Source of the DNA: Roseibacillus persicicus
GTDB lineage: Bacteria > Verrucomicrobiota > Verrucomicrobiia > Verrucomicrobiales > Akkermansiaceae
Direction of reading: 5' to 3'
Assembly (NCBI RefSeq): GCF_014651675.1
Contig: NZ_BMXI01000002.1
Location: 89,695 to 153,694, forward strand
Length of the DNA: 64,000 nucleotides
The notes under the pieces are model-generated. The model was not told where the DNA came from and searched no databases. It saw only the letters and a program-made list of their open reading frames with translations. Below, in pieces: positions 1 to 64,000 of the stretch (positions are counted from its first letter, which is position 1; the number at the start of each line of letters is the position of its first letter). The position numbers and the translations under genes were made by a program.

Positions 1-157
1 TCGAGTCTCAAGTTTTTGCGGAAAACTCCTTGGGCCCGGTCCAAGGTCGAGCACCTTTATCTCGACACCTTTTGGTAGGAGGGCGACCCGCAAGGCCTTG
101 AAACACTGACAAACTGCGAGCCTAGTCAAGAGTGGGTCTTCCGATAGAGTCCTCCCC

Positions 158-1471
158 TTGTTTCGCGCATGGACAGCCCGGATTGTGCTCGCCGCTCTCA
201 CTTTGGAGATCGGTTTGATTTGTAGTCTCTACATGGGCGATTTGCCGCTTCTCCGTCGAACGGAGGAGGGGGTCTTCCAGACCTTTCTCTCGTGGGTGAG
301 GGATTTTGACTCCAGGCAGGTGATTCTCGAGACCAATCCGGAGGCGGATGGCTGGAGCCTGCGGTCATTGGAAAGGGAGGAAACGGGTATTCAGAATTGG
401 AGCTTCGTAGAGGTGCCGCTTGAGCCCGAACTCTTTGATGGCCATCAGCCCAAGCCTTCGGAATACGCGATTCTGCTGGCCAAGATGTATCAGTCGGGAG
501 CACGCGAGTTGGCCTTCAGTCAGCCTCTGAATTGGGAGGAGGCTCCTGAGCTGGAATTGTTGGCGTTGGACAGTGCGCTCCGTCCTTTTTCTGAAGTTTT
601 GCTGCCGCTTGACCTGTCGGAGGTTCCGCAACCAGAGGCTTCACCCGCTTGGTTGACGGAGTCATTGGTGGGTAGGATGGGACTCATCGGCGATGCCTCG
701 AGCCTGCCGTTGATGAATCAGGTGATGGTGCCGCCCTCGGTGTCCGGACGGTCAGGGGTAGAGTTTGCTTTCCCGGATTTTGGCGGTCGTGATTTGCAGT
801 TTCGGGCTCCGGGTCGTCTACCGGTCTTGGCCCGGTGGGGAGAGGACTTTTTGCTCTCATGGCCTTTGAGCTTGGCGATGCGGATGGAGGGGGTGACGCC
901 AGAAGAGCTCATCATCGCGCCGGGACGAAGCTTGCGCTTGGGTCCGGACGGACCGGTCATCCCCTTGGACGACTTTGGGCGAGCCAAGATAGACGAGGTC
1001 GAACCTCCGCTGGAAGAGCTGCCAACGCTCTCGGCCAAGAGCTTTTTCCCATTGGGTGAAGTCGATTTGCCCGAGCTCTCGAATGGAGCGGTGCTTATTG
1101 GGCAGACCGATCTCAGAATGGCGGAGAAGAGTCAGCGACTCGTGGCCGAGGCCCGTCACCTGCTGCAATTTCCCCGTCCCGGAAAGGCCGAGAGCTTCCG
1201 GAGACTCAGCTTGGGGTGGGAAGTCTTTCTCTATTGCGAGATTGTTCTGGTGGCGATATTCGCGCTTTATCTCCGGCCTTTTCCGCAGCTGATTGCGCTG
1301 GCAGTTCTGTGCGGGGGGCTCTTCTTTTTTGCCTTGGGCCTTTTGAATTGGCGGGGACTGTGGACGCCGGTTTTACCGCTGGTGGCGGCGATGACAATGT
1401 CCTGGTGCCTCGTGGGATATCTCCAGCAGATCGCCCACCCGGTGAGGAAAAAGAAGCCCAAGGTCGTTTAG
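158..1471 (+). CDS. hypothetical membrane protein: N-terminal signal/anchor, ~330-aa extracytoplasmic domain and C-terminal cluster of 3 TM helices (CHASE2-like topology, no output domain seen)
   Basis: 437-aa ORF. Hydrophobic N-terminus (IVLAALTLEIGLICSL) and C-terminal TM helices (IVLVAIFALYL..LAVLCGGLFFFALGLL..VLPLVAAMTMSWCLVGYL). No recognised catalytic motif. Confidence 0.45.
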   Translation: MFRAWTARIVLAALTLEIGLICSLYMGDLPLLRRTEEGVFQTFLSWVRDFDSRQVILETNPEADGWSLRSLEREETGIQNWSFVEVPLEPELFDGHQPKPSEYAILLAKMYQSGARELAFSQPLNWEEAPELELLALDSALRPFSEVLLPLDLSEVPQPEASPAWLTESLVGRMGLIGDASSLPLMNQVMVPPSVSGRSGVEFAFPDFGGRDLQFRAPGRLPVLARWGEDFLLSWPLSLAMRMEGVTPEELIIAPGRSLRLGPDGPVIPLDDFGRAKIDEVEPPLEELPTLSAKSFFPLGEVDLPELSNGAVLIGQTDLRMAEKSQRLVAEARHLLQFPRPGKAESFRRLSLGWEVFLYCEIVLVAIFALYLRPFPQLIALAVLCGGLFFFALGLLNWRGLWTPVLPLVAAMTMSWCLVGYLQQIAHPVRKKKPKVV

Positions 1472-1557
1472 GTGAATCTCCTTGTTCGGGAGGAAAGAAT
1501 GGAGGTGGTCTGCCGAATCGTATTGCGTCTTTGCGTCGTGCTTGCTGGAGTGGAGGG

Positions 1558-2697
1558 GTGAAATTCAAATCGTCGCTATTCGTTTCCATTCTCTTGGCTT
1601 CCTCCTCATTTCTGTCGGCAGGGGAGCGCGTTTATCTGGCTTGTGGAAGTGCGGGCGTGCGGATGGCGGAATTCGACTCGGCATCCGGAACCCTTTCCTC
1701 TCCCGTGGAGGCCATTAGCCTGCAGAACTCCGGCTTCCTCGCGATGCATCCGGAAAAGCCGGTTCTTTATTCGACCTGCAATCTCGATGAGGGCACGAAG
1801 TGGCGTGGAGGGGTGGCGGCATTGCAAATCCTGGAAGGCGGCACATTGGAGGTGCTCAATCAGGTTTCCACCCAAGGCAATGGCTCTTGCCACGTCTCGA
1901 TAGATGCCACCGGAAATGTGGCGTTTGCCGCCAACTATGGCAGCGGTTCGGTAGCGAGCTTTCAGGTGAAGGAAGATGGATCGCTCTCCGAGGCGGTTTC
2001 GGCTATTGCGCACCCGGGCTCCAGCGTCCATCCCCAGCGACAGAAGGAGGCGCACGCGCATTACTTTGCGGCTGGCCCGCACAATCAATTCGCCTATGTG
2101 CCGGACCTTGGTTTGGATAAAGTGCTGATCTATCGCTTCGAACCGGAGACTGCCGCTTTGACGGCTGCCGGGGCAGGCTTGACCGAAGCGGGAGCTGGCC
2201 CTCGCCATATGAAGTTTTCCCTGGACGGGAAGTTTGCCTATGTGCTCAACGAGCTCAACCTCACCGTGACGACCTTCAAGCATGAAAAAGAGAGCGGGGG
2301 CCTTACCGCTCTAGGCACGGTTTCAACCATGCCTGAGGAGGCCGAGAAAGAGAAGATGAGCTGTGCGGAAATCCGGGTCCATCCCAATGGCAAATTCGTC
2401 TACACCTCCCAGCGCGACTTGCGTACGAATCCGGAGGGCAGTCCACTGGGGCGCAATAGCATCTCAGTCTACCGGGTGACCCGGGAGGGAACCTTGCAAC
2501 GGGTCCAAACCATTTCGGCGGGAGTCAGAATTCCGCGGAATTTCAACTTTGACCCCAGTGGAAAGTGGATCTTGGCCGGTGGTCAGGCTTCGAAGGATAT
2601 CCAAGTCTTTGAAGTGGATGAAAAGACCGGAAAGCTCAGCCCCCATGGGGAGCCGGTATCCTGCCCGGGCGGCCCGATTTGCTTTCTTTTTGAGTAA
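1558..2697 (+). CDS. pgl: 6-phosphogluconolactonase-like 7-bladed beta-propeller lactonase (YbhE/Pgl, 3-carboxymuconate cyclase-like family), predicted secreted
   Basis: GAGPRHMKFSLDGKFAYVLNELN is close to E. coli Pgl [23 protein letters not shown], and AYVPDLGLDKVLIYRF fits the family. The start is placed at in-frame GTG 1558, giving a signal-peptide-like VKFKSSLFVSILLASSSFLSA. The first ATG at 1663 would remove the conserved N-terminal blade. Confidence 0.7.
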   Translation: MKFKSSLFVSILLASSSFLSAGERVYLACGSAGVRMAEFDSASGTLSSPVEAISLQNSGFLAMHPEKPVLYSTCNLDEGTKWRGGVAALQILEGGTLEVLNQVSTQGNGSCHVSIDATGNVAFAANYGSGSVASFQVKEDGSLSEAVSAIAHPGSSVHPQRQKEAHAHYFAAGPHNQFAYVPDLGLDKVLIYRFEPETAALTAAGAGLTEAGAGPRHMKFSLDGKFAYVLNELNLTVTTFKHEKESGGLTALGTVSTMPEEAEKEKMSCAEIRVHPNGKFVYTSQRDLRTNPEGSPLGRNSISVYRVTREGTLQRVQTISAGVRIPRNFNFDPSGKWILAGGQASKDIQVFEVDEKTGKLSPHGEPVSCPGGPICFLFE

Positions 2698-2710
2698 TTC
2701 GGGAAACCGC

Positions 2711-3487
2711 CTAGCGGACGATACCGCGATCGGTGGTTTCGATGAATTGGATGAGAGCCTGCGCACTCGGATTCTGGGCTTCGGGAAGCTCGCGAAAGAC
2801 CTTGAGTTGCTCGCCGAGGTTGAGGTCCTTTTTTAAGAACAGCTTTTTGTAAGCGGTCTTGAGGGCGCGGATATCCTCCTCGGGGAAGCCGCGCCTTTGC
2901 AAGCCCACGATGTTGAGGCCTCGGGTGGAGGAGGGATTGCCGTCCACAATCATGAAAGGAGGGACGTCTTGCACCACGCGCGCCAGTCCGGCGGTCATGG
3001 AATGCTCCCCGACGCGGCAAAACTGGTGCACGGCACTGAGACCGGAGATGATGGCGTGGTCGCCCACTGTCACGTGACCGGCGATGGTGGCGTTGTTGGA
3101 GAAGATGGTGTGATTGCCAACCTGGCACTCGTGCGCGACATGGGCGTAGCAGAGAAAGAGATTGTGGTTCCCGATGCGGGTGGGCGTTTCCGGCTTGGTG
3201 CCGCGATGGACCGTGACGTTTTCGCGGAAGGTGTTGTCATCCCCGATGTAGAGGTGAGTCTCCTCGCCCTGGAACTTCAGGTCCTGGGTGCGGCCGCCCA
3301 GCGCGGCAAAGGGGTAGGCATCGCAGCGTTCTCCAATCGTGGTATCACGCTCGATCACGACGTGACTGCGGAGTCGGGAATTGGCTCCGAGGGTGACGTT
3401 GTCGCCGATCACGCAGTAGGGACCGATTTCGCAATCGGGTCCAATCTCGGCTTTGGGGGAAATAATGGCAGTAGGGTGAATGGCCAT
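2711..3487 (-). CDS. lpxA: acyl-ACP--UDP-N-acetylglucosamine O-acyltransferase LpxA
   Basis: 258 aa with left-handed beta-helix hexapeptide repeats and an LpxA-specific C-terminal helical domain. Family-level identification. Confidence 0.9.
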   Translation of the reverse strand: MAIHPTAIISPKAEIGPDCEIGPYCVIGDNVTLGANSRLRSHVVIERDTTIGERCDAYPFAALGGRTQDLKFQGEETHLYIGDDNTFRENVTVHRGTKPETPTRIGNHNLFLCYAHVAHECQVGNHTIFSNNATIAGHVTVGDHAIISGLSAVHQFCRVGEHSMTAGLARVVQDVPPFMIVDGNPSSTRGLNIVGLQRRGFPEEDIRALKTAYKKLFLKKDLNLGEQLKVFRELPEAQNPSAQALIQFIETTDRGIVR

Positions 3488-3644
3488 GGGAAGCTGATTT
3501 CAACAAGGTTTGGCCCTCGAGGAAAGCGAGGAGTGTGGCCTGATTTTCGGCACCCTGAGTGCAAGAGGTTCTTTTTTTGTGACTTAAGCCTTTCTTGTCG
3601 TTTCTAAACTCTGCTGTTCTCATACAGATTAAACCTAGAAAACG

Positions 3645-4079
3645 ATGCTTAAAGAATTCAAAGAGTTTGCCTTCAAAGGCAACATGGTAGATATGGCCGT
3701 AGGATTTATCCTCGGCGGAGCTTTTGGAACGGTTGTGAAATCACTCGTGGACAACGTGGTGATGCCACCACTGGGAGCCATGTTGGCTGGTGTTGACTTT
3801 TCCAACATGAAGAAAGTCATCCAGGTGGGACAACCTGCGGTCGAGGCCTCGGAGGATGGGACCGTCGAAGCCTCAGCCGAAGTGGCTGAAGTGGCCATCA
3901 ATTACGGTCAGTTTATCCAAGACTTCATTTCCTTCACCCTCCTTGCTTTCGTGGTCTTCATCATCGTTAAAAAGTTGATGGCCGCCTTCGATAAGAAGGA
4001 AGAAGAAGCTCCACCCGAGCCACCGGCACAGGAGAAGCTCCTCGAAGAAATCCGCGACTTGCTCAAGAAGCAGGCCTAG
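3645..4079 (+). CDS. mscL: large-conductance mechanosensitive channel MscL
   Basis: 144 aa. N-terminal MLKEFKEFAFKGNMVDMAVGFILGGAFGTVVKSLVDNVVMPPLG is the canonical MscL TM1 region. The C-terminus is a charged helix. Confidence 0.9.
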   Translation: MLKEFKEFAFKGNMVDMAVGFILGGAFGTVVKSLVDNVVMPPLGAMLAGVDFSNMKKVIQVGQPAVEASEDGTVEASAEVAEVAINYGQFIQDFISFTLLAFVVFIIVKKLMAAFDKKEEEAPPEPPAQEKLLEEIRDLLKKQA

Positions 4080-4106
4080 GTCTTTCGCTAGAAAAATTTG
4101 CTAGAG

Positions 4107-4139
4107 CAGTTCCGGTCGAGTCCGGAACTGCTTTTTTTG
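4107..4139 (+). terminator. rho-independent terminator downstream of mscL
   Basis: Stem cagttccgg/ccggaactg with loop tcgag, followed by TTTTTTT. Confidence 0.6.
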
Positions 4140-4265
4140 TCGCTATATCTTAGCCTTGGCCGCGAAAGAGGCAGTTCGCGGGGAGAAATTGAAAGGGTCG
4201 AAAAGGAAAAATGTGACTCAATTCTCAATTAGTTAAGAAAAGTAAGACACAGGAATACGCAGGAC

Positions 4266-5393
4266 CTAATTGCGAAAGGTCAGGGAGATGCCATCTTTTT
4301 CCCAACTGTTAGTCAGCAGTTTTTCAAGTGTTCGGTAATCACGGCCTGCAAGAAGTATCTTGCGGGCCGTGCCGTTTTCAGCCCCTTGATTCAGGGCCTT
4401 CGCGTAGTCACGGAGTCTTTGTCCATCTGCCTCTCCATCCGCGTGGGCGAAGTAGTGAAAGAGCAAAAGGGCGTAGGGATAACCGTTGGGGATTTCTTGG
4501 AAAGTGGGGTAGTCACACTCCATCAGAGTTTGGAGGGAGACGAATTCGATCTCGGGGCCCAAGTTGTGCCCGCCGCGGTCCTGGTATCCATAGTCGCACA
4601 CATAGCTCTTGATGGCGTCGAGATGACTGTCGACATGGAGAGTGTTGGTCTTTTTGGGAATCGTTGCCACATACTCGGCTGCCCCCTCCACGAACCAGCC
4701 GTCCTTCAGCAGAGGGCCCCGCATCATCATGTGGGTCGCTTCGTGCATGAGGGTCTGGTTGGTGCGGGTGCTGTCGAGTTGATAGGTTCCGTCTTCCTTG
4801 CGCAGACCGATTCCTTCGAAGGGGATGAGAATGAGGTCCGGTTCGGTGAGGTAGATACCGCCGGATTCGGGAGTGCCTCCTTCGCGGAGATAGTTGGAGT
4901 AGTCCTCCATGAGGCGGACCTTAAGGCGGCCGGCGCGATGGTTTTTCCCTTTTTGAAAGCGCTGGAGCTCGAAAGGAAGGCGGCTGCAGTAGAGGTGGGT
5001 CAACTCGAAGAGGGAGGCGAATTCTTCGACCGCTTCGTCGGGTAAGGCAGCGTCGGAGACGAAGTCAAAGTGTTCACTGCGGTAGGACCAACGGCTGCTA
5101 TCCTGGTTGCTCTCCAGGGTCTGAACCTCAAAGCCATCCGGGAGCGTGTGCCGAGTTTGATTTGGCCATTGCCGGATAGAAGGCGAGGAGCGGGATGATT
5201 GCGGGACCGCGATGGCCTTTTGGGCAATGGGCACCTGCCTCGGTTGGCTGAGGGAGGCGCTCGCAATGCGTTCCAAGCTGTTGTGGGACGCGGTCTCGCT
5301 GTTCGCCGCCAACCCTGCTTCTTGCCACGATCGAATCTCTCTTCCTCCAAGAATGAGAAAAACAAGCCAGAGGATTGCTTGGGCAACTTTCAA
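4266..5393 (-). CDS. secreted zincin-like protein with HExxH motif (putative metallopeptidase)
   Basis: 375 aa with signal peptide MKVAQAILWLVFLILGG and an MHEATHMMM (HExxH) motif. The family is not further resolved. Confidence 0.5.
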   Translation of the reverse strand: MKVAQAILWLVFLILGGREIRSWQEAGLAANSETASHNSLERIASASLSQPRQVPIAQKAIAVPQSSRSSPSIRQWPNQTRHTLPDGFEVQTLESNQDSSRWSYRSEHFDFVSDAALPDEAVEEFASLFELTHLYCSRLPFELQRFQKGKNHRAGRLKVRLMEDYSNYLREGGTPESGGIYLTEPDLILIPFEGIGLRKEDGTYQLDSTRTNQTLMHEATHMMMRGPLLKDGWFVEGAAEYVATIPKKTNTLHVDSHLDAIKSYVCDYGYQDRGGHNLGPEIEFVSLQTLMECDYPTFQEIPNGYPYALLLFHYFAHADGEADGQRLRDYAKALNQGAENGTARKILLAGRDYRTLEKLLTNSWEKDGISLTFRN

Positions 5394-5467
5394 TATCAGA
5401 AAAGACTAAGAAAGCGCGAATAGCTGTCCAGTCTTGTGTGTTTTCGCTTTTCCTCCCCGATGAACGG

Positions 5468-5917
5468 CTAGTTCGAGGACTGAGCGCTCCGCTTCCAGGT
5501 GAGCGCCGTGAGCCAGAAGGCGAAGGCGGTGAGGGTCAGGTCGTGGCCCTGGCCGCTGATTGTGGCCTTTCGGGTAAAGAGATGATTGGGGGAGAAGGTG
5601 AGGTCGTGCCCGCCGCCCTTCAGAGTCATGGGACGCCCCAGCCCGGCTGCAAGGAGAGTCGCCGGGCCCTCGGGACCAGTGATCTCGAAACGGCGGGTGA
5701 AGGGGTTTGGCTTCAGCGCCTTGTAGAAGACGTGGCCTTTTTTGAGATGCCACTCTCCGCTCATCATCCCTTGCTTTTCCACCTCATATCGGGTGTGGCC
5801 GACCGTGATGGTGCCCTGCTCGCTCATCCAATTGAAGGTTAGCACGCAAGGCTCCGCGCCGCCCTCGATTTTGAAGTTCCAAGAAAAAAGGCTTAAGGGA
5901 GTGCAGTTGAGGTTCAT
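5468..5917 (-). CDS. hypothetical protein
   Basis: 149-aa ORF co-directional with both neighbours. It overlaps an opposite-strand ORF (5375..5842) of equal plausibility. Confidence 0.3.
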   Translation of the reverse strand: MNLNCTPLSLFSWNFKIEGGAEPCVLTFNWMSEQGTITVGHTRYEVEKQGMMSGEWHLKKGHVFYKALKPNPFTRRFEITGPEGPATLLAAGLGRPMTLKGGGHDLTFSPNHLFTRKATISGQGHDLTLTAFAFWLTALTWKRSAQSSN

Positions 5918-6002
5918 AGGAGAGGAGTTTGCCCCTCCTCCTCAACTGCGGCGATGATAACAGCGAGGCGGTTTTCTCATCACTCCGGGCCTGGCCTGCC
6001 GC

Positions 6003-7334
6003 TTAGCGGGGTTGGTAGGCTGCCTCCAAGTCGACACGGAAGGACCAGCGCATGGGGAGTTCATACTCGCGGTGATCGTTCAGTCTCCACTGCACCGAGA
6101 CCTCGCAGGAAGGGATGCGCAGGGGGCGGTTGACTTGCCAGGAAAAGGTTTTGTCCTCCTCGCTCCAGACGGCGGGGACTTTGCCAAAGCCGGCGACCCG
6201 CATCACGATGGACTCGGGGTCGATCTCGGTTTCTTGGGAAAGATCGGCCGCGATCAAGGGCAGACGGTTGGTGATGACAGCTCCGGGCTCGGGCACGACG
6301 GGATGCTTGGTGGTCTGAACGACAGCTCCCTCCGCGCTCGCGCTGGCAGCAGTCTCGCGGAAAGTGGTGGCCAGCTCGAAGACTCCGTCGCGATTGCCCA
6401 GAATGATGAAGCGGGGCAGGGTGAAGTTGTCGGTATCCAAGCGGGTCATGCCGGGATTGACGGTGAAGAGGTATTCGTAACCGACCTCTTTGGCCACGGG
6501 GAGCATGGCGTCGGTCACATAGCCGCCGGGATAGGCGTAGGTGGGCACGGGCTTTTTGAACTTCTCCTCGAGGTAAGTCTTGGAGGTGCCGAACTCTTCA
6601 TTGAGGAAGGCGAGGTGGGCTTCTTTTCCCTTTTTGGCGGCAGCCTTGAACTTGGAGGGGAAGGGGTGGCTGACCGAGTGGGAACCGATGGTGCAAAGGC
6701 CGGACTCCAGCATCTCATTGATCATCGGGGTGGTGAGGGCGCGGCCCCCGCCATCGACGTAATTTTTGTAAAGAAAGATGGTGAAGGGCATTTCCAGTTC
6801 CTTGAAGATGGGAAAGGCGTCCGTGTAGACCGACTTCCACCCGTCATCGATGGTGATGAGAAAGCATTGGGGCGGGATGGTGCCTTCGCCGCTTTTCCAC
6901 TTGATGAATTCCTCCATCGTGATGATGGGCTTTCCTAGGTCGCGCAGAGCTTCCATTTGCTTGCGGAACTTGGAGGTTTTGATCCGCATTGCGGTGTTGG
7001 GGAGCTTCTCCGCAAATTCGTGATAGCCGAGGACGGACAAGCGGATGCCGTCGTCCTTAGGCGGGGTCTTGAGGCTTTCCGGAACCTCCTGGGGCTCTCC
7101 TTCTTCCTTCTGGCTTTCCTTGGAAGGGACAATCTCGTCGAAAGCGGGTTCGCGATTGGGATGGGGATCAGAGGGGATGAGGATGCGACCGCTCTCGGGA
7201 ACGGTGGCTTCTTCACTCGGGGCTGCTTGTTCTTCTTCTCCTACGATCGGGAGCGGGGGGATGGGCGGAAGTTTTTCCTCTTCCTGGGCCCAAAGCCCAG
7301 TGGTGAGAAGGATGAGAAGAGCTATCGGGCGCAT
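6003..7334 (-). CDS. secreted polysaccharide deacetylase (NodB/CE4 domain) with Pro/Glu-rich linker and C-terminal beta domain
   Basis: NodB-type motifs FLITIDDGW, TIGSHSVSHP and FTIFLY. Signal peptide MRPIALLILLTTGLWAQ; the start is taken at the internal ATG (ORF track start 7370). Confidence 0.75.
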   Translation of the reverse strand: MRPIALLILLTTGLWAQEEEKLPPIPPLPIVGEEEQAAPSEEATVPESGRILIPSDPHPNREPAFDEIVPSKESQKEEGEPQEVPESLKTPPKDDGIRLSVLGYHEFAEKLPNTAMRIKTSKFRKQMEALRDLGKPIITMEEFIKWKSGEGTIPPQCFLITIDDGWKSVYTDAFPIFKELEMPFTIFLYKNYVDGGGRALTTPMINEMLESGLCTIGSHSVSHPFPSKFKAAAKKGKEAHLAFLNEEFGTSKTYLEEKFKKPVPTYAYPGGYVTDAMLPVAKEVGYEYLFTVNPGMTRLDTDNFTLPRFIILGNRDGVFELATTFRETAASASAEGAVVQTTKHPVVPEPGAVITNRLPLIAADLSQETEIDPESIVMRVAGFGKVPAVWSEEDKTFSWQVNRPLRIPSCEVSVQWRLNDHREYELPMRWSFRVDLEAAYQPR

Positions 7335-7479
7335 GTCGCGAAGACTCCCGAATTTCACAGAGAGAATCAAGAAGGAGTCGGTGGGAGGACGAGATTTTCC
7401 AACTCAGTGGAAGTTGTCAGGACTCCGATGTTCGGAGGAAAGAGGATTTCCTTTTCTCCCGAAGATCTTGGAAGGAGTT

Positions 7480-8433
7480 TCAGGGATTGCCCGGAAACGG
7501 ATTGGCGGTGAGGCGGAGCTCGACCTCCTCCGTGCTGTAGGTGGAACTGGGCGAAAAGGTTCGCTCGATTGCGGGCCGCAGGGTCGATAATGCGAGAGCA
7601 GTCCCGAGAGTGAGGAGAAGAGTGGCGAAAATCGGGAAAATGGATGGGGGACGGCGGGGGGAAAGAAGGTTCTCCACCCGATCGCGTAGACTGGATTTGG
7701 TCGCCATGGCCATGGCGAGTGCGGGGGTGCGGCTGCCCTTGGGAAGGGCGAGGTCGCAGAGGGTGTGGGCGTAGCTCCTGGCATCGATGCCGGTGGCCAG
7801 AACGCGGGCGTCGCAGGCGAATTCGCACTGAGTCAGTAGCCGCCGGCGAAGAATCCACGCCAGGGGATTGAACCAGTGGACGAGGCAGGCGAGCCGAGCT
7901 GCCATGGAGGCCCACAAATCGCGGCGGACATGATGGCCAAGTTCATGCAGGAGAACCGCTTGGAGAGTGTTGGCGTCCCACGTGAGAGCGCTCTCCGGAA
8001 GGTAGACCGTAGGCTTGAAAAGTCCGGCCGCAACGGGAGATTTGAGGGTGCGGTGAATGCGAACCTGGGTCTTCTTGCTCATACCCAGCCGTTCATGGGC
8101 GGTGGCGAGAACTTCTTCCACCAGAGGGGCATTTGCCAAAGGAACAGAGGCTATTTTCCAACGGGTAAAAGCCGCCAGATCGAGCAATAGCTTCCCGCCA
8201 AAGACCGCCAAGCCAACCAGATAGATTCGCACATAGACACTGGCGGAGGCCTCAATGGCGACAGGCGCGCCGGTTGGCAGTTGCAGGTGAATTTTGGGCA
8301 AATAGGCGAAGAGTGGCAGCGTCAAAAGCGTGGCCAAGGTGATCGCGGTGAGCAGCGGAGTGCGACGTCCTGCCAACTGCACAGCGATTAGGCCGAGGGC
8401 GGCGATGAGGAGGCTGACAAAGGGGGAGGGCAT
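7480..8433 (-). CDS. BlaR1/MecR1-family M56 peptidase-type signal transducer (no C-terminal sensor domain)
   Basis: Four N-terminal TM helices, then HELGHHVRRD (HExxH) and the downstream FACD/D motif typical of M56. Immediately downstream of blaI. Confidence 0.8.
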   Translation of the reverse strand: MPSPFVSLLIAALGLIAVQLAGRRTPLLTAITLATLLTLPLFAYLPKIHLQLPTGAPVAIEASASVYVRIYLVGLAVFGGKLLLDLAAFTRWKIASVPLANAPLVEEVLATAHERLGMSKKTQVRIHRTLKSPVAAGLFKPTVYLPESALTWDANTLQAVLLHELGHHVRRDLWASMAARLACLVHWFNPLAWILRRRLLTQCEFACDARVLATGIDARSYAHTLCDLALPKGSRTPALAMAMATKSSLRDRVENLLSPRRPPSIFPIFATLLLTLGTALALSTLRPAIERTFSPSSTYSTEEVELRLTANPFPGNP

Positions 8434-8451
8434 GGTGAAGGAGGCGGCTAT

Positions 8452-8826
8452 TTACTTATCGTCGATGAGACCGCGAATGCTTTCGATTTCTTCAGGGGAG
8501 AGTTTCTGATCCTTGGGATCGAGTAGGGCGGCAACGAGATTCTCGGGCTTTCCTTGGAAAAAGGTGCCGAGGAGATTCTTCAGCGCCGACCGCTTCGCAG
8601 TGTCCTCCGCGATTGCCGGCTGATAAAGGTAGCGTCGTCCGGCTTTGGTGTGCTTGACCATATCCTTGTTTTCCAGCGTCACGAGCAGGGCTCGCACTGC
8701 GGAGTAACTGGGAGGGTCAGGGAGGTTATCCTGCACGTCTTGCGCCGTCGCTTCACCGAGACGGTAGATGATGTCCAGAATTTGTCGCTCGCGGCGCGAG
8801 AGATGACCTTTTTCGAGTCGGTTCAT
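8452..8826 (-). CDS. BlaI/MecI/CopY-family transcriptional repressor
   Basis: 124 aa. Winged-helix N-terminus LSRRERQILDIIYRLGEATAQDV...SAVRALLVTLENKDMV matches the penicillinase-repressor family. Confidence 0.85.
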   Translation of the reverse strand: MNRLEKGHLSRRERQILDIIYRLGEATAQDVQDNLPDPPSYSAVRALLVTLENKDMVKHTKAGRRYLYQPAIAEDTAKRSALKNLLGTFFQGKPENLVAALLDPKDQKLSPEEIESIRGLIDDK

Positions 8827-8912
8827 GCCAAGAATCTAGCGGGTGCTGGATTTTTGGCAATTGAAATGTTGTTTTTTTGGCAGTGAGAAAAGGCTCTCTG
8901 AATGGGTTACCT

Positions 8913-9983
8913 TCAGAAGGGCAGGATGGTGTATTTGCGCACCTCCTGCCGATCGAGTGATTCGTTGACGAGGTCGAGGCTGTTCTGTCCGTCGAAGAGA
9001 AGCAGGTCGATGTAGGCGTATTGTCTGCCGAGACCGCCGCCGAGTATCCGGCCTGCGTGTTGCTTGTCCAAAGACTCTTGCAGGGCGTCCTCGATTGCCG
9101 CGCGGGTGTCGACTTGTTCGCCGTCGGGGAATTGGGTGATGGGGATTTGGATGAATTGATAGCTGGCCCCAGTGTTGGGAATGGGGTTGTCGAGGGCACC
9201 GTCAGCCTCGTAGTAGTCGAGGGTCACGCTGGGGTTCTGGGTGGTCAGCGTGACCATGTCCTTGCGGGGGGCGTTCTCCTGCGGGTTTTTGAATTGATAG
9301 CCGGTGTAGGAGTCTTCCAGGGGATACTTTTTCCACTGATGCTTCTTTTTAATGAGTTCGACTTGTTCGGGAAGTTCGGAGAGAGGGAAGGAGTCTGCCA
9401 GGCGGTCGTCTTTGATTTCGATTGCTCCCAGCCACTGGCTGACCCCGTTTTCCCCCAAGGCTTCATCGAGCAAAAGAAAGAGGACGTAGTAGGCCTGACT
9501 CTCTTCGATTTCGGCAAAGATGGGAGACCAAGCGGTGATGTGAATCTCCTCTCGCTCCTCATCGATGCTTGGGGTGAGCCAGAGTTCTTTGGCGGCGAGT
9601 TGAAAGTCGCCCACCCGAATCGAGCAGCCATCAAGCTCCAAGGAAGGCTGGCGGGAAGAGTAGAAATGCCAACCCTTGATGTTTGGAGCGTGCTCCAGCC
9701 AATAGCTGGTGAGAAAGAGGTAGTTGAGCATGCCGTCTGGCGAAAGGGTGAAGGAATGTCCCTGCTCCTTGCCTTCGGGATGTGGTCCCAGGACCCAGGC
9801 AAATCCCGAGCCCAAGCGGTTCACTTGTTCGGTGATGGTGGGCTGAATCGCTGCTCCTCCGTCTTGATCCACGCTCTCGCGAATCCAGTCTGCATTCTCG
9901 GCCCACCAGACCCAGAACTCGTTGACGCGTGATTTGAAGGTCGCTTCCTCGACTACCTTTTTCTTCTTTCTAAAGAGATTCAT
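8913..9983 (-). CDS. hypothetical cytoplasmic protein (acidic, Trp-rich N-terminus)
   Basis: 356-aa ORF ending 86 bp upstream of blaI on the same strand. No motifs recognised. Confidence 0.5.
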   Translation of the reverse strand: MNLFRKKKKVVEEATFKSRVNEFWVWWAENADWIRESVDQDGGAAIQPTITEQVNRLGSGFAWVLGPHPEGKEQGHSFTLSPDGMLNYLFLTSYWLEHAPNIKGWHFYSSRQPSLELDGCSIRVGDFQLAAKELWLTPSIDEEREEIHITAWSPIFAEIEESQAYYVLFLLLDEALGENGVSQWLGAIEIKDDRLADSFPLSELPEQVELIKKKHQWKKYPLEDSYTGYQFKNPQENAPRKDMVTLTTQNPSVTLDYYEADGALDNPIPNTGASYQFIQIPITQFPDGEQVDTRAAIEDALQESLDKQHAGRILGGGLGRQYAYIDLLLFDGQNSLDLVNESLDRQEVRKYTILPF

Positions 9984-10075
9984 GAGACGCAGTGAACCAT
10001 CTCAGCCGTCGGGGACCGCTGGCGCAAGCCTTGGCTGTGGGGTTTTTTGCGAGCCCCCGTGGGTAGCTGATGGAC

Positions 10076-10561
10076 CTAGTCGAGCGAAAGGCCGGTCTCC
10101 AGCGCCCGGGAGACGATTGCTTGATAGACTCCGGAGGAGACGAGAACGGCCTGCGCACCGAGGCGACCCACGGACGAAACATTGCGCGGCTCATCGTCGA
10201 AGAACAGCATCTCGGAATAGGGGACTCCGGTCTTTTCCTGCAAGGAGGCAAAGTGAGTGGACTTGTCGCCGGGGTAGATCTCCTCGTGCTCGAAGTAGGA
10301 GCGAATGCCAAACAGTTCCAACAGTTGTCGCGCGATAGGAGGAGCACTGGTCCGCGAGGCCAGCGCGAGAAGGTAGCCCTCGTCTGCTAGATTTTCTAAC
10401 AGAGTCGGCACTTCGTCGTAGAGGCGGACCTCGACTCCATCGGCATCCCGGACCCGGCCTTCCTTGTCCTGCGACAAAGGAGGCCTCAGCTGATCACACC
10501 AGAGGAGGGTGCCGCAGTGCCACAGCGTCAAGTCGAGGTCGAAGACGATCAATTGGGCCAT
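10076..10561 (-). CDS. HAD-superfamily magnesium-dependent phosphatase-1 (MDP-1)-like
   Basis: N-terminal VFDLDLTLW (DxDxT HAD motif I) and a late FFDDEPRN motif. 161 aa. Confidence 0.7.
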   Translation of the reverse strand: MAQLIVFDLDLTLWHCGTLLWCDQLRPPLSQDKEGRVRDADGVEVRLYDEVPTLLENLADEGYLLALASRTSAPPIARQLLELFGIRSYFEHEEIYPGDKSTHFASLQEKTGVPYSEMLFFDDEPRNVSSVGRLGAQAVLVSSGVYQAIVSRALETGLSLD

Positions 10562-10579
10562 GGCTCTTTCTCCCGCGAA

Positions 10580-12061
10580 TTAGTCCTTCTTTTTCAAGAG
10601 CGGGAACAAGACCACGTCGCGGATAGTGGGAGCGCCGGTGAGCATCATGATGAGGCGGTCGATACCGATACCGATTCCGCCCGCGGGGGGCATGCCGTGC
10701 TCGAGGGTCTCGATGAAGTCGTAGTCGACGAGTTGCTCTTCCTCGCCCCCGGCCTGGTGCTCGAGGCGTTGCTTCTGCACGTCGGGGTCGTTGAGCTCGG
10801 AGTATCCGGGCGAGATTTCCTGTCCGTTGATGATGAGCTCGTAGACCTCCACCGTCTTGCCGCCGGGGGTGACTTTGGCCAAAGGAATGAGCTCGCTCGG
10901 GACGCGGGTGACGAAGCAGGGATCGAAGGTGTGTTCCTCGACCTTTTTCTCGAAGACTTGCTGGACGACTTCGTAGTCCTCCATGCCCTCGGAGATTTGA
11001 ACCCCCAATTCGGCGCACTTGGCGCGGCGGGCTTCGGGAGTGATGTCGAAGAAGTCATCGCCGGCCACTTCCTTGACGAGGTCGTGGTAGTTGGCGCGCT
11101 TCCAGGGACGCTCGAGGTTGATGGTGCGGGTCACTTCGCCCTCTTCGTTCTTGTGCTCGATCTGCAGGCCGCCGCAGAAGGTGGCTGCGAGGTGGCAGGT
11201 CATTTCCTCCACCATTTCCGCCATGATCTCGAAGTCGGCAAAGGCTTGATAGGCTTCCAGCATTGTGAACTCGGGATTGTGACGACGGGAGATTCCCTCG
11301 TTACGGAAGTTGCGGTTGAGTTCGAAGATTTTGGTGAAGCCACCCACGAGGAGGCGCTTCAGGAAGAGCTCCGGCGCGATGCGCAGGGTCAGCGCCATGT
11401 TGAGCGCGTTGTGATGAGTCTCGAAGGGGCGGGCGGCGGCGCCACCGGCCACGGATTGCAGCATGGGGGTCTCAACCTCCAGATAGCCGCGCTCATGCAG
11501 GAAGTTCCGAATCTCGGCCACCATGCGGGAACGGGTCACGAAGATTTCCGCGCTGTCCTCGTTGGACATCAGGTCGAGGTGGCGCTTGCGATACTTGGTC
11601 TCGCGGTCGGTCAGGCCCTGCCACTTGTCGGGCATGGGGCGCAGGGCTTTGGAAAGGACGGTGACCTCGGCCACTTGCAGCGAGGGCTCGCCTTTGCCGG
11701 TGGTGAAGGTTTGGCCGGACACTCCAATCCAATCGCCCATGTCGAGGCACTGATAGACGGCCCATTGCTCTTCGCTGAGCTGCTTTTTATTGAGGTAAAT
11801 CTGAATCTGTCCCTCGGCATCGCCCAGGGTGCAGAAGACGCTTTTGCCGAAATCACGAATGGCGAGGACCCGTCCGGCGATGGTCGCGGAGAGCTCGTTC
11901 TCGAAGTTGGCCTTCAGTTCGCCGGGGGTGTGGGTCGTTGCAAAGGATTGACCGTAAGGGTCGTGACCCATCTCGCGAAGTTTGCCCAGCTTCTCGCGCC
12001 GAACGGCAATGAGTTCTTCCACAGTGGACTTGGGCTGGTTGGTTGGGGCGTCGGCGCTCAT
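10580..12061 (-). CDS. lysS: lysine--tRNA ligase (class II)
   Basis: 493 aa with an N-terminal OB anticodon-binding domain and class II motifs 1-3. The C-terminus GGIGIGIDRLIMMLTG is diagnostic. Confidence 0.95.
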   Translation of the reverse strand: MSADAPTNQPKSTVEELIAVRREKLGKLREMGHDPYGQSFATTHTPGELKANFENELSATIAGRVLAIRDFGKSVFCTLGDAEGQIQIYLNKKQLSEEQWAVYQCLDMGDWIGVSGQTFTTGKGEPSLQVAEVTVLSKALRPMPDKWQGLTDRETKYRKRHLDLMSNEDSAEIFVTRSRMVAEIRNFLHERGYLEVETPMLQSVAGGAAARPFETHHNALNMALTLRIAPELFLKRLLVGGFTKIFELNRNFRNEGISRRHNPEFTMLEAYQAFADFEIMAEMVEEMTCHLAATFCGGLQIEHKNEEGEVTRTINLERPWKRANYHDLVKEVAGDDFFDITPEARRAKCAELGVQISEGMEDYEVVQQVFEKKVEEHTFDPCFVTRVPSELIPLAKVTPGGKTVEVYELIINGQEISPGYSELNDPDVQKQRLEHQAGGEEEQLVDYDFIETLEHGMPPAGGIGIGIDRLIMMLTGAPTIRDVVLFPLLKKKD

Positions 12062-12155
12062 GAATTTTTTGGAAAGGGTGGTTATTGTAAAGGATGGCGG
12101 TGATGAACAGGGAAATTAGAGAGGATTTTGGACTTGGCAGAAAAGGCCTGAATTT

Positions 12156-13118
12156 CTAGCGTATGGGTGTCTTTTTGGGGGGAATTGTAGTCCCGCAGGA
12201 TTCCTTCGTGGTGTCCTGCGGGATTGCTACGTCAGGGGCACTCGTTGCGAGGACCGCACGAGGGGCAATGGTGATGCGCCAAGTGGCAAAGAGGGTCAAG
12301 ATCGCACCGATGATCTCGATGATCGAAAAGCTCTCTGAAAAGAGAACGAACCCTCCCGCTCCCGTCAAAACCGGGATCAACATCTGAATCGCCGAGCCTT
12401 GTGCCACGTCCAGATGGTAGAAGCCCTTGGTGATGAGAATCTGGCCATAGGCCACGATGCCGCCTCCCAGCATCAGCAGGAACCAGATGAACGGCGTCGT
12501 CTCGCCAAAGGAAGGCATCGCCAGCGGGGTGGTGACGAGCAGGGTGATGATGCATTGCCCCGAATAAATGGTGGGCGCGGTCTCCGTCTGGGTCAGCTTG
12601 CGAATCACCACCACCGTGGCCCCGGCTAGCACTGCGCCAGCCAGCCCCAGCAAATCGTAACCTCCGAAGGTCGCGTTCTGCAGGCTTTCCGAGAAAAACA
12701 AACCCAGACCAATCATCGCCAAAATCAGCAGGCCCAGAGTGGCGGGGTGGGGTTTTTCCTTCAGGACGAGGGCGGCAATGATGGCGCCAAAGAGCGGGTA
12801 AGTCAGGTTGATCACCATCGCCCGCCCAGCCCCCAGATGGATGAGGGTGAAGTAGAGCATCGTGATCGTGGTCACTCCTAAGAAGCCGCGCAAGATGATC
12901 ATGGGCTTGCGCAAATGGCTCAGGTGCAGACCCCGTCCCCGCGAGTAAACCGCAATTACGAAAATGGTCCCGGCAAGGCCACGGGTGAAGGACGACATCC
13001 AGCCATCAACCGACGCGAAGAGCCCAACCCAGCGAATGATGAGACAATTCACTGAGAAAAAGACAACGGACAAGAGCATCAGGACGATGCCTTTGCGGAT
13101 TGAGACTGGTTCGTTCAT
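12156..13118 (-). CDS. EamA/DMT-family transporter
   Basis: 10-TM protein with duplicated EamA halves. Start taken at the internal ATG (MNEPVSIRKG); the ORF extends to 13160. Confidence 0.75.
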   Translation of the reverse strand: MNEPVSIRKGIVLMLLSVVFFSVNCLIIRWVGLFASVDGWMSSFTRGLAGTIFVIAVYSRGRGLHLSHLRKPMIILRGFLGVTTITMLYFTLIHLGAGRAMVINLTYPLFGAIIAALVLKEKPHPATLGLLILAMIGLGLFFSESLQNATFGGYDLLGLAGAVLAGATVVVIRKLTQTETAPTIYSGQCIITLLVTTPLAMPSFGETTPFIWFLLMLGGGIVAYGQILITKGFYHLDVAQGSAIQMLIPVLTGAGGFVLFSESFSIIEIIGAILTLFATWRITIAPRAVLATSAPDVAIPQDTTKESCGTTIPPKKTPIR

Positions 13119-13379
13119 GTTCGGTAGGGTTGGAGGCCGAACAGGAGGAAGAGGTGACAACTTAAAACTCCGGTTCGGATTGAGGTTCCGGAGTTGGTGA
13201 TGATTTGTTCTATCTCACAACGACTCCAGCTCCCGTCGGCCAAATAAGGGCGACGCGAATCTTGAGAGGTTTGAGAAGGAGGGCGGTCACTGCGGCGCTG
13301 ATGTGCCCTGAATGCTACGAATTGTCAAGAATGCGACGCTTGAAAAAAGGCTCAGTGAACGGAGGAACAGATAGGCAAG

Positions 13380-13534
13380 CCGGGAACTTGGTATCTGGAT
13401 ATTTGCGTAGTTATTTTTCAGAAGAGTTCATATTTTTTATTAAGTTTTTCGGGGCGAAAATGCTTTTTTAGTAAACGCCTTCTGATTGTTAGAAAGTCCT
13501 TGAATGTCTAACTCAAAAGAGTAAATTTCTTTTT
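13380..13534 (+). promoter_or_regulatory. AT-rich upstream region, likely promoter of the secreted-protein cluster
   Basis: Compositionally a strong AT-rich outlier (ttattaagtttttcggggcgaaaatgcttttttagtaaacg...) immediately 5' of 13535. Confidence 0.3.
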
Positions 13535-14227
13535 ATGACACGAATGTTCCTTGGGGTTTGTGCTGCTCTTTCTTCTGTGGCGCTCGTCTCGGCCGATGTA
13601 GGGGAATCAGATTCTTATCATATATCAATTTGGGTGCCGGGGATGGAGGAGCCCCAAGAATTCAGTTCGGCGGGAGAACCGTTGAAAATCGTGTTGGAGG
13701 AAAAGTGTTGGGCTTATGTGATCAAAGGGATTGCAGGTTCCATCACGTTGGGAGAACAGAGCGAAGAAGGTGATTTTTATTCTTTCGGGCAAGAGCAGGA
13801 AGGTCGTTGGGATGGGCAATCGTCGTGGGCAAGCTTCGGGCTTGGGGTGAACGGAAGCCCGCTCTTGGAACCCGACTTGTTTTTCTCCGTAACAGGCGAT
13901 GCTCCCGGGGATAAGAGTGACTTTACCATCGCCTCTCTCGAGGATTTGTATGTGCTTCAGGCAGACTCTGACGGTCAGTTGGCCATCTCCTTTTCCCCTT
14001 TGGTCAACGATGCTCTTTTCCCCGAGGGCGAAGGAGTTGCCAATGTGAATCCTACCATTCAGCTGACTCTTCTTGCGGATTTCTATCGCGATCCTCCCGA
14101 GACTTCGGGTGATTTGAGAACCAGTGGATTGTTATCCTCGCGGAGCGGAAGGGTGACTCTCTCGTGGGATTTTACCCGAGGAGAAGAAGTTCCTTCTTCC
14201 CGCAGATTGGATCTGGCCTCGCTCTAG
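13535..14227 (+). CDS. hypothetical secreted protein
   Basis: 230 aa with signal peptide MTRMFLGVCAALSSVALVSADVG. Acidic. Confidence 0.5.
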   Translation: MTRMFLGVCAALSSVALVSADVGESDSYHISIWVPGMEEPQEFSSAGEPLKIVLEEKCWAYVIKGIAGSITLGEQSEEGDFYSFGQEQEGRWDGQSSWASFGLGVNGSPLLEPDLFFSVTGDAPGDKSDFTIASLEDLYVLQADSDGQLAISFSPLVNDALFPEGEGVANVNPTIQLTLLADFYRDPPETSGDLRTSGLLSSRSGRVTLSWDFTRGEEVPSSRRLDLASL

Positions 14228-14264
14228 CGATTGAGGCCGGTTTCTTTCCAACCATCGAACCAGT

Positions 14265-14747
14265 ATGAAGAATACGCTACTATTCCTGCTCGTTCTGCTG
14301 CCACTCGTCGAAGTGGGGGCTGAACCTCAAAAGGCCATTCCCACGTGGAGTGCTTTGGCAACTCGACCCAAGCCCACAGGGATGGACTTTGAAAAGCAAT
14401 TTCGAAATCGCTACAAATATCTCGTCAGCAAAGAATTCTGCACCCGAGTGCCTCGTCAGAGTATTCTCCACCTGCCTGACCAGTATCGGGAGATGGTGGC
14501 GGATGCACCCCAAGGGCGACAAGTGAGTTGGATCGAGTTTCTTTCCGCGAATCGGAGTTGGCTCCGGCATAGCGAAGTGACTTGGTCCCAAGTTCTTGCC
14601 AAGCAGCCCTTGGCAAAAGAGTTGCGTGAGAATTTCGAGAAACACGGGTGCTTGGTGATAGCCACATATCAAGGTGGGCCGGTGACGGTTCTGCCATTCT
14701 TGGACAAGTCGGTTGACTCAAAAGTGATGGAGGTGGCATCCGAATGA
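14265..14747 (+). CDS. hypothetical secreted protein
   Basis: 160 aa with signal peptide MKNTLLFLLVLLPLVEVGAEP. Its stop overlaps the next start (ATGA). Confidence 0.5.
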   Translation: MKNTLLFLLVLLPLVEVGAEPQKAIPTWSALATRPKPTGMDFEKQFRNRYKYLVSKEFCTRVPRQSILHLPDQYREMVADAPQGRQVSWIEFLSANRSWLRHSEVTWSQVLAKQPLAKELRENFEKHGCLVIATYQGGPVTVLPFLDKSVDSKVMEVASE

Positions 14748-15838
14748 AGGGTCGTTCTTTACTTTCTCTCTGGATCCTTGTGACGGTGCTGACCTTCTCA
14801 GCCCGTGCGGAGCCGCAAAACTGTGATGCTTGGATCTCCCAGAATTTGATTACTCTTTTGGGGCAAACCGTGACTTATGAAAGTCCTCTTTATACCGAGA
14901 AGGGGAGTATGCAGTCGGTGCCGATGAATGGCTTGATGGCGCGTTTCGACCTCTATGTCTATCCCTTGGCTGGGATTGATGGGGCACCCCCCAAGCCAAC
15001 AATCGTCGATACCGAGGTCACTGGAATCCTCCCGCGAGTCGTTATGGAGTTCGACGGTCGCGACCCTCATGAAGAGCCAAGGACTCGTTCGGATTGGACT
15101 CACACCGTCACCACCACAATCCTCGATAGCCCGCTCCGGTTTCGTAATCCGCTTTCTCTTCCTTTGCCCGGTTGGTTGAGCCAGTTTGTGATGAGGAAAC
15201 GCTTTCTGGCTGCGGAGCACATTGGGGCCGAGGACAGTGAAGATCATTGGGAAGAATATGAATGCCTCCCGGTTCTGCATGTGAGTCTCAATCAGGAAAT
15301 CACTTTCTCCGACAATGCCTGGCCCCCAAATCTTCAGGAAGATGAGCGCGACACCTGGTCTGGAATTATCGAGTATCAACTGGCGCTGGATGCGGTGTTG
15401 GGTTGCCCCGTGCCCCTGCTGACGCTGGCCCGGATGCAGGTGCGGGTCTGGCCGAAATGGACAACCGACTTTGTCAACTTTCCGTCGACTCCCGTTCCGC
15501 AGTTGCCCGATGATATGCGTGTGGATGTGGGAGATATCTACCCCGCGAGTGAAAAAGTGATCGTCGAGTATTTCTATGATCCGAATGGAACCGGCGACTA
15601 CGAAGACCTCGTGCCGGTCAATCTTTTCGACGAGCCTTGGGTGGCCAGTGTGGCTCAGGACCGCAAATACCCGCTCGCCGCGTTATCGGAAAAGACCGGG
15701 GAGGGGGATTACTATGTTCGGGTCGGGTGCCTGCTTTTCGGAGAGATGGAATATGCCGATGATTGGGCTGGTTTGCAAAAGATGACTCTCAAAGAGAACA
15801 AGCTCTCCCTTCGCGCCGGCCTGTATGCTCTTGAGTGA
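14744..15838 (+). CDS. hypothetical secreted protein
   Basis: 364 aa with signal peptide MKGRSLLSLWILVTVLTFSARAEP. 4-bp overlap with the upstream gene. Confidence 0.5.
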   Translation: MKGRSLLSLWILVTVLTFSARAEPQNCDAWISQNLITLLGQTVTYESPLYTEKGSMQSVPMNGLMARFDLYVYPLAGIDGAPPKPTIVDTEVTGILPRVVMEFDGRDPHEEPRTRSDWTHTVTTTILDSPLRFRNPLSLPLPGWLSQFVMRKRFLAAEHIGAEDSEDHWEEYECLPVLHVSLNQEITFSDNAWPPNLQEDERDTWSGIIEYQLALDAVLGCPVPLLTLARMQVRVWPKWTTDFVNFPSTPVPQLPDDMRVDVGDIYPASEKVIVEYFYDPNGTGDYEDLVPVNLFDEPWVASVAQDRKYPLAALSEKTGEGDYYVRVGCLLFGEMEYADDWAGLQKMTLKENKLSLRAGLYALE

Positions 15839-15890
15839 CCGGTCTTCTTGCTTTCTTTTCCACTGAGGACTCCTCACCCTTTTTGACTTT

Positions 15891-16304
15891 ATGAAAAACC
15901 TATTCGCCCTGATCCTTCTTCTAATCTGTAGTTCATCTCTGGCGGATGCCGCTGATCCCATCTTGGGCCTTTGGAAGAAATCCGATGGTCAGGCCACCAT
16001 CCAAATCACTATTGAGAAAGGGAAACTCGTCGGGCGGGTCACCGCAGCCAAAGACACGACCCGGACTCATGATACCAAGAATCCGGATCCCAAGCTGCGA
16101 AATCGCAAGATCATAGGGCTGCCTGTGGTCTGGGGTTTTTACAAGAAGGATGGCAAGTGGGAGGGTGGTCGAGTTTACGACTCCTCCAATGGAAAGACTT
16201 ATCAGGGTAAGATTTGGTTGGAAGGAAACGACAAGATGATGATGCGCGGCTTCAAAGGAGTTTCCCTGCTTGGTCGTTCGGCAGAGTGGTATCGGGTGAA
16301 GTGA
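15891..16304 (+). CDS. DUF2147-family secreted protein
   Basis: 137 aa. Signal peptide plus ADPILGLWKKSDGQATIQI...GKIWLEGNDKMMMRGF matches the DUF2147 pattern. Confidence 0.65.
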   Translation: MKNLFALILLLICSSSLADAADPILGLWKKSDGQATIQITIEKGKLVGRVTAAKDTTRTHDTKNPDPKLRNRKIIGLPVVWGFYKKDGKWEGGRVYDSSNGKTYQGKIWLEGNDKMMMRGFKGVSLLGRSAEWYRVK

Positions 16305-16360
16305 GCTTTTTTGACAGGCTCCTGATGGACCTTTTGGATTAGTTTTGTTGAAGTTGGTTC

Positions 16361-16804
16361 ATGAAGTTCAGTTTGGCTATTTCGCTATTACTGCTGGCCT
16401 TGGGGGTGAGCTCTTGTGGCCGGTATCAGAGTCATTTGCACGAGTCCGCCACCTGGCGCGCCTATCGCAATGGAAAGTCGGACGAACTTCCCGCCGCAGA
16501 GATTGTTCAGGGAGAGCGGCTGTTGGCCTTTGAGCATATCGTTGGTTTGCCCGTGCCCGGTGGATACAATGCGACCTTGGTCGCCAAGGATCCCGAACTC
16601 GTTCGGGTGGAATACGTCACCGTAAACAGGGGTTCCCGCACCTACGTAACTGGCCTGCAGCCCGGAGAGACCCGGCTCTATCTCGTCAATGGATTTGCGG
16701 TTGGGAATCAAATCCACCAGGGAGCAAGCGCTGTGGAAGACCAAATCACGAAACATACCCCGACCTTTCCTCTAGTCATCAAGCCGTCCCAAACGGGCTC
16801 CTAG
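16361..16804 (+). CDS. hypothetical lipoprotein
   Basis: 147 aa with lipobox-like LLALGVSSCG. Confidence 0.5.
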   Translation: MKFSLAISLLLLALGVSSCGRYQSHLHESATWRAYRNGKSDELPAAEIVQGERLLAFEHIVGLPVPGGYNATLVAKDPELVRVEYVTVNRGSRTYVTGLQPGETRLYLVNGFAVGNQIHQGASAVEDQITKHTPTFPLVIKPSQTGS

Positions 16805-16966
16805 GTCGAAAAAGCCATGGTTCGAGGCTGATTTCCCCGGAATCTGGAGGCTCTTTTGACAAAGATTGCCGTCATTTTGCCGTTTTCTTGTAACTGAGCG
16901 CCTTTTTCGGAGGAAAACCCCGTTTTTCTAGCCTTTCTCAGCATTTCAGCTTAGGAAGGCCCCGAT

Positions 16967-17923
16967 ATGGCAAGCCAATTAGAGCAACTCAAGCAATACA
17001 CCAAAGTCGTGGCTGATACCGGCGACTTTGAGTCCATGAAGGAATACCAGCCCCTGGATGCGACCACCAATCCGTCGCTCATCCTGCAAGCTGCCGAAAA
17101 GCCAGAATACAAACACCTGGTGGAAAAGGCTGTTAGCGAGCTCAAGGATTCCGGCAAATCCGGCGATGAGCTGGTTGAAGCCATCATCGACCGTGTTCTC
17201 ATTCTCTTCGGTCTCGAAATCCTGAAAATCGTTCCCGGCCGAGTGTCTACCGAGACCGATGCCCGTCTTTCTTTCGACAAGGAAGGCACCATCGCCAAGG
17301 CCCGCCAGCTCATCGAGATGTATGAGGCGGAGGGAATCTCCAAGGATCGCGTTCTCATCAAGATTGCTTCTACTTGGGAAGGGATCAAGGCCGCCGAGGA
17401 ACTCGAGAAGGAAGGCATCCACTGCAACCTCACTCTTCTTTTCGCATTCGCGCAAGCCGTTGCCTGTGCGGAGGCGAAGGTCCAGCTCATCTCTCCGTTC
17501 GTTGGCCGCATCTATGATTGGTACAAGAAGGACACCGGCATCGACTACGTCGGAGCCGAGGACCCCGGCGTCCAGTCGGTGCAGAACATCTACAACTACT
17601 ACAAGAAGTTCGGTTACGAGACCGAGGTCATGGGGGCTTCCTTCCGCAACAAAGGTCAAATCACCGAATTGACCGGTTGCGACCTCCTCACCATCTCTCC
17701 CAAGTTGTTGGAAGAACTCCAGAACGACGATGCGTCTCTCGAGCCTCGCCTGACTGCCGAGACTGCAGCTTCCTACGAGGGAGAGCAGATCAGCCTCGAC
17801 GAGAAAGGGTTCCGTTTTCTCTTCAATGAAGACGCCATGGCGACTGAAAAGACCGCTCAGGGCATTCGCGCGTTCTCCGCTGACATCGTCAAGCTGGAGA
17901 ACCTCATCAAGGAACTGCTCTAA
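16967..17923 (+). CDS. tal: transaldolase
   Basis: 318 aa. N-terminal [36 protein letters not shown] and the active-site lysine region [28 protein letters not shown] are textbook TalB. Confidence 0.95.
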
Positions 17924-17956
17924 GGCACTCCCTGATGTGAGATGAATCTTCTCCAA

Positions 17957-17984
17957 GCGCCCCGCATCTCGCGGGGCGTTTTTG
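17957..17984 (+). terminator. rho-independent terminator downstream of tal
   Basis: gcgccccgc atctc gcggggcg followed by TTTTT. Confidence 0.55.
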
Positions 17985-18010
17985 CGTCCGGAGGGGACGC
18001 CGTTGGGACC

Positions 18011-18748
18011 TTAGTAATTTTGCAGATGATATTCCTCGGACTCGTCCTTCATCTGGTGCAGCAGAACAAACTTCCCGGCCCCAGAGAGGAGAATGATGAG
18101 ACCGATACCCAGAGGAAAGAGAATGAGCTGTTGGGTCCCGATCATCCCGATGGCGACGATGGTCAGCAGGATTGGAAAGATGAGTATGTCTCTCAGTTGG
18201 AAGGTGGCTTCCATGAGCTTCTCCACTGGGCTGGATGCGGGTAACTCCTCCGCAATGGGCCATTCATAGAGATGGAAGGATTGACCGGATAGGCGGGTGG
18301 GCCGAGTCATGTCCACTTCCAGAGGATGGTCTGTTAGATGCTTTTGGAGAGATTCGGTGGGGGTGACATCGCTTGTCTTGGCTCCGCCAGAAACCCGCAC
18401 GACGGAGCGTGAGGGCAGGTTGCGAACTTCGTATTCACCAGTCTCTCCCAAGTCGCTCGCTTTCTGTAAAACCAGACCAACGAAGAGGGTATTTTCTTTG
18501 TGGTTCCACTCGCGAACCACAACCGTAGAGCGCTGCTCCTTTGAGCGGACAAAGGCGTTGGCATCGATGAGAAACTTGCTGATTTCTTCCTTGCTCGTTT
18601 TTTCCGGAAAGGTTCGCCCGACCACCTGACAAGGTTTGGTGCGGAAGGTTCTCACCCAATGATAAAGAGAGCCGCGTGCTTTGATTCCCAAGACCCAAGC
18701 GACAAGAAAAAGTCCTAACAAGAGAGTCAACCAAAAGAGAATGATCAT
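18011..18748 (-). CDS. hypothetical membrane protein (N- and C-terminal TM segments)
   Basis: 245 aa. MIILFWLTLLLGLFLVAWVLGI at the N-terminus and ILIFPILLTIVAIGMIGTQQLILFPLGIGLIILL near the C-terminus. Confidence 0.45.
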   Translation of the reverse strand: MIILFWLTLLLGLFLVAWVLGIKARGSLYHWVRTFRTKPCQVVGRTFPEKTSKEEISKFLIDANAFVRSKEQRSTVVVREWNHKENTLFVGLVLQKASDLGETGEYEVRNLPSRSVVRVSGGAKTSDVTPTESLQKHLTDHPLEVDMTRPTRLSGQSFHLYEWPIAEELPASSPVEKLMEATFQLRDILIFPILLTIVAIGMIGTQQLILFPLGIGLIILLSGAGKFVLLHQMKDESEEYHLQNY

Positions 18749-18862
18749 TTCGGCGAACGGTAATCCTCCGACGGGGGTCTGCCAAACGTTAAAAAGACTC
18801 CAGCAGCAGGTTTCCCTGCTGCTGAAGCCCCGTCATGTATTCTCACTCGAGAAATTGAGTGA

Positions 18863-19510
18863 TTACTCGGTGATCTTTTTCAGAAGGTAGACGGTGTTCG
18901 CATCGAACTCATCTGTTCCGAAGAGCTTTTTATCCTGCACCCCGACAACGCTCAGAAAGTCACCAACCCGAAGCGTGTCCGAGATCAGCGCTCCTCGCAT
19001 GTTGCGCAGCGATGCGTCATTCAGGTCGATTCGGTGGGTATGGGTTGCCGTTTGCAAAACCATTTTCCCGTCCTCGAATCGCTCGATGGTTCCCCGTAGT
19101 TCCAGAGCCGGGTGCACAACGGGGGACGGGGTGACGAATTTGACGATGATGTCCTCCTCATCCTCCGCGTTCGCTCGCAGAGTGACTCCATGGTCTTTCA
19201 GAACGACGGCTGAGGCTTCAATAGTTCGTTCTTCGTTGGGGTCGGCGTCCACTTTACCCCTGACCTTGACCCGGTCGTTTTCGATTACGTTGTAGGCTTC
19301 TTCGAAGAAATCATAGTCGTCGATTTCAACTCGGATCTCTCCCTTACCATAATCTAACAAGAATGAGCGGGAGTTCACCTCGGTCACTTTTCCGTCTAGT
19401 TCAATCCATGAATTGTTGGGCATGGTGTAGGGACTAGCGGCGAAAAGTGTGCCCGCAGAAAAGAGGGCAAGAGCCGAGGCAGACAATGTTTTGAGGTATT
19501 TCGCTTTCAT
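18863..19510 (-). CDS. hypothetical secreted protein with two tandem OB-like beta repeats
   Basis: 215 aa with signal peptide MKAKYLKTLSASALALFSAGTLFA and an internal duplication (..ELDGKVTEV.. / ..ELRGTIERF..). Confidence 0.5.
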   Translation of the reverse strand: MKAKYLKTLSASALALFSAGTLFAASPYTMPNNSWIELDGKVTEVNSRSFLLDYGKGEIRVEIDDYDFFEEAYNVIENDRVKVRGKVDADPNEERTIEASAVVLKDHGVTLRANAEDEEDIIVKFVTPSPVVHPALELRGTIERFEDGKMVLQTATHTHRIDLNDASLRNMRGALISDTLRVGDFLSVVGVQDKKLFGTDEFDANTVYLLKKITE

Positions 19511-19838
19511 AAGTTTGAATCAGTGAGTTCATCCTTACACTGGCAGCAATCGTGCCGGAAATGGGCGGCAGGCTTCTGAATAAAGCTTTAACTCGCTCAA
19601 GATAAACGAAATGAAGGGTTATTGTTCTCCGGTCAAATCCAGTCCATAGCTGTTCGGAAGTGCAAGAAAAGCAAACGAATTGCCCGACCTCCGCAACGTT
19701 TTCATGCAATTCGCCCGAGATTCGTGGTGTCGCATCCCGCGAGGTCCTTGATTCGCAGGCGGTTGCGGTGGCACCGAAGATTTGTTGAGGGAAAGGGGGG
19801 CGTGGCCCCATCCTCACTTCAGCGCAAATCGTGCGCTG

Positions 19839-20687
19839 TTAGGTTTTGAAGTCCCGCATCTGAAAAATCACGCAGGCGATGGCGAAGAGGCTGAGGTCGA
19901 GCCCGATGAGAAAGGCGAAATTGTCGACCAGCTTGGCCCATGGGAAGTTGTTTTCGAAGGCAAAGAGCCAGGTGCTCATCTTGTAGGTGATGAAGTTGGC
20001 CTCGTAGGGTTTGAAGATGGGGAACTCCTGCAAAACCATGTCGAGAAAGAGAACGCTCAGCGCCATGATGGTGGCGGTGGCGGGCTTCATTTTCATGCAG
20101 GAGAAAAGAAATCCGATAGCGGAGATGGTGCACATGCTGATACCGATGAGTAGGGCGGCAATGATCAGACGTAGCATCCCGCTGCCCCAATCCGGATAGA
20201 CCGCAAAGAGCTTCATCTTGGGGCTAAAGGCCATCATCCCACCATCCACCCCCAATGCGATCACCGCCATGGCATACCCGGTAATGCCCACGAAGATGAC
20301 GAAGGTGATGGTGTAGAGACAGGTGGAAAGAAACTTCAGCAAAAGGATGCGGAAACGCGAAACTGGCCGCGCCAAGACCATGCGCATGTTTCCGTCCTCA
20401 ACTTCCTTCGCGACAATGTCACCCGAGACGAGTGCGAAGTAGATGGAACCTAACAGAAAGAGCGAGAAGGCCATCACCATGAAAGTCACGGTCAAGGAAC
20501 TGAAGTATTCATCGGCCGCCAAACCATTCTGCACCATGAACTCCTCTTGCTTGGAGCGAATGGAATCAATTTGAAAGGTGACGAGCAGAATGAGCTCGAA
20601 TACGAGGAAGACCCCATAGCCGACATAGGTGCGCCGACGGGCAAAAAGTTTGGTGAGCTCGCCTCGGAGCTGGGTGAGAAAGATCAT
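19839..20687 (-). CDS. ABC-2 family transporter permease
   Basis: 6-TM ABC-2 type protein. Start placed at the ATG that overlaps the ATPase stop (ATGA); the ORF-track ORF extends further 5' inside the ATPase gene. Confidence 0.7.
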   Translation of the reverse strand: MIFLTQLRGELTKLFARRRTYVGYGVFLVFELILLVTFQIDSIRSKQEEFMVQNGLAADEYFSSLTVTFMVMAFSLFLLGSIYFALVSGDIVAKEVEDGNMRMVLARPVSRFRILLLKFLSTCLYTITFVIFVGITGYAMAVIALGVDGGMMAFSPKMKLFAVYPDWGSGMLRLIIAALLIGISMCTISAIGFLFSCMKMKPATATIMALSVLFLDMVLQEFPIFKPYEANFITYKMSTWLFAFENNFPWAKLVDNFAFLIGLDLSLFAIACVIFQMRDFKT

Positions 20688-21571
20688 CGGGTCACTTTTC
20701 TTGAAAATTCGAGGTAGAGGTCTTCCAGTGAGCGCTTCACCTGACGGACTTCGCGCACTTGTCCTCCGTTCTGCACCGCCTTGGCGACAACGAGGGCGAT
20801 ATCGGTAGTTTTGGGTAATACCAAATTGTTCTTTTTCACCCCGCCGCCGAACTCGACAGCCAGATTTTGCAAAAGAGAGGGAGGGTCGACCTCGAATTTT
20901 AGCACGAGCTGGTCTTCTTCCAGATCGGCACTGCCGCCTTGGAAGACCTTTCTGCCTTCCTGCAAGATCACCACACGGTCGCACATTTGCTCGACCTCAG
21001 CCAGGAGGTGACTGTTGAAGAGGACGGTCATCCCCCGGTTGTCCCTCAGGTCCAGGATGAAGTCCCGAAACCATTTGATTCCCTCAGGGTCCAATCCGTC
21101 AGTGGGTTCGTCTAACAGCAGCACCTCGGGTTCGGGCAAAAGCGCTTGGGCAAGGGCGAGCCTTTGCCGCATGCCATGGGAGTAGGTGCCGACCTTGGAG
21201 TGAATCCGGTCGTCTAGCTCAACCCGTTCCACCACCTCGTCGATCGCGGCTTTTGTAACGCCTCCGGAATAACTCGTGAGCAACTTCAGGTTGGCATAGC
21301 CACTCAGGTAATCGTAAAATCCCGGGCTTTCGAAGATTGCGCCGACTTTCGCGAGCGCTTCGGCCCGGTTCTTTTGGACGGAAATACCATCGATGCGCGT
21401 TTCGCCTTCGTCGGGAGCGACCATTCCCAACAAGATGCCGAGAGTCGTGCTTTTGCCTGCCCCGTTGTGACCCAGAAGGCCAAAGATTTCACCCTTCGCG
21501 ACAGAGAATTCCACCCCTTTCAAGGCCGGCTTCCCCGCGAACTTCTTCTTCAGCCCAATTACCTCCAGCAT
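20684..21571 (-). CDS. ABC transporter ATP-binding protein
   Basis: Walker A GHNGAGKST, signature LSGGVT-like, Walker B LLLDEPTDGLD and H-loop. Start at internal ATG MLEVIGLKKKF. Confidence 0.85.
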   Translation of the reverse strand: MLEVIGLKKKFAGKPALKGVEFSVAKGEIFGLLGHNGAGKSTTLGILLGMVAPDEGETRIDGISVQKNRAEALAKVGAIFESPGFYDYLSGYANLKLLTSYSGGVTKAAIDEVVERVELDDRIHSKVGTYSHGMRQRLALAQALLPEPEVLLLDEPTDGLDPEGIKWFRDFILDLRDNRGMTVLFNSHLLAEVEQMCDRVVILQEGRKVFQGGSADLEEDQLVLKFEVDPPSLLQNLAVEFGGGVKKNNLVLPKTTDIALVVAKAVQNGGQVREVRQVKRSLEDLYLEFSRKVTR

Positions 21572-21575
21572 TTTG

Positions 21576-22121
21576 TTAGTTTTTCGCGTGTCCGAGGGCT
21601 CCACCGCCCACCGAGAACTTGACCTCATCGTCGGTTCGAAAGTCCCCGTAGAGTAGGTTCGTTCCATTTTCATCTCCATGAAAGGCCTCCTTGTCGCCGA
21701 CCAAAGGAATCTTGGAGGCTTGATTGCCTCCGAAAAAGTTCATCGCTTCGCGCGCGGTTCCGCTCACCACATTATTCCAAGCGTAACTGGATCCCGATTT
21801 CTTGAAAAATTCGCGGTCCGCGGGGCAGTGGAAGATGTCGGGGTTGGAGTTGTATTTCTTGAGAACGACTTCCAGCACCGGGACGTCCGCATTTCGACTG
21901 GCCCGCATGGATTGGAGGTCGGGCAAGCGTCCATGATTGTCGCGGCAGTATGAGTCCAGGGCAAAACCGATCTCGCGTAGGTTCGACTGGCAGCGCAGCT
22001 TCTGACTTTTCACCAAGACGGAACGCCCAATCGGAACAACCACTGCACCTAAAACAGCGATGACTCCGACAACGATGAGAAGCTCGGTGAGGGTAAATCC
22101 TTTTTGGGATGAACTTTTCAC
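21576..22121 (-). CDS. prepilin-type N-terminal cleavage/methylation domain protein with DUF1559 (type II secretion pseudopilin-like)
   Basis: Class III signal KGFTLTELLIVVGVIAVLGAVVVP, then LRCQSNLREIGFAL and a C-terminal DUF1559 region. GTG start overlaps the stop of the upstream gene (GTGA). Confidence 0.75.
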   Translation of the reverse strand: MKSSSQKGFTLTELLIVVGVIAVLGAVVVPIGRSVLVKSQKLRCQSNLREIGFALDSYCRDNHGRLPDLQSMRASRNADVPVLEVVLKKYNSNPDIFHCPADREFFKKSGSSYAWNNVVSGTAREAMNFFGGNQASKIPLVGDKEAFHGDENGTNLLYGDFRTDDEVKFSVGGGALGHAKN

Positions 22122-22741
22122 ATTCCTCCTCCTTGAAAAGGTTGACCCCGAATACCTTGCATGACCTCGTTGGTGGCCTTTAGGAAAGGGGCCATCTCCA
22201 TCTTGGTTTCGGCGCTGGCGTTTTCGAAATAGGCTTTCATTCCATTTTGCGTGATGCGCTCCATGATTTTGGGATCCTTCGCCATCATCTTCTCCAAGCG
22301 GCGCTCGGTGGTGCCATCTTCGAGCTCGCGAAATCCTCGCTCGACGAAATCGCGCCGTGCTTCCGGAGTGAGAGCGTCCAGCGCTTCGAAAAAGCGCGTG
22401 AAGGACTCCATCGTCAGGTCCACAAATTGACGGCGTTCGCTCGCGGAGAGTTTGTCCCACAGCCCTTCCAGGGTATCACGGGCCTCCTCCTGTCCGCTCA
22501 AATCGAGTCGATTCACAACGGAAGCGACTTTCTCCAACGACTCCCGGCGTTGGCGGGTGACTTCATCATTGGGGAGGTCTCCGTACTGGGAAAAGTCCTC
22601 GAGATTGGCTTCGGCAACGAGCTCTTCGATGCGCTCCGGTGTTGCCCGGTGGGGCGCGACGAGGGCCTTGATGCCGTAGACAACTATCCAAAGAGCGACC
22701 AAGCCTCCTGCCACCTTCACTATCAAGGACCAACGATTCAC
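22118..22741 (-). CDS. hypothetical N-terminally membrane-anchored alpha-helical protein
   Basis: 207 aa with TM LIVKVAGGLVALWIVVYGI and a charged helical remainder. First gene of the pseudopilin/ABC operon. Confidence 0.5.
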   Translation of the reverse strand: MNRWSLIVKVAGGLVALWIVVYGIKALVAPHRATPERIEELVAEANLEDFSQYGDLPNDEVTRQRRESLEKVASVVNRLDLSGQEEARDTLEGLWDKLSASERRQFVDLTMESFTRFFEALDALTPEARRDFVERGFRELEDGTTERRLEKMMAKDPKIMERITQNGMKAYFENASAETKMEMAPFLKATNEVMQGIRGQPFQGGGM

Positions 22742-23002
22742 GGGCGCAACCTAACCTCACTTTGCTCCTGCGCAACTGCGGAAAATTGACCTTAAAAACT
22801 GCATCTTACTCTCGGGTTTCGTGAAGTCTGGTTTGGCCGATATTTCGGCGCTAAATATTATTAACGAGTAGTCATTATTCTCATAAATCGTTTATCCTTA
22901 AATTTTTAAACGGGCGAGATCTCCAAGGTCTGGGGAAGGTTAAGGTGTGAAAATTTCGGGTCGTTGACTGCTCAATATCAGTGTGTTCCGACTGGAGGAG
23001 TT

Positions 23003-23422
23003 ATGAAGACCACCCTTACTGTTCTGTTCACCAGTTTGATGGCTCTCGCGTCGTTCGCGCAGGGAGACACCTATCGCACTCTTACGGGGTACTTGGATAC
23101 GATCCAAGTTCCTTCGGGCCAGACGGCCTTCGTCGTCAGCGCCACCTCCCAAGTGGTTCTCGGCGTGGAGCGTTCGGGCGAATACCCGGTGCAATTCCGC
23201 TTCGCAGAGCCCCGCCACAATTGTCACTGCCAGTCCAGTTACTCGAGCTACCGGAACCGCAACCTTTTGCCCGCGCCGAGCATGAACAACCCCGTGCCGA
23301 TTGCCGGACCGGCCAAGTTGGTCCTGCGCACCAGCGGAATGATTACGCTGAGCATTCCCGACCAACGCCGCAGCAGCATCACCACCTCTGGTCCTGCTGT
23401 TCGTCGTTTCGCGAAAAACTAA
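23003..23422 (+). CDS. hypothetical secreted protein
   Basis: Signal peptide MKTTLTVLFTSLMALASFAQG. Start at internal ATG preceded by ggaggag. Confidence 0.45.
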   Translation: MKTTLTVLFTSLMALASFAQGDTYRTLTGYLDTIQVPSGQTAFVVSATSQVVLGVERSGEYPVQFRFAEPRHNCHCQSSYSSYRNRNLLPAPSMNNPVPIAGPAKLVLRTSGMITLSIPDQRRSSITTSGPAVRRFAKN

Positions 23423-23534
23423 GCTCTTCAGGAGCGGGGGACGGGCTCTCCGAGGCCTTTGATGTCTTCTGGTGGTGTTGAATGAGGGAAAAGATTTCCC
23501 GCCTTCGCACTTTCCCCGTTGCCGCTCCCTCGCT

Positions 23535-24512
23535 ATGAGAGGCGCCATGCGAATTCTCACTGGACTGCAGCCTTCGGGCAGGCTCCATATCGGCAATTAC
23601 TTTGGGGCCATGGAACCCGCTGTTCGTCTGCAGGACGAGGGCGAGGCCTTCTATTTCATGGCGAACTATCATGCGATGACGTCGACTGGCGATCCTGCGG
23701 CTCTGCGCGAGAACGTGCGGGGGCTGGCCATCGACTTTCTCGCTTGCGGTCTCGATCCGGCAAAGGCCTTTTTCTTCCGTCAATCGGACGTCCCGGAGGT
23801 CAACGAGCTGGCTTGGATTCTCTCCACTGTTTGTCCTATGGGACTCTTGGAGCGTTGCCATTCTTATAAGGACAAAGTTGCGAAAGGCCTTTCCGCGAAC
23901 CATGCCCTCTTCGCCTATCCCGTGCTGATGGCAGCAGATATTCTCCTCTATGATGCCAACCTTGTGCCCGTGGGCGAGGACCAGAAGCAGCACTTGGAAG
24001 TGACTCGCGATTTGGTGGGCAAAATCAACGAGCGATATGGTGAGGGCACGCTGGTGCTTCCCGAAGCACGTATTCGCGAGGATGTCGCGAAGGTGCCGGG
24101 CCTCGATGGGCAAAAGATGTCCAAGAGCTACAACAACACCATTCCCATCTTTGGAGCGCAGAAAAAGATTCGCAAGCTGGTGATGAAGATCGAGACCGAC
24201 TCCACGCCTATCGAAGCTCCCAAGCCTACCGAAAACTCCATCATCCTCGACCTCTATCGCTTCTTTGCCAGTGAGGCTGACCAAGCCCAGTTGAAAGCGG
24301 ACTTTGAGGCCGGCGGATTCGGCTACGGTGATCTGAAGCAGCGTCTCTTCGATGCCTACTGGGACTACTTCGCTCCCATGCGCGAGCGTCGCGAGGAGTT
24401 GGAAAAGGACGATGCCTACGTGGAAAAAGTCCTCGCGGATGGAGCAGCCCGAGCGCGCGAGGAAGCGGACAAGGTCCTAACCCGAGTGCGCAAGGCGGTC
24501 GGACTTCGTTAG
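23535..24512 (+). CDS. trpS: tryptophan--tRNA ligase
   Basis: Class I HIGH-type motif TGLQPSGRLHIGNYFGA and KMSKS. Start at an internal ATG; 23547 is an equally possible start. Confidence 0.9.
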   Translation: MRGAMRILTGLQPSGRLHIGNYFGAMEPAVRLQDEGEAFYFMANYHAMTSTGDPAALRENVRGLAIDFLACGLDPAKAFFFRQSDVPEVNELAWILSTVCPMGLLERCHSYKDKVAKGLSANHALFAYPVLMAADILLYDANLVPVGEDQKQHLEVTRDLVGKINERYGEGTLVLPEARIREDVAKVPGLDGQKMSKSYNNTIPIFGAQKKIRKLVMKIETDSTPIEAPKPTENSIILDLYRFFASEADQAQLKADFEAGGFGYGDLKQRLFDAYWDYFAPMRERREELEKDDAYVEKVLADGAARAREEADKVLTRVRKAVGLR

Positions 24513-24564
24513 TTCGTCACGACTGTAGGCTTGCTCTCGAGAGCTGGGTGAGGATGCTGGCGGC

Positions 24565-25497
24565 ATGCTCAAGTTGCCCTTCTTGCTCACGCTTTTCTCC
24601 CTCTCGGTATTGTCGGCGGAGGAACCCTTTGGTCGTCAGGTGAGTGAGACTGGAGTGCGTCACTCCTTTCTTCTCGCGGGGGCGACCACGGCTTTGATTA
24701 GTGAGGAGGGAGAGGTGCTTTGGAAGACTCCGGGCAAAGCGCGCGATGGCTTTGTGCTGGAGAACAACAATGTTCTCGTCACCATCGGAAATGTTGCGAA
24801 GGAGTTCGCCGAAGGGACCCAAGATGTGGTCTGGAGCTATCAGCTGCACAAAGACAACCAAGAACTGGGCTCAGCTGTTCGGCTCGCAAATGGCAATACC
24901 CTTGTGGTGGAAAGAGGGGAAAATCCGCGCCTGTTAGAAATTGATCCGAAGGGTGAGCCCGTTGTTGAGGTTCCGCTGCAGCCTGAGACGGAAAGAATCC
25001 ACATGCAGACCCGAATGGCGAGAAAGCTGCCCAATGGCAATTATCTTGTTCCTCATCTTCTGGCCTTTGCGGTGAAGGAATACACTGCGGAGGGAAAAGT
25101 CGTTCGCACCATTCGGACGGACTTGGAAGAGTGGGGTGGGCGCGAGGCCAAGACTTGGCCCTTTACTGCAATCCATCTTGAAAACGGCAATACCCTCGTC
25201 AACCTCACCAATGGCAATCGGACTGCTGAGTTTGATTCCGAAGGAAAGCTGGTCTGGTCGCTTTCGAACAAGGAGGTGGGAGGGCGATTTGCCGATCCGT
25301 GTGGAGGCCAGCGCTTGCCCAATGGCAATACGGTGATCTGTAGCTATGGGCAGAAAAACGGGGAGATGCCCCGTGTCTTTGAAGTCGACCGGGCGGGCAA
25401 GGTGGTGTGGGAGTTTTTCCACCCTTCGGTTGGGGGCGCGCACGAGATTCACGTGCTCACCACCAACGGAGAAGCGCTCGGAAAGCCCCTGAAGTAG
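24565..25497 (+). CDS. secreted beta-propeller repeat protein (LPNGN-type blades, arylsulfotransferase/PQQ-like fold)
   Basis: Signal peptide MLKLPFLLTLFSLSVLSA. Repeated xLxNGNTLV blades (RLANGNTLVV, KLPNGNYLV, HLENGNTLVN, RLPNGNTVIC). Confidence 0.55.
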   Translation: MLKLPFLLTLFSLSVLSAEEPFGRQVSETGVRHSFLLAGATTALISEEGEVLWKTPGKARDGFVLENNNVLVTIGNVAKEFAEGTQDVVWSYQLHKDNQELGSAVRLANGNTLVVERGENPRLLEIDPKGEPVVEVPLQPETERIHMQTRMARKLPNGNYLVPHLLAFAVKEYTAEGKVVRTIRTDLEEWGGREAKTWPFTAIHLENGNTLVNLTNGNRTAEFDSEGKLVWSLSNKEVGGRFADPCGGQRLPNGNTVICSYGQKNGEMPRVFEVDRAGKVVWEFFHPSVGGAHEIHVLTTNGEALGKPLK

Positions 25498-25515
25498 TAG
25501 CGGCGAGTTGAACTG

Positions 25516-26454
25516 TTAGGCGGGTAGGGTCACCTGTAGGACGACACTGTCTTCACTGGCGGTGAGGGGAGCTGCTCCCTTGGGCAAGAGCAAGAAGTCA
25601 CCGGCTTGATAGGAGCCCTCCGCTGAAGTCAGCTTTCCCGAAACAACCGCGAGGACTGAAAAAGAATCGGCTTTGGGATTGGCGATCTCTTCACCGGCCG
25701 CAACTTTGAGTTCATCGGTTTGAAAGTATTCGCAAGTGGCCAGGGTGTTCCCGACGGGGGTGTCCATGGCAGGCTCGAAGTCATCGAAGTCGATGGAGGC
25801 CAGGGACTCGTCGATGTGCAACTCGCGGGGCTCGCCATCCAGGCCCAGGCGGTTCCAGTCAAAGACCCGGTAGGTGGTGTCGGAGTTTTGCTGAATCTCG
25901 AAAATCAAGTTCCCGCCGCCAATAGCATGGAGCCGGCCTGAAGGAATGAAGATGGACTCGCCTTCTTTTGGAGCAATGCGGTGGACGTAATCCGCGACCG
26001 TGCCGACTTTGATGGAGGTCTCGAATTGCTCGCGGGTCACCCCGTCTTTCAGACCGATATAGAGACTGGCCCGTTCCTCCGCCCCGGCGAGATACCACAT
26101 CTCGGTCTTGGGCTCGCCATTCAATGAGGGAGCCAATTCCGCGGGCGGATGAACTTGGATCGAGAGGTCGTCCTGGCAATCGAGGATTTTGATCAGGATG
26201 GGAAAGCGCTCCGAGTCCGGCAAGTTGTCGCCAAAGACTTCCGCGCGATGTTGGGTCCAAAGCTCGTGGAGGGTTTTTCCCACGTAGTTGTTAGAAGTGA
26301 CGACCGATTGATCGTCCTCGCGGTCGACCAGCTCCCAAGACTCGCCATAGGGCTGGTCATCGGGAAGGGCTCGGCCATAGCGGCTTTCCAAAACACGTCC
26401 GCCCCAGACGCGAGTTTTATAAAGGGGCTGAAAGGTGAGGGGAGTTTGGCTCAT
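25516..26454 (-). CDS. manA: mannose-6-phosphate isomerase, class I (cupin)
   Basis: LYKTRVWGG...GESWEL...FPILIKILDCQDDLSIQVHP motifs. Confidence 0.85.
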   Translation of the reverse strand: MSQTPLTFQPLYKTRVWGGRVLESRYGRALPDDQPYGESWELVDREDDQSVVTSNNYVGKTLHELWTQHRAEVFGDNLPDSERFPILIKILDCQDDLSIQVHPPAELAPSLNGEPKTEMWYLAGAEERASLYIGLKDGVTREQFETSIKVGTVADYVHRIAPKEGESIFIPSGRLHAIGGGNLIFEIQQNSDTTYRVFDWNRLGLDGEPRELHIDESLASIDFDDFEPAMDTPVGNTLATCEYFQTDELKVAAGEEIANPKADSFSVLAVVSGKLTSAEGSYQAGDFLLLPKGAAPLTASEDSVVLQVTLPA

Positions 26455-26490
26455 CTCGTTGAAGTTCGCTGTTAGGTAATGCCTTTGCCT

Positions 26491-27561
26491 CTAGAGCAAC
26501 TCGTCGGGCAGCAGGGCGGAGAGCTTCTTGATGGCGTCGGCCTGGTGGCGGTTGGCGACCAAGAGGGCGTCGTCGGTTTGCACCACGATGAGGTCATCCA
26601 CTCCGAGAAGGGCGACTTTGATGCCTTTTTGATTATTGAAGACGATGTTGTTCTCCGAGTCGATGAGAGCGAGGTCGCTGTTGGTGGCGTTGTTGTTGCC
26701 TTGCTGCTTGAGGTATTTCGCGACTGAGATCCAAGAGCCGACATCGTCCCAGTCGAAGGTCGCTTCGATGTTGAGCACTCGCTCGGCATTCTCCATGAGC
26801 GCATAGTCGATGGAGATGGGGGTTAGGTCGGGGAACTGGGCGTTGACCGTTGCGGGGAGGTCGTTGGATTGGCAAAGCTCTTGAACAAAGTGACGCAGCT
26901 CGGGCGCGTGCTTTTCCAACTGGGCGAGGACGGTGGGTACCGACCAGATGAACATGCCCGCATTCCAGGCGAAGTTGCCGGCGGCGAGGAACTTCTCCGC
27001 CAATTCCGAGTCAGGCTTTTCGCGGAAGCAGGTCACTTCGTAGGGCGCGTTCTCCACGGTGCAATCGGTGAGGGTCGCCTTGCCACCGCGCTCGATGTAA
27101 CCGTAGCTGGGGCAGGCCCAAGTGGGCTTGATGCCGACAGTGACGAGGGCGTCGGTCTTTCCGGCCACCTCCACGGCATCGCGCATCACTTGCTGATAGG
27201 CGGCGGTGTCTTGGATCAGTTGGTCGGCGGGGAGTACCATCATGGTAGCTTCCGGATCGCGGGCGGCGATGAGACCAATGCCCAGAGCCACTGCCGGGGC
27301 CGTGTCGCGTTTGGCGGGTTCGGCGAAAATGTTTTCCGCGGGCAGCATGGAGGCGACTTCGCGGGTCTTCTCCTCCTGAATGGCGTTGGTCAGGATGAAA
27401 ATGTTCTCGTGGGGCACCAGGCCCTCCAACCGGGCGATGGTCTGCTCCAGCAAAGTGCCGTCGCCAAAGAGATCGAGCAGTTGCTTGGGCTGACTGTTGC
27501 GGGAAAGGGGCCAGAAGCGGGTTCCGGAGCCTCCGGCCAAAATAAGGGCATAGTTGGACAT
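26491..27561 (-). CDS. manC: mannose-1-phosphate guanylyltransferase
   Basis: N-terminal ALILAGGSGTRFWPLSR nucleotidyltransferase motif. 356 aa. Confidence 0.85.
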   Translation of the reverse strand: MSNYALILAGGSGTRFWPLSRNSQPKQLLDLFGDGTLLEQTIARLEGLVPHENIFILTNAIQEEKTREVASMLPAENIFAEPAKRDTAPAVALGIGLIAARDPEATMMVLPADQLIQDTAAYQQVMRDAVEVAGKTDALVTVGIKPTWACPSYGYIERGGKATLTDCTVENAPYEVTCFREKPDSELAEKFLAAGNFAWNAGMFIWSVPTVLAQLEKHAPELRHFVQELCQSNDLPATVNAQFPDLTPISIDYALMENAERVLNIEATFDWDDVGSWISVAKYLKQQGNNNATNSDLALIDSENNIVFNNQKGIKVALLGVDDLIVVQTDDALLVANRHQADAIKKLSALLPDELL

Positions 27562-27637
27562 GGGGCGCAGACTACAGAAAGCCTAAGCTTTTTGAAGGGC
27601 GAATGTGTGCCCAAATCGTGATGGGTATGAAGACCCC

Positions 27638-27943
27638 TCAATCCCCAAGATTCCGAAGATACTGGTAGGAATAGAGCCCGGTGGAATGTCCGTCGCCCCA
27701 GCGAAACTGCAGCGCGTAACCGCCTACGGTCTCCCAGCTGATTAGGTCAAAGGCCTTCGGCCCCAGAGTGGGATTGGGGCGCACGACCCGTCCCAGTGCA
27801 TCGGGCTCTCCCTGGCAATTCGCGCAGGGACAGGCCCGGCGCAGGGCCTCGAAGGTGTAGTAGTTCTCTTCGCCATCGCTCCAGGCCAACGCAAGTTGGT
27901 TGCCCATGACGGCGGCGTTCGTGAGTGAAAAAGTTTTGTCCAC
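27638..27943 (-). CDS. DUF971 (gamma-butyrobetaine hydroxylase N-terminal-like) domain protein
   Basis: 101 aa. ALRRACPCANCQGE and the WGDGHSTGLYSYQYL pattern. Confidence 0.7.
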   Translation of the reverse strand: MDKTFSLTNAAVMGNQLALAWSDGEENYYTFEALRRACPCANCQGEPDALGRVVRPNPTLGPKAFDLISWETVGGYALQFRWGDGHSTGLYSYQYLRNLGD

Positions 27944-27958
27944 AAGAGTGTTCCCGGA

Positions 27959-28399
27959 TTAGCGGCCTTTCAATTGACCCGCTGCGCCCTCGGGCCAGAC
28001 GGCTCCCGCAGAGATCCAACGCTCGAGAACTTCCAGATCACTGGGCGCAATCTTAATGCCGACGGCCGGCATCTTCAGGGTGGGGTGTTGTCCGCTGGCG
28101 GCCAGATAGAAAAGGCTTTGGTTGGGTTTGCCGGGGACAATGCGTTTGTTCTTAAAGGCTTCCTCCCGATTGGTCAGCTTGTACGGCATCTTTTTGTCGC
28201 TTCCATCGTGGCACCAGACGCAACGCTCTTCCAAGATAGGCTTCACGTGGCGGGCGAATTCGATACGGCTTCTGGTTTCTGCCTGAACCCGGGCGCTGAG
28301 CACGGGCTTCCCGTCGAGCTGGGTTTCGGAGTCTCCATCCTTGCCGCAAGAGGCCAAAAGAAGCGCGCTTGCTAAAAAGACACTGGTTATTGCTTTCAT
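27959..28399 (-). CDS. c-type cytochrome-like lipoprotein (single CxxCH, PSCyt-like)
   Basis: Lipobox LLASCG and the heme motif CVWCH. Start at the internal ATG (MKAITS). Confidence 0.55.
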   Translation of the reverse strand: MKAITSVFLASALLLASCGKDGDSETQLDGKPVLSARVQAETRSRIEFARHVKPILEERCVWCHDGSDKKMPYKLTNREEAFKNKRIVPGKPNQSLFYLAASGQHPTLKMPAVGIKIAPSDLEVLERWISAGAVWPEGAAGQLKGR

Positions 28400-28430
28400 C
28401 TGATTCAGTTTGTAAACTCTTCCTCGCACT

Positions 28431-29162
28431 TTGAACAGTATGTCCGCGCGTCAACTTTTCCTCTTCCTCCTTTTTGCTCTTCCTCTGGCTGGTCAGTCGC
28501 AGGGGCCAACAGTGACCACTCCCTCCCGTCAAGGTCAGGTGACCAATGGAGTTCCCAAGTATCCCTGGCACCTCGGAACCACCGCCACCATCTTCTGGAT
28601 CGGGGAGGCGCCCAGTGGCCGGAACCGCACCCCGAATCACAAATCATCCTGGGATACCAACTGGCAGCGCAACTACGGCGGATATGACAACCCTGACCCC
28701 GCCGCACGCAATGGCTACATTCCCAAGGCCTTCACCCCGCGGCTCAATCCGTTCTATATCGCCCTGCCCTACAACGACGTTATCAATCATCGGCAGCATA
28801 AGCCCGAGGCCTCCAAGGTGATTCCCTGGTTCGCCCGCTACAATCCAGCTCCTGGCCAGACCGTCTGTCGCGGTCGCTGGGTCGAGATTGTGCGGAATGG
28901 CAAAACTTGTTTTGCGCAATGGGAAGACTGCGGACCCTTCAATACCACCGACTGGGAGTTTGTCTTCAAAAACAAAGCCCCCAAGAATACCGAGAACAAA
29001 GGAGCTGGAATCGATATTTCCCCAGCGGTCCGCGACTACTTCGGCCTCAAATCCGGCCAAAAGGTCCACTGGCGCTTCGTGGAGTTCGCCGACGTCAAGC
29101 GCGGCCCCTGGTCGCTCTACGGGACCAACAACCCCTTCGTGAATCCACGGGCGCGCCGTTAG
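28431..29162 (+). CDS. hypothetical secreted protein
   Basis: 243 aa with signal peptide LFLFLLFALPLAGQS. Divergent from the cytochrome gene with almost no spacer. Confidence 0.45.
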   Translation: MNSMSARQLFLFLLFALPLAGQSQGPTVTTPSRQGQVTNGVPKYPWHLGTTATIFWIGEAPSGRNRTPNHKSSWDTNWQRNYGGYDNPDPAARNGYIPKAFTPRLNPFYIALPYNDVINHRQHKPEASKVIPWFARYNPAPGQTVCRGRWVEIVRNGKTCFAQWEDCGPFNTTDWEFVFKNKAPKNTENKGAGIDISPAVRDYFGLKSGQKVHWRFVEFADVKRGPWSLYGTNNPFVNPRARR

Positions 29163-29170
29163 TGCCGAGC

Positions 29171-30175
29171 CTATTCGCCGGCCTCATCGAACCAGGCCAA
29201 GGCCTTGGCGAACTCGTCTTGGTTGATGGTGTGCCCTCCGGTAAACTTTTCATCGCGGATCTGACGATAGCCCGCGCTCTTGATGCCTGAAGTGACGGTA
29301 TCGGTCTGGCTCTGGTTCACCAGATTGTCGGAGTCGCCCCAACTCACCCACGCTTTGACCTTCTTGAAGGCGCTCTTTCTCGCTCCACTTTCCTCCAAGG
29401 CAAGGTCGGCAAAGGGCTGGTTGCATCCCCCGAGAAATACTCCCGAAACCGTGAGGTCATTGGCCAGGAGTTGAGCAGTGCGAAAGAAGCTCCCCTTGGA
29501 ACCACTGGAAAATCCTCCGCAGGCGTGGGTCCAGTTCATGAATTCCGGCCATTCGGCGGCGATTTTCTCAATCACTTCAGCGTGAAAGTCAGCATCGCCT
29601 TCCCAAATCGCGATTGTGGTCTCGCGTGGATTGCCGTGCTCGGTGTCGGCGGCAATCACCACGTAACCTGCCGCGAGGGCTTTCGCTGACATCGCGCTGA
29701 TGCGGGCGATGTTGCCCGAGAGACGCTCTTTCTCATTATTGATTCCGCCTACTGGCCAGAAAACCTTTTGGGGTTTCGACGGGTCGAAGTCAGCGGGGAG
29801 AGAGAGCGCGATCTTTATCTTGGTCGGTTGCAGTTTGTTGTCGGAAAGGCTTCTTTGTGTTTTTTCGGAAAGGTCGGTCTCAATATTGTTCAAGGAGCCA
29901 GCCTTCAACTCCTGTCCAAATAAAGAAAGAGCTCCGACCGAGGCCTCTTCCTCGGCGTTTTCGCTCTCTTCCCGCACATATTCCTGGTCGGCTTCCGAGA
30001 GCCGATCGAGAGGGATCTTGAATTCTTTACCCCGCATTAGAAGAACGACGGTGTCGCCCTCTGTCCGGACCAAATCGGCGGTGATTTTCTTGCCGTCATT
30101 TGAAGTCCACTCGCGAGCATTGGCAAAACTCGTAACCCCTAAAGTGGCACAACAGAGAAAGGAAAGTATCTTCAT
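29171..30175 (-). CDS. secreted serine esterase (alpha/beta hydrolase) with N-terminal SHD1-like beta domain
   Basis: Signal peptide, N-terminal SHD1-like domain (DGKKITADLVRTEGDTVVLLMRGKEFKIPL) and a C-terminal alpha/beta fold with GxSxG nucleophile GFSSG. Confidence 0.6.
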   Translation of the reverse strand: MKILSFLCCATLGVTSFANAREWTSNDGKKITADLVRTEGDTVVLLMRGKEFKIPLDRLSEADQEYVREESENAEEEASVGALSLFGQELKAGSLNNIETDLSEKTQRSLSDNKLQPTKIKIALSLPADFDPSKPQKVFWPVGGINNEKERLSGNIARISAMSAKALAAGYVVIAADTEHGNPRETTIAIWEGDADFHAEVIEKIAAEWPEFMNWTHACGGFSSGSKGSFFRTAQLLANDLTVSGVFLGGCNQPFADLALEESGARKSAFKKVKAWVSWGDSDNLVNQSQTDTVTSGIKSAGYRQIRDEKFTGGHTINQDEFAKALAWFDEAGE

Positions 30176-30302
30176 CTTGGCAAAGTGTTAGAAATTGAAC
30201 TCAAACTGGCAAGAAAATCGATGCCTTTGTAAAGAGAGACTCCAATTCTAGCTCGGAATTATAATCGCCTTGATGTGACTTTTTCGCTCTTATGTCCTCG
30301 CC

Positions 30303-30971
30303 GTGAAAGAACTCTGGGAACAAGCCATCCTCTCCTATAACTTGCCATTGACGATCCTGTTGGGGTTGGTGGCGGTCTTTTGGCTTCTAAGCGTTCTCGG
30401 AACCGTTGATATCGATGGCTTTGACTTCGATGTCGATGCGGATGTTGACGCCGAAGGAGCAGGTGATGGTCTTTCGGGACTCTTTGGTTTCGCGATGCGT
30501 TTTGTGAATGCTCACGACGTGCCGGTGACAATTGTCTTGAGCCTGCTCAGTCTCTTCATGTGGGCCGGCAGTGTCCTGGCGAATTACTATTTCAATCCGG
30601 CTCAGAGCGGCCTGATAGCGGCGGGAATCTTTGTGGGTGTTTTCTTTGCTTCCGCTCTGCTGGTTAAGTTAGTGACCGAACCCCTGCGTCCTTTTCTCCG
30701 CCAGTTGAAAAACGAGGAAGACAATCAGGAGCCCATCGTGGGACTGGTGGGGAAGGTGAAGAGCCGGGTCCTCGACAGCAACTTTGGTCAGATTGAAGTC
30801 CCCCGCACCAATGGCGCCCCCGCTTTGCTCAATGCCATTCTCCCCGATGAGGGGGAAAGCCTCGTCCGTGGTGATGAAGTTCTCATTATCGATTTCGATA
30901 AAGACCGCGACAAATATCTCGTTCAATCCAGTGCCCGCCTGGGCGTGGACTCCCCAACTCCAAAAATCTAA
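30303..30971 (+). CDS. NfeD/YqiJ-family membrane protein (OB-fold partner of SPFH proteins)
   Basis: TM helices followed by a C-terminal beta domain (GLVGKVKSRVL...GDEVLIID). Immediately precedes the flotillin gene. Confidence 0.7.
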   Translation: MKELWEQAILSYNLPLTILLGLVAVFWLLSVLGTVDIDGFDFDVDADVDAEGAGDGLSGLFGFAMRFVNAHDVPVTIVLSLLSLFMWAGSVLANYYFNPAQSGLIAAGIFVGVFFASALLVKLVTEPLRPFLRQLKNEEDNQEPIVGLVGKVKSRVLDSNFGQIEVPRTNGAPALLNAILPDEGESLVRGDEVLIIDFDKDRDKYLVQSSARLGVDSPTPKI

Positions 30972-30989
30972 CAAACAACAACTCCTATA

Positions 30990-33011
30990 ATGAATTCCAC
31001 TTGGTTCACCCTTGCCATATTAGAGCCCGTTCTGATGATCACGTTCGTCGGAGTTGGTCTATTCGTCCTCTTTGGTCTTTACCTCCTTCTGACTTGTTAC
31101 CGCAAGGTCGAGAAGGGAACGGCCCTGATTCGAACCGGTAGTGGCGGCACGAAAGTCTACTTCAATGCCGGCCATGTCTTCCCGATTCTGCACCGCGCCG
31201 ATATGATGGATATCTCCCTCAAGCGCATCGAGATCGACCGCACCGGACGTAATGGTCTCATCTGTAAGGACAACATGCGCGCGGACATCAAGGTCGCCTT
31301 CTTCGTGCGGGTCAACAACGCGGGCGAAGACGTTCTTCGCGTGGCGGAAAGTGTGGGCTGTGTCCGCGCCAGTAGCGAGGACGAGATTCGCACGCTCTTC
31401 GATGCCAAGTTCTCCGAGGCGCTCAAGACAGTCGGTAAACGCTTTGACTTCACTTCTCTTTACGAGGACCGCGACACTTTCCGGGATGAGATTTTGAAAG
31501 TCATCGGCACCGACCTCAACGGCTTCGTCCTCGATGATGCTGCCATTGACTTCCTGGAGCAAACTCCGATCGAGATGCTCGATCCGGATAACATTCTCGA
31601 TGCCGAAGGTATCAAGAAAATCACCCACCTCACCGCCGAGCAGAAGAAGCTTTCCAACCACATCGAGCGCGACAAGGAACGCGTGATCAAGCAACAGGAC
31701 GTGGAAGCGCGCGAGGCCATTCTCGAACTCGAGCGCCAATTGGCGGAGACCGAGTCCAAGCAAATGCGCGAGGTCGAAACGGTCAAGGCCCGCGAAGAAG
31801 CGGAGACCCAGAAGGTGCGCGAAGAGCAGCGCCAGCGCAGCGAGCAAGCACGCATTGCCGCCGAGGAAGAGATTCAGATTTCAGAAGAGAACAAGCAGCG
31901 CCAGGTTCTCGTGGCCCTGCGCAACAAGGAGCGCACCGATGGGGTCGAGCTGGAGCGCGTCGAGCGCGAGCGCATGTTGGAACAAATCGAACGCGAACGC
32001 GTCACCGAGCTGAAGCGCATCGAGGCCGACAAGGCGGTCGAGGTCCAGAAGAAGGAAATCCAGGAAGTGATTCGCGAGCGCGTCGCAGTCGAAAAGACTG
32101 TGGTCGAGGAGCAGCAGCGCATGAAGGATATCGAGGAATTCGCGACCGCCGATCGTCAGAAGCAGGTGACCGTGACCTTGGCCGAGGCCCAGGCGCAGGA
32201 AAAAATGATTGGCCGCATCAAGGAAGCGGAAGCGCAGAAAGAGTCCGCGCAACTGGCTGCCGACGAGCATGCCTACGAGGTCATCAAGGAAGCCGAAGCC
32301 GGCCGCGCTGCTGCCGAGATGAACGCCGAACAGCGCATCATCGCTGCCGAAGCCGAGCAGACTGCATCGGAGAAAGAATCGAACGCCAAGAAGATGATGG
32401 CAGAGGCCATCGCCAAAGAAGCCGCCGCCATCGGATTGGGCGAAGCCGAGGTCCTCAAGGCCATGGGCGTTGCCGATGCCGAGGCCATCGAGCTGAAGGC
32501 TGCCGCGATGAAACTCTTCGAAGAAGCAGGTCAGGAGCACGAGGAATTCAAGCTCGAGCTGGAGAAAGAGAAAGCGGTCGAGTTGGCCGAAATCGACGTC
32601 CAGCGTCTCATTGCGGCCGAGCAGGCCAAGGTGGTGGGCGAGGCCCTCAAGAGCGCCAAGATCGACATCGTGGGTGGCGAGACCGAATTCTTCGACCGCA
32701 TCACCAAGGCCATTACTACTGGAAAGGTAGTAGACCGGGTGGTCGACAACAGCCGCGTCATCGACGACGTCAAGGAGACCTTCTTCAATGGCGATCCGGA
32801 TTACTTCAAGAGCCAGCTCTCGGGTTGGATTCAGGATTTCGGAGTCGAAACCGAAGACCTCAAGAACCTCTCCATTTCGGCTCTGTTAGGGAAGCTGGTC
32901 ACCGATGCCAAAGGCGAACAGCGCACCAAGCTCATCGGCATGATGGGCGCCGCCGAACGCTTCGGCCTCTCCGATGCCAAGGCGGGAGAGTTGTTGAAGA
33001 AGTTGGGGTGA
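30990..33011 (+). CDS. flotillin-like SPFH/band-7 protein (YqiK family) with long Ala/Glu-rich coiled coil
   Basis: N-terminal TM, SPFH domain (GTALIRTGSGGTKVYFNAGHVFPILHRADMMDISLKRIEI) and >300 aa of EA/KE-rich heptads. Confidence 0.85.
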   Translation: MNSTWFTLAILEPVLMITFVGVGLFVLFGLYLLLTCYRKVEKGTALIRTGSGGTKVYFNAGHVFPILHRADMMDISLKRIEIDRTGRNGLICKDNMRADIKVAFFVRVNNAGEDVLRVAESVGCVRASSEDEIRTLFDAKFSEALKTVGKRFDFTSLYEDRDTFRDEILKVIGTDLNGFVLDDAAIDFLEQTPIEMLDPDNILDAEGIKKITHLTAEQKKLSNHIERDKERVIKQQDVEAREAILELERQLAETESKQMREVETVKAREEAETQKVREEQRQRSEQARIAAEEEIQISEENKQRQVLVALRNKERTDGVELERVERERMLEQIERERVTELKRIEADKAVEVQKKEIQEVIRERVAVEKTVVEEQQRMKDIEEFATADRQKQVTVTLAEAQAQEKMIGRIKEAEAQKESAQLAADEHAYEVIKEAEAGRAAAEMNAEQRIIAAEAEQTASEKESNAKKMMAEAIAKEAAAIGLGEAEVLKAMGVADAEAIELKAAAMKLFEEAGQEHEEFKLELEKEKAVELAEIDVQRLIAAEQAKVVGEALKSAKIDIVGGETEFFDRITKAITTGKVVDRVVDNSRVIDDVKETFFNGDPDYFKSQLSGWIQDFGVETEDLKNLSISALLGKLVTDAKGEQRTKLIGMMGAAERFGLSDAKAGELLKKLG

Positions 33012-33093
33012 TATTGCTTCCACGGAAATTCTCTTCAGCCCGTCGTCAAGCCATGTCGTCGCAAGCCCAACCAATACCTTCCAAAGTCTCGTT

Positions 33094-33798
33094 GTCCCAG
33101 CGGGACTTGGAGAAGGTAGCCCGGGGTCAGCGAGGCACGAGCGCAGCCCCTGGGTCTTTGGCAAAAGGTCCAGCGCTCTGGAAGAGCGCTAGAAGTAGGT
33201 TCATGTCGGTTCAACCCCAATCTCGCAGCTATGCCTTCTACTCATTCATCTCTCCACTTCCACTTGGTTTTCTCGACAAAGAATCGCGAAAATTGGTTCG
33301 AAGCAGATTTTCGGCCCAGGCTCTTTGCCTATCTGGGAGGAGTGGTGAAAGGGTTGGAAGGTCATGCTCATGCGAACGGTGGAATTGCCAACCATGTCCA
33401 TCTCCTGGTAGGGCTCAAGCCTACCCATTGTCTCTCCGATTTGATGAGAGAACTGAAGTCGGATTCGACGAAGTGGATCAAGGGGCAATTGAACCGCAGT
33501 TCTTTTGCCTGGCAGACCGGCTATGGAGCATTTTCCGTGAGCGCACCCGACTTGGAGAAAGCGAGAAACTATGTTCTCAATCAGGAAGAACATCATCGAA
33601 AACAGAGTTTCCAAGAAGAGTATCTCATCTTTTTAAAGCGAGGATTGGTCGAATACGACAAGCGTTACCTATGGTGATTCCGGCTTGTTCGAGGACTTCT
33701 CGCACCCCTTCAGGGTGCAGGTCACTCGCTACCGGCTCCAGGGGCTGCGCTCGTGCCTCGCTGACCCTTGGCTACCGTCTTTTTCGTCCCGCTGGGAC
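33094..33798 (+). mobile_element. IS200/RAYT-like unit: Y1-transposase gene bracketed by near-perfect 60-bp inverted repeats
   Basis: Left arm 33094-33153 (gtcccagcgggacttggagaaggtagcccggggtcagcgaggcacgagcgcagcccctgg). Right arm 33738-33798 is its reverse complement with a small internal difference. Each arm begins with the palindrome gtcccagcgggac. Confidence 0.8.
33231..33677 (+). CDS. IS200-like / REP-associated tyrosine transposase (Y1 HUH transposase)
   Basis: 148 aa. HFHLVFSTKNRE, the HUH motif HVHLLV and catalytic-Tyr region YGAFSVS. Confidence 0.8.
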   Translation: MPSTHSSLHFHLVFSTKNRENWFEADFRPRLFAYLGGVVKGLEGHAHANGGIANHVHLLVGLKPTHCLSDLMRELKSDSTKWIKGQLNRSSFAWQTGYGAFSVSAPDLEKARNYVLNQEEHHRKQSFQEEYLIFLKRGLVEYDKRYLW

Positions 33799-33868
33799 GC
33801 TTTTGGAAAGACCGGGGAATGAGTCCAATTTAGAACACTGAACGGATCCTCGCGGTCCAAAAAATTTA

Positions 33869-36800
33869 ATGCCAGATACTGAACAGTTAGAAGGTGGAAG
33901 CTACGAGGTCATTCGGGCCCGGCTGGAGAAACATGGCGAGGACCTTCGTCGTCGCCTGGGAATTCTCAACGAAGCCCGCAAGGAGATCTTCGGCGCGGTC
34001 GAGACTTCTCTCGTCGCCACCGAGCGGGTCACCACCGAGCACAATTGCGTGCCTCGCGATCTCATCGCGGTGGGCGGCAATCGTTTCCTCTTTGGCTACA
34101 ACATCCAGTTCGGTCTCAAGCAGACGACCGAAATCGCGGATGTGTTTGCCGCCTATGAGTACGATCCGGAAAGCCACGTCTTCCACGCCCTGGCGGTGGA
34201 GGAGGTGCTCAGCGACCCCGCTTTTTCGGACGACTTCAAATACCTCTACAAGTATTACAAGGAGACCAACTTCGCGAAGTTCATGGTCATTGGACCGAAT
34301 CTTTACATGAAAATGCGGGTCGGCAAAGGGGTGGATGACTTCAAGACCTTCAAGTGGCTCCGGCCCGGGGATGGTCGCCTCGAATACATCGGCAATCGCT
34401 TCGACCACGAGTTCCAATATCCGCCTCAACAAGAGTTCGAATGGAAGCGGGCGCACCGCGACATGCAGCGCGCGGGGATGCATCCCCACATCTCGATCAA
34501 CGACCGCGTTTTCGTCGAGACCGTGGGTGGGGACCTCACCATCAAGGTCGAGGACAATACCGAATCAGGCGAAGGCATTTATGCCGAGCCCGTCAACGAT
34601 CCGGACCAGTCTCTCGACGATGCCGAGGTGCTCTATGCCGAGGTCGGGCCTCTCGTTCTTCTCAAGATTTTGCCCTATCGCGAGGAGCTTCATCGCTACT
34701 TTGTCTTCAACGAAAAGACCCAGGAGGTCAAACGCATTGATGCCATCGGTCACTCGTGCGTGCTTCTTCCCGACGATCAGGGACTCATTTTTTCGAACGG
34801 CTATCTTCTTCTAACAGGTGAGGTGCGCATCTTCGACACCGCGCTCTCGAACATGATGTTCGAGCGCCGCATTCCTTCCGCCAACGGGGAGGATACTCTC
34901 TACGTGTTCTACAATCGGGTCAGTGGGGACTACATTTTGCTCTCCTACAACTTGATCAGCCAGTCCGTGGAGACCCCGGTGATCTGCAATGGCTACTCGC
35001 TTTTTCCAAATGGGGAACTGGTCTACTTCAAGACCGAAGACGCGGCCCAGAAGCACCATACTTTGCAGGTCTGGACCACTCCTTATCTCAGTGAAGAGGC
35101 GCTTGCGGCCCAGCATCAGGATGAAGGCTCTTATCTCTTCAAGATTGGAAACGCCGACCTGGTTCGTGGAATGTCGGAGTGCCGGGAAGTCCTGACTCTG
35201 TTAGGAAAGGACGATAATTACGGAGGTCTCTATCTCGATCTCGTGAAGCGCACGGGCGACCTCGTGGACTCCTACTTTTGGTTGGGTAAAGAAGAGACTG
35301 CCGAATTGTCGGTGCCGGTGCGGGAGATCAATCGTGCGGCTCAGTCTGCCCTGGAGGAGTTCGACAAAGTGCGCGCCCAGCGTCAGTCGGCGGCCAGTCG
35401 CACCAAGGAGGTGCAAGAGGTGGTCGAGACTTTGTTAGCAAAAGTCCGCCACTCTCCGCCCGATGACATCTTTGGATTCGTGCATCATCTCTCCGAGCTG
35501 CGCACCCGCCGGGGCGAGGTCATCGGCCTGCGGGAAGTGCGCTATGCCAAGACGGAAACCATCGATGAGATGGAGGCCAAGTTGGTGGAGGCCGGGGAAG
35601 CCACTTCGCAAAAGACTGTCGAGTTTTTGCTGAAGGACGAAGCTCTCGTGCCCTATCGCAAGGCGGTTACCGAACAAGGAGACACTATCCCCGAACTTTC
35701 AAAAGTCACCGAAGCCGATGCGGTGGGGGCGGCCTTGGACAAAGCGGGAGACGAGCTGGAAATGCTCATCGACATCGTGGGCAATCTCAAAATTGAGGAT
35801 GCCACCCAGACTACTGCCATCATCGACGGAATCTCGAGCATCTACGCCGAGCTCAATGGAGTGCGCGCGGACCTCAAGAACAAGCGCAACGATCTCGCGA
35901 AGGCCGAGGGGACGGCTCAGTTCGGAGCCCAGATGAAGCTCATCTCGCAAGCGGTGGTCAACTATCTGGAAGTCTGCGATACTCCCGAGAAGTGCGACGA
36001 GTCGCTCACCAAGCTGATGATTCAGTTGGAGGAATTGGAAGGACGCTTCTCCGAATTCGATGACTATGTCGAGGAGCTCGCCGGCAAGCGCGAGGAAGTC
36101 TACGAAGCCTTCGAGGGGCGCAAACAGCAGCTCATCGACAGCCGCAACAAGCGGGCTGGTTCTTTGCTTCGCTCGGCGGAGCGCATCCTGGCGGGTATCG
36201 AGCGGCGCTTGGAAAGTTTTGATTCGCTGGACGAGATCAACGGCTATTTCGCTGGCGATCTGATGGTGGAGAAAGTGCGGGGAGTCGTCGATGACCTCAA
36301 GGCTCTCGGAGACGGGGTCAAGGCCGACGACCTGAGCACGCGGTTGAAGACTTTGCGCGAAGATGGTGCGCGCCAGTTGAAGGATCGCAAGGAACTCTAT
36401 GTCGATGGCAAGAACGTCATCCGTTTCGGCAAGCATGCCTTCTCGGTCAATACCCGCGAGCTGGAATTGTCGGTCGTGGCGCGCGACGAGGAGATGTGGT
36501 TCCACCTCGCAGGCACCGATTATTTTGAGAAGATCGTCGACCAAGAATTCAACGAGACGCGAAAGGTCTGGGACCTTGAAGTTCCCAGCGAGACCGCCGA
36601 TCTCTACCGTGGTGAGTGGCTGGCCAGCCTCTTGTTAGAGGGTGAACTAGTAGGTGAGACTGCGGCTGAATTTTTGCCGCAGGTGCAAAGCTTCATGCAG
36701 GCCCGTTACGCGGAAGGTTACGTTAAAGGCGTGCATGATGAGGATACCGCCAAGATTCTGGAGGCCCTGGTGCCGATTGCCAAGAATGCGGGGCTCTTGC

Positions 36801-38917
36801 GCTTCAGTCCCTTGGTGCGGGGGGCGGGAGTGGTGCTCTGGGCGGATCGCGATCAAGAAGGACGCTTGGAGATTTCCCGTCTCATCGCTGGTCACGGGCA
36901 ACGGCTGAAGGCCTTCGGCGAAAAGCAGCGCAGTCGCCACGAGCTGGAAGACGCGCTGGCATTGGAACTGAGCGATCAGTTGAGTCGATCGAGATTCGCG
37001 GGGCGGGTCAGTGCCGCGGCGGTGGCGGAGTATCTCTTTGCGCAATTGCGCGAGGGGGATGGCTTCGTGGTTTCCAATGCCGCCTCCGAGGCCATCAAAC
37101 ACTTGCGCAGTGAGCTCACGGCCAAGCGTGCGAGCGATTCCTTCGAAAACGCCATGGCGGAGCTAAGTCGCGCGGAGGCCCGGCATTCTCTCGCCTTGGA
37201 TTGGTTGCGGGGAATTTTGGAAGGGGAAGAGTCTACTGCCGTGCTCATCGAAGCTGCCGCTCACTTGGCTCGGGGAGGGTACGAGCAACGTGAGGTCAAG
37301 CGAGTGGAATTGTCAGTTGAAGTGGCCGGAATGCGCGGATCACACAGCCGAATCGAAGGCGGCGTGCTGCCTATCCAGTTTAACGATTTCCTTGAACGAG
37401 TGGGACGACTGCGTGACGAGACTTTGCCGCTCTACACGCGTTTCCAAGAGCGCAAGAAAGACCTCATCGCGGCCAAGCGCGCGGAGATGAAGCTCGAGGA
37501 GCTGAAGCCCGAAGTGATGAGTGCTTTTGTGCGCAATCGCTTGTTAGACGAAGTCTTTCTCCCGGTCATTGGCGACAATTTGGCGAAGCAAATCGGCACC
37601 GCAGGCGCGGACTCGCGCACCGATCGGATGGGTCTTCTGCTCCTGATTTCTCCTCCGGGTTACGGAAAAACCACCTTGATGGAATACGTGGCCAATCGTC
37701 TGGGGCTCACTTTCGTCAAAGTGAACGGACCTGCCCTGGGCCATCACGTGGTCTCGCTGGACCCTGCGCAAGCGGGTGACATGTCGGCGGGCGAAGAATT
37801 GGAGAAGCTGAACCTGGCGCTCGAGATGGGCGACAACGTGATGCTCTACCTCGACGATATCCAGCACACCAATCCGGAATTTTTGCAGAAGTTCATCAGT
37901 CTTTGTGATGCCCAGCGGAAGATTGAAGGCGTCTATCAGGGCAAGGCCCGCACTTATGACCTGAAGGGGAAAAAGGTCGCGGTGGTGATGGCGGGAAACC
38001 CTTATACCGAGAGTGGTGGCAAGTTTCAGATTCCCGACATGCTCGCCAACCGGGCCGATACCTACAACTTGGGTGACATCCTCGGCAGTCACGAGTCAGC
38101 CTTCAAGGATAGCTACATCGAGAATTGTCTCACCTCTAACAGCACGCTTTCCAAACTGGCGAGCAGCGGTCTGAAGGATGTGCGCGCGGTCATGAAGATG
38201 GCTGCTGGCGCGGAGCTGGAGGAAGTGGACTTCGAGGCCAACTACACCCCGGGCGAGATTGAAGAATTCGTGCGCGGGATGAAGCTGCTCTATCAGGTGC
38301 GCGACACCATTCTGCGGGTCAACATGCAATACATCGCCAGCGCTGCGCAGGAAGATGCCTATCGCACCGAACCGGCCTTCAAGTTGCAGGGTTCCTACCG
38401 AAACATGAACCGCATCGCGGAAAAGGTGGTGCCGTTGATGACCGACGAAGAGCTCCGCGAGCTTGTGGAATCGCACTACGAGAACGAAGCGCAAAACCTC
38501 ACCACGGGAGCGGAGGCGAACTTGCTGAAGTTCCGCGAAATGGAAGGATTGCTCAACGAGGAGGAAGCGGCGCGTTGGGAGCAGATCAAGACCGAGTTCC
38601 GCAAACAGAAGGTTCTCGGAGGAGCCGGGGAGACCGATCCGGTTGCCAGAGTCGTGGCCCAGCTGCAGGAATTTCGCGAAGGGCTCTCGTCCATCGAGCA
38701 AGGGATTGCGATGGCGGGAAGCAATTACGCCAAGCCCCAGACCCTCACCGATGCCACCGTTGCCCAGCTGCGCGAAATCATCGCTGGCTTGCGCGAGGTG
38801 CCGGTGAAAGTCGACATCAACGTCGTGCCCGTGCAAGACGAAGATGGCTCCATCGAACAAATGGAGAAACGACCTTCACCCATCGACATCCAGCCCAACG
38901 TCGAACAAGGCGACTGA
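33869..38917 (+). CDS. giant (1,682 aa) protein: N-terminal beta-rich domain, ~750-aa coiled-coil region, single dynein/MoxR-type (AAA_5-like) AAA+ module near residues 1250-1450, helical C-terminus
   Basis: Walker A LLLISPPGYGKTTL, Walker B VMLYLDD and sensor VVMAGNPYTESGGKFQIPDMLANRADTY, compared with this window's MoxR [24 protein letters not shown]. One uninterrupted ORF. No TM segments. Confidence 0.8.
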   Translation: MPDTEQLEGGSYEVIRARLEKHGEDLRRRLGILNEARKEIFGAVETSLVATERVTTEHNCVPRDLIAVGGNRFLFGYNIQFGLKQTTEIADVFAAYEYDPESHVFHALAVEEVLSDPAFSDDFKYLYKYYKETNFAKFMVIGPNLYMKMRVGKGVDDFKTFKWLRPGDGRLEYIGNRFDHEFQYPPQQEFEWKRAHRDMQRAGMHPHISINDRVFVETVGGDLTIKVEDNTESGEGIYAEPVNDPDQSLDDAEVLYAEVGPLVLLKILPYREELHRYFVFNEKTQEVKRIDAIGHSCVLLPDDQGLIFSNGYLLLTGEVRIFDTALSNMMFERRIPSANGEDTLYVFYNRVSGDYILLSYNLISQSVETPVICNGYSLFPNGELVYFKTEDAAQKHHTLQVWTTPYLSEEALAAQHQDEGSYLFKIGNADLVRGMSECREVLTLLGKDDNYGGLYLDLVKRTGDLVDSYFWLGKEETAELSVPVREINRAAQSALEEFDKVRAQRQSAASRTKEVQEVVETLLAKVRHSPPDDIFGFVHHLSELRTRRGEVIGLREVRYAKTETIDEMEAKLVEAGEATSQKTVEFLLKDEALVPYRKAVTEQGDTIPELSKVTEADAVGAALDKAGDELEMLIDIVGNLKIEDATQTTAIIDGISSIYAELNGVRADLKNKRNDLAKAEGTAQFGAQMKLISQAVVNYLEVCDTPEKCDESLTKLMIQLEELEGRFSEFDDYVEELAGKREEVYEAFEGRKQQLIDSRNKRAGSLLRSAERILAGIERRLESFDSLDEINGYFAGDLMVEKVRGVVDDLKALGDGVKADDLSTRLKTLREDGARQLKDRKELYVDGKNVIRFGKHAFSVNTRELELSVVARDEEMWFHLAGTDYFEKIVDQEFNETRKVWDLEVPSETADLYRGEWLASLLLEGELVGETAAEFLPQVQSFMQARYAEGYVKGVHDEDTAKILEALVPIAKNAGLLRFSPLVRGAGVVLWADRDQEGRLEISRLIAGHGQRLKAFGEKQRSRHELEDALALELSDQLSRSRFAGRVSAAAVAEYLFAQLREGDGFVVSNAASEAIKHLRSELTAKRASDSFENAMAELSRAEARHSLALDWLRGILEGEESTAVLIEAAAHLARGGYEQREVKRVELSVEVAGMRGSHSRIEGGVLPIQFNDFLERVGRLRDETLPLYTRFQERKKDLIAAKRAEMKLEELKPEVMSAFVRNRLLDEVFLPVIGDNLAKQIGTAGADSRTDRMGLLLLISPPGYGKTTLMEYVANRLGLTFVKVNGPALGHHVVSLDPAQAGDMSAGEELEKLNLALEMGDNVMLYLDDIQHTNPEFLQKFISLCDAQRKIEGVYQGKARTYDLKGKKVAVVMAGNPYTESGGKFQIPDMLANRADTYNLGDILGSHESAFKDSYIENCLTSNSTLSKLASSGLKDVRAVMKMAAGAELEEVDFEANYTPGEIEEFVRGMKLLYQVRDTILRVNMQYIASAAQEDAYRTEPAFKLQGSYRNMNRIAEKVVPLMTDEELRELVESHYENEAQNLTTGAEANLLKFREMEGLLNEEEAARWEQIKTEFRKQKVLGGAGETDPVARVVAQLQEFREGLSSIEQGIAMAGSNYAKPQTLTDATVAQLREIIAGLREVPVKVDINVVPVQDEDGSIEQMEKRPSPIDIQPNVEQGD

Positions 38918-38922
38918 GCAAC

Positions 38923-39183
38923 GGAGCAAGGACATTCCTGTCCTTGAGCAGAGCCTCGGTGGTCAGAGCTTGCGTCAGAACTTCGAAATGGGGTGGACGG
39001 TTCGGCGGGGACGGTTCGGTCCAGGGACAGGAATGTCCCTGCTCCGGAGGACGACTAATGGAGCAAGGACATTCCTGTCCTTGAAGCAGAGCCTCGGTAG
39101 TCAGAGCCGGCATCAGAACTTCGGAGTGGGGTGGACGGTTCGGTGTGGACGGTTCGGTCCAGGGACAGGAATGTCCCTGCTCC
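38923..39183 (+). repeat. REP/BIME-like array, two ~123-bp units (REP-A family) upstream of RAYT2
   Basis: Units 38923-39045 and 39060-39183. Each is bounded by inverted copies of the hairpin ggagcaaggacattcctgtccttg / ccagggacaggaatgtccctgctcc. Confidence 0.85.
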
Positions 39184-39216
39184 ATTTCTTGCTTGTCGTT
39201 TAGGGATATAGTTCGT

Positions 39217-39852
39217 ATGAACATTTTTATGTTCTTTCAGCACGGAGAAAAAGTATTCCGGCACGGACGGGATCTTCCGCATTGGCAACAGGTGGGGACA
39301 ATACAGTTCATCACCTTCCGTCTCGCAGACGCGATGCCTCAAAAGAAGTTAACGAATTGGAAAGAGGAGCGTGATTCCTGGTTGGCGTGGAATCCGAAGC
39401 CTTGGAGCGACCGCCAACAGAATGAGCATAGAAGGTTGTTTCACGAGAAGTTGGAGGAGTGGTTGGATGAAGGAGCAGGTTCTTGTCTTCTTGCCGAGAA
39501 ATCGAATCGAGTAATTCTGGCTGATGTTTTGATGAAAGCTCATGGAGATAAGGCCAGCTTTGAGTCCTTTGTGATTATGCCAAATCATGTTCATCTTTTG
39601 GTACAGCCGTTTGTTGAGTTGGAGAAGTTGATCAAAATTTGGAAAGGTGTTTCGGCGCGGAAAATTGGAAAGGGTTCGATTTGGCAAGGGAATTATCGCG
39701 ATACTATGATTCGCGATGCAGAGCATTTTCGAAATACGGTTCGATATATTCGTAAGAACCCGAAGCATTTAAAATCGGAAGAGTTCACTCTCTGGGAAGG
39801 AAAATCCGCGAAGACGATTCCATCGCTGGAGCAAGGACATTCCTGTCTTTGA
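39217..39852 (+). CDS. REP-associated tyrosine transposase (RAYT, IS200-like Y1 family)
   Basis: HUH motif PNHVHLLVQP. C-terminal WQGNYRDTMIRDAEHFRNTVRYIRKNP resembles E. coli RAYT (WQPRFWEHAIRNTKDYRHHVDYIYINP). The last 8 codons and stop lie inside REP unit 3. Confidence 0.8.
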   Translation: MNIFMFFQHGEKVFRHGRDLPHWQQVGTIQFITFRLADAMPQKKLTNWKEERDSWLAWNPKPWSDRQQNEHRRLFHEKLEEWLDEGAGSCLLAEKSNRVILADVLMKAHGDKASFESFVIMPNHVHLLVQPFVELEKLIKIWKGVSARKIGKGSIWQGNYRDTMIRDAEHFRNTVRYIRKNPKHLKSEEFTLWEGKSAKTIPSLEQGHSCL

Positions 39853-40223
39853 GCAGAGCCTCGGTAGTCAGAGCTGGCGTCAGAACTTCGGAGTGGGGTG
39901 GACGGTTCGGTGGGACGGTTCGGTCCAGGGACAGGAATGTCCCTGCTCCGGGGGACGACTAATGGAGCAAGGACATTCCTGTCCTTGAAGCAGAGCCTCG
40001 GTGGTCAGAGCTGGCGTCAGAACTTCGAAATGGGGTGGATGGTTCGGCGGGGACGGTTCGGTCCAGGGACAGGAATGTCCCTGCTCCGGTGGACGACTAG
40101 CGGAGCAAGGACATTCCTGTCCTTGAGCAGAGCCTCGGTAGTCAGAGCTGGCGTCAGAACTTCGGAGTGGGGTGGACGGTTCGGTGGGACGGTTCGGTCC
40201 AGGGACAGGAATGTCCCTGCTCC
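39828..40223 (+). repeat. REP/BIME-like array, three ~123-bp units (REP-A family) downstream of RAYT2
   Basis: Units 39828-39949, 39964-40087 and 40102-40223, in the same orientation as the upstream units, with 12-15 bp spacers. Confidence 0.85.
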
Positions 40224-40265
40224 GTTTGTCTTTCTTTAGAACTGGGAGCGTGATTTTCTTGCGCG

Positions 40266-40976
40266 GTGGCTTTGCTGCTTCTGATTTTCTTTGCGATTGC
40301 GCTTCTTTACTCGTCCGTGGGGTTCGGGGGAGGCTCGTCTTACACGGCGGTCTTGGCTTGGCGCGGGGAGAGTCCAGAGGTGATTCGCCTGGTGTCTCTG
40401 ACTTGCAATCTGGTGGTGGTTTCCATTGGGGGCTGGGCCAGTCTGCGGGCTAAACAAGTGCGAGCCGGATTGCTTGCTCCCTTGCTAGCGACCTCGATTC
40501 CCGGGGTCTGGCTGGGGGCTCAGTGGAAAGTCTCGGACTCCCTCTTCTTTCAAATTCTCGGACTGGCGCTGGCGGTGGCGGGGGGGGTGTTGTTGGTCAA
40601 AGTGCAGGACCGCGAAGAAAAAGCGCTCTCTCTAACAGCCCTTCTTCCTATCGGATTGGCTTTGGGGATCTTGGCCGGAGTCACGGGGATTGGCGGCGGT
40701 ATTTATCTGGTGCCCGTTCTTCATCTTCTTTCGGCTGGAAAGGCGCGCGAGGTGGCGGCGGTGGGGACGTGGTTCATTCTCGTGAATTCCACCGTGGGCT
40801 TGTTGGTTCTGGCACCGACCGCGGATTGGTCTCAGCCCGGCTGGTTGCCAGTGGTGGTGGCTGGGGGCGGCTTGATTGGCGCGCGCATGCTGCAGGGGGT
40901 CTTCGACGAACAGTTGGTTCGTAGGTGGACGGGGGTGCTGATTTTAGTCGTCGCCGGGCGGGTGCTCTTTTTTTAG
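40266..40976 (+). CDS. TauE/SafE (DUF81) family anion exporter
   Basis: Two repeats with G-rich loops (VGFGGGSSY and GIGGGIYLVP). 236 aa, 7-8 TM. Confidence 0.75.
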   Translation: MALLLLIFFAIALLYSSVGFGGGSSYTAVLAWRGESPEVIRLVSLTCNLVVVSIGGWASLRAKQVRAGLLAPLLATSIPGVWLGAQWKVSDSLFFQILGLALAVAGGVLLVKVQDREEKALSLTALLPIGLALGILAGVTGIGGGIYLVPVLHLLSAGKAREVAAVGTWFILVNSTVGLLVLAPTADWSQPGWLPVVVAGGGLIGARMLQGVFDEQLVRRWTGVLILVVAGRVLFF

Positions 40977-41152
40977 AACGCTGCAAATTTGACGAGTTGA
41001 TTGTAGCGCATTTTTCGGTAGGGCTGTTTTGCCAAAACAGCCGCGAATGTTCGGGGAAGGTCCCCAGGCTCACGCCCTTCGTCCGCGAGAGGATCGCGCG
41101 AGGAATTCAGAACTCTCGCGGTCCTTTTATCAAAAGGACCCTACCGGAGTTC

Positions 41153-41225
41153 GCGTCAGAACTTCGGGGTGGGGATGACGATTCGTGGGGACGGTTCGCG
41201 CCAGGGACAGGAATGTCCCTGCTCC
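41153..41225 (+). repeat. REP-A half-unit (3' hairpin half) in convergent gap between TauE gene and argB
   Basis: gcgtcagaacttcggggtggggatgacgattcgtggggacggttcgcgccagggacaggaatgtccctgctcc, ending 5 bp from the argB stop and followed by TTTTTT. Confidence 0.75.
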
Positions 41226-41230
41226 GTTTT

Positions 41231-42088
41231 TTACAAGACAATTTCGGTGCCGATCCCTTCGGAGGTGAAAATCTCGAGCAAAAGCACGTGGGGCAGGCGT
41301 CCGTCGATGAAGTGAACTTTGCGGGTACCGGCTTGTAAGGCGTCGAGAGCGGAGGTGACCTTGGGAATCATCCCGCCCGAAATGGTGCCGTCTTTGATAA
41401 AGCCGTCCGCTTCGCTTGGGTTCAGCGACTTGATCAGGGTAGTGGCGTCCTTCGGGTCGCGAAGGAGACCGGGCACATCGGAGAGGTAGATCAACTTGGC
41501 TGGTTGGAGCGCCTTGGCCAAGGCAGCCGCCGCGAGGTCGGCATTGATATTGAGCGAGGCGCCGGTGTCGATCTCGCGTCCCAGGGGAGAAATCACCGGC
41601 ACGATGCTGCTGGAGGTGGCGTAGAGAATCTCCTCCGTCACGCAGCTTTCGACCTCGCCCACGTAGCCGATGTCCTTTCCGCCCGGGGTCATGCGGCGCG
41701 CTTGAAAGACGTTGGTGCCCGGGATGGCGGTGGCGCGTCCGCCGTGACCATTGAGGAGCTTCACCAAGTGTGGGCTGAGGGTGTGGGTCAGGGTCTTTTC
41801 GACCAACTCGATGGACTTTTCACAAGTAACGCGGAAGCCTTCCACCCACTCCGGCTCCAGTCCGGATTCCGCCATGGCTGCCGAGATGGCCTTGCCCCCG
41901 CCATGCACCAGCACCGGATTGATGCCTACCGCTTCCAGAAAGAGGATGTCGCGCATGAAGTCGGAGACCAGCGCCGGATCCTCCATCACCGAGCCTCCAA
42001 TCTTGATGAGAAAGGTCTCTCCGCGGAAGCGTTGCAAGTAGGGCAGGGCCTCGATCAAGGTGGCAGCTTTGGATTGCGCGTCAGTCAC
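41231..42088 (-). CDS. argB: acetylglutamate kinase
   Basis: 285 aa. FLIKIGGSV...VLVHGGG and LNINADLAAAALAKAL motifs of the amino-acid kinase family. Confidence 0.9.
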   Translation of the reverse strand: MTDAQSKAATLIEALPYLQRFRGETFLIKIGGSVMEDPALVSDFMRDILFLEAVGINPVLVHGGGKAISAAMAESGLEPEWVEGFRVTCEKSIELVEKTLTHTLSPHLVKLLNGHGGRATAIPGTNVFQARRMTPGGKDIGYVGEVESCVTEEILYATSSSIVPVISPLGREIDTGASLNINADLAAAALAKALQPAKLIYLSDVPGLLRDPKDATTLIKSLNPSEADGFIKDGTISGGMIPKVTSALDALQAGTRKVHFIDGRLPHVLLLEIFTSEGIGTEIVL

Positions 42089-42192
42089 AGTGGGGCAAGC
42101 AAAGCAAAGACTGCGGGGCTGTCGAGCACCTGTTGCAGGAACTTTCGAAAACAGACCCCGGGACCAGGTGTTTCGCGACTCTTTGATTCTTA

Positions 42193-42256
42193 GTTAGATA
42201 TACTTTAAATGTTTTTAAGCTCATAACTTCTCGGATATTGTGATTTTATATCTAAC
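42193..42256. promoter_or_regulatory. 10-bp inverted repeat GTTAGATATA-N44-TATATCTAAC in AT-rich divergent argB/FIST promoter region
   Basis: Perfect 10-bp arms. The right arm ends 15 bp upstream of the FIST gene start. The surrounding 180 bp is AT-rich. Confidence 0.3.
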
Positions 42257-42270
42257 CGTAACGATTTTCC

Positions 42271-43425
42271 ATGAAAGTTCACCAACGCACCTTACTTTCT
42301 GTAAATCAGGAGTTTACCGCCTTCCCTGCCGGGGGAGAAAGCCAGCTGCTGCTTGTCTTTGCCCCCCGCAGTTTTCTAACAGCGCCCGGATTTCTGGACC
42401 GCATTCGAGAATCCTGTCCGGAGGGAACACGAATGGCGGGATGTTCCACGGCGGGGGAGATTTGTTCGGAAGGCGTTCTCGACGAGGTGGCGACTCTCAC
42501 CTTCGTGCAGTTCGCGAGCACCAGGGTCGAGGTCGTGCGCGAGGCGGTAGCGGAGGAGGGGATGGCGCCGAAGCTGAAAAGCGAGTCGCTGGGCGGCAAG
42601 TTGGCGCGGCGAGTGCACGATACGGTCCCCGAGCCATCCTATCTCTTCATCCTGAGCGATGGGCTCTATATCAATGGCAGTGACCTCGTGGCTAGTCTGG
42701 AGGCAGAGTTTACTGGGATCTGTGGCTTTTCGGGGGGATTGGCAGGCGACGGTGAATCGTTTGAAGAGACTATCGTGGTGGCGGACTTCACCATTGTCCC
42801 CAAGACCTGTGTGGCGGTGGTTTTCAAGGGAGATCGGCTCAAGGCCGAATCGGTTGCGGAATCTGGCTGGAGCCCTTTCGGGACCTTTCGCGAGGTAACC
42901 AGTTCGGAGGGGAATTGCCTCAAGTCGCTGGACGGCGAGAGCGCTCTGGAGGTCTACTCGGCATATCTGGGAGAGGAGGCCAAGGACTTGCCCGCGTCGG
43001 GTTTGCTCTATCCTCTGGAGGTCACCGCGCCCGGCTCCCAGTCCAAGGTGATTCGTACAGTCTTCGGGGTGGATCGGGGGGAAAAGACGATGTCCTTTGC
43101 GGGTGATGTTCCGCAGGGGAGTTCCGCCCGATTGATGAGCGCGAGCTATCAGCAATTGGTGGACGGTGCAGGAGAGGCTTCGCGAAAGGCAGCCTCCGCA
43201 TTGCCCTCGGCGGACCTGGCGATTCTGGTGAGCTGTGGCGGGAGGAGGTTGGCGATGAGCGCTTACACGGATCTGGAAGTGGAGACGGTGAAGGAAAACC
43301 TCATGGGGGAAGTTCCAGTCTGTGGGTTCTATTCCTATGGAGAAATTGCCCCTTCCCAAAATGCCACGGGGTACGAGCTACACAATCAGACCATGACCAT
43401 CACGCTACTGAAGGAGGAAGAGTAA
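42271..43425 (+). CDS. FIST-domain (FIST_N + FIST_C) sensory protein
   Basis: 384 aa with FIST-like GCSTAGEI, ILVSCGGR and CGFYSYGEIAP motifs. No output domain. Confidence 0.7.
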   Translation: MKVHQRTLLSVNQEFTAFPAGGESQLLLVFAPRSFLTAPGFLDRIRESCPEGTRMAGCSTAGEICSEGVLDEVATLTFVQFASTRVEVVREAVAEEGMAPKLKSESLGGKLARRVHDTVPEPSYLFILSDGLYINGSDLVASLEAEFTGICGFSGGLAGDGESFEETIVVADFTIVPKTCVAVVFKGDRLKAESVAESGWSPFGTFREVTSSEGNCLKSLDGESALEVYSAYLGEEAKDLPASGLLYPLEVTAPGSQSKVIRTVFGVDRGEKTMSFAGDVPQGSSARLMSASYQQLVDGAGEASRKAASALPSADLAILVSCGGRRLAMSAYTDLEVETVKENLMGEVPVCGFYSYGEIAPSQNATGYELHNQTMTITLLKEEE

Positions 43426-43438
43426 AGAGCGATTCGTC

Positions 43439-45460
43439 ATGAGTGAAAAATTACATCCCTTGTTGGCCTTGCAGCTGAAAAAGACTCTCCCACCGGGGAG
43501 CGGATTGATGAGCGATATTGATGCCGCGAAGTCTTTTCCCAGCGAGCTCTTGCCCGACCTTTTGGCGAAGGTGAACGAGAGCTACTACAGCGCGGAACTG
43601 CAGAACAAGCGCCTGGCCCACGCCTTGCAGTTGAGCACCAATGAAGCCAATGATGCGGTCAAGGATCTCCGTGTTATCGACAAAGAGAGGGAGGTTTCTC
43701 TGGCCTTCATCCATCGTCAGCTCAATGAATTTGCGGAGAGATACCCCGGGGTGATCACGCGCTGTGGCGACGAGGATGATGCTCTGCCGAGCCGTCACCT
43801 CACCGAGAGGTTCCAGCAATTGGTTGATGCCTGGCAATCGCTGGTCACCCAGTTGGAAAAGTCGAAAATGCTCTCCGAAGAACTGCGGGGGCAGGCTGAC
43901 AAGGCGAGTGAGGCAAAATCCAATTTCCTCGCAGTAATGAGCCACGAAATCCGAACGCCCTTGAACGGGGTGATCGGGATGGCGGATTTGATTCTCCAAA
44001 CCAGTCTTACCACCGAGCAGAAAGAGCATGCCGAGACTATTCATTCCTGTGGAAAAACTCTCCTCAGTCTCATCGACGACATCCTGGACTATGCCAAGAT
44101 TGAGTCCGGGAATTTGGAGCTGGAGAAGAAGCCCTTCCTGATTCGCGAAGCGGTGGAGGATTCACTCGAGCTTTTTAAGTACGCGGTCTTGAAGAAGGAT
44201 ATCGAACTCCTCTTCAACCCGACGGACGAGGTGCCGAATGCGGTTTTAGCTGATTTGACTCGTTTTCGCCAAATCATCGCGAACCTTGTGGGCAACGCGG
44301 TCAAGTTCACCAGCACGGGGGAAATCGTGGTCAGCGTGAAACGGAATCAGGACGAAAGTCATCAGGGGCAATGGCTCTTCACCGTGCGGGACACTGGGGT
44401 TGGGATTCCGGCAGATAGCATTCCCCATCTCTTTCAGGTATTCTCGCAGGCGGATAGCTCAGTCTCGCGCAAATTTGGCGGCACCGGCTTGGGCTTGGCC
44501 ATCACCCGTCGCCTCGTTCATGCGATGGGGGGCGAGATTTGGGTCGAGAGTGTCGCAGGGCAGGGGACGTCCTTTTTCTTCACCATCGACCTGCCCGCCA
44601 GCGAGGCTGAGATTCAGCCCGAGCGGCCGAGTCCGGTGCTGTCGTCCCTGACGGGAAAGCGAGTTCTGGTTGTCGATGACAATGCCACCAACCTCAGCAT
44701 CCTTCGCAATACCTTGAGCGCCTGGCATGCGGAGGTGACCTGCTTCGATGATCCTTCGGCGGCCCTTGGCTGGCTGCGATCCAATCAAGTCCCGGACTTG
44801 ATCATCTCCGATCAATTGATGCCCAAGATGACCGGAATGGAATTGGTGGAGGAAGTCCGCCGAACCCAGTCCGGCCTCATTCCCATCCTCATCCTAACCT
44901 CGGTCTTGCCACCCAAACATTCGCACAAGCGCTTGATGGTGGCGACCAAACCCATCAAGGCCTCCGAGCTGTCGCAAATCATTGCCGGCCTCTTGGAAGA
45001 AAAGCGCGAGCACTCGCCCCAGCAGGCAACCGTCCAGCGCTTCGTGAACTTTCCCGCTTCTGTTTTGGTGGCGGAGGACAATCCCATCAACCAGCGTCTC
45101 GTGGATCTGATTCTCAAATCGATGGGGATTCGCGCGGCCTTCGTCGAGGATGGAACGGCGGCAGTCGATTACGTGAAGGAGCATCGACCCGACATCATTC
45201 TCATGGATGTGCGCATGCCGCAGATGGATGGTTACGAAGCCACGGAAGCCATCCGCCAGCTCACCACCATTGGAGAGCAACCCGCAATCATGGGTCTAAC
45301 AGCCAACGCTCTTTCCGATGAACGCAAGAAGGCCTTCCAGGTGGGGATGGACGATTACCTGACCAAGCCGGTCAAGGCCTCGATCCTCTCAGAAGCTTTG
45401 CATAAGGCCTGCAGCGCGAAGTACGGTCCCCCGCAAATGGAAACCGTCGTTCGCAATTAG
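43439..45460 (+). CDS. soluble hybrid sensor histidine kinase with two C-terminal receiver domains
   Basis: HisKA H-box AVMSHEIRTPLNGVIGMADL, HATPase_c (VRDTGVGIP, GGTGLGLAI), REC1 (VLVVDDNATN...SDQLMPKMTG) and REC2 (VLVAEDNPIN...LMDVRMPQMDG). No TM. Confidence 0.85.
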   Translation: MSEKLHPLLALQLKKTLPPGSGLMSDIDAAKSFPSELLPDLLAKVNESYYSAELQNKRLAHALQLSTNEANDAVKDLRVIDKEREVSLAFIHRQLNEFAERYPGVITRCGDEDDALPSRHLTERFQQLVDAWQSLVTQLEKSKMLSEELRGQADKASEAKSNFLAVMSHEIRTPLNGVIGMADLILQTSLTTEQKEHAETIHSCGKTLLSLIDDILDYAKIESGNLELEKKPFLIREAVEDSLELFKYAVLKKDIELLFNPTDEVPNAVLADLTRFRQIIANLVGNAVKFTSTGEIVVSVKRNQDESHQGQWLFTVRDTGVGIPADSIPHLFQVFSQADSSVSRKFGGTGLGLAITRRLVHAMGGEIWVESVAGQGTSFFFTIDLPASEAEIQPERPSPVLSSLTGKRVLVVDDNATNLSILRNTLSAWHAEVTCFDDPSAALGWLRSNQVPDLIISDQLMPKMTGMELVEEVRRTQSGLIPILILTSVLPPKHSHKRLMVATKPIKASELSQIIAGLLEEKREHSPQQATVQRFVNFPASVLVAEDNPINQRLVDLILKSMGIRAAFVEDGTAAVDYVKEHRPDIILMDVRMPQMDGYEATEAIRQLTTIGEQPAIMGLTANALSDERKKAFQVGMDDYLTKPVKASILSEALHKACSAKYGPPQMETVVRN

Positions 45461-45540
45461 GCGAAGTGGATTGGTGGCGTGGGGTTCGATGATTCTTTCC
45501 CTGTCTTTCCCCAGTCTTTCGCGGGCGATTCCGCAGGCCA

Positions 45541-46674
45541 CTACTCCTTGTCTGCTTCCTCAGCCGAGCGCTTGATCTCGGACTTCGCCTTCAGGAGACG
45601 CTCGGGCCACTCGAAGGTGGGGGCGGTGGAGGGATCGTAGCCTTCCAGGTGACCGGTCAACCGGGTGGTGGGCTTGGTGTAGGTCAGCTCGGTATCGCGA
45701 AAGACTTCGCGGCAAAACTCTGCCAGCACGGGATCGTATTCGATGAGTTCCTCGCGGGTATTGACGTGGTTGTGGTCGTGGTCGTCCTCGCGGTTGTTGC
45801 CGAACCAAGACTGCACTCCCTCCGCGAAGTATTCGAAGCGGTTGGTGGCGGCGTACTTATTTTTCCAAAGACCCTTCTTCATTGCATCCTGATAGGCGGC
45901 CTCCAGCCGGTCATCGAAGGTCGGGTCCACATTCACCATTCCGCGCAGGTGAATATTGTGCGCGAATTCGTGGATAAGAATGTTCTCCGAGGCATAAGGA
46001 TCGCCCTCGAAGCAGAGCAGGTTTTCCTCTCCGCAGGAGCAGAACGGGTCCTCCACGCTGCCCCCTAGACCACGTGCACGGGCATCCCAAAAGTCCTTCG
46101 CCGCGACCCCGGCCATGGGGCTTTCGTAATTGCCAAGGCGGGCGAACTCCGGCAGGTCGGTGGTGAACTCGTCGTGCGCCATCACACACATGCGTGCTCC
46201 GCTTTCAGCCATGGCCTTGGCGACATCGGGGCGCTTGGCCAGCATCCGGGTGACCAGGTAGGCTGCTTCCTTCAGGGCGTAGGGATTGACCTTTGCGGTA
46301 GCCACGATGGGATAGCCCATGGCCTCGACCCGCTGGGTGTAGATGGGGTCCAGGCCATCTTCCTTCTCCGCATCATAGCGAAAGCCCTGCACCGGGACCT
46401 TGCTGGCGACCTTCCGAACCACGCCGCTCTCTTGCCCGACGACCTCGAATTCGTGACCTGCGGTAGTGGTGATAACGGTGTCTTCGCCGGGAGGCAGCTT
46501 GCCATTGGGCACGCGCTCGCCCTCGGGATTCAGCCAGAACAGTGCAATTTCTTCCTTGCTGCCGTTGATGAATTGCAGCTTGGGTCGCTCTTCTTTTTCC
46601 GCCACATCCAGCGCCAGAACTCCGCCCCACCAGAGCAATAATAAACAGGGAATCATCAAAGGCAGCTTCTTCAT
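45541..46674 (-). CDS. secreted zincin-like protein with HExxH...E (gluzincin-type) motif
   Basis: Signal peptide MKKLPLMIPCLLLLWWGGVLA. ILIHEFAHNIH followed by YFAEGVQSWF. Confidence 0.5.
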   Translation of the reverse strand: MKKLPLMIPCLLLLWWGGVLALDVAEKEERPKLQFINGSKEEIALFWLNPEGERVPNGKLPPGEDTVITTTAGHEFEVVGQESGVVRKVASKVPVQGFRYDAEKEDGLDPIYTQRVEAMGYPIVATAKVNPYALKEAAYLVTRMLAKRPDVAKAMAESGARMCVMAHDEFTTDLPEFARLGNYESPMAGVAAKDFWDARARGLGGSVEDPFCSCGEENLLCFEGDPYASENILIHEFAHNIHLRGMVNVDPTFDDRLEAAYQDAMKKGLWKNKYAATNRFEYFAEGVQSWFGNNREDDHDHNHVNTREELIEYDPVLAEFCREVFRDTELTYTKPTTRLTGHLEGYDPSTAPTFEWPERLLKAKSEIKRSAEEADKE

Positions 46675-46834
46675 GGCAGCAGTCTACCTGATTACTTCTG
46701 TGAAATCCTCTAGAAATTCACCTTTTTGAAAGGTTCCTTTGCGGCACCGGGTCCAGCCGAGGGCGGACTGGGACTTGGCGCCGGGTTGTAATCCCAAGTT
46801 GCATCTTTAGCATAAGGCGGCAGCTTAGGGACGA

Positions 46835-47992
46835 ATGGAAGACTGCAGCCAGCCGCCTCCCGCCGATGCGCATGACGATCCCGACTTCGCTTCGCGCGAG
46901 GGCAACGAGCTGCGTCTTCTCATCAATGGCGACGAAATCTTCCCAGCCATGCTGCAGGCCATTCGGGAGGCGCGGCAGTCTGTCAATCTCGAGACCTTTG
47001 TCTACTGGGCCGGGGAGATTGCGGAGGAGTTTGCGCAAAGTCTGGCCGAGGCCGCCCGCCGGGGAGTCGCGGTGCGGGTAGTGCTCGATTGGTTCGGCTC
47101 GCAGGATATGCGATCGGAGCTCATCGAGACCATGGCCGCCGGTGGGGTGGAGGTCCGGCACTTTCGCCCCCTGCAGTGGTTCAATCTCCGGCGTTCCAAT
47201 CGCCGGACACATCGCAAGCTCCTGGTCGTGGATGGCCGCATCGCCTTCACCGGTGGGGTCGGCATTGCGGAGGAGTGGACGGGCGATGCCCAGGACTCCG
47301 ACCACTTTCGCGACAATCATTACGAGGTGCGCGGACCGGTGGTGGCGGATTTGCAGCAGCTCTTTTTTGCTCATTGGGATGTGGACGACGTGCCCTCTTC
47401 TGATGACGAAGCCTACTATCCCGTGCTCGAGAAAGCCGGTTCCGTGAGCTGTCGGGTCATTGCGGCCGAGCCCGATAAAGATTCCAATGAGATCGAAGAA
47501 CTTTACCTCCAACTGCTGCGGAGTGCCCGGCAACGCTTCTGCGCGGTCGCCCCTTATTTCGCCCCCAGCGACCAATTGTTAGATGAGCTGGCGGCCGCAG
47601 CAGAGCGCGGGGTCGAGGTGCAAGTCATCGCCGCCGGCCGGAACAACGACAAGCGCGTGGTGCGCAAAGCCTTTCGCAACGACTGGGGACCTTTGCTCAA
47701 GGCCGGAGTGCGCATTCACGAATATCACCGCACCTTGATTCATGTGAAAATGCTTCTCGTCGACGACCGCAAAGTCCTTGTCGGGTCCGCCAACTTCGAC
47801 GTCCGGTCTCTGTGCATCAACAGCGAAGCCAGCCTCCTGATCGAGGATAGCGACTGGGCCGAAAAGCACGCTCAAGTCTTCGCCGACGACCTCGCCGACT
47901 GCGAAGAAGCCACCCTCGCCGACTGGGAAAACCGATCCTGGTCCACCAAGGCCAAAGACAAGCTCTCCCACCTGCTGCGCGACTTTCTCTAG
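46835..47992 (+). CDS. cls: phospholipase D-family protein with two HKD motifs (cardiolipin synthase ClsB-like)
   Basis: HKD1 HRKLLVVDGRIAFTGGVGIAEEW and HKD2 IHVKMLLVDDRKVLVGSANFDVRS. Confidence 0.8.
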   Translation: MEDCSQPPPADAHDDPDFASREGNELRLLINGDEIFPAMLQAIREARQSVNLETFVYWAGEIAEEFAQSLAEAARRGVAVRVVLDWFGSQDMRSELIETMAAGGVEVRHFRPLQWFNLRRSNRRTHRKLLVVDGRIAFTGGVGIAEEWTGDAQDSDHFRDNHYEVRGPVVADLQQLFFAHWDVDDVPSSDDEAYYPVLEKAGSVSCRVIAAEPDKDSNEIEELYLQLLRSARQRFCAVAPYFAPSDQLLDELAAAAERGVEVQVIAAGRNNDKRVVRKAFRNDWGPLLKAGVRIHEYHRTLIHVKMLLVDDRKVLVGSANFDVRSLCINSEASLLIEDSDWAEKHAQVFADDLADCEEATLADWENRSWSTKAKDKLSHLLRDFL

Positions 47993-48103
47993 GGAAGGCG
48001 GGTTCGCGCGCTTGGGGTATTTTTCGACGCAGAGCCACAGAGTCCCGGAGATTTCGCTGAGTGTTTGAGTAGTGTGCGGAGAGCGTCGGTAGGGAAGTCT
48101 TTC

Positions 48104-48148
48104 GGAGCGCGGGACTTCAGCCCGCCCCACCGAACCGTCCCGAGTCAA
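48104..48148 (+). repeat. REP-B family repeat, copy 1 (between cls and vsr)
   Basis: ggagcgcgggacttcagcccgccccaccgaaccgtcccgagtcaa, with hairpin core gcggg-acttcag-cccgc. Confidence 0.75.
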
Positions 48149-48274
48149 GACCGCAGAGCGGCCCGCGCCGCCCGATGGGGATAAAGATTCTCACCTCCCC
48201 GTCACTCAGGCAGCGCCAGTGACCCCCAGCGGCCAGTATTTGGTCCTTTCGTTTTTCGTGCTACATTCGCCGCC

Positions 48275-48787
48275 ATGGCCGACCTCTGGGATGCGGAAAA
48301 GCGCAGCTGGGTGATGTCGCGCATTCGGTCGCGCGACACCAAGCCCGAGATTGTGGTGCGCTCGATTCTCCATCGCCTCGGTTACCGCTTCACCATCAAC
48401 GGGCCACTCAACAAGAGCCTCCCCGGAAAGCCCGATATCGTTCTCCCCAAGTGGAAAACCGTGGTCCTCGTGCATGGCTGCTTCTGGCATGCGCATGAGG
48501 GCTGCAAAGACTTCCGCATTCCCAAGACCCGGAGTGAGTGGTGGGCGGAGAAGCTGGCAAAGAACAAAGCCCGAGATGCCAAGGTGAAGCGCCAGCTGCG
48601 CGAAGCCGGTTGGCAGGTCATCACCGTCTGGGCATGCGAGATGAAGACCGTGGAAAAGCTCGCAGCCCTCGTCATCCGCCTCGGCACTGAGATGGCATCT
48701 ACGGAAAAGAAGAGTAGCTATCGCCTCCCCGCCGAAACAGCCACCCGCGTTGCCGAAGAGGTCAAGGGCTACCGAGTGAGCAAATGA
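48275..48787 (+). CDS. vsr: very-short-patch-repair endonuclease Vsr (no adjacent cytosine methyltransferase)
   Basis: 170 aa. PDIVLPKWKTVVLVHGCFWHAHEGC...AGWQVITVWACE matches Vsr (FTHGCFWHHH...GWRVLIVWEC in E. coli). Confidence 0.85.
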   Translation: MADLWDAEKRSWVMSRIRSRDTKPEIVVRSILHRLGYRFTINGPLNKSLPGKPDIVLPKWKTVVLVHGCFWHAHEGCKDFRIPKTRSEWWAEKLAKNKARDAKVKRQLREAGWQVITVWACEMKTVEKLAALVIRLGTEMASTEKKSSYRLPAETATRVAEEVKGYRVSK

Positions 48788-48818
48788 AAACCCTAACTTC
48801 CCAAGCCACCCCCCAACC

Positions 48819-48862
48819 GGAGCGCGGGACTTCAGCCCGCCCCATCGTTCCGTCCCCAGTCA
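48819..48862 (+). repeat. REP-B family repeat, copy 2 (convergent gap vsr / nuclease gene)
   Basis: ggagcgcgggacttcagcccgccccatcgttccgtccccagtcagg. Confidence 0.75.
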
Positions 48863-48874
48863 GGTCGAACAGCT

Positions 48875-49927
48875 CTAGATCCTTCGGAAGGAAATTTCGC
48901 CTTTGCCAAACTTCGCAATCAACTGGCGCATCGTATCTTCGGTGTTTGTGCCCCATTGGTCGCTGAAAGCGTAAGTAACCCCGTTGTGAAAAATAAGGTC
49001 CTCCGGCTTGGTGAACCACCGTCTTGCGTCGAAGGTTTTTCCATCGGGTTGTTGGCTCGCTTCGCTGGCGGCCCGGAGGAAATCCTTTTCGTTCGAGAAC
49101 TCACCCGGCACGGTATAGAACCGGGGTCGACTCATCAGGTCTTGCAGTTCGTCCGGGCTGGACCCTTCTTCCAAGATACAAGAGACAACCTTCAAGATCG
49201 CCCTTCGTTTCACCAAGTTCGAAAACGTTTTCTCACGGTGAGTGACTTCATATTTAAATCTCTCGCGAGAGCTACCCCCGCCGATTTTTTTCTCTAACTT
49301 TTTCTCCCTGATGCGGACCATGTAATCCGCCGCTTCGGGTAAGGGGATGATTTGTTGGATATCAACGAGAACCTCTGCTTCGTTGCGATAGGCTTGCATG
49401 CGCACACAGCTGATATCGAGGCCCTGCTCGTTTAACCAGAGAACGGTAGTCGTGATCTCTTGGTTGAAGTCGGCGGAAACCAGCACGATGCGGGTCTGCT
49501 GTCCAATTTCACCATCAGTTTCGTCAGACCAATCGAGGTGTTGGAGGAGGGTTTTCTCGGCGTCTCCTTCCTTTTGATTCTTATCAAGGTAGTCCTGAAA
49601 GATCTCAACAACACGATCAAAGGTTAGAGCCGAAACCATTGCTGCGTAGCGAACGGCCTGTAGGTCCATATGTCCGCCATCCGTGGTTCTCTTGAGCTCG
49701 ATTACGACCAGATTGCCGGTCTTATCGATACCCAACAGATCGATTCGGCGCCGACTATCTTCCCATTCGGAAAATTCCTCCGCGATAATTAGGGTGTCGG
49801 GCGAAACTGCTTGGATCTGTTCCTTGATGACCTGCTGCAAGTTCTCCCGCTCAAGAATACCGAGCTTCGAAAACGTGGCTTGCGGGAGCGGGGAGAGAGC
49901 GGTTTTAGAAAGTTTATAAATCGGCAT
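48875..49927 (-). CDS. PD-(D/E)xK-superfamily nuclease-like protein (N-terminal nuclease core, C-terminal ~200-aa domain of unknown function)
   Basis: RIDLLGIDKTGNLVVIELKR (D...ExK) followed by QAVRYAAM (QxxxY, RecB/Cas4-like motif). The GC is visibly lower than its surroundings. Confidence 0.6.
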   Translation of the reverse strand: MPIYKLSKTALSPLPQATFSKLGILERENLQQVIKEQIQAVSPDTLIIAEEFSEWEDSRRRIDLLGIDKTGNLVVIELKRTTDGGHMDLQAVRYAAMVSALTFDRVVEIFQDYLDKNQKEGDAEKTLLQHLDWSDETDGEIGQQTRIVLVSADFNQEITTTVLWLNEQGLDISCVRMQAYRNEAEVLVDIQQIIPLPEAADYMVRIREKKLEKKIGGGSSRERFKYEVTHREKTFSNLVKRRAILKVVSCILEEGSSPDELQDLMSRPRFYTVPGEFSNEKDFLRAASEASQQPDGKTFDARRWFTKPEDLIFHNGVTYAFSDQWGTNTEDTMRQLIAKFGKGEISFRRI

Positions 49928-50028
49928 GGATAGATGGGAGAATTAGTATCTGGCCAAAGTCCCTCGGGAAAGGGCGAACTCTGAGAACTGAGTTGCCGTG
50001 GAATCGTGGACCAAGGTTCTATAGGGTC

Positions 50029-50166
50029 GACCTCTGGGATGCGGAAAAGCGCAGTTGGGTGATGTCGCGTATTTTGTTCTTCGGCACCATGCCCGGGATT
50101 GCGTCCCACTTCGTGCGGCTCTCCAACTCTGCCAAGCGGGTTGGCTTTCCCCAATATTCATCATGA
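50029..50166 (+). pseudogene. truncated, diverged 5' fragment of a second vsr copy
   Basis: The first ~90 nt are near-identical to vsr codons 2-16 (DLWDAEKRSWVMSRI), then diverge (LFFGTMPGIASHF vs RSRDTKPEIVVRS). Stop after 45 codons. Confidence 0.6.
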
Positions 50167-50365
50167 GCCTCACAACAAAGAAGAACGTAAACCATTCCCC
50201 ATACGCGACCTCGACTCCACGCGAGGACGCAACACCGTTGGCGTTGGGGAATGCGAGAGGACGAACGACCCGGGGTAGGCCTCGCGCTGCTCCGCCAACC
50301 CCGGGCTGAAAGACGTAAGCCCGTTGGGCTAGAAGAAGAAAACCATCGTGCTGGGGCACCCCAAT

Positions 50366-50410
50366 GGAGCGCGGGACTTCAGCCCGCCCCGTCGTTCCGT
50401 CCCGGTAAAG
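50366..50410 (+). repeat. REP-B family repeat, copy 3
   Basis: ggagcgcgggacttcagcccgccccgtcgttccgtcccggtaaag. Confidence 0.75.
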
Positions 50411-50627
50411 ACCCCAGGGCAACCTGTGCCGCCCAATAAGGATAAAGCTCCTTATCCGAAAGCTCCCCGGCCACCGCCCTCCGAAAAGCTTCCGCCACCA
50501 AACACCGCCACCCACTTGGCCACCCATCTTCGTCGTAATCGGATTCATCGGGATGGAGATCGGGTGCGATGAAAAAGAGACGACCAGCCGTTGAGGAAGA
50601 TAAGTCTTCCCAAATCGAGGAATTAAA

Positions 50628-51122
50628 TTAGCCGTTCCCAAGATGACTCCGAATATTCTCAGCCAGTTGGGCTTCGTCGTAACTTTGAACTACTTTAATA
50701 TGCAGGAGAGAAAGGTCAGCCGCTGCAAAAACTTGATCAACGAACGCGTCTCGTTCGATCCGTTTTTTTCGGTTATGAGATGAATCGTCGAGTTCGATCG
50801 CGAGAGCTGGTTGCATGGACGTGCTTTCGCAGATCACAAAGTCGACGTGCTTCCGGTCAATCCTGTTTCGGGCACCTTTGTTCACATTTGGACGAGGGAC
50901 ATAGAAAAGGTCGGCTAGATTAACTTTGGTGATCAGTGTGAAGCCTTCGGGGATGAGGCGCTTCAGAATATGATAAAAACGAAGTTCACCTGCGGAGAGG
51001 AAGTTATCTTGTTTGGCGTAAGGAAAAAGGTTGGGAGGTTGTGGCTGTTCAAAGGATTTTCCCCAATTTAGGAAGACGCCGAGACAGCCTGCATTGTTAC
51101 TTTTTGAGGGCATGATTCGCAA
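50628..51122 (-). CDS. DUF2726-like nuclease-fold protein
   Basis: 164 aa. LSAGELRFYHILKRLIPEGFTLITKVNLADLF...KHVDFVICE...ALAIELDDSSH resembles the DUF2726 / PD-(D/E)xK-like pattern. Low GC. Confidence 0.55.
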   Translation of the reverse strand: MRIMPSKSNNAGCLGVFLNWGKSFEQPQPPNLFPYAKQDNFLSAGELRFYHILKRLIPEGFTLITKVNLADLFYVPRPNVNKGARNRIDRKHVDFVICESTSMQPALAIELDDSSHNRKKRIERDAFVDQVFAAADLSLLHIKVVQSYDEAQLAENIRSHLGNG

Positions 51123-51134
51123 TCTGCTCAGATT

Positions 51135-51857
51135 CTAGCTAACGAACAAGTTCAGCCGATGCCATTCGAGGGCTTCATAGGAGGGCAGGTTCTTTTCAGG
51201 GAGGGCGAGGGGTTTGCCTACTCTCGAGAGAAAAATAGTTTCGAGTTCTTCATTAGGGAGCTGTTTGGCTATTCGTGATGCAACTAGTAAGCGGTAGTGG
51301 TCATCGAACGAGATAAGACCTCGGTCGAAAGCTGCATCAAAGGTTGCCGAAAGACAAAGTCCGTTTGTAGGTTTGAGACGGAGTTCTTCGGACTGTGACC
51401 ACGGAACGATATGGGATGCTCGCAGCAATTCGGGCAGGGGGTTCCCAGTAATGCAGCAAAGGTACTGATAGGTTTCTAAAACCGTTCGGCGAAAGAAGGA
51501 TTGGTGGCGGCGTGTCTTGGTAAGCGAAAGACCTTCGCTCGGGCCATTGGGTTCCACCGCATCAGGCTCTAACAGTGGCTCGGACTCTTCGGCGAGTGCA
51601 GGGAGGTTGTTCTCGAATTCATCCCAAATCTCACGGTCCAATTTGCTGGCCCCTGAGAGCCCTTTTATGCCACGAGCCTTTTCAATCGGATCTAACGAAG
51701 TGAGATTGTTGAGTTTCATGGAAACCGATCCTGGTGTCCGGCCTAGTTTCTCAGCCAACTTCACAATGGGAGGGTAAGTGCTATGCTGCTTTCCGAAAGG
51801 AGTTCGATGATACAAGTTTAATGCTTGGAGAAGTTCGTTTCGCGTCCAGCGGGCCAT
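51135..51857 (-). CDS. HNH endonuclease-family protein (HNH_2-like, restriction-endonuclease-like) with N-terminal helical/wH domain
   Basis: C-terminal ASHIVPWSQ...NGLCLSATFDAAFDRGLISFDD HNH-type core. 240 aa. Low GC. Confidence 0.6.
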   Translation of the reverse strand: MARWTRNELLQALNLYHRTPFGKQHSTYPPIVKLAEKLGRTPGSVSMKLNNLTSLDPIEKARGIKGLSGASKLDREIWDEFENNLPALAEESEPLLEPDAVEPNGPSEGLSLTKTRRHQSFFRRTVLETYQYLCCITGNPLPELLRASHIVPWSQSEELRLKPTNGLCLSATFDAAFDRGLISFDDHYRLLVASRIAKQLPNEELETIFLSRVGKPLALPEKNLPSYEALEWHRLNLFVS

Positions 51858-51937
51858 AATTATCTTTTAGAAGAGGTCAGGGTGATTGTCGAGATGAAGG
51901 CTTGGTTTGCCTTTAGGCGAAAGGGGTAGGTCGTAGC

Positions 51938-52207
51938 TCAAGATTGTGCATGATATTGCCTTTCGATGAGAGAAAGGATTCGGGCGTAATTGTCGGCAAC
52001 CCATTGCGCTTCTTGGGCGTTGGAGCCTTCTTTCAGGTGGGCGGGGAACTCAGATACTTTTCCGGAATGCCAGTCGGCAGTTTGTTGCCATTCCTCTTGT
52101 CGGCAGGAAAGGCCTTCGATCACTTGCCCGAGGTCGAGTCGGGTGAACTCGATGAGGAATTTTTGGTCTAGAGGATTGTTTGTGCTGGTGTCTTCGATTT
52201 TATCCAC
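51938..52207 (-). CDS. hypothetical small protein (GTG start)
   Basis: 89 aa, co-directional with the HNH and DUF2726 genes. No motif. Confidence 0.35.
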   Translation of the reverse strand: MDKIEDTSTNNPLDQKFLIEFTRLDLGQVIEGLSCRQEEWQQTADWHSGKVSEFPAHLKEGSNAQEAQWVADNYARILSLIERQYHAQS

Positions 52208-52408
52208 GGTCGGAATCTTGTGGGTATCGGGTGGGGTGGTCTACGGACTATAAGTAGCAATTGGTTTGGGAATCCGATGGCATACTGAGCTAGGATTCGC
52301 TCGCGGTAGAGAGGGGCGCGAGGTCGCGACAACTCGCTCGCGTTCTGTAGGCGTTGCGGTGAGGGGCGGAATGACCATGAGGGCAACCTGCGGGAGGTGG
52401 GCGAGAGC

Positions 52409-52587
52409 TTTGGTTTTTGGAGTTTGGTTTTTCTGCGGTTCGCGGGGACGGGTTTGGGCTGCGGGTGGCAGACTCGCGGTGTGGGGAGGACGGGGCTTTG
52501 GGGCGGGTGGGGGCACCCTCGGTCCGTGGTGGGAGGATGCAGTGGTTCGGCTTTGGTTTTTGAGTTTTTGGAGTTTGGTTTTTGGCG
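52409..52587 (+). repeat. direct repeats of tttggtttttggagtttggttttt flanking a G-tract-rich segment, island border upstream of murI
   Basis: The motif occurs at ~52409-52433 and ~52551-52587. Between them runs of GGGG/GGG on the plus strand (gcggggacgggtttgggctgcgggtgg...ggggaggacggggctttggggcgggtggggg). Confidence 0.6.
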
Positions 52588-52666
52588 AAGCGGGAGGGTG
52601 ATTTTTCCGCAGGTTCTGGAAATTTGATTTCCCCAACGGCCTCCCAAGTTCTTATAAGGAGGGCAG

Positions 52667-53464
52667 GTGATTGGTGTTCTTGATTCCGGAGTGGGGGGGC
52701 TTTCCGTGTTGCGGGAAATTCGGGCGCTTTTGCCGGGGGAGGATCTGGTTTATGTGGGGGATTCGGCTTTTTGTCCCTATGGGGCGAAGTCGGGGGAGGT
52801 ATTGCGTGAGCGGGTGGGGGGCATCGTGGAGTTTATGTTAGGCGAGGGGGCGGAGGTGATTGTGATGGCGTGCAATTCGGCGACGATTCAGGCCATCAAG
52901 TGGTGTCGCGAGCGTTGGCCAGAGGTTCCCTTTGTGGGGATGGAACCGGGGGTGAAACCGGCGGTGGAGGCGACGCGCAGTCAGGTGATAGGGGTCTTGG
53001 CGACGGAGGCGAGTCTGACGGGGGAGATGTTTGCGGATTTGGTGGAGCGCTGTTGTCACGGCTGTCAGGTGCTGACGAGTCCTTGCCCGAAGTTCGTGGA
53101 GCTGGTGGAGGCGGGGACGTTGTGCGGGCCGGAGGTGGATGAGGCGATTTGGGAGTATGGTGGACCGCTGGTGATGGGGGGGGCGGATGTGTTGGTGCTG
53201 GGATGCACGCATTATCCTTTCCTAAAGAGCGAAATTGCGCGGATTTTTCCAGAGGTGACTTTGATTGATACGGGGGGAGCGGTGGCGCGTCGGGTGGGGG
53301 AGGTCCTGGGCCGGGGGTCTGAGCCGGAGGCGAGGGAGGGCGCGGTGAGTTTCTACACGAGTGGCAGCGTGGAGGTGATGGAGGGGCTCTTGCCAAAGCT
53401 GCTGCCGAAGGTGCGGGGGCAGATTGCGGGTTTGCCGCTGATGGCGGGTGGGGGGGCGAGGTGA
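52667..53464 (+). CDS. murI: glutamate racemase
   Basis: GVLDSGVGGLSVL...VMACNSAT...VLGCTHYPFL motifs. GTG start. Confidence 0.9.
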   Translation: MIGVLDSGVGGLSVLREIRALLPGEDLVYVGDSAFCPYGAKSGEVLRERVGGIVEFMLGEGAEVIVMACNSATIQAIKWCRERWPEVPFVGMEPGVKPAVEATRSQVIGVLATEASLTGEMFADLVERCCHGCQVLTSPCPKFVELVEAGTLCGPEVDEAIWEYGGPLVMGGADVLVLGCTHYPFLKSEIARIFPEVTLIDTGGAVARRVGEVLGRGSEPEAREGAVSFYTSGSVEVMEGLLPKLLPKVRGQIAGLPLMAGGGAR

Positions 53465-53520
53465 TCTTTCCGCGTTCCGCGGGGTGTTTCGGGGCGATGG
53501 ATGGCTCGCTGAGCCGGTTT

Positions 53521-53781
53521 TCATGGGCTTTTCAGGAGGTAATACACTGCTGCGACTAGTGCGGCGGTGGCCAAACAGGCGGCTACGAGATGCAAATCGC
53601 GGCTATGCCAGAATGAATGGGAGCGCTGAAATTTTTTTCGACTGAGTTTTTCGAGTTTTTTTTGGGTCTCGCGGGACTGAATCTTCCATGAGTGGTAGCC
53701 GGTCGGAACCATGGTCAGTTCATCGGGCTGACGAGTGGTTGATTGTTCTTTGGATGGGATCGAGGTGCTTTTGTTCATCAC
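53521..53781 (-). CDS. small basic protein with C-terminal transmembrane tail (paralog A)
   Basis: 86 aa. The C-terminus RSHSFWHSRDLHLVAACLATAALVAAVYYLLKSP is shared with paralog B. Confidence 0.45.
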   Translation of the reverse strand: MMNKSTSIPSKEQSTTRQPDELTMVPTGYHSWKIQSRETQKKLEKLSRKKFQRSHSFWHSRDLHLVAACLATAALVAAVYYLLKSP

Positions 53782-54116
53782 GCTTTACTATAAAGTTAAA
53801 TATGTCTATTTGGCTATCTAATTCTTGGAGGAGGCCCGCTACCGCAGGGCGTTGAGGGGCGGGGGGAGAGCCTGGTTTCGAGGGGAGCGCGAACTGCAAC
53901 CCCTCACAGATTGGGGCGAGAATTTGGGTGTCCGAGCGAGGGTTCCGCGTGGTCCCGGAGGGGGCAGTTGGCTGGGAAGTCAGGGCGAGAGGAGGTTTTC
54001 GCCAACCTTTATTGGAGCAGTGGGACTGCTCAAGGAGGGGTGCGTTGGCTGGAGCTCCCGCCATTGTGGAATGGGATTCTAACAGTGGTTGTTAGGGGTT
54101 GTGAAGGGGGCGGGGG

Positions 54117-54395
54117 CTAGAGTCCTTTCATGGAATAGTAGACTGCGAGAGCGACTGAAGCGGTGAGGGCGACGGCGAGGATGAGCCGGAGGTCGCGGTT
54201 GTGCCAGAGGGAGTGATTCTTGCGACGTTTCTTGGCGGAAAGAGGGGCGTTCCCGGGTTGGTTCTCGAGTGGTGGAATGGTCTGTTCTTTCCATGAACGG
54301 AATTGAACCGGGCCTTTCGGAGCAGCAGGATTTTTTAACAATCCACGCCGAATTGCGTCCTTGGTCAGGGAGTTGTTATCAGATTGGGAGTCCAT
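54117..54395 (-). CDS. small basic protein with C-terminal transmembrane tail (paralog B)
   Basis: 92 aa. The C-terminus KNHSLWHNRDLRLILAVALTASVALAVYYSMKGL is shared with paralog A. Confidence 0.45.
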   Translation of the reverse strand: MDSQSDNNSLTKDAIRRGLLKNPAAPKGPVQFRSWKEQTIPPLENQPGNAPLSAKKRRKNHSLWHNRDLRLILAVALTASVALAVYYSMKGL

Positions 54396-54585
54396 GCTTG
54401 TTGTTAAGAAAAGTTTATCAACAGGCGGGTCGGAGGGCGATCCTGGAGGGATGAAATGTCACGAAAGAACCTCGAAAAGGGTTGGGTGGGTTCTGGCTGG
54501 ACCCAAACTTCTTAGCAGATAGGGGGTTTGTCTGCTTGACGATAGAGCCAGAGGTGTGCAGCCTGCGCCTCCTTTCACCGTAAGC

Positions 54586-55635
54586 ATGGCAGCAAAAATT
54601 TATACAGACAAAGACGCGAACCTCTCCTCCATCAAGCGAAAGAAGCTCGCCGTCATCGGTTTTGGTTCCCAAGGGCACGCACACGCTCTCAACCTTAAAG
54701 ACAGCGGCTGCGATGTCGTGATTGGCCTTTACGCCAAGTCCAAGTCCCGCGAAGTGGCCCAGAAGCTCGGTTTCGAGGTGATGGACACGGCTGAAGCGGT
54801 GGCTGCTGCGGACGTTATTTTCGTTGCCGTTCCCGACACGGTGATTCCTTCCGTCTATGAGAAGGACATTGCGCCGAATCTGACCAAGGGCAAGTGCCTC
54901 TTGTTCTCCCATGGATTCGCCATTCACTTTGGCACCATTGAGGTCCCCGAGGATGTGGACGTCATCATGGTTGCACCCAAGGGCCCCGGTCACACGGTGC
55001 GCAGCCAGTTCGTTGAGAAGAAGGGCGTTCCAACTCTCATCGCCATTCACCAGGATGCGACCGGCAAGGCGCACAAGATTGCTCTCGGCTGGGCCAAGGG
55101 CATCGGCGGCACCCGCGCGGGTGTTTTCGAAACAAATTTCCGTGAAGAAACCGTTACCGACCTCTTCGGTGAGCAGGTTGTTCTCTGCGGGGGCGCGAGC
55201 GCTCTCGTGAAGGCGGGCTTCGAAACTCTCGTGGAAGCTGGTTACCAGCCCGAGATGGCCTACTTCGAATGTTTACACGAATTGAAGCTCATCGTGGATC
55301 TGATGGTTGAGAGTGGAATCGCAGGAATGCGCTTCTCCATTTCCGAGACTGCAGAGTACGGTGACGTCACTGTTGGCCCGAAAATTATTGATGCGAGCGT
55401 GAAAAAGCGCATGCAGAAGCAGTTGAAAGCCATCGAAGATGGGAAATTTGCCAAAGAGTGGACAGAAGAGTATAATAACGGCTGTAAGAACTTTAACGCA
55501 ATTCGTCGCGAGGAAGCCAAGCACCCCATCGAAAAGGTGGGAACCAAGCTTCGCGGGATGATGAGCTGGCTCGGAGGAGCCAAAAAAGTTGGCAAGGGTC
55601 AAAGCCAAGCCAGCTACGTTTCAGGATCAAAGTAA
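54586..55635 (+). CDS. ilvC: ketol-acid reductoisomerase (class I)
   Basis: [27 protein letters not shown]-binding motif. Start at an internal ATG of the ORF that begins at 54556. Confidence 0.9.
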
Positions 55636-55690
55636 CAACAACGCTTTAAAATCTTTGGGTAGTCCGGTGGGGACCGGCTCCCAATATCAA

Positions 55691-55728
55691 AGCCGCGCGG
55701 TGGGGGCCGCGCGGCTTTACTATTTTCG
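55691..55728 (+). terminator. rho-independent terminator downstream of ilvC
   Basis: agccgcgcgg-tggggg-ccgcgcggct followed by ttactattttc. Confidence 0.55.
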
Positions 55729-55868
55729 GCGCGAATCGGGCAGTTTGCCGAAAAATAGGAGTAAAGAAGGCGTATCGTTAAGGATTGCCTTGAGCTGAAG
55801 GAGGATTTGTCCAAACTCCGCGTCAGGCTTTCCTAAAAGACCTAAAAAAACCATAAGCAGCACAATAA

Positions 55869-57494
55869 ATGACTAAATCAAATGAAGTAAATCGCATGAG
55901 ACTGCTCTGGGCAGGATTCGTGGCGATCTTGGCAGCCGGAGTCGGTTTCGGCGTCCGGGGAGGTATCTTTACCAACTGGGCGGATGAGTTCGGATTTTCG
56001 GGTGCCCAATTGGGGATGATCGGGGGAGCCGGATTCACGGGATTCTGTTTCGGTATCATTATCGGGGGACTGATCGTCGATAAGATCGGCTACGCGAAAC
56101 TCGTCATCGCGGCCTTCCTTTTTCATACGATTTCAGCGTTCGTCACTCTTGGCGCGACGGAAGGCCAATCGACCGCAGTCGCATTTAACTTCCTTTATTG
56201 GGGCACCTTCATTTTCGCGTTGGCAAACGGCACCCTCGAGGCGGTGGCCAACCCCTTGGTCTCCACCTTGTTCCCGAACAAGCGGACCCATTACCTCAAC
56301 ATTCTCCACGCCAGCTGGCCTTTGGGGATGGTCATCGGTGGCCTGATCGGTTGGTTCCTCGGCTCCGGCGACAACGCCTTGCACTGGAAGATCCAGCTCG
56401 CACTCTACCTCGTGCCTACATTGGCTTATGGAATCATGTTCCTTGGCCAGAAGTATCCCAAGTCGGAGGCTTCGGAGAAGGGTCTTTCTTTCGCACAAAT
56501 GTTCCGCGAAGTCGGTTATCTCAGTGGTGGTGTTGTTTGCTTCATGCTCGCGTTGTTTGCCCGTGACACCGTGAACACCATTTCTGGTGGAGGCGTGATG
56601 CCTACCATCGCCGCGCTCGTGGTGGGAATCGGACTCTTTGGTTTCACTCTGAAGATTACCGGTGGCTATGCCGGTAGTGTGCTTCTTTTCTTCCTCTTCA
56701 TCGCCCACGTTCTGGTTGGTGCGGTCGAGCTGGGAACGGATGGCTGGATTCAGAACATCACCGGGGTGATTCTTGACCCGACCCAGGGTAAGATTCTCTT
56801 CGTCTTCACTTCCCTCCTCATGTTCGCCCTGCGCTTTGCAGCGGACACTATCGAAAAGAAGGCTGGCCTCAGCCCAGTCGCTCTTCTTTTGGCCTGTGCC
56901 ATCATCGCGGTGATTGGTCTGAACTTGATTGCGGCCATCAGCGGCTTCGGTTTCGCACTTGGTGCGGTGGCTGTTTATGCCGTGGGTAAGACCTTCTTCT
57001 GGCCCACCATGTTGGCGGTTGTGGGTGACCGTTTCCCTTCCACTGGTGCGGTTGCGATGAGCTTGATGGGTGGCGTGGGCATGATGTCTGCCGGTCTGAT
57101 CGGCAACGTTGGCTTGGGTTACTTGAAAGACCGTTACGCGGTTGACGAGCTGAAGTCTGAGAACGTGGCTCTCTACGAAGAATACAAGAGCGAGGGTGCG
57201 CCGAGCTCTTTCTTCGGAATCGGAGAAGTGCAGCCTCTCGATGGCAAGCTCCTCGAAGCAGCCAAGGGTGCGGAAGCCCCAACTCCCGAGCAGACTGCAG
57301 TGGTGGAAGCCGACGTGCGCGGAGCCCGCAGCACTCTCCGGACGGACTCCCTCATTCCGGTTGGAATGGCGATCATCTACCTCGGGATGTTGCTCTACTT
57401 CAAGAAGATCGGCGGCTACAAGCCTCTGACGATTGCGGAAGAAGGCAGCGGCAGTGCGGCCAAGGCTGCAGCCGAACATGCGGGTGAGGCCTAA
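55869..57494 (+). CDS. MFS transporter (12 TM; sugar/H+ symporter-like)
   Basis: 541 aa, two 6-TM halves with Gly-rich helices. Alternative start at ATG 55896. Confidence 0.7.
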
Positions 57495-57520
57495 GCCCTT
57501 CATCCGGTATTGATTTTTGA

Positions 57521-57553
57521 AAGGCGGCCTCCTTCGGGAGGTCGCTTTTTTTT
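57521..57553 (+). terminator. rho-independent terminator downstream of MFS gene
   Basis: aaaggcggcctcc-ttcg-ggaggtcgc followed by TTTTTTTT. Confidence 0.6.
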
Positions 57554-57717
57554 GCGAGTGGTAAAGAGGTTTTTGTCTAAACGAAAGTCTAGTTGGCAGT
57601 TACCTTTTGCGGGTTGTACAATGCTTGGATACCGATTCCCACGCTTCCTCTGGCGAAAGAAAGGCCGTAACGGAAGCGAATAAAGGGTGTTCTTCCGCTC
57701 TCAAACCCACATTAGCC

Positions 57718-60700
57718 ATGCGACTGTTTACTCTTCCCCTAGTTCTGCTCATTACTCCGACGCTATCGGGTCAGGAGAAGGCTCCGATTGACTTTAATGA
57801 CCAGGTGCAGCCGATTTTGTCGGAGTATTGCTATCATTGCCACGGGCCTGATAGCTCCACGCGTCTTCCCAATGCTGACAAAGGCGGACAGCCTTTGAGG
57901 CTGGATCGGGAAGCGGATGCCTTCGAGGTGCGGGAGGACCTCGGTGAGCCTGTGATCTTGAAAGGGGAACCAGAGAACTCGGAGCTGATCCTCCGTCTCA
58001 TCTCCGATGACAAGACCGAGATCATGCCGCCGCCGAAGGCGCATAAGACGATGAAGGAGGAGGAAATCGAGATCCTCAAGCAGTGGGTCGCGGAAGGGGC
58101 ACCCTATGAAGAGCACTGGTCCTTTATCGCTCCCAGTCGTCCCGCTTTGCCGGAGGTCAGTACGGAGAGCCGCGAGTGGAGTCAGAATCCCATCGACACG
58201 TTTATCGCCGCGGAGCACGAGAAGCGTGGTTTGACTGCGAATCCCCGGGAAGAGGACGCGCGTTTGCTTCGTCGTCTGAGTTTGGATTTGTCGGGGCTGC
58301 CTCCGACGCCCGAGCAGTTGGACAATTGGAAGAATGATCCCAATGCGGCCGTCGAGTCTCTGTTAGGCACGGATGAGTATGCCGAGCATTTCGGCCGTCA
58401 CTGGCTGGACGCGGCGCGCTATGCCGACACCCACGGTATCCACATCGATAACTACCGCGCAATCTGGCCCTACCGGGACTGGGTGATCGATGCCTTTCGC
58501 AAGAATATGCCCTTCGACCAATTCACCCGGGAGCAAATCGCGGGTGACATGATGCCAAATCCAACGACCGAGCAAATGATCGCCTCGGGATTCAACCGCT
58601 GTCTGGCCACAACTGGCGAGGGCGGTGCGATTGCCGAGGAGTGGGAGGCGATTTATGCGCAGGAACGGGTCGATACTTTATCAGCGGTTTGGCTCGGTCT
58701 GAGCACCGGTTGTGCCGCTTGTCATGACCACAAATTCGATCCGATTACGCAGGTTGATAACTTTTCGCTTACCGCTTTTTTCCGCAATACCACGATGGCG
58801 GCGTTGGATAAAAACAATGCCGAGCATCCGCCCAACCTCTTCGTCACTGCCTTGGAAGACCGGGGTCGGTGGGAGGAGGTTCAAGCGGCCTATCAGGCGA
58901 AAAAGAAGGAAGCCGAAGACCGCCTGACGTCTGTGGAGAGTGACTTTGCCTCTTGGGCGGAGCAGTTGAGAGCCGAGGGACCCGCGGCCGATGAGGTGGC
59001 TGCCAAGGTGGATTCCAGTCAGGGTCTCATCTTCAATTTGCCATTGGATGCGAAGGGGCCAACCATCGACGGTTTGGTCCAGGGGCAGATGAAAAATTGG
59101 CCAGCCCCCAATCGCAAGTTCGTGGATGGGCCTTTGGGTCCAGCGACTTGGGTGAATGATTCCGGGGTTTCCCTCGGCGATGTCGGAGGGATGGATGCCA
59201 AGGGTCAGTTCTCCTATGGAATGCTGATCTACACCGAGGGCAAGGCGAATGGACCGGTCATTGCGAAGATGGACGAGCAGAGGAAGTTCCGGGGTTGGGA
59301 CTTCTGGATGCAGGATGGTCGTCTGGCCTCTCACTTGATCGATGAGTGGACCAACAAGGCCCATAAGATTGTTTCCAAGGAAGTGCTTGAACCTAAAAAG
59401 TGGCACCACGTGATGGTGACTTATGATGGTTCGCAGAAGCCTGGCAGCCGGGTGAAGATGTATCTGAACGGGAAGCTGACGGCGAGCTCCACCAGTCCCA
59501 ATAGCGCCGCGGACAGTTTCGTGACGGGGCAGCCTCTGCGACTGGGCGCCCGTTCCCATGGACAGAAGCTTTCCGGAGGACAGGCCGCGATTCAGGACTT
59601 CCGAATCTACGACCGAATTCTGCCGGAAACCGAGTTGCAGCAGTTGGCCGAGTTGGTGGACTACGTCCCCCTGGAGGTGGCTGCCACTGTCCCTCTCGAC
59701 AAGATGACCGAGAGGCAGCGCAGGACACTGAAGACCTACTTCCTGACCAATCACGACGAGCCCTATCAGACCCTGCAGCGTGAGCTTGCGGAGCTGGAAA
59801 AGGAGATGGCTAGGATTCGGGCTCGTGGATCGGTCACTTTGGTAATGGACGACCGGAAGGATCAGGAAGCCTACGCCCACGTCTTGACGCGGGGAGATTA
59901 CCGTCAGAAGGCGCAGAAGGTCCCGGCCGCAGTGCCTGAGATCCTGCCGCAATTGCCGAGTGGGGTGCGAGCGGATCGTCTGGCTCTGGCGGACTGGCTG
60001 GTCTCTCCCGAGAATCCACTCCCTGCCCGCGTCACCGTGAACCGGCTTTGGTATTACTTTTTCGGAACGGGAATTGTCGAAACGACAGAAGACTTCGGCA
60101 TCATGGGCGCCCGGCCAACCCATCCGCAGCTTTTGGATTGGCTGGCGGTGGAGTTTGTGGAATCGGGATGGGATTTGCAGCACATGATTCGCCTGATCGT
60201 CTCCTCCGCGACCTATCAACAGTCGGGTCATACCACGCCCGAGCAATTGGAGAGTGATCCGGATAACCGTTATCTTTCGCGAGGACCGCGCTATCGGCTT
60301 GATGCGGAGCAGATCCGTGATTTGGCTTTGAGTGCCTCGGGATTGTTAGTGAAAAAGTTCGGGGGTCCCTCGGTGAAGCCCTACCAGCCCAAAGGAGTCT
60401 GGTCGGCGGTGGCGATGAACCAGTCCAATACGCGATATTATAAGGAAGATAGTGGGGAGGCCCTCTATCGCCGCTCGCTCTATACCTTCTGGAAGCGGAC
60501 CGCGCCCCCTGCGTCGATGGACCTCTTTGACGCGCCTTCGCGGGAGACTTTCTGTGTGCGACGGAGCCGGACCAATACTCCTCTGCAGGCCTTCGTGCTG
60601 ATGAACGATCCGCAGTTTGTGGAAGCTTCCCGCCGTCTTGCTGAGAATGCGATGAAGGAGGAGTCGGATTTTGAGGGGCGGGTCCGGTTTATCTACAAGT

Positions 60701-60918
60701 CCTTGTTAGCTCGGGAAGCCGGGGAGAAAGAGCTGGTCATCTTGAAAGAGAGTTTCCAGCCCATCGAAGCCGGATTCCAACAGGACCCAGCCCGTGCGAG
60801 CGAGTTGATCGGGGTGGGGGCCAGCAAGGCCGACCCGAACCTGAATCCGTCCGAGTTAGCCACGTGGACCGTGCTCGCCTCCCAAGTCTTGAACCTCGAC
60901 GAAACCATCACGAAATAG
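57718..60918 (+). CDS. PSCyt1/DUF1549/DUF1553 (PSD1) domain protein with N-terminal CxxCH
   Basis: Signal peptide MRLFTLPLVLLITPTLSG, heme motif CYHCHG, and a multidomain architecture typical of the planctomycete/verrucomicrobial DUF1553 family. Immediately upstream of DUF1501. Confidence 0.85.
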   Translation: MRLFTLPLVLLITPTLSGQEKAPIDFNDQVQPILSEYCYHCHGPDSSTRLPNADKGGQPLRLDREADAFEVREDLGEPVILKGEPENSELILRLISDDKTEIMPPPKAHKTMKEEEIEILKQWVAEGAPYEEHWSFIAPSRPALPEVSTESREWSQNPIDTFIAAEHEKRGLTANPREEDARLLRRLSLDLSGLPPTPEQLDNWKNDPNAAVESLLGTDEYAEHFGRHWLDAARYADTHGIHIDNYRAIWPYRDWVIDAFRKNMPFDQFTREQIAGDMMPNPTTEQMIASGFNRCLATTGEGGAIAEEWEAIYAQERVDTLSAVWLGLSTGCAACHDHKFDPITQVDNFSLTAFFRNTTMAALDKNNAEHPPNLFVTALEDRGRWEEVQAAYQAKKKEAEDRLTSVESDFASWAEQLRAEGPAADEVAAKVDSSQGLIFNLPLDAKGPTIDGLVQGQMKNWPAPNRKFVDGPLGPATWVNDSGVSLGDVGGMDAKGQFSYGMLIYTEGKANGPVIAKMDEQRKFRGWDFWMQDGRLASHLIDEWTNKAHKIVSKEVLEPKKWHHVMVTYDGSQKPGSRVKMYLNGKLTASSTSPNSAADSFVTGQPLRLGARSHGQKLSGGQAAIQDFRIYDRILPETELQQLAELVDYVPLEVAATVPLDKMTERQRRTLKTYFLTNHDEPYQTLQRELAELEKEMARIRARGSVTLVMDDRKDQEAYAHVLTRGDYRQKAQKVPAAVPEILPQLPSGVRADRLALADWLVSPENPLPARVTVNRLWYYFFGTGIVETTEDFGIMGARPTHPQLLDWLAVEFVESGWDLQHMIRLIVSSATYQQSGHTTPEQLESDPDNRYLSRGPRYRLDAEQIRDLALSASGLLVKKFGGPSVKPYQPKGVWSAVAMNQSNTRYYKEDSGEALYRRSLYTFWKRTAPPASMDLFDAPSRETFCVRRSRTNTPLQAFVLMNDPQFVEASRRLAENAMKEESDFEGRVRFIYKSLLAREAGEKELVILKESFQPIEAGFQQDPARASELIGVGASKADPNLNPSELATWTVLASQVLNLDETITK

Positions 60919-60922
60919 CGCC

Positions 60923-62377
60923 ATGAATTCCATTGAAGATTACAACGCCCAAGTCTCCCGCCGTCAGTTTTTCCGCAAGGGCGGGACCGGATTGGGCGTG
61001 GCCGCGCTAGCCTCCATGCTGCCTCGGGAAGCTCTTTCCATTGGGGCTGAACCCGAGTTCGACTTTCGAGCCATCGCGCCCAAAGCCAAGCGGGCAATTT
61101 ACCTTTCCATGGTAGGAGCTCCGGCCCAGATGGAGACTTGGGATCCCAAGCCCCACCTCAGATCCGAGTTTAAGAAAGACCTCACGGGTTATCTCAAGGA
61201 GCAGGGTGAGCGTCTGACGGGGATGACCGCCGGGCAGTCCACCTTTCCACTCGCGCCTTCGGCCTTCGAGTTCGAGAAGATGGGCAAGAGCGGCATCGAT
61301 GTCAGCGAGCTCTTTCCATACACCGGCAAGGTGGTGGACGAGCTTTGCGTGATTCGGTCAATGTATACCGAGGCCATCAACCACGAGCCGGCGAATCAAC
61401 TTTGCTTTACCGGAAATCAGGTGGCGGGGAAGGCTTCGCTGGGGTCTTGGCTGAGCTATGGCTTGGGCAGTAGCAATGAAAACCTGCCATCCTTCGTGGT
61501 CTTGCATGCCAAGCACAGCAACCCGGCGGCCAACGTGCAGGCGATCTCGAATCGTCTGTGGGGCTCCGGCTATCTGCCGGGCAAGTATGCGGGGGTCGAG
61601 TTGCGTTCGGTGGGAGATCCGGTGCTCTATTTGCGCGATGCTCCGGGCATCGATCGGGCGACCCGGCGTCATATGCTCGATGGCCTGGCGAAGCTCAATC
61701 AGGAGTCCCTCCAGTTGGTGGGGGATCCGAATATCCAGACCCGGATTCAACAATATGAAATGGCCTTCCGCATGCAGGCCTCGGTGCCTGAGTTGACCGA
61801 TCTGTCCAGCGAGCCGGAGTCGTCTTTCGAGCTCTATGGCGAGGATAGTCGCAAGGCGGGGACTTTCGCGAGTTCAGCTCTGATGGGGCGTCGGCTCTTG
61901 GAACGCGGAGTGCGCTTTGTGCAGATTTTTCACCGTGGTTGGGATCAGCATGGCAGCTTGCCCCAGCACCTGCCGGATCAGTGCCGGGACGTCGATCAGG
62001 GGTGCTATGCACTCATCACCGACCTGAAGCGTCGGGGAATGCTGGATGATACTCTGGTGATTTGGGGGGGAGAATTCGGCCGCACCATTTACTCGCAAGG
62101 CACTCTCAACGAAAGAACCTACGGCCGGGATCACCACCCCCGCGCATTCTCCATCTGGATGGCGGGCGGTGGAATCAAGGGCGGGATGGTTCACGGAGCG
62201 ACGGACGACTACGGATACAACATCATTGAAAAGCCAGTGCACATCCGTGACTTGCACGCGACCATTCTCCATCAGCTCGGCATCGACCACGAGCGAATGT
62301 CCTACAAGTATCAGGGCCTCGATCAGCGACTCACCGGGGTTGAGCCAGCCAAAGTGGTGAAGGATATTCTGGCGTAG
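60923..62377 (+). CDS. DUF1501 (sulfatase-fold) protein with twin-arginine signal
   Basis: Tat motif SRRQFFRKGGTGLGVAALA. Canonical partner of DUF1553 proteins. Confidence 0.85.
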   Translation: MNSIEDYNAQVSRRQFFRKGGTGLGVAALASMLPREALSIGAEPEFDFRAIAPKAKRAIYLSMVGAPAQMETWDPKPHLRSEFKKDLTGYLKEQGERLTGMTAGQSTFPLAPSAFEFEKMGKSGIDVSELFPYTGKVVDELCVIRSMYTEAINHEPANQLCFTGNQVAGKASLGSWLSYGLGSSNENLPSFVVLHAKHSNPAANVQAISNRLWGSGYLPGKYAGVELRSVGDPVLYLRDAPGIDRATRRHMLDGLAKLNQESLQLVGDPNIQTRIQQYEMAFRMQASVPELTDLSSEPESSFELYGEDSRKAGTFASSALMGRRLLERGVRFVQIFHRGWDQHGSLPQHLPDQCRDVDQGCYALITDLKRRGMLDDTLVIWGGEFGRTIYSQGTLNERTYGRDHHPRAFSIWMAGGGIKGGMVHGATDDYGYNIIEKPVHIRDLHATILHQLGIDHERMSYKYQGLDQRLTGVEPAKVVKDILA

Positions 62378-62382
62378 GAGCG

Positions 62383-62847
62383 CTAGATATCGATGACTTT
62401 TCCCGAGACGGACTTTGCCGATTCTCCTTCTTGTTCCGGAAGGGGATCGAAGTCCGGATCGAGGGGGTTTCCACCGACGGAGACGTGAACCTTCTTGGCG
62501 AGCTTGTCGGTGAGAACTTGCCTGATCACCGCTCGGACAGGAGGAAGAAGAAGGAGAAAGCCAACGGTATCAGTCAGGAATCCCGGGGTGAGGAGAACCG
62601 CGCCCGCAATGAGGATGAGCAAGCCGTCGACCATCTCCTTGTGCGGCATCTTGCCCATGGAGAGGGCATTCTGAAAGTTTGCGAGGGCCTTGCCCCCCTG
62701 GGATTTTGTGAGAGCCGCTCCGATAAAGGCGGTCACCACAATGATGAAGAGAGTGGTCCCCAGGCCCAGGTGTTTCCCCAAGAGCATGAACAGAGAGAGT
62801 TCGATGATGGGAACGAGGATGAAGAGGAGAAGTAGACGTCCGAACAT
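62383..62847 (-). CDS. fxsA: FxsA-family membrane protein
   Basis: MFGRLLLLFILVPIIELSLFMLLG...LLLPPVRAVIRQ pattern. Start at internal ATG. Confidence 0.7.
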   Translation of the reverse strand: MFGRLLLLFILVPIIELSLFMLLGKHLGLGTTLFIIVVTAFIGAALTKSQGGKALANFQNALSMGKMPHKEMVDGLLILIAGAVLLTPGFLTDTVGFLLLLPPVRAVIRQVLTDKLAKKVHVSVGGNPLDPDFDPLPEQEGESAKSVSGKVIDI

Positions 62848-62935
62848 GATTGGGAGAACAGGTAGTTCCAGCAGCAGTCTCCTGCGGAATGGGGCCTTTG
62901 CAAAATGGAAAGTCACCCCAATTTTGGAATCGGGT

Positions 62936-63880
62936 CTAAACCGGGACGGGGGTGTCGGCGAGAATCTGCTCCACGATGGAGATGTTGGTGAGTCCGGCGA
63001 ACTTGGCGTCGGGCTCGAGGACCAGACGGTGTGCGATGACGGGGACTGCCAGCTTCTGGATGAGTTCGGGAGTCACGAAGTCCTGGCCATTGAGGAGGGC
63101 CATGGCTTGGGCGGTATGCATGAGCGCCAGCGAGGCCCGCGGAGAGGCGGGCAGCTTGACTTTGTCTGCCTTGCGGGTGGCATTGACCAGACTAACGATA
63201 TAGTGCCGAACCTCGTCGGTGATGGTGACAGCCCTTGCCAGTTTGCGCACAGCCAGAAGGTCCTCCCGGCTGCAAACAGAGGTCAGCTGGTCCAAGGGGT
63301 GGGCCGTCTGCTGCTCGGTCAGGAGGGCGACTTCCTCTTCGACGGAGAGGTAGCCCAGGTCACACTGCATGGCGAAGCGGTCCATCTGGGCCTCGGGGAG
63401 GGGGTAGGTGCCTCGGAATTCGACCGGGTTCTGGGTGGCTACTACGAAAAAGAGTTCTCCCAAGTCATAATGGCGGCCTTCAATGGTGGTCTGACCCTCT
63501 GCCATCGCTTCGAGCAGGGCCGATTGGGTCCGGGGGGAAGCGCGGTTGATCTCGTCGGCGAGGAGGAGGTCGGTGAAGATGGGGCCGTGGTGAAAGCTAA
63601 ACTCGGATTTGGAGGGGTCAAAGATGGAAACCCCGAGCACGTCGGAAGGAAGGAGGTCGGGGGTGAACTGGAGGCGCTTGAAGCTCATCCCGCCCACCGC
63701 TTGGGCCAATGCTTTGGCGAGGGTGGTTTTTCCTGTGCCGGGGTAGTCCTCGAGGAGCAGGTGACCGCCGCCGACCAAACAGGCCAGAACCTGGCGGACG
63801 GCCTCGTCTTGTCCCCGGATTACGGTGGAAATGGCGGCTTCGATTTGATGGAGGATGCTCGTGGCCTCGGCAGTCGTCAT
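62936..63880 (-). CDS. MoxR-family AAA+ ATPase
   Basis: GHLLLEDYPGTGKTTLAKALA, VATQNPVEFRGTYPLPEAQMDRF, 314 aa. Confidence 0.85.
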   Translation of the reverse strand: MTTAEATSILHQIEAAISTVIRGQDEAVRQVLACLVGGGHLLLEDYPGTGKTTLAKALAQAVGGMSFKRLQFTPDLLPSDVLGVSIFDPSKSEFSFHHGPIFTDLLLADEINRASPRTQSALLEAMAEGQTTIEGRHYDLGELFFVVATQNPVEFRGTYPLPEAQMDRFAMQCDLGYLSVEEEVALLTEQQTAHPLDQLTSVCSREDLLAVRKLARAVTITDEVRHYIVSLVNATRKADKVKLPASPRASLALMHTAQAMALLNGQDFVTPELIQKLAVPVIAHRLVLEPDAKFAGLTNISIVEQILADTPVPV

Positions 63881-64000
63881 GTGTGCGGGAAGCTTGGAGG
63901 CGTATCAGGGCCGGCGCAATGTCTTTTGGCTCCGAAGCTTGCGAAGTCAGGAGGAGTCGTTAGGTTGGGGGTTATGGCAAAGTTCATTTTTTCCCTGTTT

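Follow-up and report, generated by a model that had tools for sequence, protein, structure and literature searches.

Flotillin genes preceded by a gene for an NfeD-type membrane protein are exemplified by the yqiJ-yqiK pair of Escherichia coli and the yuaF-floT pair of Bacillus subtilis; in E. coli K-12 the pair is followed by sibD/ibsD and hldE, and not by a gene encoding a giant ATPase. A larger arrangement, i.e. an operon composed of genes for YqiJ/YuaF, a Band-7-flotillin and a 'beta-propeller + coiled-coil + AAA+' protein, was described by Ravi et al. 2024 (mSystems, PMC11237479), who also reported that 'abbreviated operons' without PspA exist and are widely distributed. The linkage between flotillin and the ATPase is thus not new, as it has been known computationally since that work. 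The other relevant system is the REPtron, in which a tnpA_REP (RAYT) gene is flanked by REP/iREP sequences (Nunvar 2010; Ton-Hoang 2012; Bertels 2017, PMC5581495; Corneloup 2021, PMC8266576), a REP being defined as GTAG plus a palindrome (PMC8266576).

The Roseibacillus persicicus locus and described flotillin operons

In this study, a locus of Roseibacillus persicicus (Verrucomicrobiota) was compared with these systems. The whole stretch of DNA that was analysed, 64 kb in length, is referred to as the window. The four open reading frames (ORFs) listed in the initial annotation of this region were all present at their coordinates, and the locus comprises the following features:

30303–30971, + strand: gene of a YqiJ/YuaF-type NfeD-like membrane protein (nfeD), 222 aa (ORF list)
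30990–33011, + strand: gene of a YqiK-type flotillin (flot), 673 aa (ORF list)
33094–33154, + strand: left REP unit (inverted repeats, ssDNA fold)
33172–33190, + strand: hairpin 3, AGCGCTCTGGAAGAGCGCT (8-bp stem, 3-nt loop)
33231–33677, + strand: Y1 (HUH) transposase gene, 148 aa (ORF list, Pfam Y1_Tnp)
33738–33798, - strand: right REP unit, reverse-complementary to the left one (iREP with respect to the + strand)
33869–38917, + strand: gene of the giant ATPase, 1682 aa (ORF list, Pfam)

The three core genes of the operon of Ravi et al. are all present in the window, with unchanged order and orientation. The module starts with nfeD, which encodes a protein of the 3-TM YqiJ/YuaF type and is separated by only 18 nt from the start of the flotillin gene (26 nt in E. 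coli), which agrees with the initial description of a tight, yqiJ-yqiK-like pair. The second gene encodes a flotillin with TM, Band-7/SPFH and coiled-coil parts, and the third a protein with an AAA core, whose Bacteroidota homologues are found in a CesT-PspA-YqiJ-flotillin context and for which a low-confidence model (pLDDT 56) suggests a propeller. The Pfam families DUF3686 and DUF7902, present in this third protein, are not named by Ravi et al. 2024, and the equivalence is drawn here from gene order and architecture.

The locus differs from the full form of the published operon, which carries CesT/PspA genes upstream, in two features. (i) No homologue of the CesT/Tir-PspA dyad was found near the module in the window, and the upstream neighbours encode a 243-aa protein (no Pfam match) and a divergent 334-aa ORF. 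Because this dyad is absent, the R. persicicus module corresponds to the PspA-associated flotillin operon in its 'abbreviated' form. (ii) A REPtron-like insert is located between the flotillin and ATPase genes, which are 857 bp apart (stop to start), the same distance as first reported. A variable spacer, spacer hairpins or cargo genes are not mentioned by Ravi et al. 2024.

The proteins of the module and its distribution

Direct reading of the 222-aa sequence revealed three hydrophobic segments, after which the protein ends in a soluble domain rich in beta structure. The flotillin, which is 120 residues longer than YqiK, starts with a TM segment; an SPFH/Band-7 domain and an extended helical part rich in E, A and K come next. 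The 'NfeD' and 'flotillin' labels are backed by family profiles, since the own Pfam match of the former is below the threshold (YqiJ_N, E 0.0096, 16.5 bits) and the latter has no match in Pfam or NCBIfam. The NfeD-like family profile (A5) was matched to E. coli YqiJ by hhalign with a probability of 96.2% (E 2.4e-9), and the flotillin family profile (A4) to E. coli YqiK with a probability of 100% (E 1.5e-41, 393 columns). Moreover, Pfam Band_7 was matched by 3 of 25 flotillin family members (best E 2.5e-12), and a weak match to QmcA was found in the PDB. These profile comparisons identify the 673-aa protein as a YqiK-type flotillin and the 222-aa protein as YqiJ-like.

The giant protein, a soluble ATPase that is 100% identical to an R. 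persicicus protein named 'DNA repair ATPase' by NCBI, consists of an N-terminal helix, the all-beta DUF3686 (residues 25–470, E 7e-187), a helical region with DUF7902 (591–674), a C-terminal AAA+ module (AAA core at 1257–1334) and a helical tail. Invariant motifs were identified across its homologues, and the window protein carries Walker A GYGKTT (1264–1269), DD (1329–1330), N1377 and R1395. The family comprises about 300 clusters at 50% identity (E<=1e-30) and its architecture is constant. The AF2 model of the N-terminal part (pLDDT 56) contains approximately 25 strands at residues 60–400, and every Foldseek match of this model was a beta-propeller (TM ~0.2). The model of the C-terminal part (pLDDT 63) shows an AAA+ core in which a beta-hairpin precedes the sensor-1 strand, and its closest structures are MCM, NorQ (MoxR) and RuvB. 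With such pLDDT values and TM scores of 0.2–0.45, both the propeller fold of DUF3686 and the AAA+ clade are tentative assignments.

To place the locus in a wider context, homologues of the giant gene were taken from 80 species-level genomes, and their upstream regions were compared for the loci with at least 3 kb of upstream DNA. In 65 of 68 loci (62 of 65 without the three extra loci L001–L003), the giant gene is directly preceded, on its own strand, by a flotillin homologue, usually with a YqiJ-like gene before it, and in 31 loci the gap between the two genes was <=250 bp and contained no inserted gene. Homologues of nfeD were found 5' of the flotillin gene in 51 loci. The linked loci cover seven phyla: Verrucomicrobiota, Planctomycetota, Bacteroidota, Desulfobacterota, Kiritimatiellota, Omnitrophota and Clostridia. 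The giant gene, for which the initial annotation had considered the case of homologues never co-occurring with SPFH/NfeD genes elsewhere, is therefore regularly found beside them, and the adjacency without the inserted gene that it had proposed to look for exists in related genomes. In L047, L048 and L052 the giant gene is present, and no flotillin was found within 10 kb. In 18–20 Bacteroidota loci, genes with PspA_IM30 (E 1e-40) and CesT_Tir_1 (E 3e-53) domains precede the module and a divergently oriented HTH-Peptidase_S24 regulator gene is present, and this arrangement reproduces the published Dokdonia operon.

The only genes conserved across the compared loci are nfeD, flot and the giant gene, so the three genes constitute one locus, into whose flotillin-ATPase spacer the Y1 gene was inserted. 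They form a conserved three-gene module, clustered in many bacterial phyla. All three genes display dN/dS values of 0.06–0.22 despite the insert, including 0.08 for flot (compared with R. ishigakijimensis) and 0.06 for the giant gene, the latter indicating strong purifying selection.

The Y1 element and its REP units

The transposase gene between flot and the giant gene was correctly recognized at the outset, as the 148-aa product matches Pfam Y1_Tnp with an E-value of 4.5e-21. The inverted repeats of 60 bp bracketing this gene are also real: they are composed of a perfect 13-nt arm (33094–33106 and 33786–33798) and a 43-nt arm (33111–33153 and 33738–33780, 93% complementary), which are 4 nt apart on the left and 5 nt apart on the right, and this accounts for the 'small internal difference' noticed earlier. 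The repeat-bracketed element (33094–33798) is 705 bp long and, without it, the flotillin-ATPase spacer would be 152 bp, in agreement with the approximately 150 bp calculated initially.

The left REP unit begins with hairpin 1 (hp1; 33094–33106, GTCCCAGCGGGAC), followed by the linear motif AGAAGGTAGCC (33111–33121, with GTAG at 33116–33119) and hairpin 2 (hp2; CCCGGGG...CCCCTGGG, ~33120–33154). Both units flanking the Y1 gene are of the GTAG plus palindrome type and are placed in inverted orientation, the mirror unit occupying 33738–33798. Y1 genes of five lineages are preceded by the same hp1-AGAAGGTAGCC-hp2 module, extra REP copies were found in L086 and L087, and R. ishigakijimensis has a homologous right arm. 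In metagenomes, the closing hairpin accompanies 64 of 85 instances of the AGAAGGTAGCC motif, and 77 of the 80 fetched stretches with REP units show no Y1 gene within the stretch fetched. Hairpin 3, approximately 40 nt before the Y1 start codon, is kept in the family of Y1 elements with compensatory changes (R. persicicus and R. ishigakijimensis share GCGCTCTGGAAGAGCGC, whose position is taken by GAGCCCCGGAGGGGYG in L086, L087 and L088).

The element resembles REPtrons in that its Y1/HUH gene is single-copy, syntenic across species and flanked by inverted GTAG plus palindrome units, further copies of which occur in relatives and also in metagenomes, there with no Y1 gene in the fetched stretch. 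It differs from them in that hp1 is present as an additional 5' hairpin in each unit, the Y1 gene is preceded by a third hairpin, and the protein is scored by NCBIfam as IS200/IS605 TnpA (transpos_IS200, 58.8 bits, cut-off 55) and not as RAYT (REP_Tyr_transpos, 23.2 bits, cut-off 80). In REPtrons, the 16-mers of the flanking REPs are highly over-represented throughout the genome; the 64-kb window contains the 29-nt arm core exactly twice (0 expected from 100 shuffles), and the further units in L086, L087 and metagenomes support such over-representation indirectly. The insert is thus a REPtron-like element, i.e. a single-copy Y1/HUH gene between two inverted REP units; it works like a REPtron, but its protein, which scores below the RAYT cut-off, is not classed as a RAYT equivalog. 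The protein is of the IS200/IS605 TnpA type, whereas its single copy and syntenic position are RAYT-like behaviour.

The exact Y1 protein was found at one place in the R. persicicus assemblies, and no R. persicicus paralogue was present among its best 120 homologues. The syntenic Y1 protein of R. ishigakijimensis shares 76% amino acid identity with it, and its dN (0.17) is within the range of the neighbouring genes. Y1 genes occupy the same flotillin-ATPase slot in L001 (76%), L086 (76%) and L087 (72%), the relatives sharing 72–79% identity overall, and a 66%-identical relative is fixed at a different locus in 12 contigs. The syntenic copies in R. ishigakijimensis and metagenomic relatives show that the insertion is old, and the element has been in this slot since before the divergence of R. 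persicicus and R. ishigakijimensis. The ATPase gene is not inactivated by it. The view of one locus into which a Y1 gene was inserted stands, but the word 'interrupted' used in the initial annotation overstates the case, because the insertion is old, the giant gene is intact and under purifying selection, and the slot has other cargo in other lineages (PDDEXK_3, DUF559, other Y1 genes, relics, or a hairpin alone).

Proposed mechanism and alternative explanations

HflK/C-FtsH is an SPFH-AAA+ partnership, and Vps4 serves the ESCRT-III/PspA-type system. Vps4-like AAA+ proteins with Snf7/PspA homologues are discussed in PMC11237479. In both pairs a membrane-bound oligomeric scaffold is served by an AAA+ motor, and a comparable pairing encoded by neighbouring genes may exist in the window. 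Based on this analogy, the flotillin and its YqiJ partner would oligomerize into an SPFH scaffold at the cytoplasmic side of the inner membrane, onto which the ATPase, probably a ring-forming motor, would dock via its propeller and coiled-coil parts. ATP would be used to assemble, remodel or strip the scaffold or its clients in envelope stress, and PspA may be among the targets in lineages with PspA in the operon. Such a mechanism would parallel other SPFH-AAA+ and ESCRT-III-AAA+ partnerships, from which the window ATPase differs by having neither a protease nor an MIT domain and by an AAA+ core that appears, with low confidence, MCM-, MoxR- and RuvB-like with a pre-sensor-1 hairpin. A stem-loop, probably a normal feature of the flotillin-ATPase spacer, would set a high-flotillin/low-ATPase expression ratio. 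This spacer seems to be a repeated landing site for REP hairpins and other small genes bracketed by repeats, and in R. persicicus the role of the stem-loop has probably been taken by the REP units. This reading as a whole (a conserved module with an old REPtron-like resident, an SPFH scaffold with its ATPase, and a role of the spacer stem-loop) is in our judgement probably correct.

Another possibility, against which we lean, is that the neighbours are functionally linked but do not form one operon: the nfeD-flot transcript would end at the stem-loop or REP, and the ATPase gene would have its own promoter in the spacer. The median spacer is 19 nt between nfeD and flot (1 of 54 >250 nt) and 266 nt between flot and the giant gene (36 of 71 >250 nt), the latter accepting inserts of up to 2.5 kb. 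In 27 of 70 loci (6.9% of shuffles), a GC-rich hairpin of 8 bp or more lies no further than 120 nt from the flotillin stop, and in 8 of 70 (1.3% of shuffles) there is a terminator-like one; such hairpins are at least as frequent here as after the giant gene (16 of 77 and 7 of 77, respectively). In L071, the terminator-like hairpin is the REP of a different Y1 gene, and one cargo gene of this locus is on the opposite strand. Against separate units speak the near-universal co-orientation of the module genes, shared by nearly all identifiable cargo genes, and the many spacers too short for a promoter (lowest decile 1–64 nt; 33–48 nt in L017 and L022). In the window, no sigma-70-like promoter or terminator signal above shuffles was found within 30000–39300, nor any promoter-like site within 33012–33868, by a scan that may not suit Verrucomicrobia.

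It is improbable that the element is an ordinary, active insertion sequence of the IS200/IS605 family whose recent transposition into the operon inactivated the ATPase gene by polarity. Its TnpA-type Y1 transposase, the NCBIfam scores and the NCBI name (IS200/IS605 family transposase) fit this view, but such elements are multi-copy and of patchy, non-syntenic spread, whereas the window element is found at one place, without a close paralogue among the best 120 homologues, and has syntenic copies in R. ishigakijimensis, L086 and L087. IS200/IS605 elements end in two distinct subterminal hairpins (LE and RE) on the same strand and have no terminal inverted repeats, while the ends of the window element are ~60-nt reverse complements built from the GTAG plus palindrome unit. 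The intact giant gene with its low dN/dS is likewise at odds with inactivation. Even less credible is a DNA-repair ATPase whose place beside the flotillin is functionally meaningless. This would be suggested by the Pfam text for DUF3686 ('ATPase involved in DNA repair'), the NCBI name of the protein and the weak similarity of its AAA core to RuvB; however, that similarity is confined to the generic P-loop/AAA core (E ~1e-4 to 1e-5), the Pfam search gave no sign of a nuclease, helicase or DNA-binding domain, and the flotillin/YqiJ adjacency in seven phyla, together with the PspA/CesT coupling in Bacteroidota, points elsewhere. An anti-phage defence system built around the large ATPase is, to the same degree, very hard to credit. 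The large NTPase gene, the mobile-element-like genes on both sides and PADLOC matches to LmuB (5e-5, coiled-coil region) and IetA (2.5e-4, P-loop) would favour it, but these matches are weak and limited to the coiled-coil or P-loop, and no effector domain was found. Furthermore, the chromosomal context of the module is conserved within Roseibacillus, the module is under strong purifying selection and, unlike typical patchy defence islands, it is widespread and constant in architecture.

The flotillin-ATPase module and its conservation

All four open reading frames proposed in the initial annotation were recovered with the same boundaries:

30303-30971, + strand: nfeD, YqiJ-like, 222 aa
30990-33011, + strand: flot, YqiK-type flotillin gene, 673 aa
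33231-33677: Y1/HUH transposase gene, 148 aa (Pfam Y1_Tnp, E 4.5e-21)
33869-38917, + strand: giant ATPase gene, 1682 aa (Pfam DUF3686 at residues 25-470, E 7e-187; DUF7902 at 591-674; AAA core at 1257-1334)

The 673-aa and 222-aa proteins alone gave no significant match in direct Pfam, NCBIfam or PDB sequence searches, and therefore family alignments of the flotillin and NfeD-like proteins were built from related loci and compared, as profiles, with YqiK and YqiJ of Escherichia coli K-12. The flotillin family matched YqiK (probability 100%, E 1.5e-41, 393 columns) and the NfeD-like family matched YqiJ (probability 96.2%, E 2.4e-9), which bears out the earlier description of the two genes as a yqiJ-yqiK-like pair. 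Pfam Band_7 was matched directly by 3 of 25 flotillin-family members.

The family of the giant ATPase, defined by the N-terminal 700 residues, comprises about 300 clusters at 50% identity (E<=1e-30); its members are mostly 1,600-1,900 residues long and carry the domain at the N-terminus. Invariant across 17 Verrucomicrobial homologues are the Walker A motif GYGKTT (1264-1269), DD at the Walker B position (1329-1330), N1377 and R1395. Both AlphaFold models of the protein were computed from shallow 8-sequence alignments and are of low confidence, so the fold matches were used as weak support. The model of residues 1-560 (pLDDT 56) contains a helix (10-41), about 25 beta-strands (60-400) and further helices (409-559), and its top Foldseek matches were all beta-propellers (TM about 0.2). 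The model of residues 1195-1682 (pLDDT 63) contains a helical tail and an AAA+ core in which an inserted beta-hairpin precedes the sensor-1 strand; its closest structures were MCM, NorQ (MoxR family) and RuvB. The models tentatively agree with the published 'beta-propeller + coiled-coil + AAA+' description, and they hint at an ATPase motor outside the classical FtsH/Vps4 clade.

Using an alignment of 17 giant-protein homologues, 80 loci were fetched from species-representative genomes, which according to the record titles belong to Verrucomicrobiota, Planctomycetota, Bacteroidota, Desulfobacterota, Kiritimatiellota, Omnitrophota and Clostridia. In tblastn searches with the window proteins, a co-directional flotillin homologue was found directly upstream of the giant gene in 65 of 68 loci (those with at least 3 kb upstream, including the extra loci L001-L003; 62 of 65 without them), and a YqiJ-like gene precedes flotillin in 51 loci. 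The exceptions, with no flotillin homologue within 10 kb of the giant ATPase gene, are L047, L048 and L052 (Desulfobacteraceae, Cytophagaceae and Bacteroidia MAGs). The genes nfeD, flot and giant ATPase are the only ones conserved across loci, and their dN/dS values (0.06-0.22) indicate purifying selection on all three. They thus form one conserved three-gene cluster, as had been deduced from the window.

In 18-20 Bacteroidota loci the module is preceded by genes for PspA_IM30 (E 1e-40) and CesT_Tir_1 (E 3e-53) proteins, and the same loci carry a divergent HTH-Peptidase_S24 gene. Ravi et al. 2024 (PMC11237479) described exactly this arrangement as an operon, a further reason to regard the one-locus interpretation as right. 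The flotillin-giant linkage has therefore been published before, on the basis of comparative genomics, and the R. persicicus locus is a REPtron-bearing example of an operon type already described computationally. Since the association had been pointed out before, the window's main contributions are an example from Verrucomicrobiota, numbers in support of the linkage, and the recognition of the flotillin-ATPase junction as a hairpin-bearing slot, often re-occupied by a REPtron, PDDEXK_3, DUF559 or relics.

The REP-flanked Y1 gene in the flotillin-ATPase spacer

Within the 857-bp interval between flot and the ATPase gene, the Y1 gene is bracketed by inverted repeats, as noticed initially: a perfect 13-nt arm (33094-33106 and 33786-33798) and a 43-nt arm (33111-33153 and 33738-33780; 93% complementary). 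Subtraction of the 705-bp element (33094-33798) leaves 152 bp. The 64-kb window contains exactly 2 copies of the 29-nt arm core, where chance would give none. When the upstream regions of five Y1 genes are aligned, the following order is conserved:

hairpin 1: GYCCC-NNN-GGGRC, the first part of the conserved upstream module
linear motif: AGAAGGTAGCC, between hairpins 1 and 2
hairpin 2: CNGGGGT...ACCCCNGG, after the linear motif
hairpin 3 (33172-33190 in the window): GCGCTCTGGAAGAGCGC in both Roseibacillus species and GAGCCCCGGAGGGGYG elsewhere (compensatory changes), before the ATG

The right arm of the insert is the reverse complement of hairpin 1, the linear motif and hairpin 2; an example REP 16-mer of the insert is GAAGGTAGCCCGGGGT. 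Compensatory differences in the REP hairpins were read off this alignment and off motif instances in metagenomes. Extra REP units adjoin the Y1 gene in L086 and L087, two metagenomic relatives. The structure that defines a REP recognised by TnpA_REP is a GTAG tetranucleotide directly 5' of a palindrome (PMC8266576), and the RAYT/REPtron signature is a single copy with flanking REPs (PMC5581495).

In NCBIfam, the 148-aa protein passes the IS200/IS605 TnpA model (58.8 vs. a cut-off of 55) and fails the RAYT model (23 vs. a cut-off of 80), and the same holds for its relatives. In R. persicicus assemblies the exact protein is encoded at a single site, and no same-genome paralogue was present among the best 120 homologues. 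A 76%-identical copy occupies the same slot, in the same orientation and with homologous flanking repeats, in R. ishigakijimensis; the dN of this pair (0.17) is within the range of neighbouring genes, and dN/dS is not given because the NG86 dS is saturated. Metagenomic relatives at 76% and 72% identity also occupy the slot, and a 66% relative was found at a different but fixed locus, on 12 contigs. By these genomic traits the gene behaves as a domesticated REP-associated transposase, and the flotillin-ATPase spacer contains an old Y1 gene flanked by REPs. On account of its single copy, fixed slot and flanking GTAG + palindrome units, the element is described here as REPtron-like with an IS200-type protein, REP copies being counted in the 64-kb window.

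A 35-nt degenerate arm pattern had no match in metagenomes, and the shorter pattern AGAAGGTAGCCNGGGGT matched at least 120 stretches. The closing half of hairpin 2 is present in 64 of 85 metagenome motif instances. In 77 of 80 fetched stretches there was no Y1 gene in the DNA examined; as many of these stretches are short, its absence near the motif is merely suggestive. The composite motif (L092-L171), consisting of a variable hairpin, AGAAGGTAGCC and the CNGGGGT...ACCCCNGG hairpin, is widespread in soil and freshwater metagenomes, and its first hairpin displays obvious compensatory variation (e.g. GCATCCCGGAGGGATGC, GCCGCGATAGCGGC and CACGCCGAAGGCGTG). It corresponds to no Rfam family, and an Rfam scan of 32900-41400 found no real match.

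The slot across lineages and the possible role of the ATPase

Between nfeD and flot the spacing is tight (median 19 nt; longer than 250 nt in 1 of 54 loci), and between flot and the giant gene it is loose (median 266 nt; longer than 250 nt in 36 of 71). Cargo identified in the latter spacer includes:

PDDEXK_3 gene: L002, L005, L006, L009, L015 and L214 (other Verrucomicrobia)
Y1 gene: the window, L004, L086, L087 and L038; L071 on the opposite strand
DUF559 gene: L049 and L050
SHOCT protein gene: L020
assorted small membrane proteins and lipoproteins: Bacteroidota

Inverted repeats bracket the cargo genes in L002 (42 nt), L071 (28 nt) and L038 (41 nt). The 42-nt repeat around the PDDEXK_3 gene of L002 (L002:7304-7835) is 83% complementary, and because of this bracketing the gene looks like a mobile cassette too. 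Members of the genus-level clade to which the window belongs have in the slot either a Y1 gene or a PDDEXK_3 gene, the latter intact or as a relic. The relics are those of L215 (3818-4000; 43 aa with an in-frame stop, E 1.5e-8) and L212 (2954-3176; 26 aa, E 2.7e-4), both E-values being relative to a tiny subject set; the giant proteins of these close relatives are 74% (L215) and 86% (L212) identical to that of the window. With no gene in the slot but pseudogene remains, both loci are only partly usable as clean empty sites. Another candidate empty site, the metagenome scaffold L003, encodes the same giant protein as L002, but its apparent 107-bp gap (7895-8000) is a scaffold N-run. L002 has an N-run just inside the giant gene.

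Short flot-giant spacers are usually made up of a single strong stem-loop. A GC-rich hairpin of at least 8 bp lies within 120 nt of the flotillin stop in 27 of 70 loci (vs. 6.9% of shuffles), and a terminator-like hairpin with a T-run follows flotillin in 8 of 70 (vs. 1.3%); hairpins of both kinds are no less frequent there than downstream of the giant gene's stop codon. The terminator-like structure of L071 is the REP hairpin itself. Such hairpins could indicate that the ATPase gene is a separate transcription unit; a promoter/terminator consensus scan of 30000-39300 returned nothing above shuffles, and flot and the giant gene are nearly always co-oriented. This main rival, which is compatible with functional linkage, is possible, if somewhat doubtful.

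Other alternatives are unlikely. An active IS200 insertion that broke the operon would suit the NCBIfam class of the 148-aa protein; the copy is single and old, and its slot is shared with R. ishigakijimensis. A true DNA-repair ATPase is what NCBI's name implies, the giant protein being 100% identical to an R. persicicus protein called 'DNA repair ATPase'. Databases also apply 'MoxR-like ATPase' and 'phage shock protein A' to the family, and no domain match above threshold in the giant protein, apart from the generic AAA core, backs any of the three; 'DNA repair ATPase' is a mislabel, for which nothing here provides support. A defence system, conceivable in view of the large NTPase gene and its mobile-element-like neighbours on either side, received no PADLOC match of substance on the module.

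The function of bacterial flotillins is unsettled, and in seven phyla a large, well-conserved ATPase encoded beside flotillin offers a concrete candidate partner that can be put to the test. Flotillin scaffolds (and those of PspA where present) may have in the DUF3686/DUF7902 giant AAA+ protein a dedicated ATP-driven motor for their assembly or disassembly. The flotillin and YqiJ pair would form a membrane scaffold, which the ATPase would remodel, or else PspA or its clients, during envelope stress. If so, the ATPase and its scaffold would be the counterpart in bacteria of two scaffold-plus-AAA+ pairs, HflK/C-FtsH and ESCRT-III-Vps4, with a different AAA+ core that would carry a pre-sensor-1 hairpin. 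The inter-cistronic stem-loop would tune the flotillin-to-ATPase ratio, fixing a high proportion of scaffold to motor, and, as an exposed hairpin, would act as a recurrent landing pad where hairpin-seeking HUH/REP elements and small repeat-bracketed genes settle repeatedly; in Roseibacillus, inserted elements would have taken over its role. Taken jointly, a scaffold motor, a ratio-setting stem-loop serving as landing pad and its replacement in Roseibacillus make a speculative reading that is rather unlikely to be correct in full. The initial annotation holds overall, in both observation and interpretation. The slot matters both for the relative expression of the two genes that it separates and for the question of where REP-type elements insert. 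The remaining interest lies in the ATPase: literature searches found no experimental study of it, and nothing under DUF3686 or PF12458.

Repeats and variable regions around the module

A second, unrelated REP family occupies 38917-41228, starting at the giant gene's stop codon. It comprises at least six REPIN-like doublets (about 123 nt) of GGAGCAAGGACATTCCTGTCCTTG ... CAGGGACAGGAATGTCCCTGCTCC, which surround a second Y1 gene (39217-39852, 211 aa), with a further copy at 41104-41226. The 211-aa protein is RAYT-like, at 52.5 bits in the NCBIfam model REP_Tyr_transpos, whose cut-off is 80. The giant gene is therefore flanked on both sides by REP/Y1 elements, of two different families.

On the other side of the module, a 334-aa ORF (29171-30175, - strand) with a weak RimP-C match only lies between a Roseibacillus-conserved 243-aa gene (28431-29162) and nfeD. 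At this 5' edge of the module, R. ishigakijimensis has nothing in the place of the ORF and the metagenomic relative L002 has a DUF1194 gene, which makes the position a second slot of variable content. Within 48103-50409, a further family of short repeats (45 nt) has three copies (48103, 48818 and 50365), and a 77-nt stretch is duplicated at 48277-48353 and 50025-50101 (84% identity).

Follow-up and report, generated by a model that had tools for sequence, protein, structure and literature searches.

A DUF3686-family AAA+ ATPase encoded in a conserved module with YqiJ-like and flotillin-like genes

Described operons and the locus in the window

Operons in which CesT/Tir-PspA, YqiJ-YuaF and band-7-flotillin genes accompany an ATPase with a propeller, a coiled coil and an AAA+ module have been described by Ravi, Anantharaman, Aravind, Gennaro et al. 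(2024, mSystems, PMC11237479), who predicted a role in sub-membrane dynamics, listed a Dokdonia donghaensis locus (PspA ANH61663.1) as a prototype and also described abbreviated operons without the CesT/Tir-PspA dyad. The locus in the window, the whole 64-kb stretch of Roseibacillus persicicus DNA analysed here, corresponds to the abbreviated form, with no PspA or CesT match within those 64 kb. Its ATPase shares with the published one the domain order, the length class and the motifs [IVL]SPPGYGKT and MAGNPYTE, and likewise follows YqiJ-like and SPFH genes, the former corresponding to the '3TM YqiJ/YuaF' partner (PMC11237479); it differs in having an IS200 insertion between the SPFH and ATPase genes (Table 1). 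The gene order of the D. donghaensis prototype is that of the Bacteroidota loci examined, which carry PspA (PF04012, 6e-41) and CesT_Tir_1 (3e-58) upstream, and on pQBR103 the genes form one same-strand run, YjfI-PspA-...-SPFH-ATPase. Literature searches for DUF3686, for PF12458 and for 'DNA repair ATPase' together with flotillin or SPFH yielded no paper, and no experimental work on any DUF3686-family member was found in the literature search.

Table 1. Features of the module and of its ATPase; nucleotide coordinates are those of the window, residue numbers those of the ATPase.
Feature	Coordinates	Strand	Remarks
YqiJ/YuaF-like (NfeD-like) small membrane protein, first gene of triad	30303..30971	+	222 aa; weak Pfam YqiJ_N, E 0.0096
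SPFH/Band-7 protein, flotillin-like architecture	30990..33011	+	673 aa; Band_7 PF01145
IS200-family insertion in flotillin-ATPase spacer	33111..33780	+	43-nt inverted repeats at both ends
Y1 transposase gene (IS200)	33231-33677	+	PF01797 E 4.5e-21; NCBIfam transpos_IS200 58.8 bits, cut-off 55
DUF3686-family ATPase gene	33869..38917	+	1,682 aa
N-terminal helix, residues 9-41	33893..33991	+	AlphaFold model m00a5ba7c29ad
Beta-propeller, residues ~46-405, DUF3686 core	34004..35083	+	26 predicted strands; model pLDDT mostly 80-90
Helical arm, residues 406-842	35084..36394	+	model; 85% helix, helices <=58 residues
DUF7902 (PF25472) within arm, residues 591-674	35639-35890	+	E 1.4e-26
Middle region, residues 843-1170: small beta subdomain, compact helical domain, small beta element	36395..37378	+	model mfdc9b6178d87, pLDDT mostly >90
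Long single connecting helix, residues 1171-1212	37379..37504	+	model
AAA+ module, residues 1213-1445	37505..38203	+	
Walker A SPPGYGKT, S1261-T1268	37649-37672	+	
Walker B VMLYLDD, V1324-D1330	37838-37858	+	DD in place of DE
Predicted pre-sensor-1 beta-hairpin, residues 1351-1364	before sensor 1	+	model; strands 1351-1356 and 1359-1364
Sensor-1 N1377 and putative Arg finger R1395	37976-38065	+	
C-terminal helical region, residues 1446-1645	38204..38803	+	model, alignment
Conserved sensor-2-like motif YRTEPxFKLQGSYRNM, residues 1498-1513	38360-38407	+	
Low-confidence C-terminal tail, residues 1646-1682	38804..38914	+	pLDDT <50

In the conserved module the ATPase gene comes third, after those for a YqiJ/YuaF-like membrane protein and a flotillin-like SPFH scaffold. 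In 58 of 61 loci the gene immediately upstream, on the same strand, encodes an SPFH protein, at distances that start at 5 bp and are mostly below 300 bp; the other three loci (L036, L038 and L041) have no SPFH gene. By tblastn a YqiJ-like homologue occupies the second position upstream of the ATPase in 43 of the 61 loci, and by clustering it does so in 49; no conserved genes were found downstream across the loci. An earlier, sequence-only reading of this DNA had placed the ATPase after an NfeD-flotillin pair with IS200 in between, an arrangement that the gene coordinates bear out, but had taken the pair as incidental; the check that it proposed, a survey of neighbourhoods for recurrent SPFH/NfeD genes, identifies the pair as the defining context. 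The similarities of the SPFH protein and of the ATPase to the window copies also co-vary across loci (Spearman 0.76, n = 57; 0.52 without close relatives), which shared ancestry alone could produce. The synteny shows a functional link of the ATPase with flotillin, not the nature of its action.

The SPFH protein has an N-terminal transmembrane segment, an SPFH domain, a long Glu/Ala-rich helical region and a conserved C-terminal region. Band_7 was matched (E 3.9e-9) when residues 1-240 were scanned alone, the full-length scan giving no match, and similarity to FloT was weak (E 0.016). Neither the SPFH protein nor the YqiJ-like one had a match in sequence searches of the PDB.

In the window the module is split by an old IS200 insertion, which could uncouple expression of the ATPase here. 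The inverted repeats (33111-33153 and 33738-33780) are 93% complementary and are the only two copies in the window, and R. ishigakijimensis has a Y1-like ORF at the equivalent site (L001 6802-7251). A promoter and terminator scan of positions 30100-40300 gave counts not above those of shuffles.

Family membership and anatomy of the ATPase

The ATPase gene is a single, uninterrupted ORF with an ATG start, as the continuous 5 kb ORF of the sequence-only reading had implied, and its whole length is kept in more than 100 homologues at 59-88% identity and in dozens more at 30-50%, which rules out a fusion artefact. That reading had recognised no family, a claim that is overturned by the match of PF12458 (DUF3686) to residues 25-470 (E 6.7e-187; model positions 1-448 of 448) and by that of PF25472. 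The protein is a typical member of the widespread DUF3686 family, not a discovery for this window. The accompanying claim of an uncharacterised function survives because DUF3686 is itself uncharacterised, and no match to a characterised family emerged.

The family comprises 752 clusters at 50% identity, with complete members of 1,600-1,930 aa that carry DUF3686 at the N-terminus. The ATPase has the family layout, in which a propeller, a helical region and a single C-terminal AAA+ module follow one another over 1,600-1,900 aa, and it carries both family motifs (SPPGYGKT and MAGNPYTE), which are invariant in the family alignment. Relatives found by a motif-pattern search of genome contigs, and confirmed, come from at least 588 species, the matches listed including Verrucomicrobiota, Planctomycetota, Bacteroidota, Desulfobacterota, Clostridia and Kiritimatiellota; the family is also present in Proteus, Vibrio, Pseudomonas, Deinococcus and Streptomyces. 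The NCBI name of the ATPase is 'DNA repair ATPase', a wording also used in the Pfam description, and some homologues carry the JGI name 'phage shock protein A'.

The N-terminal ~470 residues are beta-rich and aromatic-rich, as had been read from the letters (50% strand in the model, 11.9% FWY), and the best Foldseek matches of the N-terminal model are WD40-type propellers (DCAF1, Sec12, IFT-A and the clathrin terminal domain; E ~2e-6). The further claim that residues ~480-1240 are nearly all coiled coil is half right: long helices make up most of the arm (406-842) and all of the connecting segment (1171-1212), but in the middle region the model has a beta subdomain (843-900), a short-helix bundle (901-1140, pLDDT mostly >90) and a beta element (1141-1170). 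A conserved motif, RYxEGYxKGVHDxDA, lies in the middle helical domain at residues ~948-960, and no Pfam family was found in the middle region of the ATPase or of 25 relatives scanned. Two candidate identities were rejected: an HD-type phosphohydrolase in the middle domain, suggested by GVHDxDA, a motif whose His gives way to Asn in L032, with none of the 26 members matching a Pfam family there; and a PspA/ESCRT-III-like arm, suggested by the JGI name, for which neither the whole protein nor residues 470-860 gave a PspA_IM30 match at E <=1.

The Walker A, Walker B and sensor segments named in the sequence-only reading are all present, the last at residues 1372-1399 (VVMAGNPYTESGGKFQIPDMLANRADTY). 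Its picture of a lone AAA+ module without a transmembrane segment or a vWA/MIDAS partner is also supported: the P-loop at 1261-1268 is the only one, no vWA/MIDAS domain was found in the ATPase or the scanned flanking genes, and there is no TM-like segment (the 19-residue Kyte-Doolittle mean peaks at 1.19), so that the protein is placed in the cytosol. Across 61 sequences of 32-50% identity no variation is seen in Walker A, Walker B, N1377, R1395 or the QGSYR motif, and between phyla the AAA+ region retains 56-67% identity. These intact and invariant motifs predict an active enzyme. No Pfam family was matched in the C-terminal helical region.

In Pfam scans the AAA+ region scored 27.9 bits with AAA_5 (cut-off 22) and 13.5 bits with AAA_3 (cut-off 27); generic AAA, AAA_22 and RuvB_N scored about like AAA_5, and Pfam AAA (PF00004) matched over model positions 1-72 of 131 alone. 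Alignment with the MoxR protein of the window by hhalign gave a probability of 79%, and among solved structures the module comes closest to those of MoxR, dynein or midasin. When the PDB was searched by sequence, with the protein or with the AAA+ family profile, the only matches were generic ones over the Walker A-beta2 stretch, chiefly to p97 and RuvB, and no close solved relative was found. The model predicts no helix-2 insert hairpin in residues 1287-1304, between beta2 and alpha2.

Proposed role and competing explanations

On a modest balance of probability, the ATPase, a cytosolic DUF3686 member, acts with the flotillin-like module on a sub-membrane scaffold in envelope stress. Because the family is almost always encoded directly after a flotillin-like gene, it probably remodels the flotillin-like scaffold and does not serve DNA repair. 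The AAA+ modules would assemble into a ring, as is the general habit of AAA+ proteins, and the propellers, carried on the helical arms, may dock onto the sub-membrane flotillin/YqiJ assembly and, in genomes co-encoding PspA, perhaps also onto PspA polymers. ATP hydrolysis could then drive assembly, disassembly or turnover of the scaffold in envelope stress, in possible parallel to Vps4 on ESCRT-III or to MoxR-type ATPases on their client complexes. MoxR-type ATPases normally pair with a vWA/MIDAS partner, and the absence of such a partner counts against this proposal, as do the three loci without an SPFH gene, the lack of a pspA gene in the window, the IS200 insertion that could uncouple expression and the missing helix-2 hairpin in the model.

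More tentatively, the family may be dedicated to bacterial flotillin (SPFH) cages, using ATP to drive their assembly and disassembly, a 'Vps4 for flotillin' in which a MoxR-like ring would carry six propeller-tipped arms gripping the cage. To our knowledge, no dedicated energy source has been established for the assembly, movement and removal of bacterial flotillin/SPFH scaffolds. If the proposal is true, the family would be an energy-dependent dynamics machine for bacterial membrane microdomains, experimentally unrecognised so far, and may act with PspA in membrane repair. The family is large and strongly conserved, has genetic ties to flotillin and YqiJ/NfeD and in some cases to PspA, and occurs in tractable hosts (Proteus mirabilis and P. 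fluorescens pQBR103). Tests of it could open a concrete mechanistic way into SPFH biology.

Remodelling of the flotillin-like scaffold has to be weighed against a MoxR-type chaperone for some non-flotillin client, for which the SPFH/YqiJ assembly would be merely a membrane platform localising the ATPase. CbbQ and NorQ, which act in the maturation of Rubisco and nitric oxide reductase, are among the structural neighbours of the ATPase, and the sequence similarity to the window MoxR points the same way. This explanation is nevertheless unlikely, given that neither a vWA/MIDAS adaptor nor a conserved third-party client gene is found near the module and that AAA_3, the MoxR-proper model, stays at half its cut-off.

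Slightly less likely still is a defence or conflict NTPase, in which the SPFH/YqiJ/ATPase module would sense infection through the propeller, switch through the AAA+ module and act on the membrane (abortive infection). It would agree with a patchy distribution over many phyla, plasmids included, with a UvrD-like helicase and a DNA methyltransferase a few kb from the module on pQBR103, with the selfish elements that flank and enter the module (spacer genes: IS200, PDDEXK_3 and DUF559) and with weak matches of the P-loop region to IetA, BrxF and mad8 in PADLOC. However, the PADLOC matches (E 5e-5 to 0.05) are limited to coiled-coil or P-loop stretches and fit no system model: among the known anti-phage systems scanned (BREX BrxC/BrxF, Lamassu LmuB, IetA and others), the best match was to LmuB (5e-5) over the coiled coil only, no partner genes were found, and the NCBIfam and PADLOC scans of the ATPase gave only noise. 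There is also no conserved effector (nuclease, protease or toxin) nearby and nothing conserved downstream, the AAA+ region evolves unusually slowly for a defence gene, and the recurring partners, PspA, CesT and polyamine genes, are envelope-stress genes.

The chance is similarly slim that the protein is coat-like, polymerising on or with flotillin domes under AAA+ control of lattice assembly. Clathrin, IFT and COP subunits also have a propeller with a helical solenoid after it; the clathrin heavy chain (terminal domain and linker), IFT-A subunits and Vps18 are among the Foldseek matches of the N-terminal model, ~440 residues of helix follow the propeller, and the host is a member of the PVC group. 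Against this, the propeller alone drives the Foldseek matches, with a query-length-normalised TM-score of at most 0.19, the family is equally common in Bacteroidota and Clostridia, and the long single helices could equally form a flexible arm.

An SMC/Rad50/SbcC-like DNA repair ATPase, as the NCBI name and Pfam description would have it, is hardly credible: a weak coiled-coil match to LmuB (E 5e-5) and weak RuvB P-loop matches are set against a P-loop that occurs only at residue 1261, without an N-terminal Walker A or an ABC-type split head, RuvB NCBIfam scores of 25.6 and 21.5 bits for cut-offs of 282 and 299, the finding of no nuclease or DNA-binding domain and no ABC/SMC family match, membrane-protein neighbours in 58 of 61 loci, and a literature search that found no paper linking the family to DNA repair. 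The 'DNA repair ATPase' label, borne by thousands of database entries, is without support here and the family is mislabelled.

Comparison with known AAA+ systems

Unlike CbbQ/NorQ and the midasin/dynein AAA_5 modules, the ATPase has no vWA/MIDAS partner or domain. It departs from the MoxR class and AAA_5 further in its Walker B, which ends in DD and not DE, in the lack of a helix-2 hairpin in the model and in the 1,200 residues (propeller, arm and middle domain) that precede the AAA+ module; AAA_3 does not match it. Its Walker A-beta2 stretch looks closer to p97/Cdc48 than to the MoxR class; the half-model match (1-72 of 131) and the predicted pre-sensor-1 hairpin separate the ATPase from classical AAA proteins (PF00004; Vps4/p97/FtsH).

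RavA of E. coli, a MoxR-family protein, also has extra domains and docks onto a large partner assembly. It works with the vWA protein ViaA, carries a LARA domain and, unlike the ATPase, has no propeller or long arm; no sequence match specific to RavA was seen in the profile and PDB sequence searches. In SMC/Rad50/SbcC-type proteins, an N-terminal Walker A half and a C-terminal Walker B/signature half flank the coiled coil and a nuclease partner is present, features that the ATPase lacks.

Vps4 with ESCRT-III/PspA polymers and FtsH in the HflK/C SPFH cage resemble the present module in logic only, each coupling an AAA+ protein to a membrane-shaping scaffold. The ATPase does not belong to the classical AAA clade, is not a protease and lacks an MIT domain; it is coupled to its scaffold genetically, with PspA itself co-encoded in some lineages.

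Family membership and distribution

The ATPase gene is a typical representative of a family that has already been catalogued and described computationally, and whose database name is misleading. Its ORF (G+C 0.56-0.58, like the remainder of the window) encodes a protein differing at 5 of 1,682 positions from the database entry "DNA repair ATPase [Roseibacillus persicicus]". A Pfam scan placed PF12458 (DUF3686, "ATPase involved in DNA repair") at residues 25-470 (E 6.7e-187, 448 of 448 model positions) and PF25472 (DUF7902) at residues 591-674 (E 1.4e-26), with several generic AAA models matching the P-loop region, which overturns the view of the sequence-only reading that the protein has no recognisable family. 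Residues 843-1210 and 1400-1682, scanned apart, matched no Pfam family in the ATPase or in 25 relatives. NCBIfam and PADLOC scans of the ATPase gave weak P-loop or coiled-coil matches alone, far under cut-offs. At least 119 homologues (59-88% identity) and dozens at 30-50% share its length and arrangement of parts, so the continuous ORF that had been reported is not a fusion artefact.

A sensitive search of 1.84 billion representatives with the N-terminal domain recovered 752 clusters at 50% identity; complete family members span 1,600-1,930 aa, with DUF3686 N-terminal in every one. Two family-specific peptide patterns confirmed at least 588 relatives in species-level genomes, including Verrucomicrobiota, Planctomycetota, Bacteroidota, Desulfobacterota, Clostridia and Kiritimatiellota, to which a plasmid-collection search adds Proteus mirabilis, Vibrio campbellii, Halomonas, Photobacterium, Deinococcus, Streptomyces, Nonomuraea and the Pseudomonas fluorescens SBW25 plasmid pQBR103.

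Predicted anatomy and the AAA+ module

An alignment of 85 sequences served to build two AlphaFold models, of residues 1-860 (mean pLDDT 83.8) and 830-1682 (mean pLDDT 80.9), which together divide the protein into the parts listed below.

Features of the ATPase and its surroundings (residues refer to the encoded protein; ATPase parts are from the AlphaFold models)
Feature	Window position	Strand	Residues	Remarks
YqiJ-like gene	30303-30971	+		222 aa; weak YqiJ_N match
SPFH gene	30990-33011	+	1-240	673 aa; Band_7/SPFH match in these residues, E 3.9e-9
IS200-family element	33111-33780			SPFH-ATPase spacer; transposase gene within 43-nt inverted repeats
ATPase gene	33869-38917	+	1-1682	ATG start; 1,682 codons, no interruption
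N-terminal helix			9-41	
Beta-rich domain			46-405	26 strands
Helical region			406-842	85% helix; helices of 47, 58 and 51 residues
Small beta subdomain			843-900	
Compact short-helix bundle			901-1140	very high confidence
Small beta element			1141-1170	
Single long helix			1171-1212	
AAA+ alpha/beta core and lid			1213-1445	
Helices			1446-1645	
Tail			1646-1682	low confidence
Repeat array	38917-41221			~137-nt units
Second Y1-transposase-like gene	39145-39852			within the array
FIST-domain and hybrid histidine kinase genes	42271-45460			kinase gene directly after FIST gene; kinase with two receiver-domain matches
MoxR-type ATPase gene	62936-63880	-		canonical

In Foldseek the N-terminal domain resembled propellers of the WD40 type (DCAF1, Sec12, IFT-A, clathrin terminal domain; E ~2e-6), from which the beta-rich globular region already recognised from sequence is read as a predicted beta-propeller. 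Its most conserved patch (residues ~203-280, window 34475-34710; consensus GxHPHxSIxDxVFVETxGGDLTxKxENNT...QxLDDA...PYxE) could be a partner-binding face. The stretch proposed as coiled coil (residues ~480-1240) resolves instead into a helical arm and, beyond it, a separate, uncatalogued middle domain (residues 843-1170, window 36395-37378), confidently modelled and without a Pfam family. This domain carries the motif RYxEGYxKGVHDxDA, in which 26 sequences agree without exception at Y951, K953, G954, D957 and D959 and nearly so at H956. Examination of the whole sequence found neither a TM-like stretch nor a second P-loop, as had been stated. The protein is cytosolic and combines a predicted propeller and its long arm with a MoxR-like AAA+ module that is intact.

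The quoted motifs are all present: Walker A SPPGYGKT (residues 1261-1268), Walker B VMLYLDD (1324-1330) and the sensor segment VVMAGNPYTESGGKFQIPDMLANRADTY (1372-1399). Across 61 sequences of 32-50% identity, S1261-T1268, D1329 and D1330 (DD, not DE), M1374, G1376-T1380 with the sensor-1 asparagine N1377, the putative arginine finger R1395 and the sensor-2-like QGSYR (Q1507-R1511) are invariant, a conservation from which an active enzyme would be expected. Identity of the AAA+ region between phyla is 56-67%, and a beta-hairpin (1351-1364) is predicted immediately ahead of sensor 1. Evidence on the clade is mixed and favours the proposed dynein/MoxR-type assignment by a small margin. The family profile aligned with the window MoxR along a 121-column stretch that begins at Walker A and ends at the arginine finger (probability 79%, E 1.6e-5), and AAA_5 passed the Pfam cut-off with AAA_3 below it. 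Foldseek ranked Clp, RuvB and MCM highest (E ~1e-5), and sequence matches to solved structures are p97-like and end after the Walker A-beta2 stretch. The module forms a separate lineage.

The flotillin neighbourhood

The sequence-only reading, largely right in what it observed, undervalued the flotillin context, which is the key to this locus. Among 80 loci fetched with flanks of up to 10 kb per side, 61 had at least 3 kb upstream; an SPFH homologue lies directly upstream on the same strand in 58 of these (gaps from 5 bp, mostly <300 bp), and tblastn also found a YqiJ-like gene in 43. This near-obligate linkage to an SPFH scaffold and a YqiJ/NfeD-type partner follows the order YqiJ-like, SPFH, ATPase when all flank ORFs are clustered, with no conserved gene downstream of the ATPase. 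SPFH and ATPase similarities to the window copies co-vary across loci (Spearman 0.76, n=57), which fits inheritance as a unit, although shared phylogeny alone could also yield it. The window SPFH gene is a trap for automated annotation: the full-length protein matched nothing in Pfam even at E up to 1, probably because its long Glu/Ala-rich region trips the HMMER bias filter, and Band_7 is visible only when the N-terminal 240 residues are scanned.

Linkage to PspA systems is recurrent. Proteus mirabilis has the three-gene core, and in Bacteroidota the upstream end of the operon gains genes for CesT_Tir_1 (E 3e-58) and PspA (E 6e-41); a divergent HTH/S24 regulator is present at these loci as well. 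On pQBR103 (loci L081/L082, NC_009444.1 84437-97641) one uninterrupted same-strand run joins the YjfI-PspA-polyamine and YqiJ-like/SPFH/ATPase modules, annotated as YjfI, PspA, rhomboid protease, a polyamine part (DUF2491, DUF350, DUF1190, glutathionylspermidine-synthase-like), YqiJ-like hypothetical, SPFH and "DNA repair ATPase".

The SPFH-ATPase spacer is 857 bp in the window, against mostly <300 bp elsewhere. A Y1-like ORF occupies the equivalent spacer of Roseibacillus ishigakijimensis (locus L001, 6802-7251), so the IS200 insertion is probably old, predating the split of the two species; its transposase gene lies on the same strand, so read-through into the ATPase gene may occur. Consensus promoter and terminator matches across 30100-40300 did not exceed those in shuffled sequence. 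Spacers of other lineages hold small, possibly selfish genes: a PDDEXK_3 nuclease-fold gene (locus L002, 9513-9932; E 5e-33), an ORF homologous to it (locus L005, 9553-9927) and a DUF559 endonuclease-like gene (locus L037, 9356-9913; E 1e-33). Such genes seem to land in this spacer repeatedly. On the other side, from the ATPase stop codon onwards, runs a repeat array in which the palindrome CAGGGACAGGAATGTCCCTG occurs 11 times (chance expectation 0.02). Together with the gene it encloses, whose best model is REP-associated tyrosine transposase (52 bits, under the cut-off of 80), the array resembles a REP/RAYT cluster. The FIST gene and the histidine kinase gene appear to form a sensory pair with, as far as seen, no relation to the ATPase.

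Proposed function and relation to known systems

The reading modestly favoured here is that the AAA+ module would drive ring formation, that propeller and arm would dock the ATPase onto the flotillin/YqiJ assembly, and that ATP would be used to assemble, disassemble or turn over this assembly in envelope stress. A MoxR-type chaperone with some other client is unlikely. Slightly less probable is a defence or conflict module, and a coat-like structural role is just as improbable. A true DNA repair ATPase is very hard to credit, since the sole P-loop is C-terminal, no domain related to DNA is present and the neighbouring genes encode membrane proteins.

It is the family as a whole, not this locus, that is of interest, as a possible energy source for flotillin scaffolds. 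No paper found in the literature search mentions DUF3686 or PF12458; the operon of this ATPase family was already described by Ravi et al. (2024, mSystems 9:e00847-23, PMC11237479). MoxR systems typically have a vWA/MIDAS partner, whereas the DUF3686-family ATPase has none in the protein or the flanking genes scanned, in line with the sequence-only reading. Ravi et al. list a 3TM YqiJ/YuaF protein among the operon partners with CesT/Tir-PspA, and the gene order of their Dokdonia donghaensis locus (Table S3) equals that seen here in Bacteroidota. They describe abbreviated operons without PspA as more widespread, which may act with PspA encoded elsewhere; pspA was not found within the 64-kb window, so the present locus is of this abbreviated form. 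The roles that Ravi et al. propose, in sub-membrane dynamics, are chaperone-like and analogous to those of ESCRT.

Follow-up and report, generated by a model that had tools for sequence, protein, structure and literature searches.

A mosaic of nuclease genes between a cls-like gene and murI in Roseibacillus persicicus includes a methylase-less vsr and a candidate m5C-linked HNH nuclease

Modification-dependent nucleases of the HNH type with solved structures include VcaM4I, an EVE-HNH protein (6yex), and TagI, an SRA-HNH protein (6ghs), and the T:G mismatch endonuclease Vsr is familiar from the dcm-vsr gene pair of Escherichia coli. In Neisseria, the abstract of PMC4269198 describes drg, the "dam replacing gene," which encodes an endonuclease specific for GmeATC and occupies the position expected for dam. 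PMC6789123 describes the NgoAXIII methylase of Neisseria gonorrhoeae as a remnant, inactive in strain FA1090, and reports that cytosine is methylated at many motifs in this species. Here we describe an interval of nuclease genes from the marine bacterium Roseibacillus persicicus, found in a window (the whole stretch of DNA analyzed, 64,000 nucleotides of contig NZ_BMXI01000002.1, numbered from its first letter), that resembles each of these cases in part. Our preferred explanation, in which we place about even confidence, is that the interval combines an m5C-tied, restriction-like nuclease needing no cognate methylase with an orphaned vsr and an independent nuclease of the PDC-S11 family.

The interval is bordered on the left by a ClsB-like PLD/cardiolipin synthase gene (46835 to 47992, plus strand; PLDc_2, 1e-41; TIGR04265, 281 bits, slightly below the cut-off), whose counterpart in R. 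ishigakijimensis is 79% identical at the amino acid level and has different neighbors, and on the right by murI, encoding glutamate racemase (52667 to 53464, plus strand; TIGR00067, 189 bits, above the cut-off). The first-pass annotation had regarded the genes in between as one GC-poor island inserted between two core genes. Its ORFs are all present where it placed them, and its nuclease-fold assignments proved correct by profile and structure matches. The low G+C content is confirmed for approximately 49100 to 52100 (0.46 to 0.52, against 0.56 to 0.63 in the flanks), and the genes it described as AT-richer have GC3 values of 0.61 (PDC-S11), 0.52 (HNH), and 0.47 (DUF2726), with 0.53 for orf89, against 0.65 to 0.77 in host genes; vsr, with a host-like GC3 of 0.77, does not share this feature. 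When the cls-murI interval was compared among relatives, gene content and order differed. Another Roseibacillus species carries orf89-HNH beside murI without vsr, PDC-S11, DUF2726, or cls at that place, murI is syntenic with orf89-HNH in L007, and a third relative has the same four genes in a changed order. Because of the orf89-HNH/murI pairing elsewhere, the change in gene order, and the host-like vsr, the interval is not a single insertion but a mosaic of three separately evolving modules. Nothing was found that ties the three nucleases together into a single system.

One of these modules is the operon orf89-HNH-DUF2726, spanning 52207 to 50628 on the minus strand. Its HNH protein (51135 to 51857, minus strand) consists of an N-terminal helical module and an HNH_2 nuclease domain (PF13391, 1e-12; PADLOC HNH model PDLC04132, 7e-78). 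In the AF2 model (pLDDT, 91.8), the N-terminal 100 residues are all helical, and the closest PDB matches are VcaM4I and TagI. The earlier type IV-like reading is supported as far as the nearest structures are modification dependent, but not with respect to a known modified-base reader. Because the N-terminal domain is all helical and corresponds to no such reader, the protein can be called only a putative type IV nuclease. The helical module is homologous to the N terminus of an AAA ATPase in L006 and to a free-standing 78-aa ORF beside an AAA ATPase gene in L005, and the family member L085 has the architecture EVE, helical module, and HNH_2. Comparison with L007 gives a dN/dS of approximately 0.03 for HNH, and values across HNH, orf89, and DUF2726 range from 0.03 to 0.11. 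Synonymous sites in HNH are saturated (pS, 0.74), whereas murI next to it, compared between these two genomes, has a pS of 0.45, which points to allele replacement.

The 89-aa ORF named in the first-pass annotation (orf89, 51938 to 52207, minus strand) is real and, judged from sequence conservation, is a newly noticed conserved partner of HNH, occurring with it in at least six Roseibacillus contexts that otherwise have different neighbors. Homologs with 44 to 61% identity immediately precede HNH in L004, L006, L007, L008 to L010, and L011, and HMM matches also adjoin distant HNH homologs in L012 to L014, L076, L078, and L095. A set of 1.84 billion proteins contains 78 cluster representatives of the family, which has no match in Pfam and none in the PDB. 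The last gene of the operon encodes a DUF2726 protein of the restriction endonuclease fold (PF10881, E value of 2e-27); its ORF extends from 50628 to 51122, and the gene as called in the source genome starts with the ATG at 51113 (50628 to 51113, minus strand), 21 nt past the HNH stop codon. DUF2726 is intact in L005 and is represented by a 5' remnant after HNH in L011, whereas none of the 80 distant HNH loci has it; its linkage to the HNH gene, like that of PDC-S11, was seen only within Roseibacillus. Downstream of it, a spacer (50424 to 50513) is 89% identical to L005 positions 6351 to 6437.

A survey of 80 metagenomic loci of the HNH family, with 42 PDC-S11 loci as a control, revealed similarity to C5-methylases in 21 and Vsr in 11 of the HNH loci. 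Either or both were found in 30/80 HNH loci, compared with 4/42 control loci (Fisher P = 0.0012). At 11 of the 21 methylase-bearing loci, the methylase gene is reduced to its 5' part, which ends at the HNH cassette; 10 of these 11 represent separate lineages, and the stumps end at positions 43 to 197 of the 324-position Pfam profile. Invariant HNH residues are equally well kept beside whole and truncated methylases; HNH proteins that are at least 80% identical accompany a whole methylase in L030 and deleted ones in L026 and L034. Stumps terminating at the cassette, as seen in either orientation, could also be produced if orf89-HNH were a mobile nuclease gene instead of a defence gene, a selfish, homing-like cassette that cuts C5-methylase/Vsr loci and is copied in during repair, destroying the methylase. 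The saturated synonymous divergence of HNH beside a much less diverged murI and the many different contexts of the cassette within one genus agree with such behavior. However, truncation points vary from profile position 43 to 197, and therefore there is no single homing site; the Roseibacillus cassettes have no detectable methylase remnant beside them, there is no attached intron, intein, or repeat boundary, and the strong purifying selection on HNH suggests that the host benefits from it. We consider homing quite improbable.

The NgoAXIII locus of N. gonorrhoeae has a similar layout: pheS and pheT enclose, in this order, Vsr, a methylase stump of 133 aa, orf113, and an HNH homolog of full length. 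The Vsr is a working one, the C5-methylase is cut to 112 to 133 aa, and the HNH gene, which lies directly downstream and whose product is 41% identical to the window HNH protein, is not mentioned in the passages of PMC6789123 considered here. It differs from the Roseibacillus loci in having a methylase remnant and in that its orf113, beside HNH, is unrelated to orf89. With cytosine methylated at many motifs, gonococci would not survive a nuclease of general m5C dependence, and therefore the homolog must be context specific, silent, or not m5C dependent.

The second module is an intact vsr without a methylase partner (48275 to 48787, plus strand; TIGR00632, 130 bits, cut-off 97.9). Its product matches 1cw0 with an E value of 2e-28 in an alignment that pairs the catalytic Asp and the HGCFWH cluster, and it is 97% identical in amino acids to the version in R. 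persicicus strain L004. The first-pass annotation saw no methyltransferase near vsr, and none is present anywhere in the 64-kb window: motif IV of C5- and N6-methylases is absent from every window ORF of at least 150 aa, and tblastn with 17 C5-methylases gave no match. The decayed second vsr 5' end reported earlier also exists, but not over the suggested 50029 to 50166; it is a 77-nt fragment (50025 to 50101, plus strand, codons 2 to 27) that is 84% identical to 48277 to 48353, shows no similarity beyond, stands head to head with PDC-S11, and is also carried by strain L004. The HNH family recurs beside C5-methylases and Vsr elsewhere, so that vsr is no unrelated bystander here, and its occurrence without dcm seems to be what remains of an m5C module rather than a generic type IV signature. 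By analogy, the place of this family beside broken methylase genes may explain the methylase-less vsr.

The same vsr, being intact, host-like, and conserved between strains, would imply that m5C is present in the R. persicicus genome and suggests a C5-methylase elsewhere in that genome, of which the window covers 64 kb. This raises the alternative of a classical, split m5C restriction-modification system, in which HNH is a type II enzyme cutting unmethylated sites, the C5-methylase is encoded elsewhere, and Vsr repairs deamination damage. Full-length C5-methylases lie near HNH in 8 to 9 of the 80 loci, including four-gene methylase-GHKL ATPase-x-HNH operons, as would fit an ordinary restriction enzyme, and PADLOC has type II HNH and REase_II models that fit the C-terminal half of the HNH protein. 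On the other hand, HNH has stayed intact beside a truncated methylase in ten independent lineages, the gonococcal HNH ORF is whole next to a methylase reported as a remnant, inactive in FA1090 (PMC6789123), no methylase occurs within 10 kb of HNH in six Roseibacillus contexts or in the window, and the closest solved relatives are modification dependent. A split system is therefore unlikely in our judgment, though a more serious candidate than homing.

Under the preferred explanation of an m5C-linked nuclease without a cognate methylase, the HNH protein would consist of a DNA-targeting helical module fused to a modification-dependent type of HNH_2 nuclease, would cut incoming cytosine-modified DNA or otherwise antagonize a particular C5-methylase, and would require no cognate methylase to keep the host safe. 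The 89-aa partner would regulate or restrain HNH, DUF2726 would be an accessory restriction-fold nuclease added in this lineage, and vsr would be the repair gene left over from a former module of m5C methylase and Vsr, in an order of events that can be proposed only provisionally.

The third module is PDC-S11 (48875 to 49927, minus strand), a 350-aa NucS/Shedu-like PD-(D/E)xK nuclease that carries a C-terminal domain without an assigned fold. A PADLOC scan, as the first-pass annotation had proposed, recognized it as a phage defence candidate; model PDLC04909 matches over the full length (E value of 3e-129), and the NucS_C match is weak. Residues D63, E77, and K79 are invariant among 40 homologs, and in a Foldseek search with the AF2 model (pLDDT, 85.9), EndoMS/NucS, Card1, SduA, and HamA match the N-terminal domain only. 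In L005 the gene is in a different place, between HNH and DUF2726, with the CDS alone in common. In the window, PDC-S11 and the vsr fragment lie within a segment bracketed by REP-B copies 2 (48818 to 48862) and 3 (50365 to 50409), which are in direct orientation, 1,547 nt from start to start. Exactly the three copies reported earlier were recovered, all on the plus strand, the first at 48103 to 48147 with a resemblance to copy 3 that extends to approximately 48200; there is no other in the 64 kb and none in 100 shuffled sequences. PDC-S11 would be an independent single-gene nuclease that arrived as this 1.5-kb segment, bringing the vsr 5' fragment along.

Such traces could also mean that the interval is a recombination-prone spacer holding old remnants of restriction-modification systems and mobile elements, with Vsr repair as its sole current function. 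The vsr fragment and the between-strain differences in REP-B copies are in line with this, as are replaced spacer segments: relative to strain L004, identity breaks within REP-B copy 1 and the 160 nt before the vsr start codon are replaced. The G/T-rich segment upstream of murI (52409 to 52597, plus strand) does contain the repeats noted before (20 nt, at 52413, 52542, and 52564), but the border they were thought to form is one degenerate unit of an approximately 109-nt minisatellite, which expands and contracts and in strain L004 has approximately five tandem units and an inverted REP-B copy. In L005, known from a contig with a coverage of just 4.4x, both HNH and vsr carry frameshifts. Against mere decay, two strains have intact versions of all five ORFs, catalytic residues are conserved, and dN/dS is low in all three genes of the operon; we regard decay as the least probable of the readings. 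The mosaic of nucleases most likely acts against foreign DNA, with phages as a probable target.

Compared with known systems, PDC-S11 agrees with the PADLOC candidate in its end-to-end model match and invariant D...ExK motif, and members from other phyla sit among restriction and toxin genes. Neighborhoods of the defence type comprise type I restriction-modification, Mrr, and NERD genes in Haloferula and Fic together with NERD in Sedimenticola. The window copy lies between REP-B repeats with a vsr fragment. The window Vsr is a clear ortholog-type match to that of the E. coli dcm-vsr pair but has no overlapping or adjoining dcm, and its second copy is a 5' fragment only. The HNH protein shares its HNH_2 domain with VcaM4I and TagI (phmmer, 2e-12; Foldseek probability, 1.0); EVE precedes the helical module and HNH in L085, and a cognate methylase is absent from the window. 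It differs in lacking a PUA, SRA, or EVE reader and in having a conserved 89-aa partner gene, which has no known counterpart in VcaM4I/TagI-type enzymes. The HNH protein also matches PDLC04132, which we infer to belong to the PADLOC system "RM type HNH" (a name found in 10.1101/2025.11.08.687337), and PDLC03546, "Type II restriction enzyme" (8e-34), and some homologs adjoin whole C5-methylases; the defining methylase partner is nevertheless absent here and truncated at many homologous loci. Finally, drg concerns m6A/Dam and another nuclease family, while the HNH case concerns m5C/Dcm and a putative methyl dependence, but drg, as described in PMC4269198, shows that a methyl-directed nuclease, encoded by a gene of lower GC content, can cut the product of the very methylase whose locus it occupies.

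The window corresponds to part of contig JBHLZH010000031.1 (assembly GCA_042434455.1). The interval between the ClsB-like PLD gene on one side and murI on the other contains every ORF that the first-pass annotation had listed, and profile matches bear out the families to which it had assigned them (Vsr, PD-(D/E)xK, DUF2726, and HNH). The genes encode Vsr (48275-48787), a PD-(D/E)xK protein of 350 aa, here called PDC-S11 (48875-49927), a DUF2726 protein (50628-51113), an HNH_2 protein (51135-51857), and an 89-aa protein, orf89 (51938-52207). Vsr scores 130 bits against TIGR00632 (cutoff, 97.85 bits), and its alignment with 1cw0 (E value, 2e-28) retains the D of the PGKPD motif and the HGCFWH cluster. 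The DUF2726 gene scores 96 bits against PF10881 (cutoff, 24.7 bits), covering profile positions 4 to 123 of 126. The short repeat REP-B is present, as described previously, in three copies (at 48103, 48818, and 50365; REP-B1 to REP-B3), all on the plus strand, with none elsewhere in the 64 kb and none in shuffled sequence. The proposed second vsr 5' end also exists but is smaller than was thought, comprising 77 nt (50025-50101) with sharp borders and 84% identity to vsr codons 2 to 27.

The description of the interval as AT-richer than its flanks applies overall, but not to vsr, whose GC3 of 0.77 is host-like. The G+C content across 48875-52207 is 0.515, with no 3.3-kb stretch in the window being lower, and GC3 is 0.61 for PDC-S11, 0.52 for HNH, 0.53 for orf89, and 0.47 for DUF2726. 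A second stretch, at 13000-16300, has a G+C content (0.49 to 0.52) as low as that of the nuclease interval. Separately, GC skew on the plus strand is very strongly positive (0.25 to 0.46) at 50750-54500, compared to mostly -0.1 to +0.2 elsewhere, regardless of gene strand, with HNH, DUF2726, and orf89 on the minus strand and murI on the plus strand. With regard to integration at an RNA gene, the window has no Rfam match. The sole tRNA call (ARAGORN; 61031-61117, minus strand), which has a four-base anticodon and lies within a DUF1501 coding region, is probably a false positive. Scans for promoters and terminators gave nothing above chance.

The first-pass annotation had treated the interval as a single island between core genes, and comparison with relatives supports this only in part. 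In a second R. persicicus strain (L004; GCA_031127915.1), the gene set is identical (97.5% identity) and the spacers differ: identity with the window stops within REP-B1, the 160 nt before the vsr start are replaced, and the spacer separating orf89 from murI exceeds that of the window by about 700 nt and contains an inverted REP-B copy plus some five tandem units of about 109 nt, against roughly one in the window. In the Roseibacillus metagenome-assembled genome L007, MFS-KARI-PhoX-murI is followed by orf89-HNH, and this place is without vsr, PDC-S11, DUF2726, and cls. In the metagenomic relative L005 (70 to 79% nucleotide identity), vsr, DUF2726, PDC-S11, and HNH are all present, but in a different order: vsr, a ParE-like gene, DUF2726, PDC-S11, and HNH; PDC-S11 lies there between HNH and DUF2726, and its coding sequence alone is common to the window. 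R. ishigakijimensis and a further relative, L011, carry orf89-HNH in still other contexts, with a DUF2726 5' remnant behind HNH in L011. These differing spacers, orders, and contexts indicate that the interval is a mosaic of modules and not a single insertion. An empty-site comparison using cls of R. ishigakijimensis was uninformative, since rearrangement has made the neighbors wholly different. The related island of L005 (1-3500 and 6586-6840) also contains an AAA ATPase (AAA_22/AAA_5 matches) with a 659-aa neighbor, as well as a ParE-like toxin and the N-terminal module of HNH as an ORF of its own. Both HNH and vsr carry frameshifts there, in a contig with a coverage of only 4.4x.

REP-B was considered as an integron attC site and rejected because neither strand has a significant fold and the interval genes are in mixed orientation. 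Its inverted repeat offers only a stem of 5 bp closed by a 7-nt loop, the folding z-scores of the two strands lie between -1.65 and +0.66, and the genes called in the approximately 25 kb annotated around the interval include no integrase. When REP-B was examined as a REP/RAYT element, with all 64 kb scanned, its copy number and position were found to vary between the two strains, one copy being inverted. The window does contain a Y1_Tnp-like gene (39145-39852; faint Pfam match), and the repeats flanking it belong to a family other than REP-B; several copies of this other family (80 to 130 nt) surround the gene at 38900-41230. This gene is missing from the otherwise collinear L004, which points to a strain-specific REP/RAYT-like insertion. 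Directly upstream of this region is an ORF of 1,682 aa (33869-38917) with DUF3686, DUF7902, and weak AAA matches.

The PADLOC model PDLC04909 (PDC-S11) spans residues 1 to 347 of the 350-aa protein (E value, 3e-129), and D63, E77, and K79, which form the PD-(D/E)xK motif, are invariant. The N-terminal domain has a NucS/EndoMS-like fold, also resembling the Card1, SduA, and HamA nucleases, and the C-terminal domain is confidently modeled and matches no solved structure. Thousands of homologs are spread over different phyla and lie among type I restriction-modification, Mrr, NERD, and Fic genes. In the window, the gene is situated head-to-head with the vsr fragment in a 1,547-nt unit that extends from REP-B2 to REP-B3. 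A simple account would be that recombination at REP-B inserted a segment bearing PDC-S11 together with part of a neighboring vsr. A similar layout is found in one prophage group (L136, L140, L142, and L143; viral or proviral contigs from IMG/VR), in which PDC-S11 is head-to-head with a whole vsr beside a whole C5-methylase. In addition, in three unrelated taxa a small NERD or DUF2726 nuclease comes one or two genes after a PDC-S11 homolog (L097, 8126-8821; L099, 9164-9940; L005, 5806-6324), which, on three cases, may be a recurrent pairing. At nucleotide resolution, the locus presents a candidate defense gene that shifts position within a small island bordered by short repeats.

Homologs of orf89, with 44 to 61% identity, are found directly upstream of HNH and in the same orientation in all Roseibacillus contexts, and orf89 is a real gene. 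A profile built from these homologs identified orf89-like ORFs adjoining distant HNH homologs in six further loci (L012 to L014, L076, L078, and L095). Among 1.84 billion proteins, 78 cluster representatives belong to the family, which matches no Pfam family or solved structure; a word-indexed search retrieved nothing beyond the query, and the context available for one distant relative is a 649-nt contig with an unrelated neighbor. L007 carries a partial orf89 duplicate (9352-9531; the first 55 or so codons, 64% amino acid identity) just upstream of the full copy.

The HNH gene is under strong purifying selection (dN/dS of about 0.03 versus L007). Synonymous divergence of the gene has reached saturation (pS, 0.74), whereas the adjacent murI has a pS of 0.45 in the same genome pair. 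This indicates that the HNH alleles are much older than the surrounding genomes and have been replaced by transfer. The AlphaFold model (pLDDT, 91.8) consists of an all-helical region (residues 1 to 100) and a C-terminal HNH domain, which matches PF13391 with 48 bits (cutoff, 21 bits) and 6yex with 2e-12; Foldseek retrieves 6yex and 6ghs. The earlier proposal of a type IV-like pattern stands insofar as the HNH_2 domain is nearest to those of the modification-dependent enzymes VcaM4I and TagI, the closest solved relatives through the HNH domain only. It does not extend to a fused modified-base reader, as the helical N-terminal 100 residues have no match to EVE, SRA, PUA, or sulfur-binding domains. 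The NCBIfam model PT-DNA_restrict likewise covers the C-terminal part only, below its cutoff. Unlike the window protein, the family member in L085 has an EVE domain ahead of the helical module and HNH. Homologs of the helical module are the N terminus of an AAA ATPase adjoining orf88-HNH in R. ishigakijimensis (BLASTP, 8e-11) and a free 78-aa ORF beside an AAA ATPase in L005 (hhalign, 97%). Module reuse of this kind is typical of restriction nucleases in which a swappable targeting domain is joined to a nuclease.

Decay is the usual explanation given for orphan vsr genes and for methylase stumps. The vsr of the window is intact and 97% identical between the two strains. The statement that no methyltransferase accompanies vsr was confirmed for the whole 64 kb, in which neither a DNA methyltransferase motif (C5 motif IV included) nor tblastn similarity to a C5-methylase was found. 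A cognate methylase beside HNH was found neither in the window nor in six Roseibacillus HNH contexts, and tblastn at E values up to 5 revealed no C5-methylase pseudogene in the island spacers. As for avoided palindromes, no m5C-type site stands out in the 64 kb. GTAC (observed/expected ratio, 0.25; z, -9) and GATC (0.61; z, -12) are both strongly underrepresented across the window, which suggests long-term restriction pressure from systems encoded outside it.

To examine the HNH family more broadly, metagenomes were scanned with the HNH alignment, and 80 loci were kept out of more than 587 matches; neighboring ORFs were clustered, searched by tblastn with full-length methylases, and checked against Pfam. 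Of the 80 loci, 21 show C5-methylase similarity and 11 have Vsr, with one or both in 30; DUF2726 and PDC-S11 were found in none. Among 42 control PDC-S11 loci from viral contigs, C5-methylase and Vsr occurred in 4, all of one related group (Fisher P = 0.0012 versus the HNH loci). In 11 of the 21 methylase loci, the methylase is cut down to its 5' part, and the stump stops at the HNH cassette, with the Pfam DNA_methylase profile ending at positions 43 to 197 of 324. Eight stumps are codirectional with HNH and three are convergent, and 10 of the 11 loci represent separate lineages at 80% HNH identity. The methylase is whole in L030 and deleted in L026 and L034, the HNH proteins of which are at least 80% identical.

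Chief among the rival explanations is that HNH is a restriction enzyme of the classical type, with its methylase located elsewhere in the genome, and the whole methylases near some homologs and matches to PADLOC type II models are in its favor. However, HNH genes remain intact beside methylase stumps, and 40 family-invariant HNH residues are kept equally well beside whole and truncated methylases. A homing-like selfish cassette and plain decay are further possible, less supported readings. In light of the stump pattern at HNH loci, vsr without dcm is best read as what probably remains once an m5C module has lost its methylase; a methylase for vsr located elsewhere in the genome would fit the data equally well. 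Other arrangements of the family were also observed. In L044, L088, and L092, four-gene operons run from a C5-methylase through a GHKL (HATPase_c_3) ATPase (about 800 aa) and a third protein (about 430 aa; 299 aa in L088) to an HNH homolog, a distinct architecture built on the same HNH family. In L076, a methylase stump, an HNH homolog, and an orf89-like gene are followed by an EcoRII-like restriction gene and vsr (1556-2596); a whole restriction gene next to a truncated methylase is unexpected.

An annotated case of an HNH homolog with a methylase stump is found between pheS and pheT of Neisseria gonorrhoeae, where Vsr, a methylase stump of 133 aa (profile positions 1 to 67), a 113-aa ORF unrelated to orf89, and a full-length HNH homolog with 41% identity to that of the window are encoded. 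The published passages that concern this locus name it NgoAXIII and call the methylase a remnant, of 112 aa in FA1090 and 133 aa in other strains compared to 362 aa in N. lactamica; they describe the methylase as inactive in FA1090 according to an earlier study and V.NgoAXIII as probably still functional (PMC6789123). In tracing relatives of the region, the same article names N. lactamica Y92-1009 and N. polysaccharea M18661. In Neisseria meningitidis, the NmeDI system lies at the same site, and the passages on the locus make no mention of the HNH gene (PMC6789123; PMC7973814; PMC2095814). R.NmeDI, which has 351 aa, was excluded as the HNH homolog because it is another protein. The high m5C content of gonococci speaks against an activity that depends on m5C in general, and context specificity would be needed.

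All protein families of the interval except orf89 are already catalogued, and its reading as a defense island is conventional. What is new is the conserved orf89 partner, the repeated occurrence of the HNH family beside Vsr and C5-methylases that are truncated, the presence of an HNH gene at the gonococcal NgoAXIII remnant, and the nucleotide-level view of PDC-S11 relocation between REP-B copies. We propose that the interval is a mosaic of candidate nucleases against foreign DNA, in which the HNH operon (orf89-HNH-DUF2726) would encode a nuclease that resembles restriction enzymes, is linked to the biology of m5C, and is independent of a neighboring methylase. Its target would most likely be modified DNA, with orf89 as a putative regulator. 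If true, this would add a candidate m5C-linked restriction enzyme with an uncharacterized small partner protein. If this widespread HNH family systematically marks truncated C5-methylases, this would imply an active conflict between nucleases and methyltransferases that shapes bacterial epigenomes.

A more specific and rather doubtful extension is that orf89-HNH is a "dcm-replacing" cassette, a nuclease directed against the product of one C5-methylase that settles at methylase-Vsr loci by deleting the methylase. An orphan Vsr would be left behind, reacquisition of the methylase would become lethal, and the orf89 protein would serve as a regulator or inhibitor of HNH. Such a conflict, pitting methyl-directed nucleases against methyltransferases, would recur across phyla. 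Neisseria supplies a precedent in drg, the dam-replacing gene, which encodes a methyl-directed nuclease and occupies the place of its methylase (PMC4269198). The dcm-replacing cassette would be the m5C counterpart of drg.
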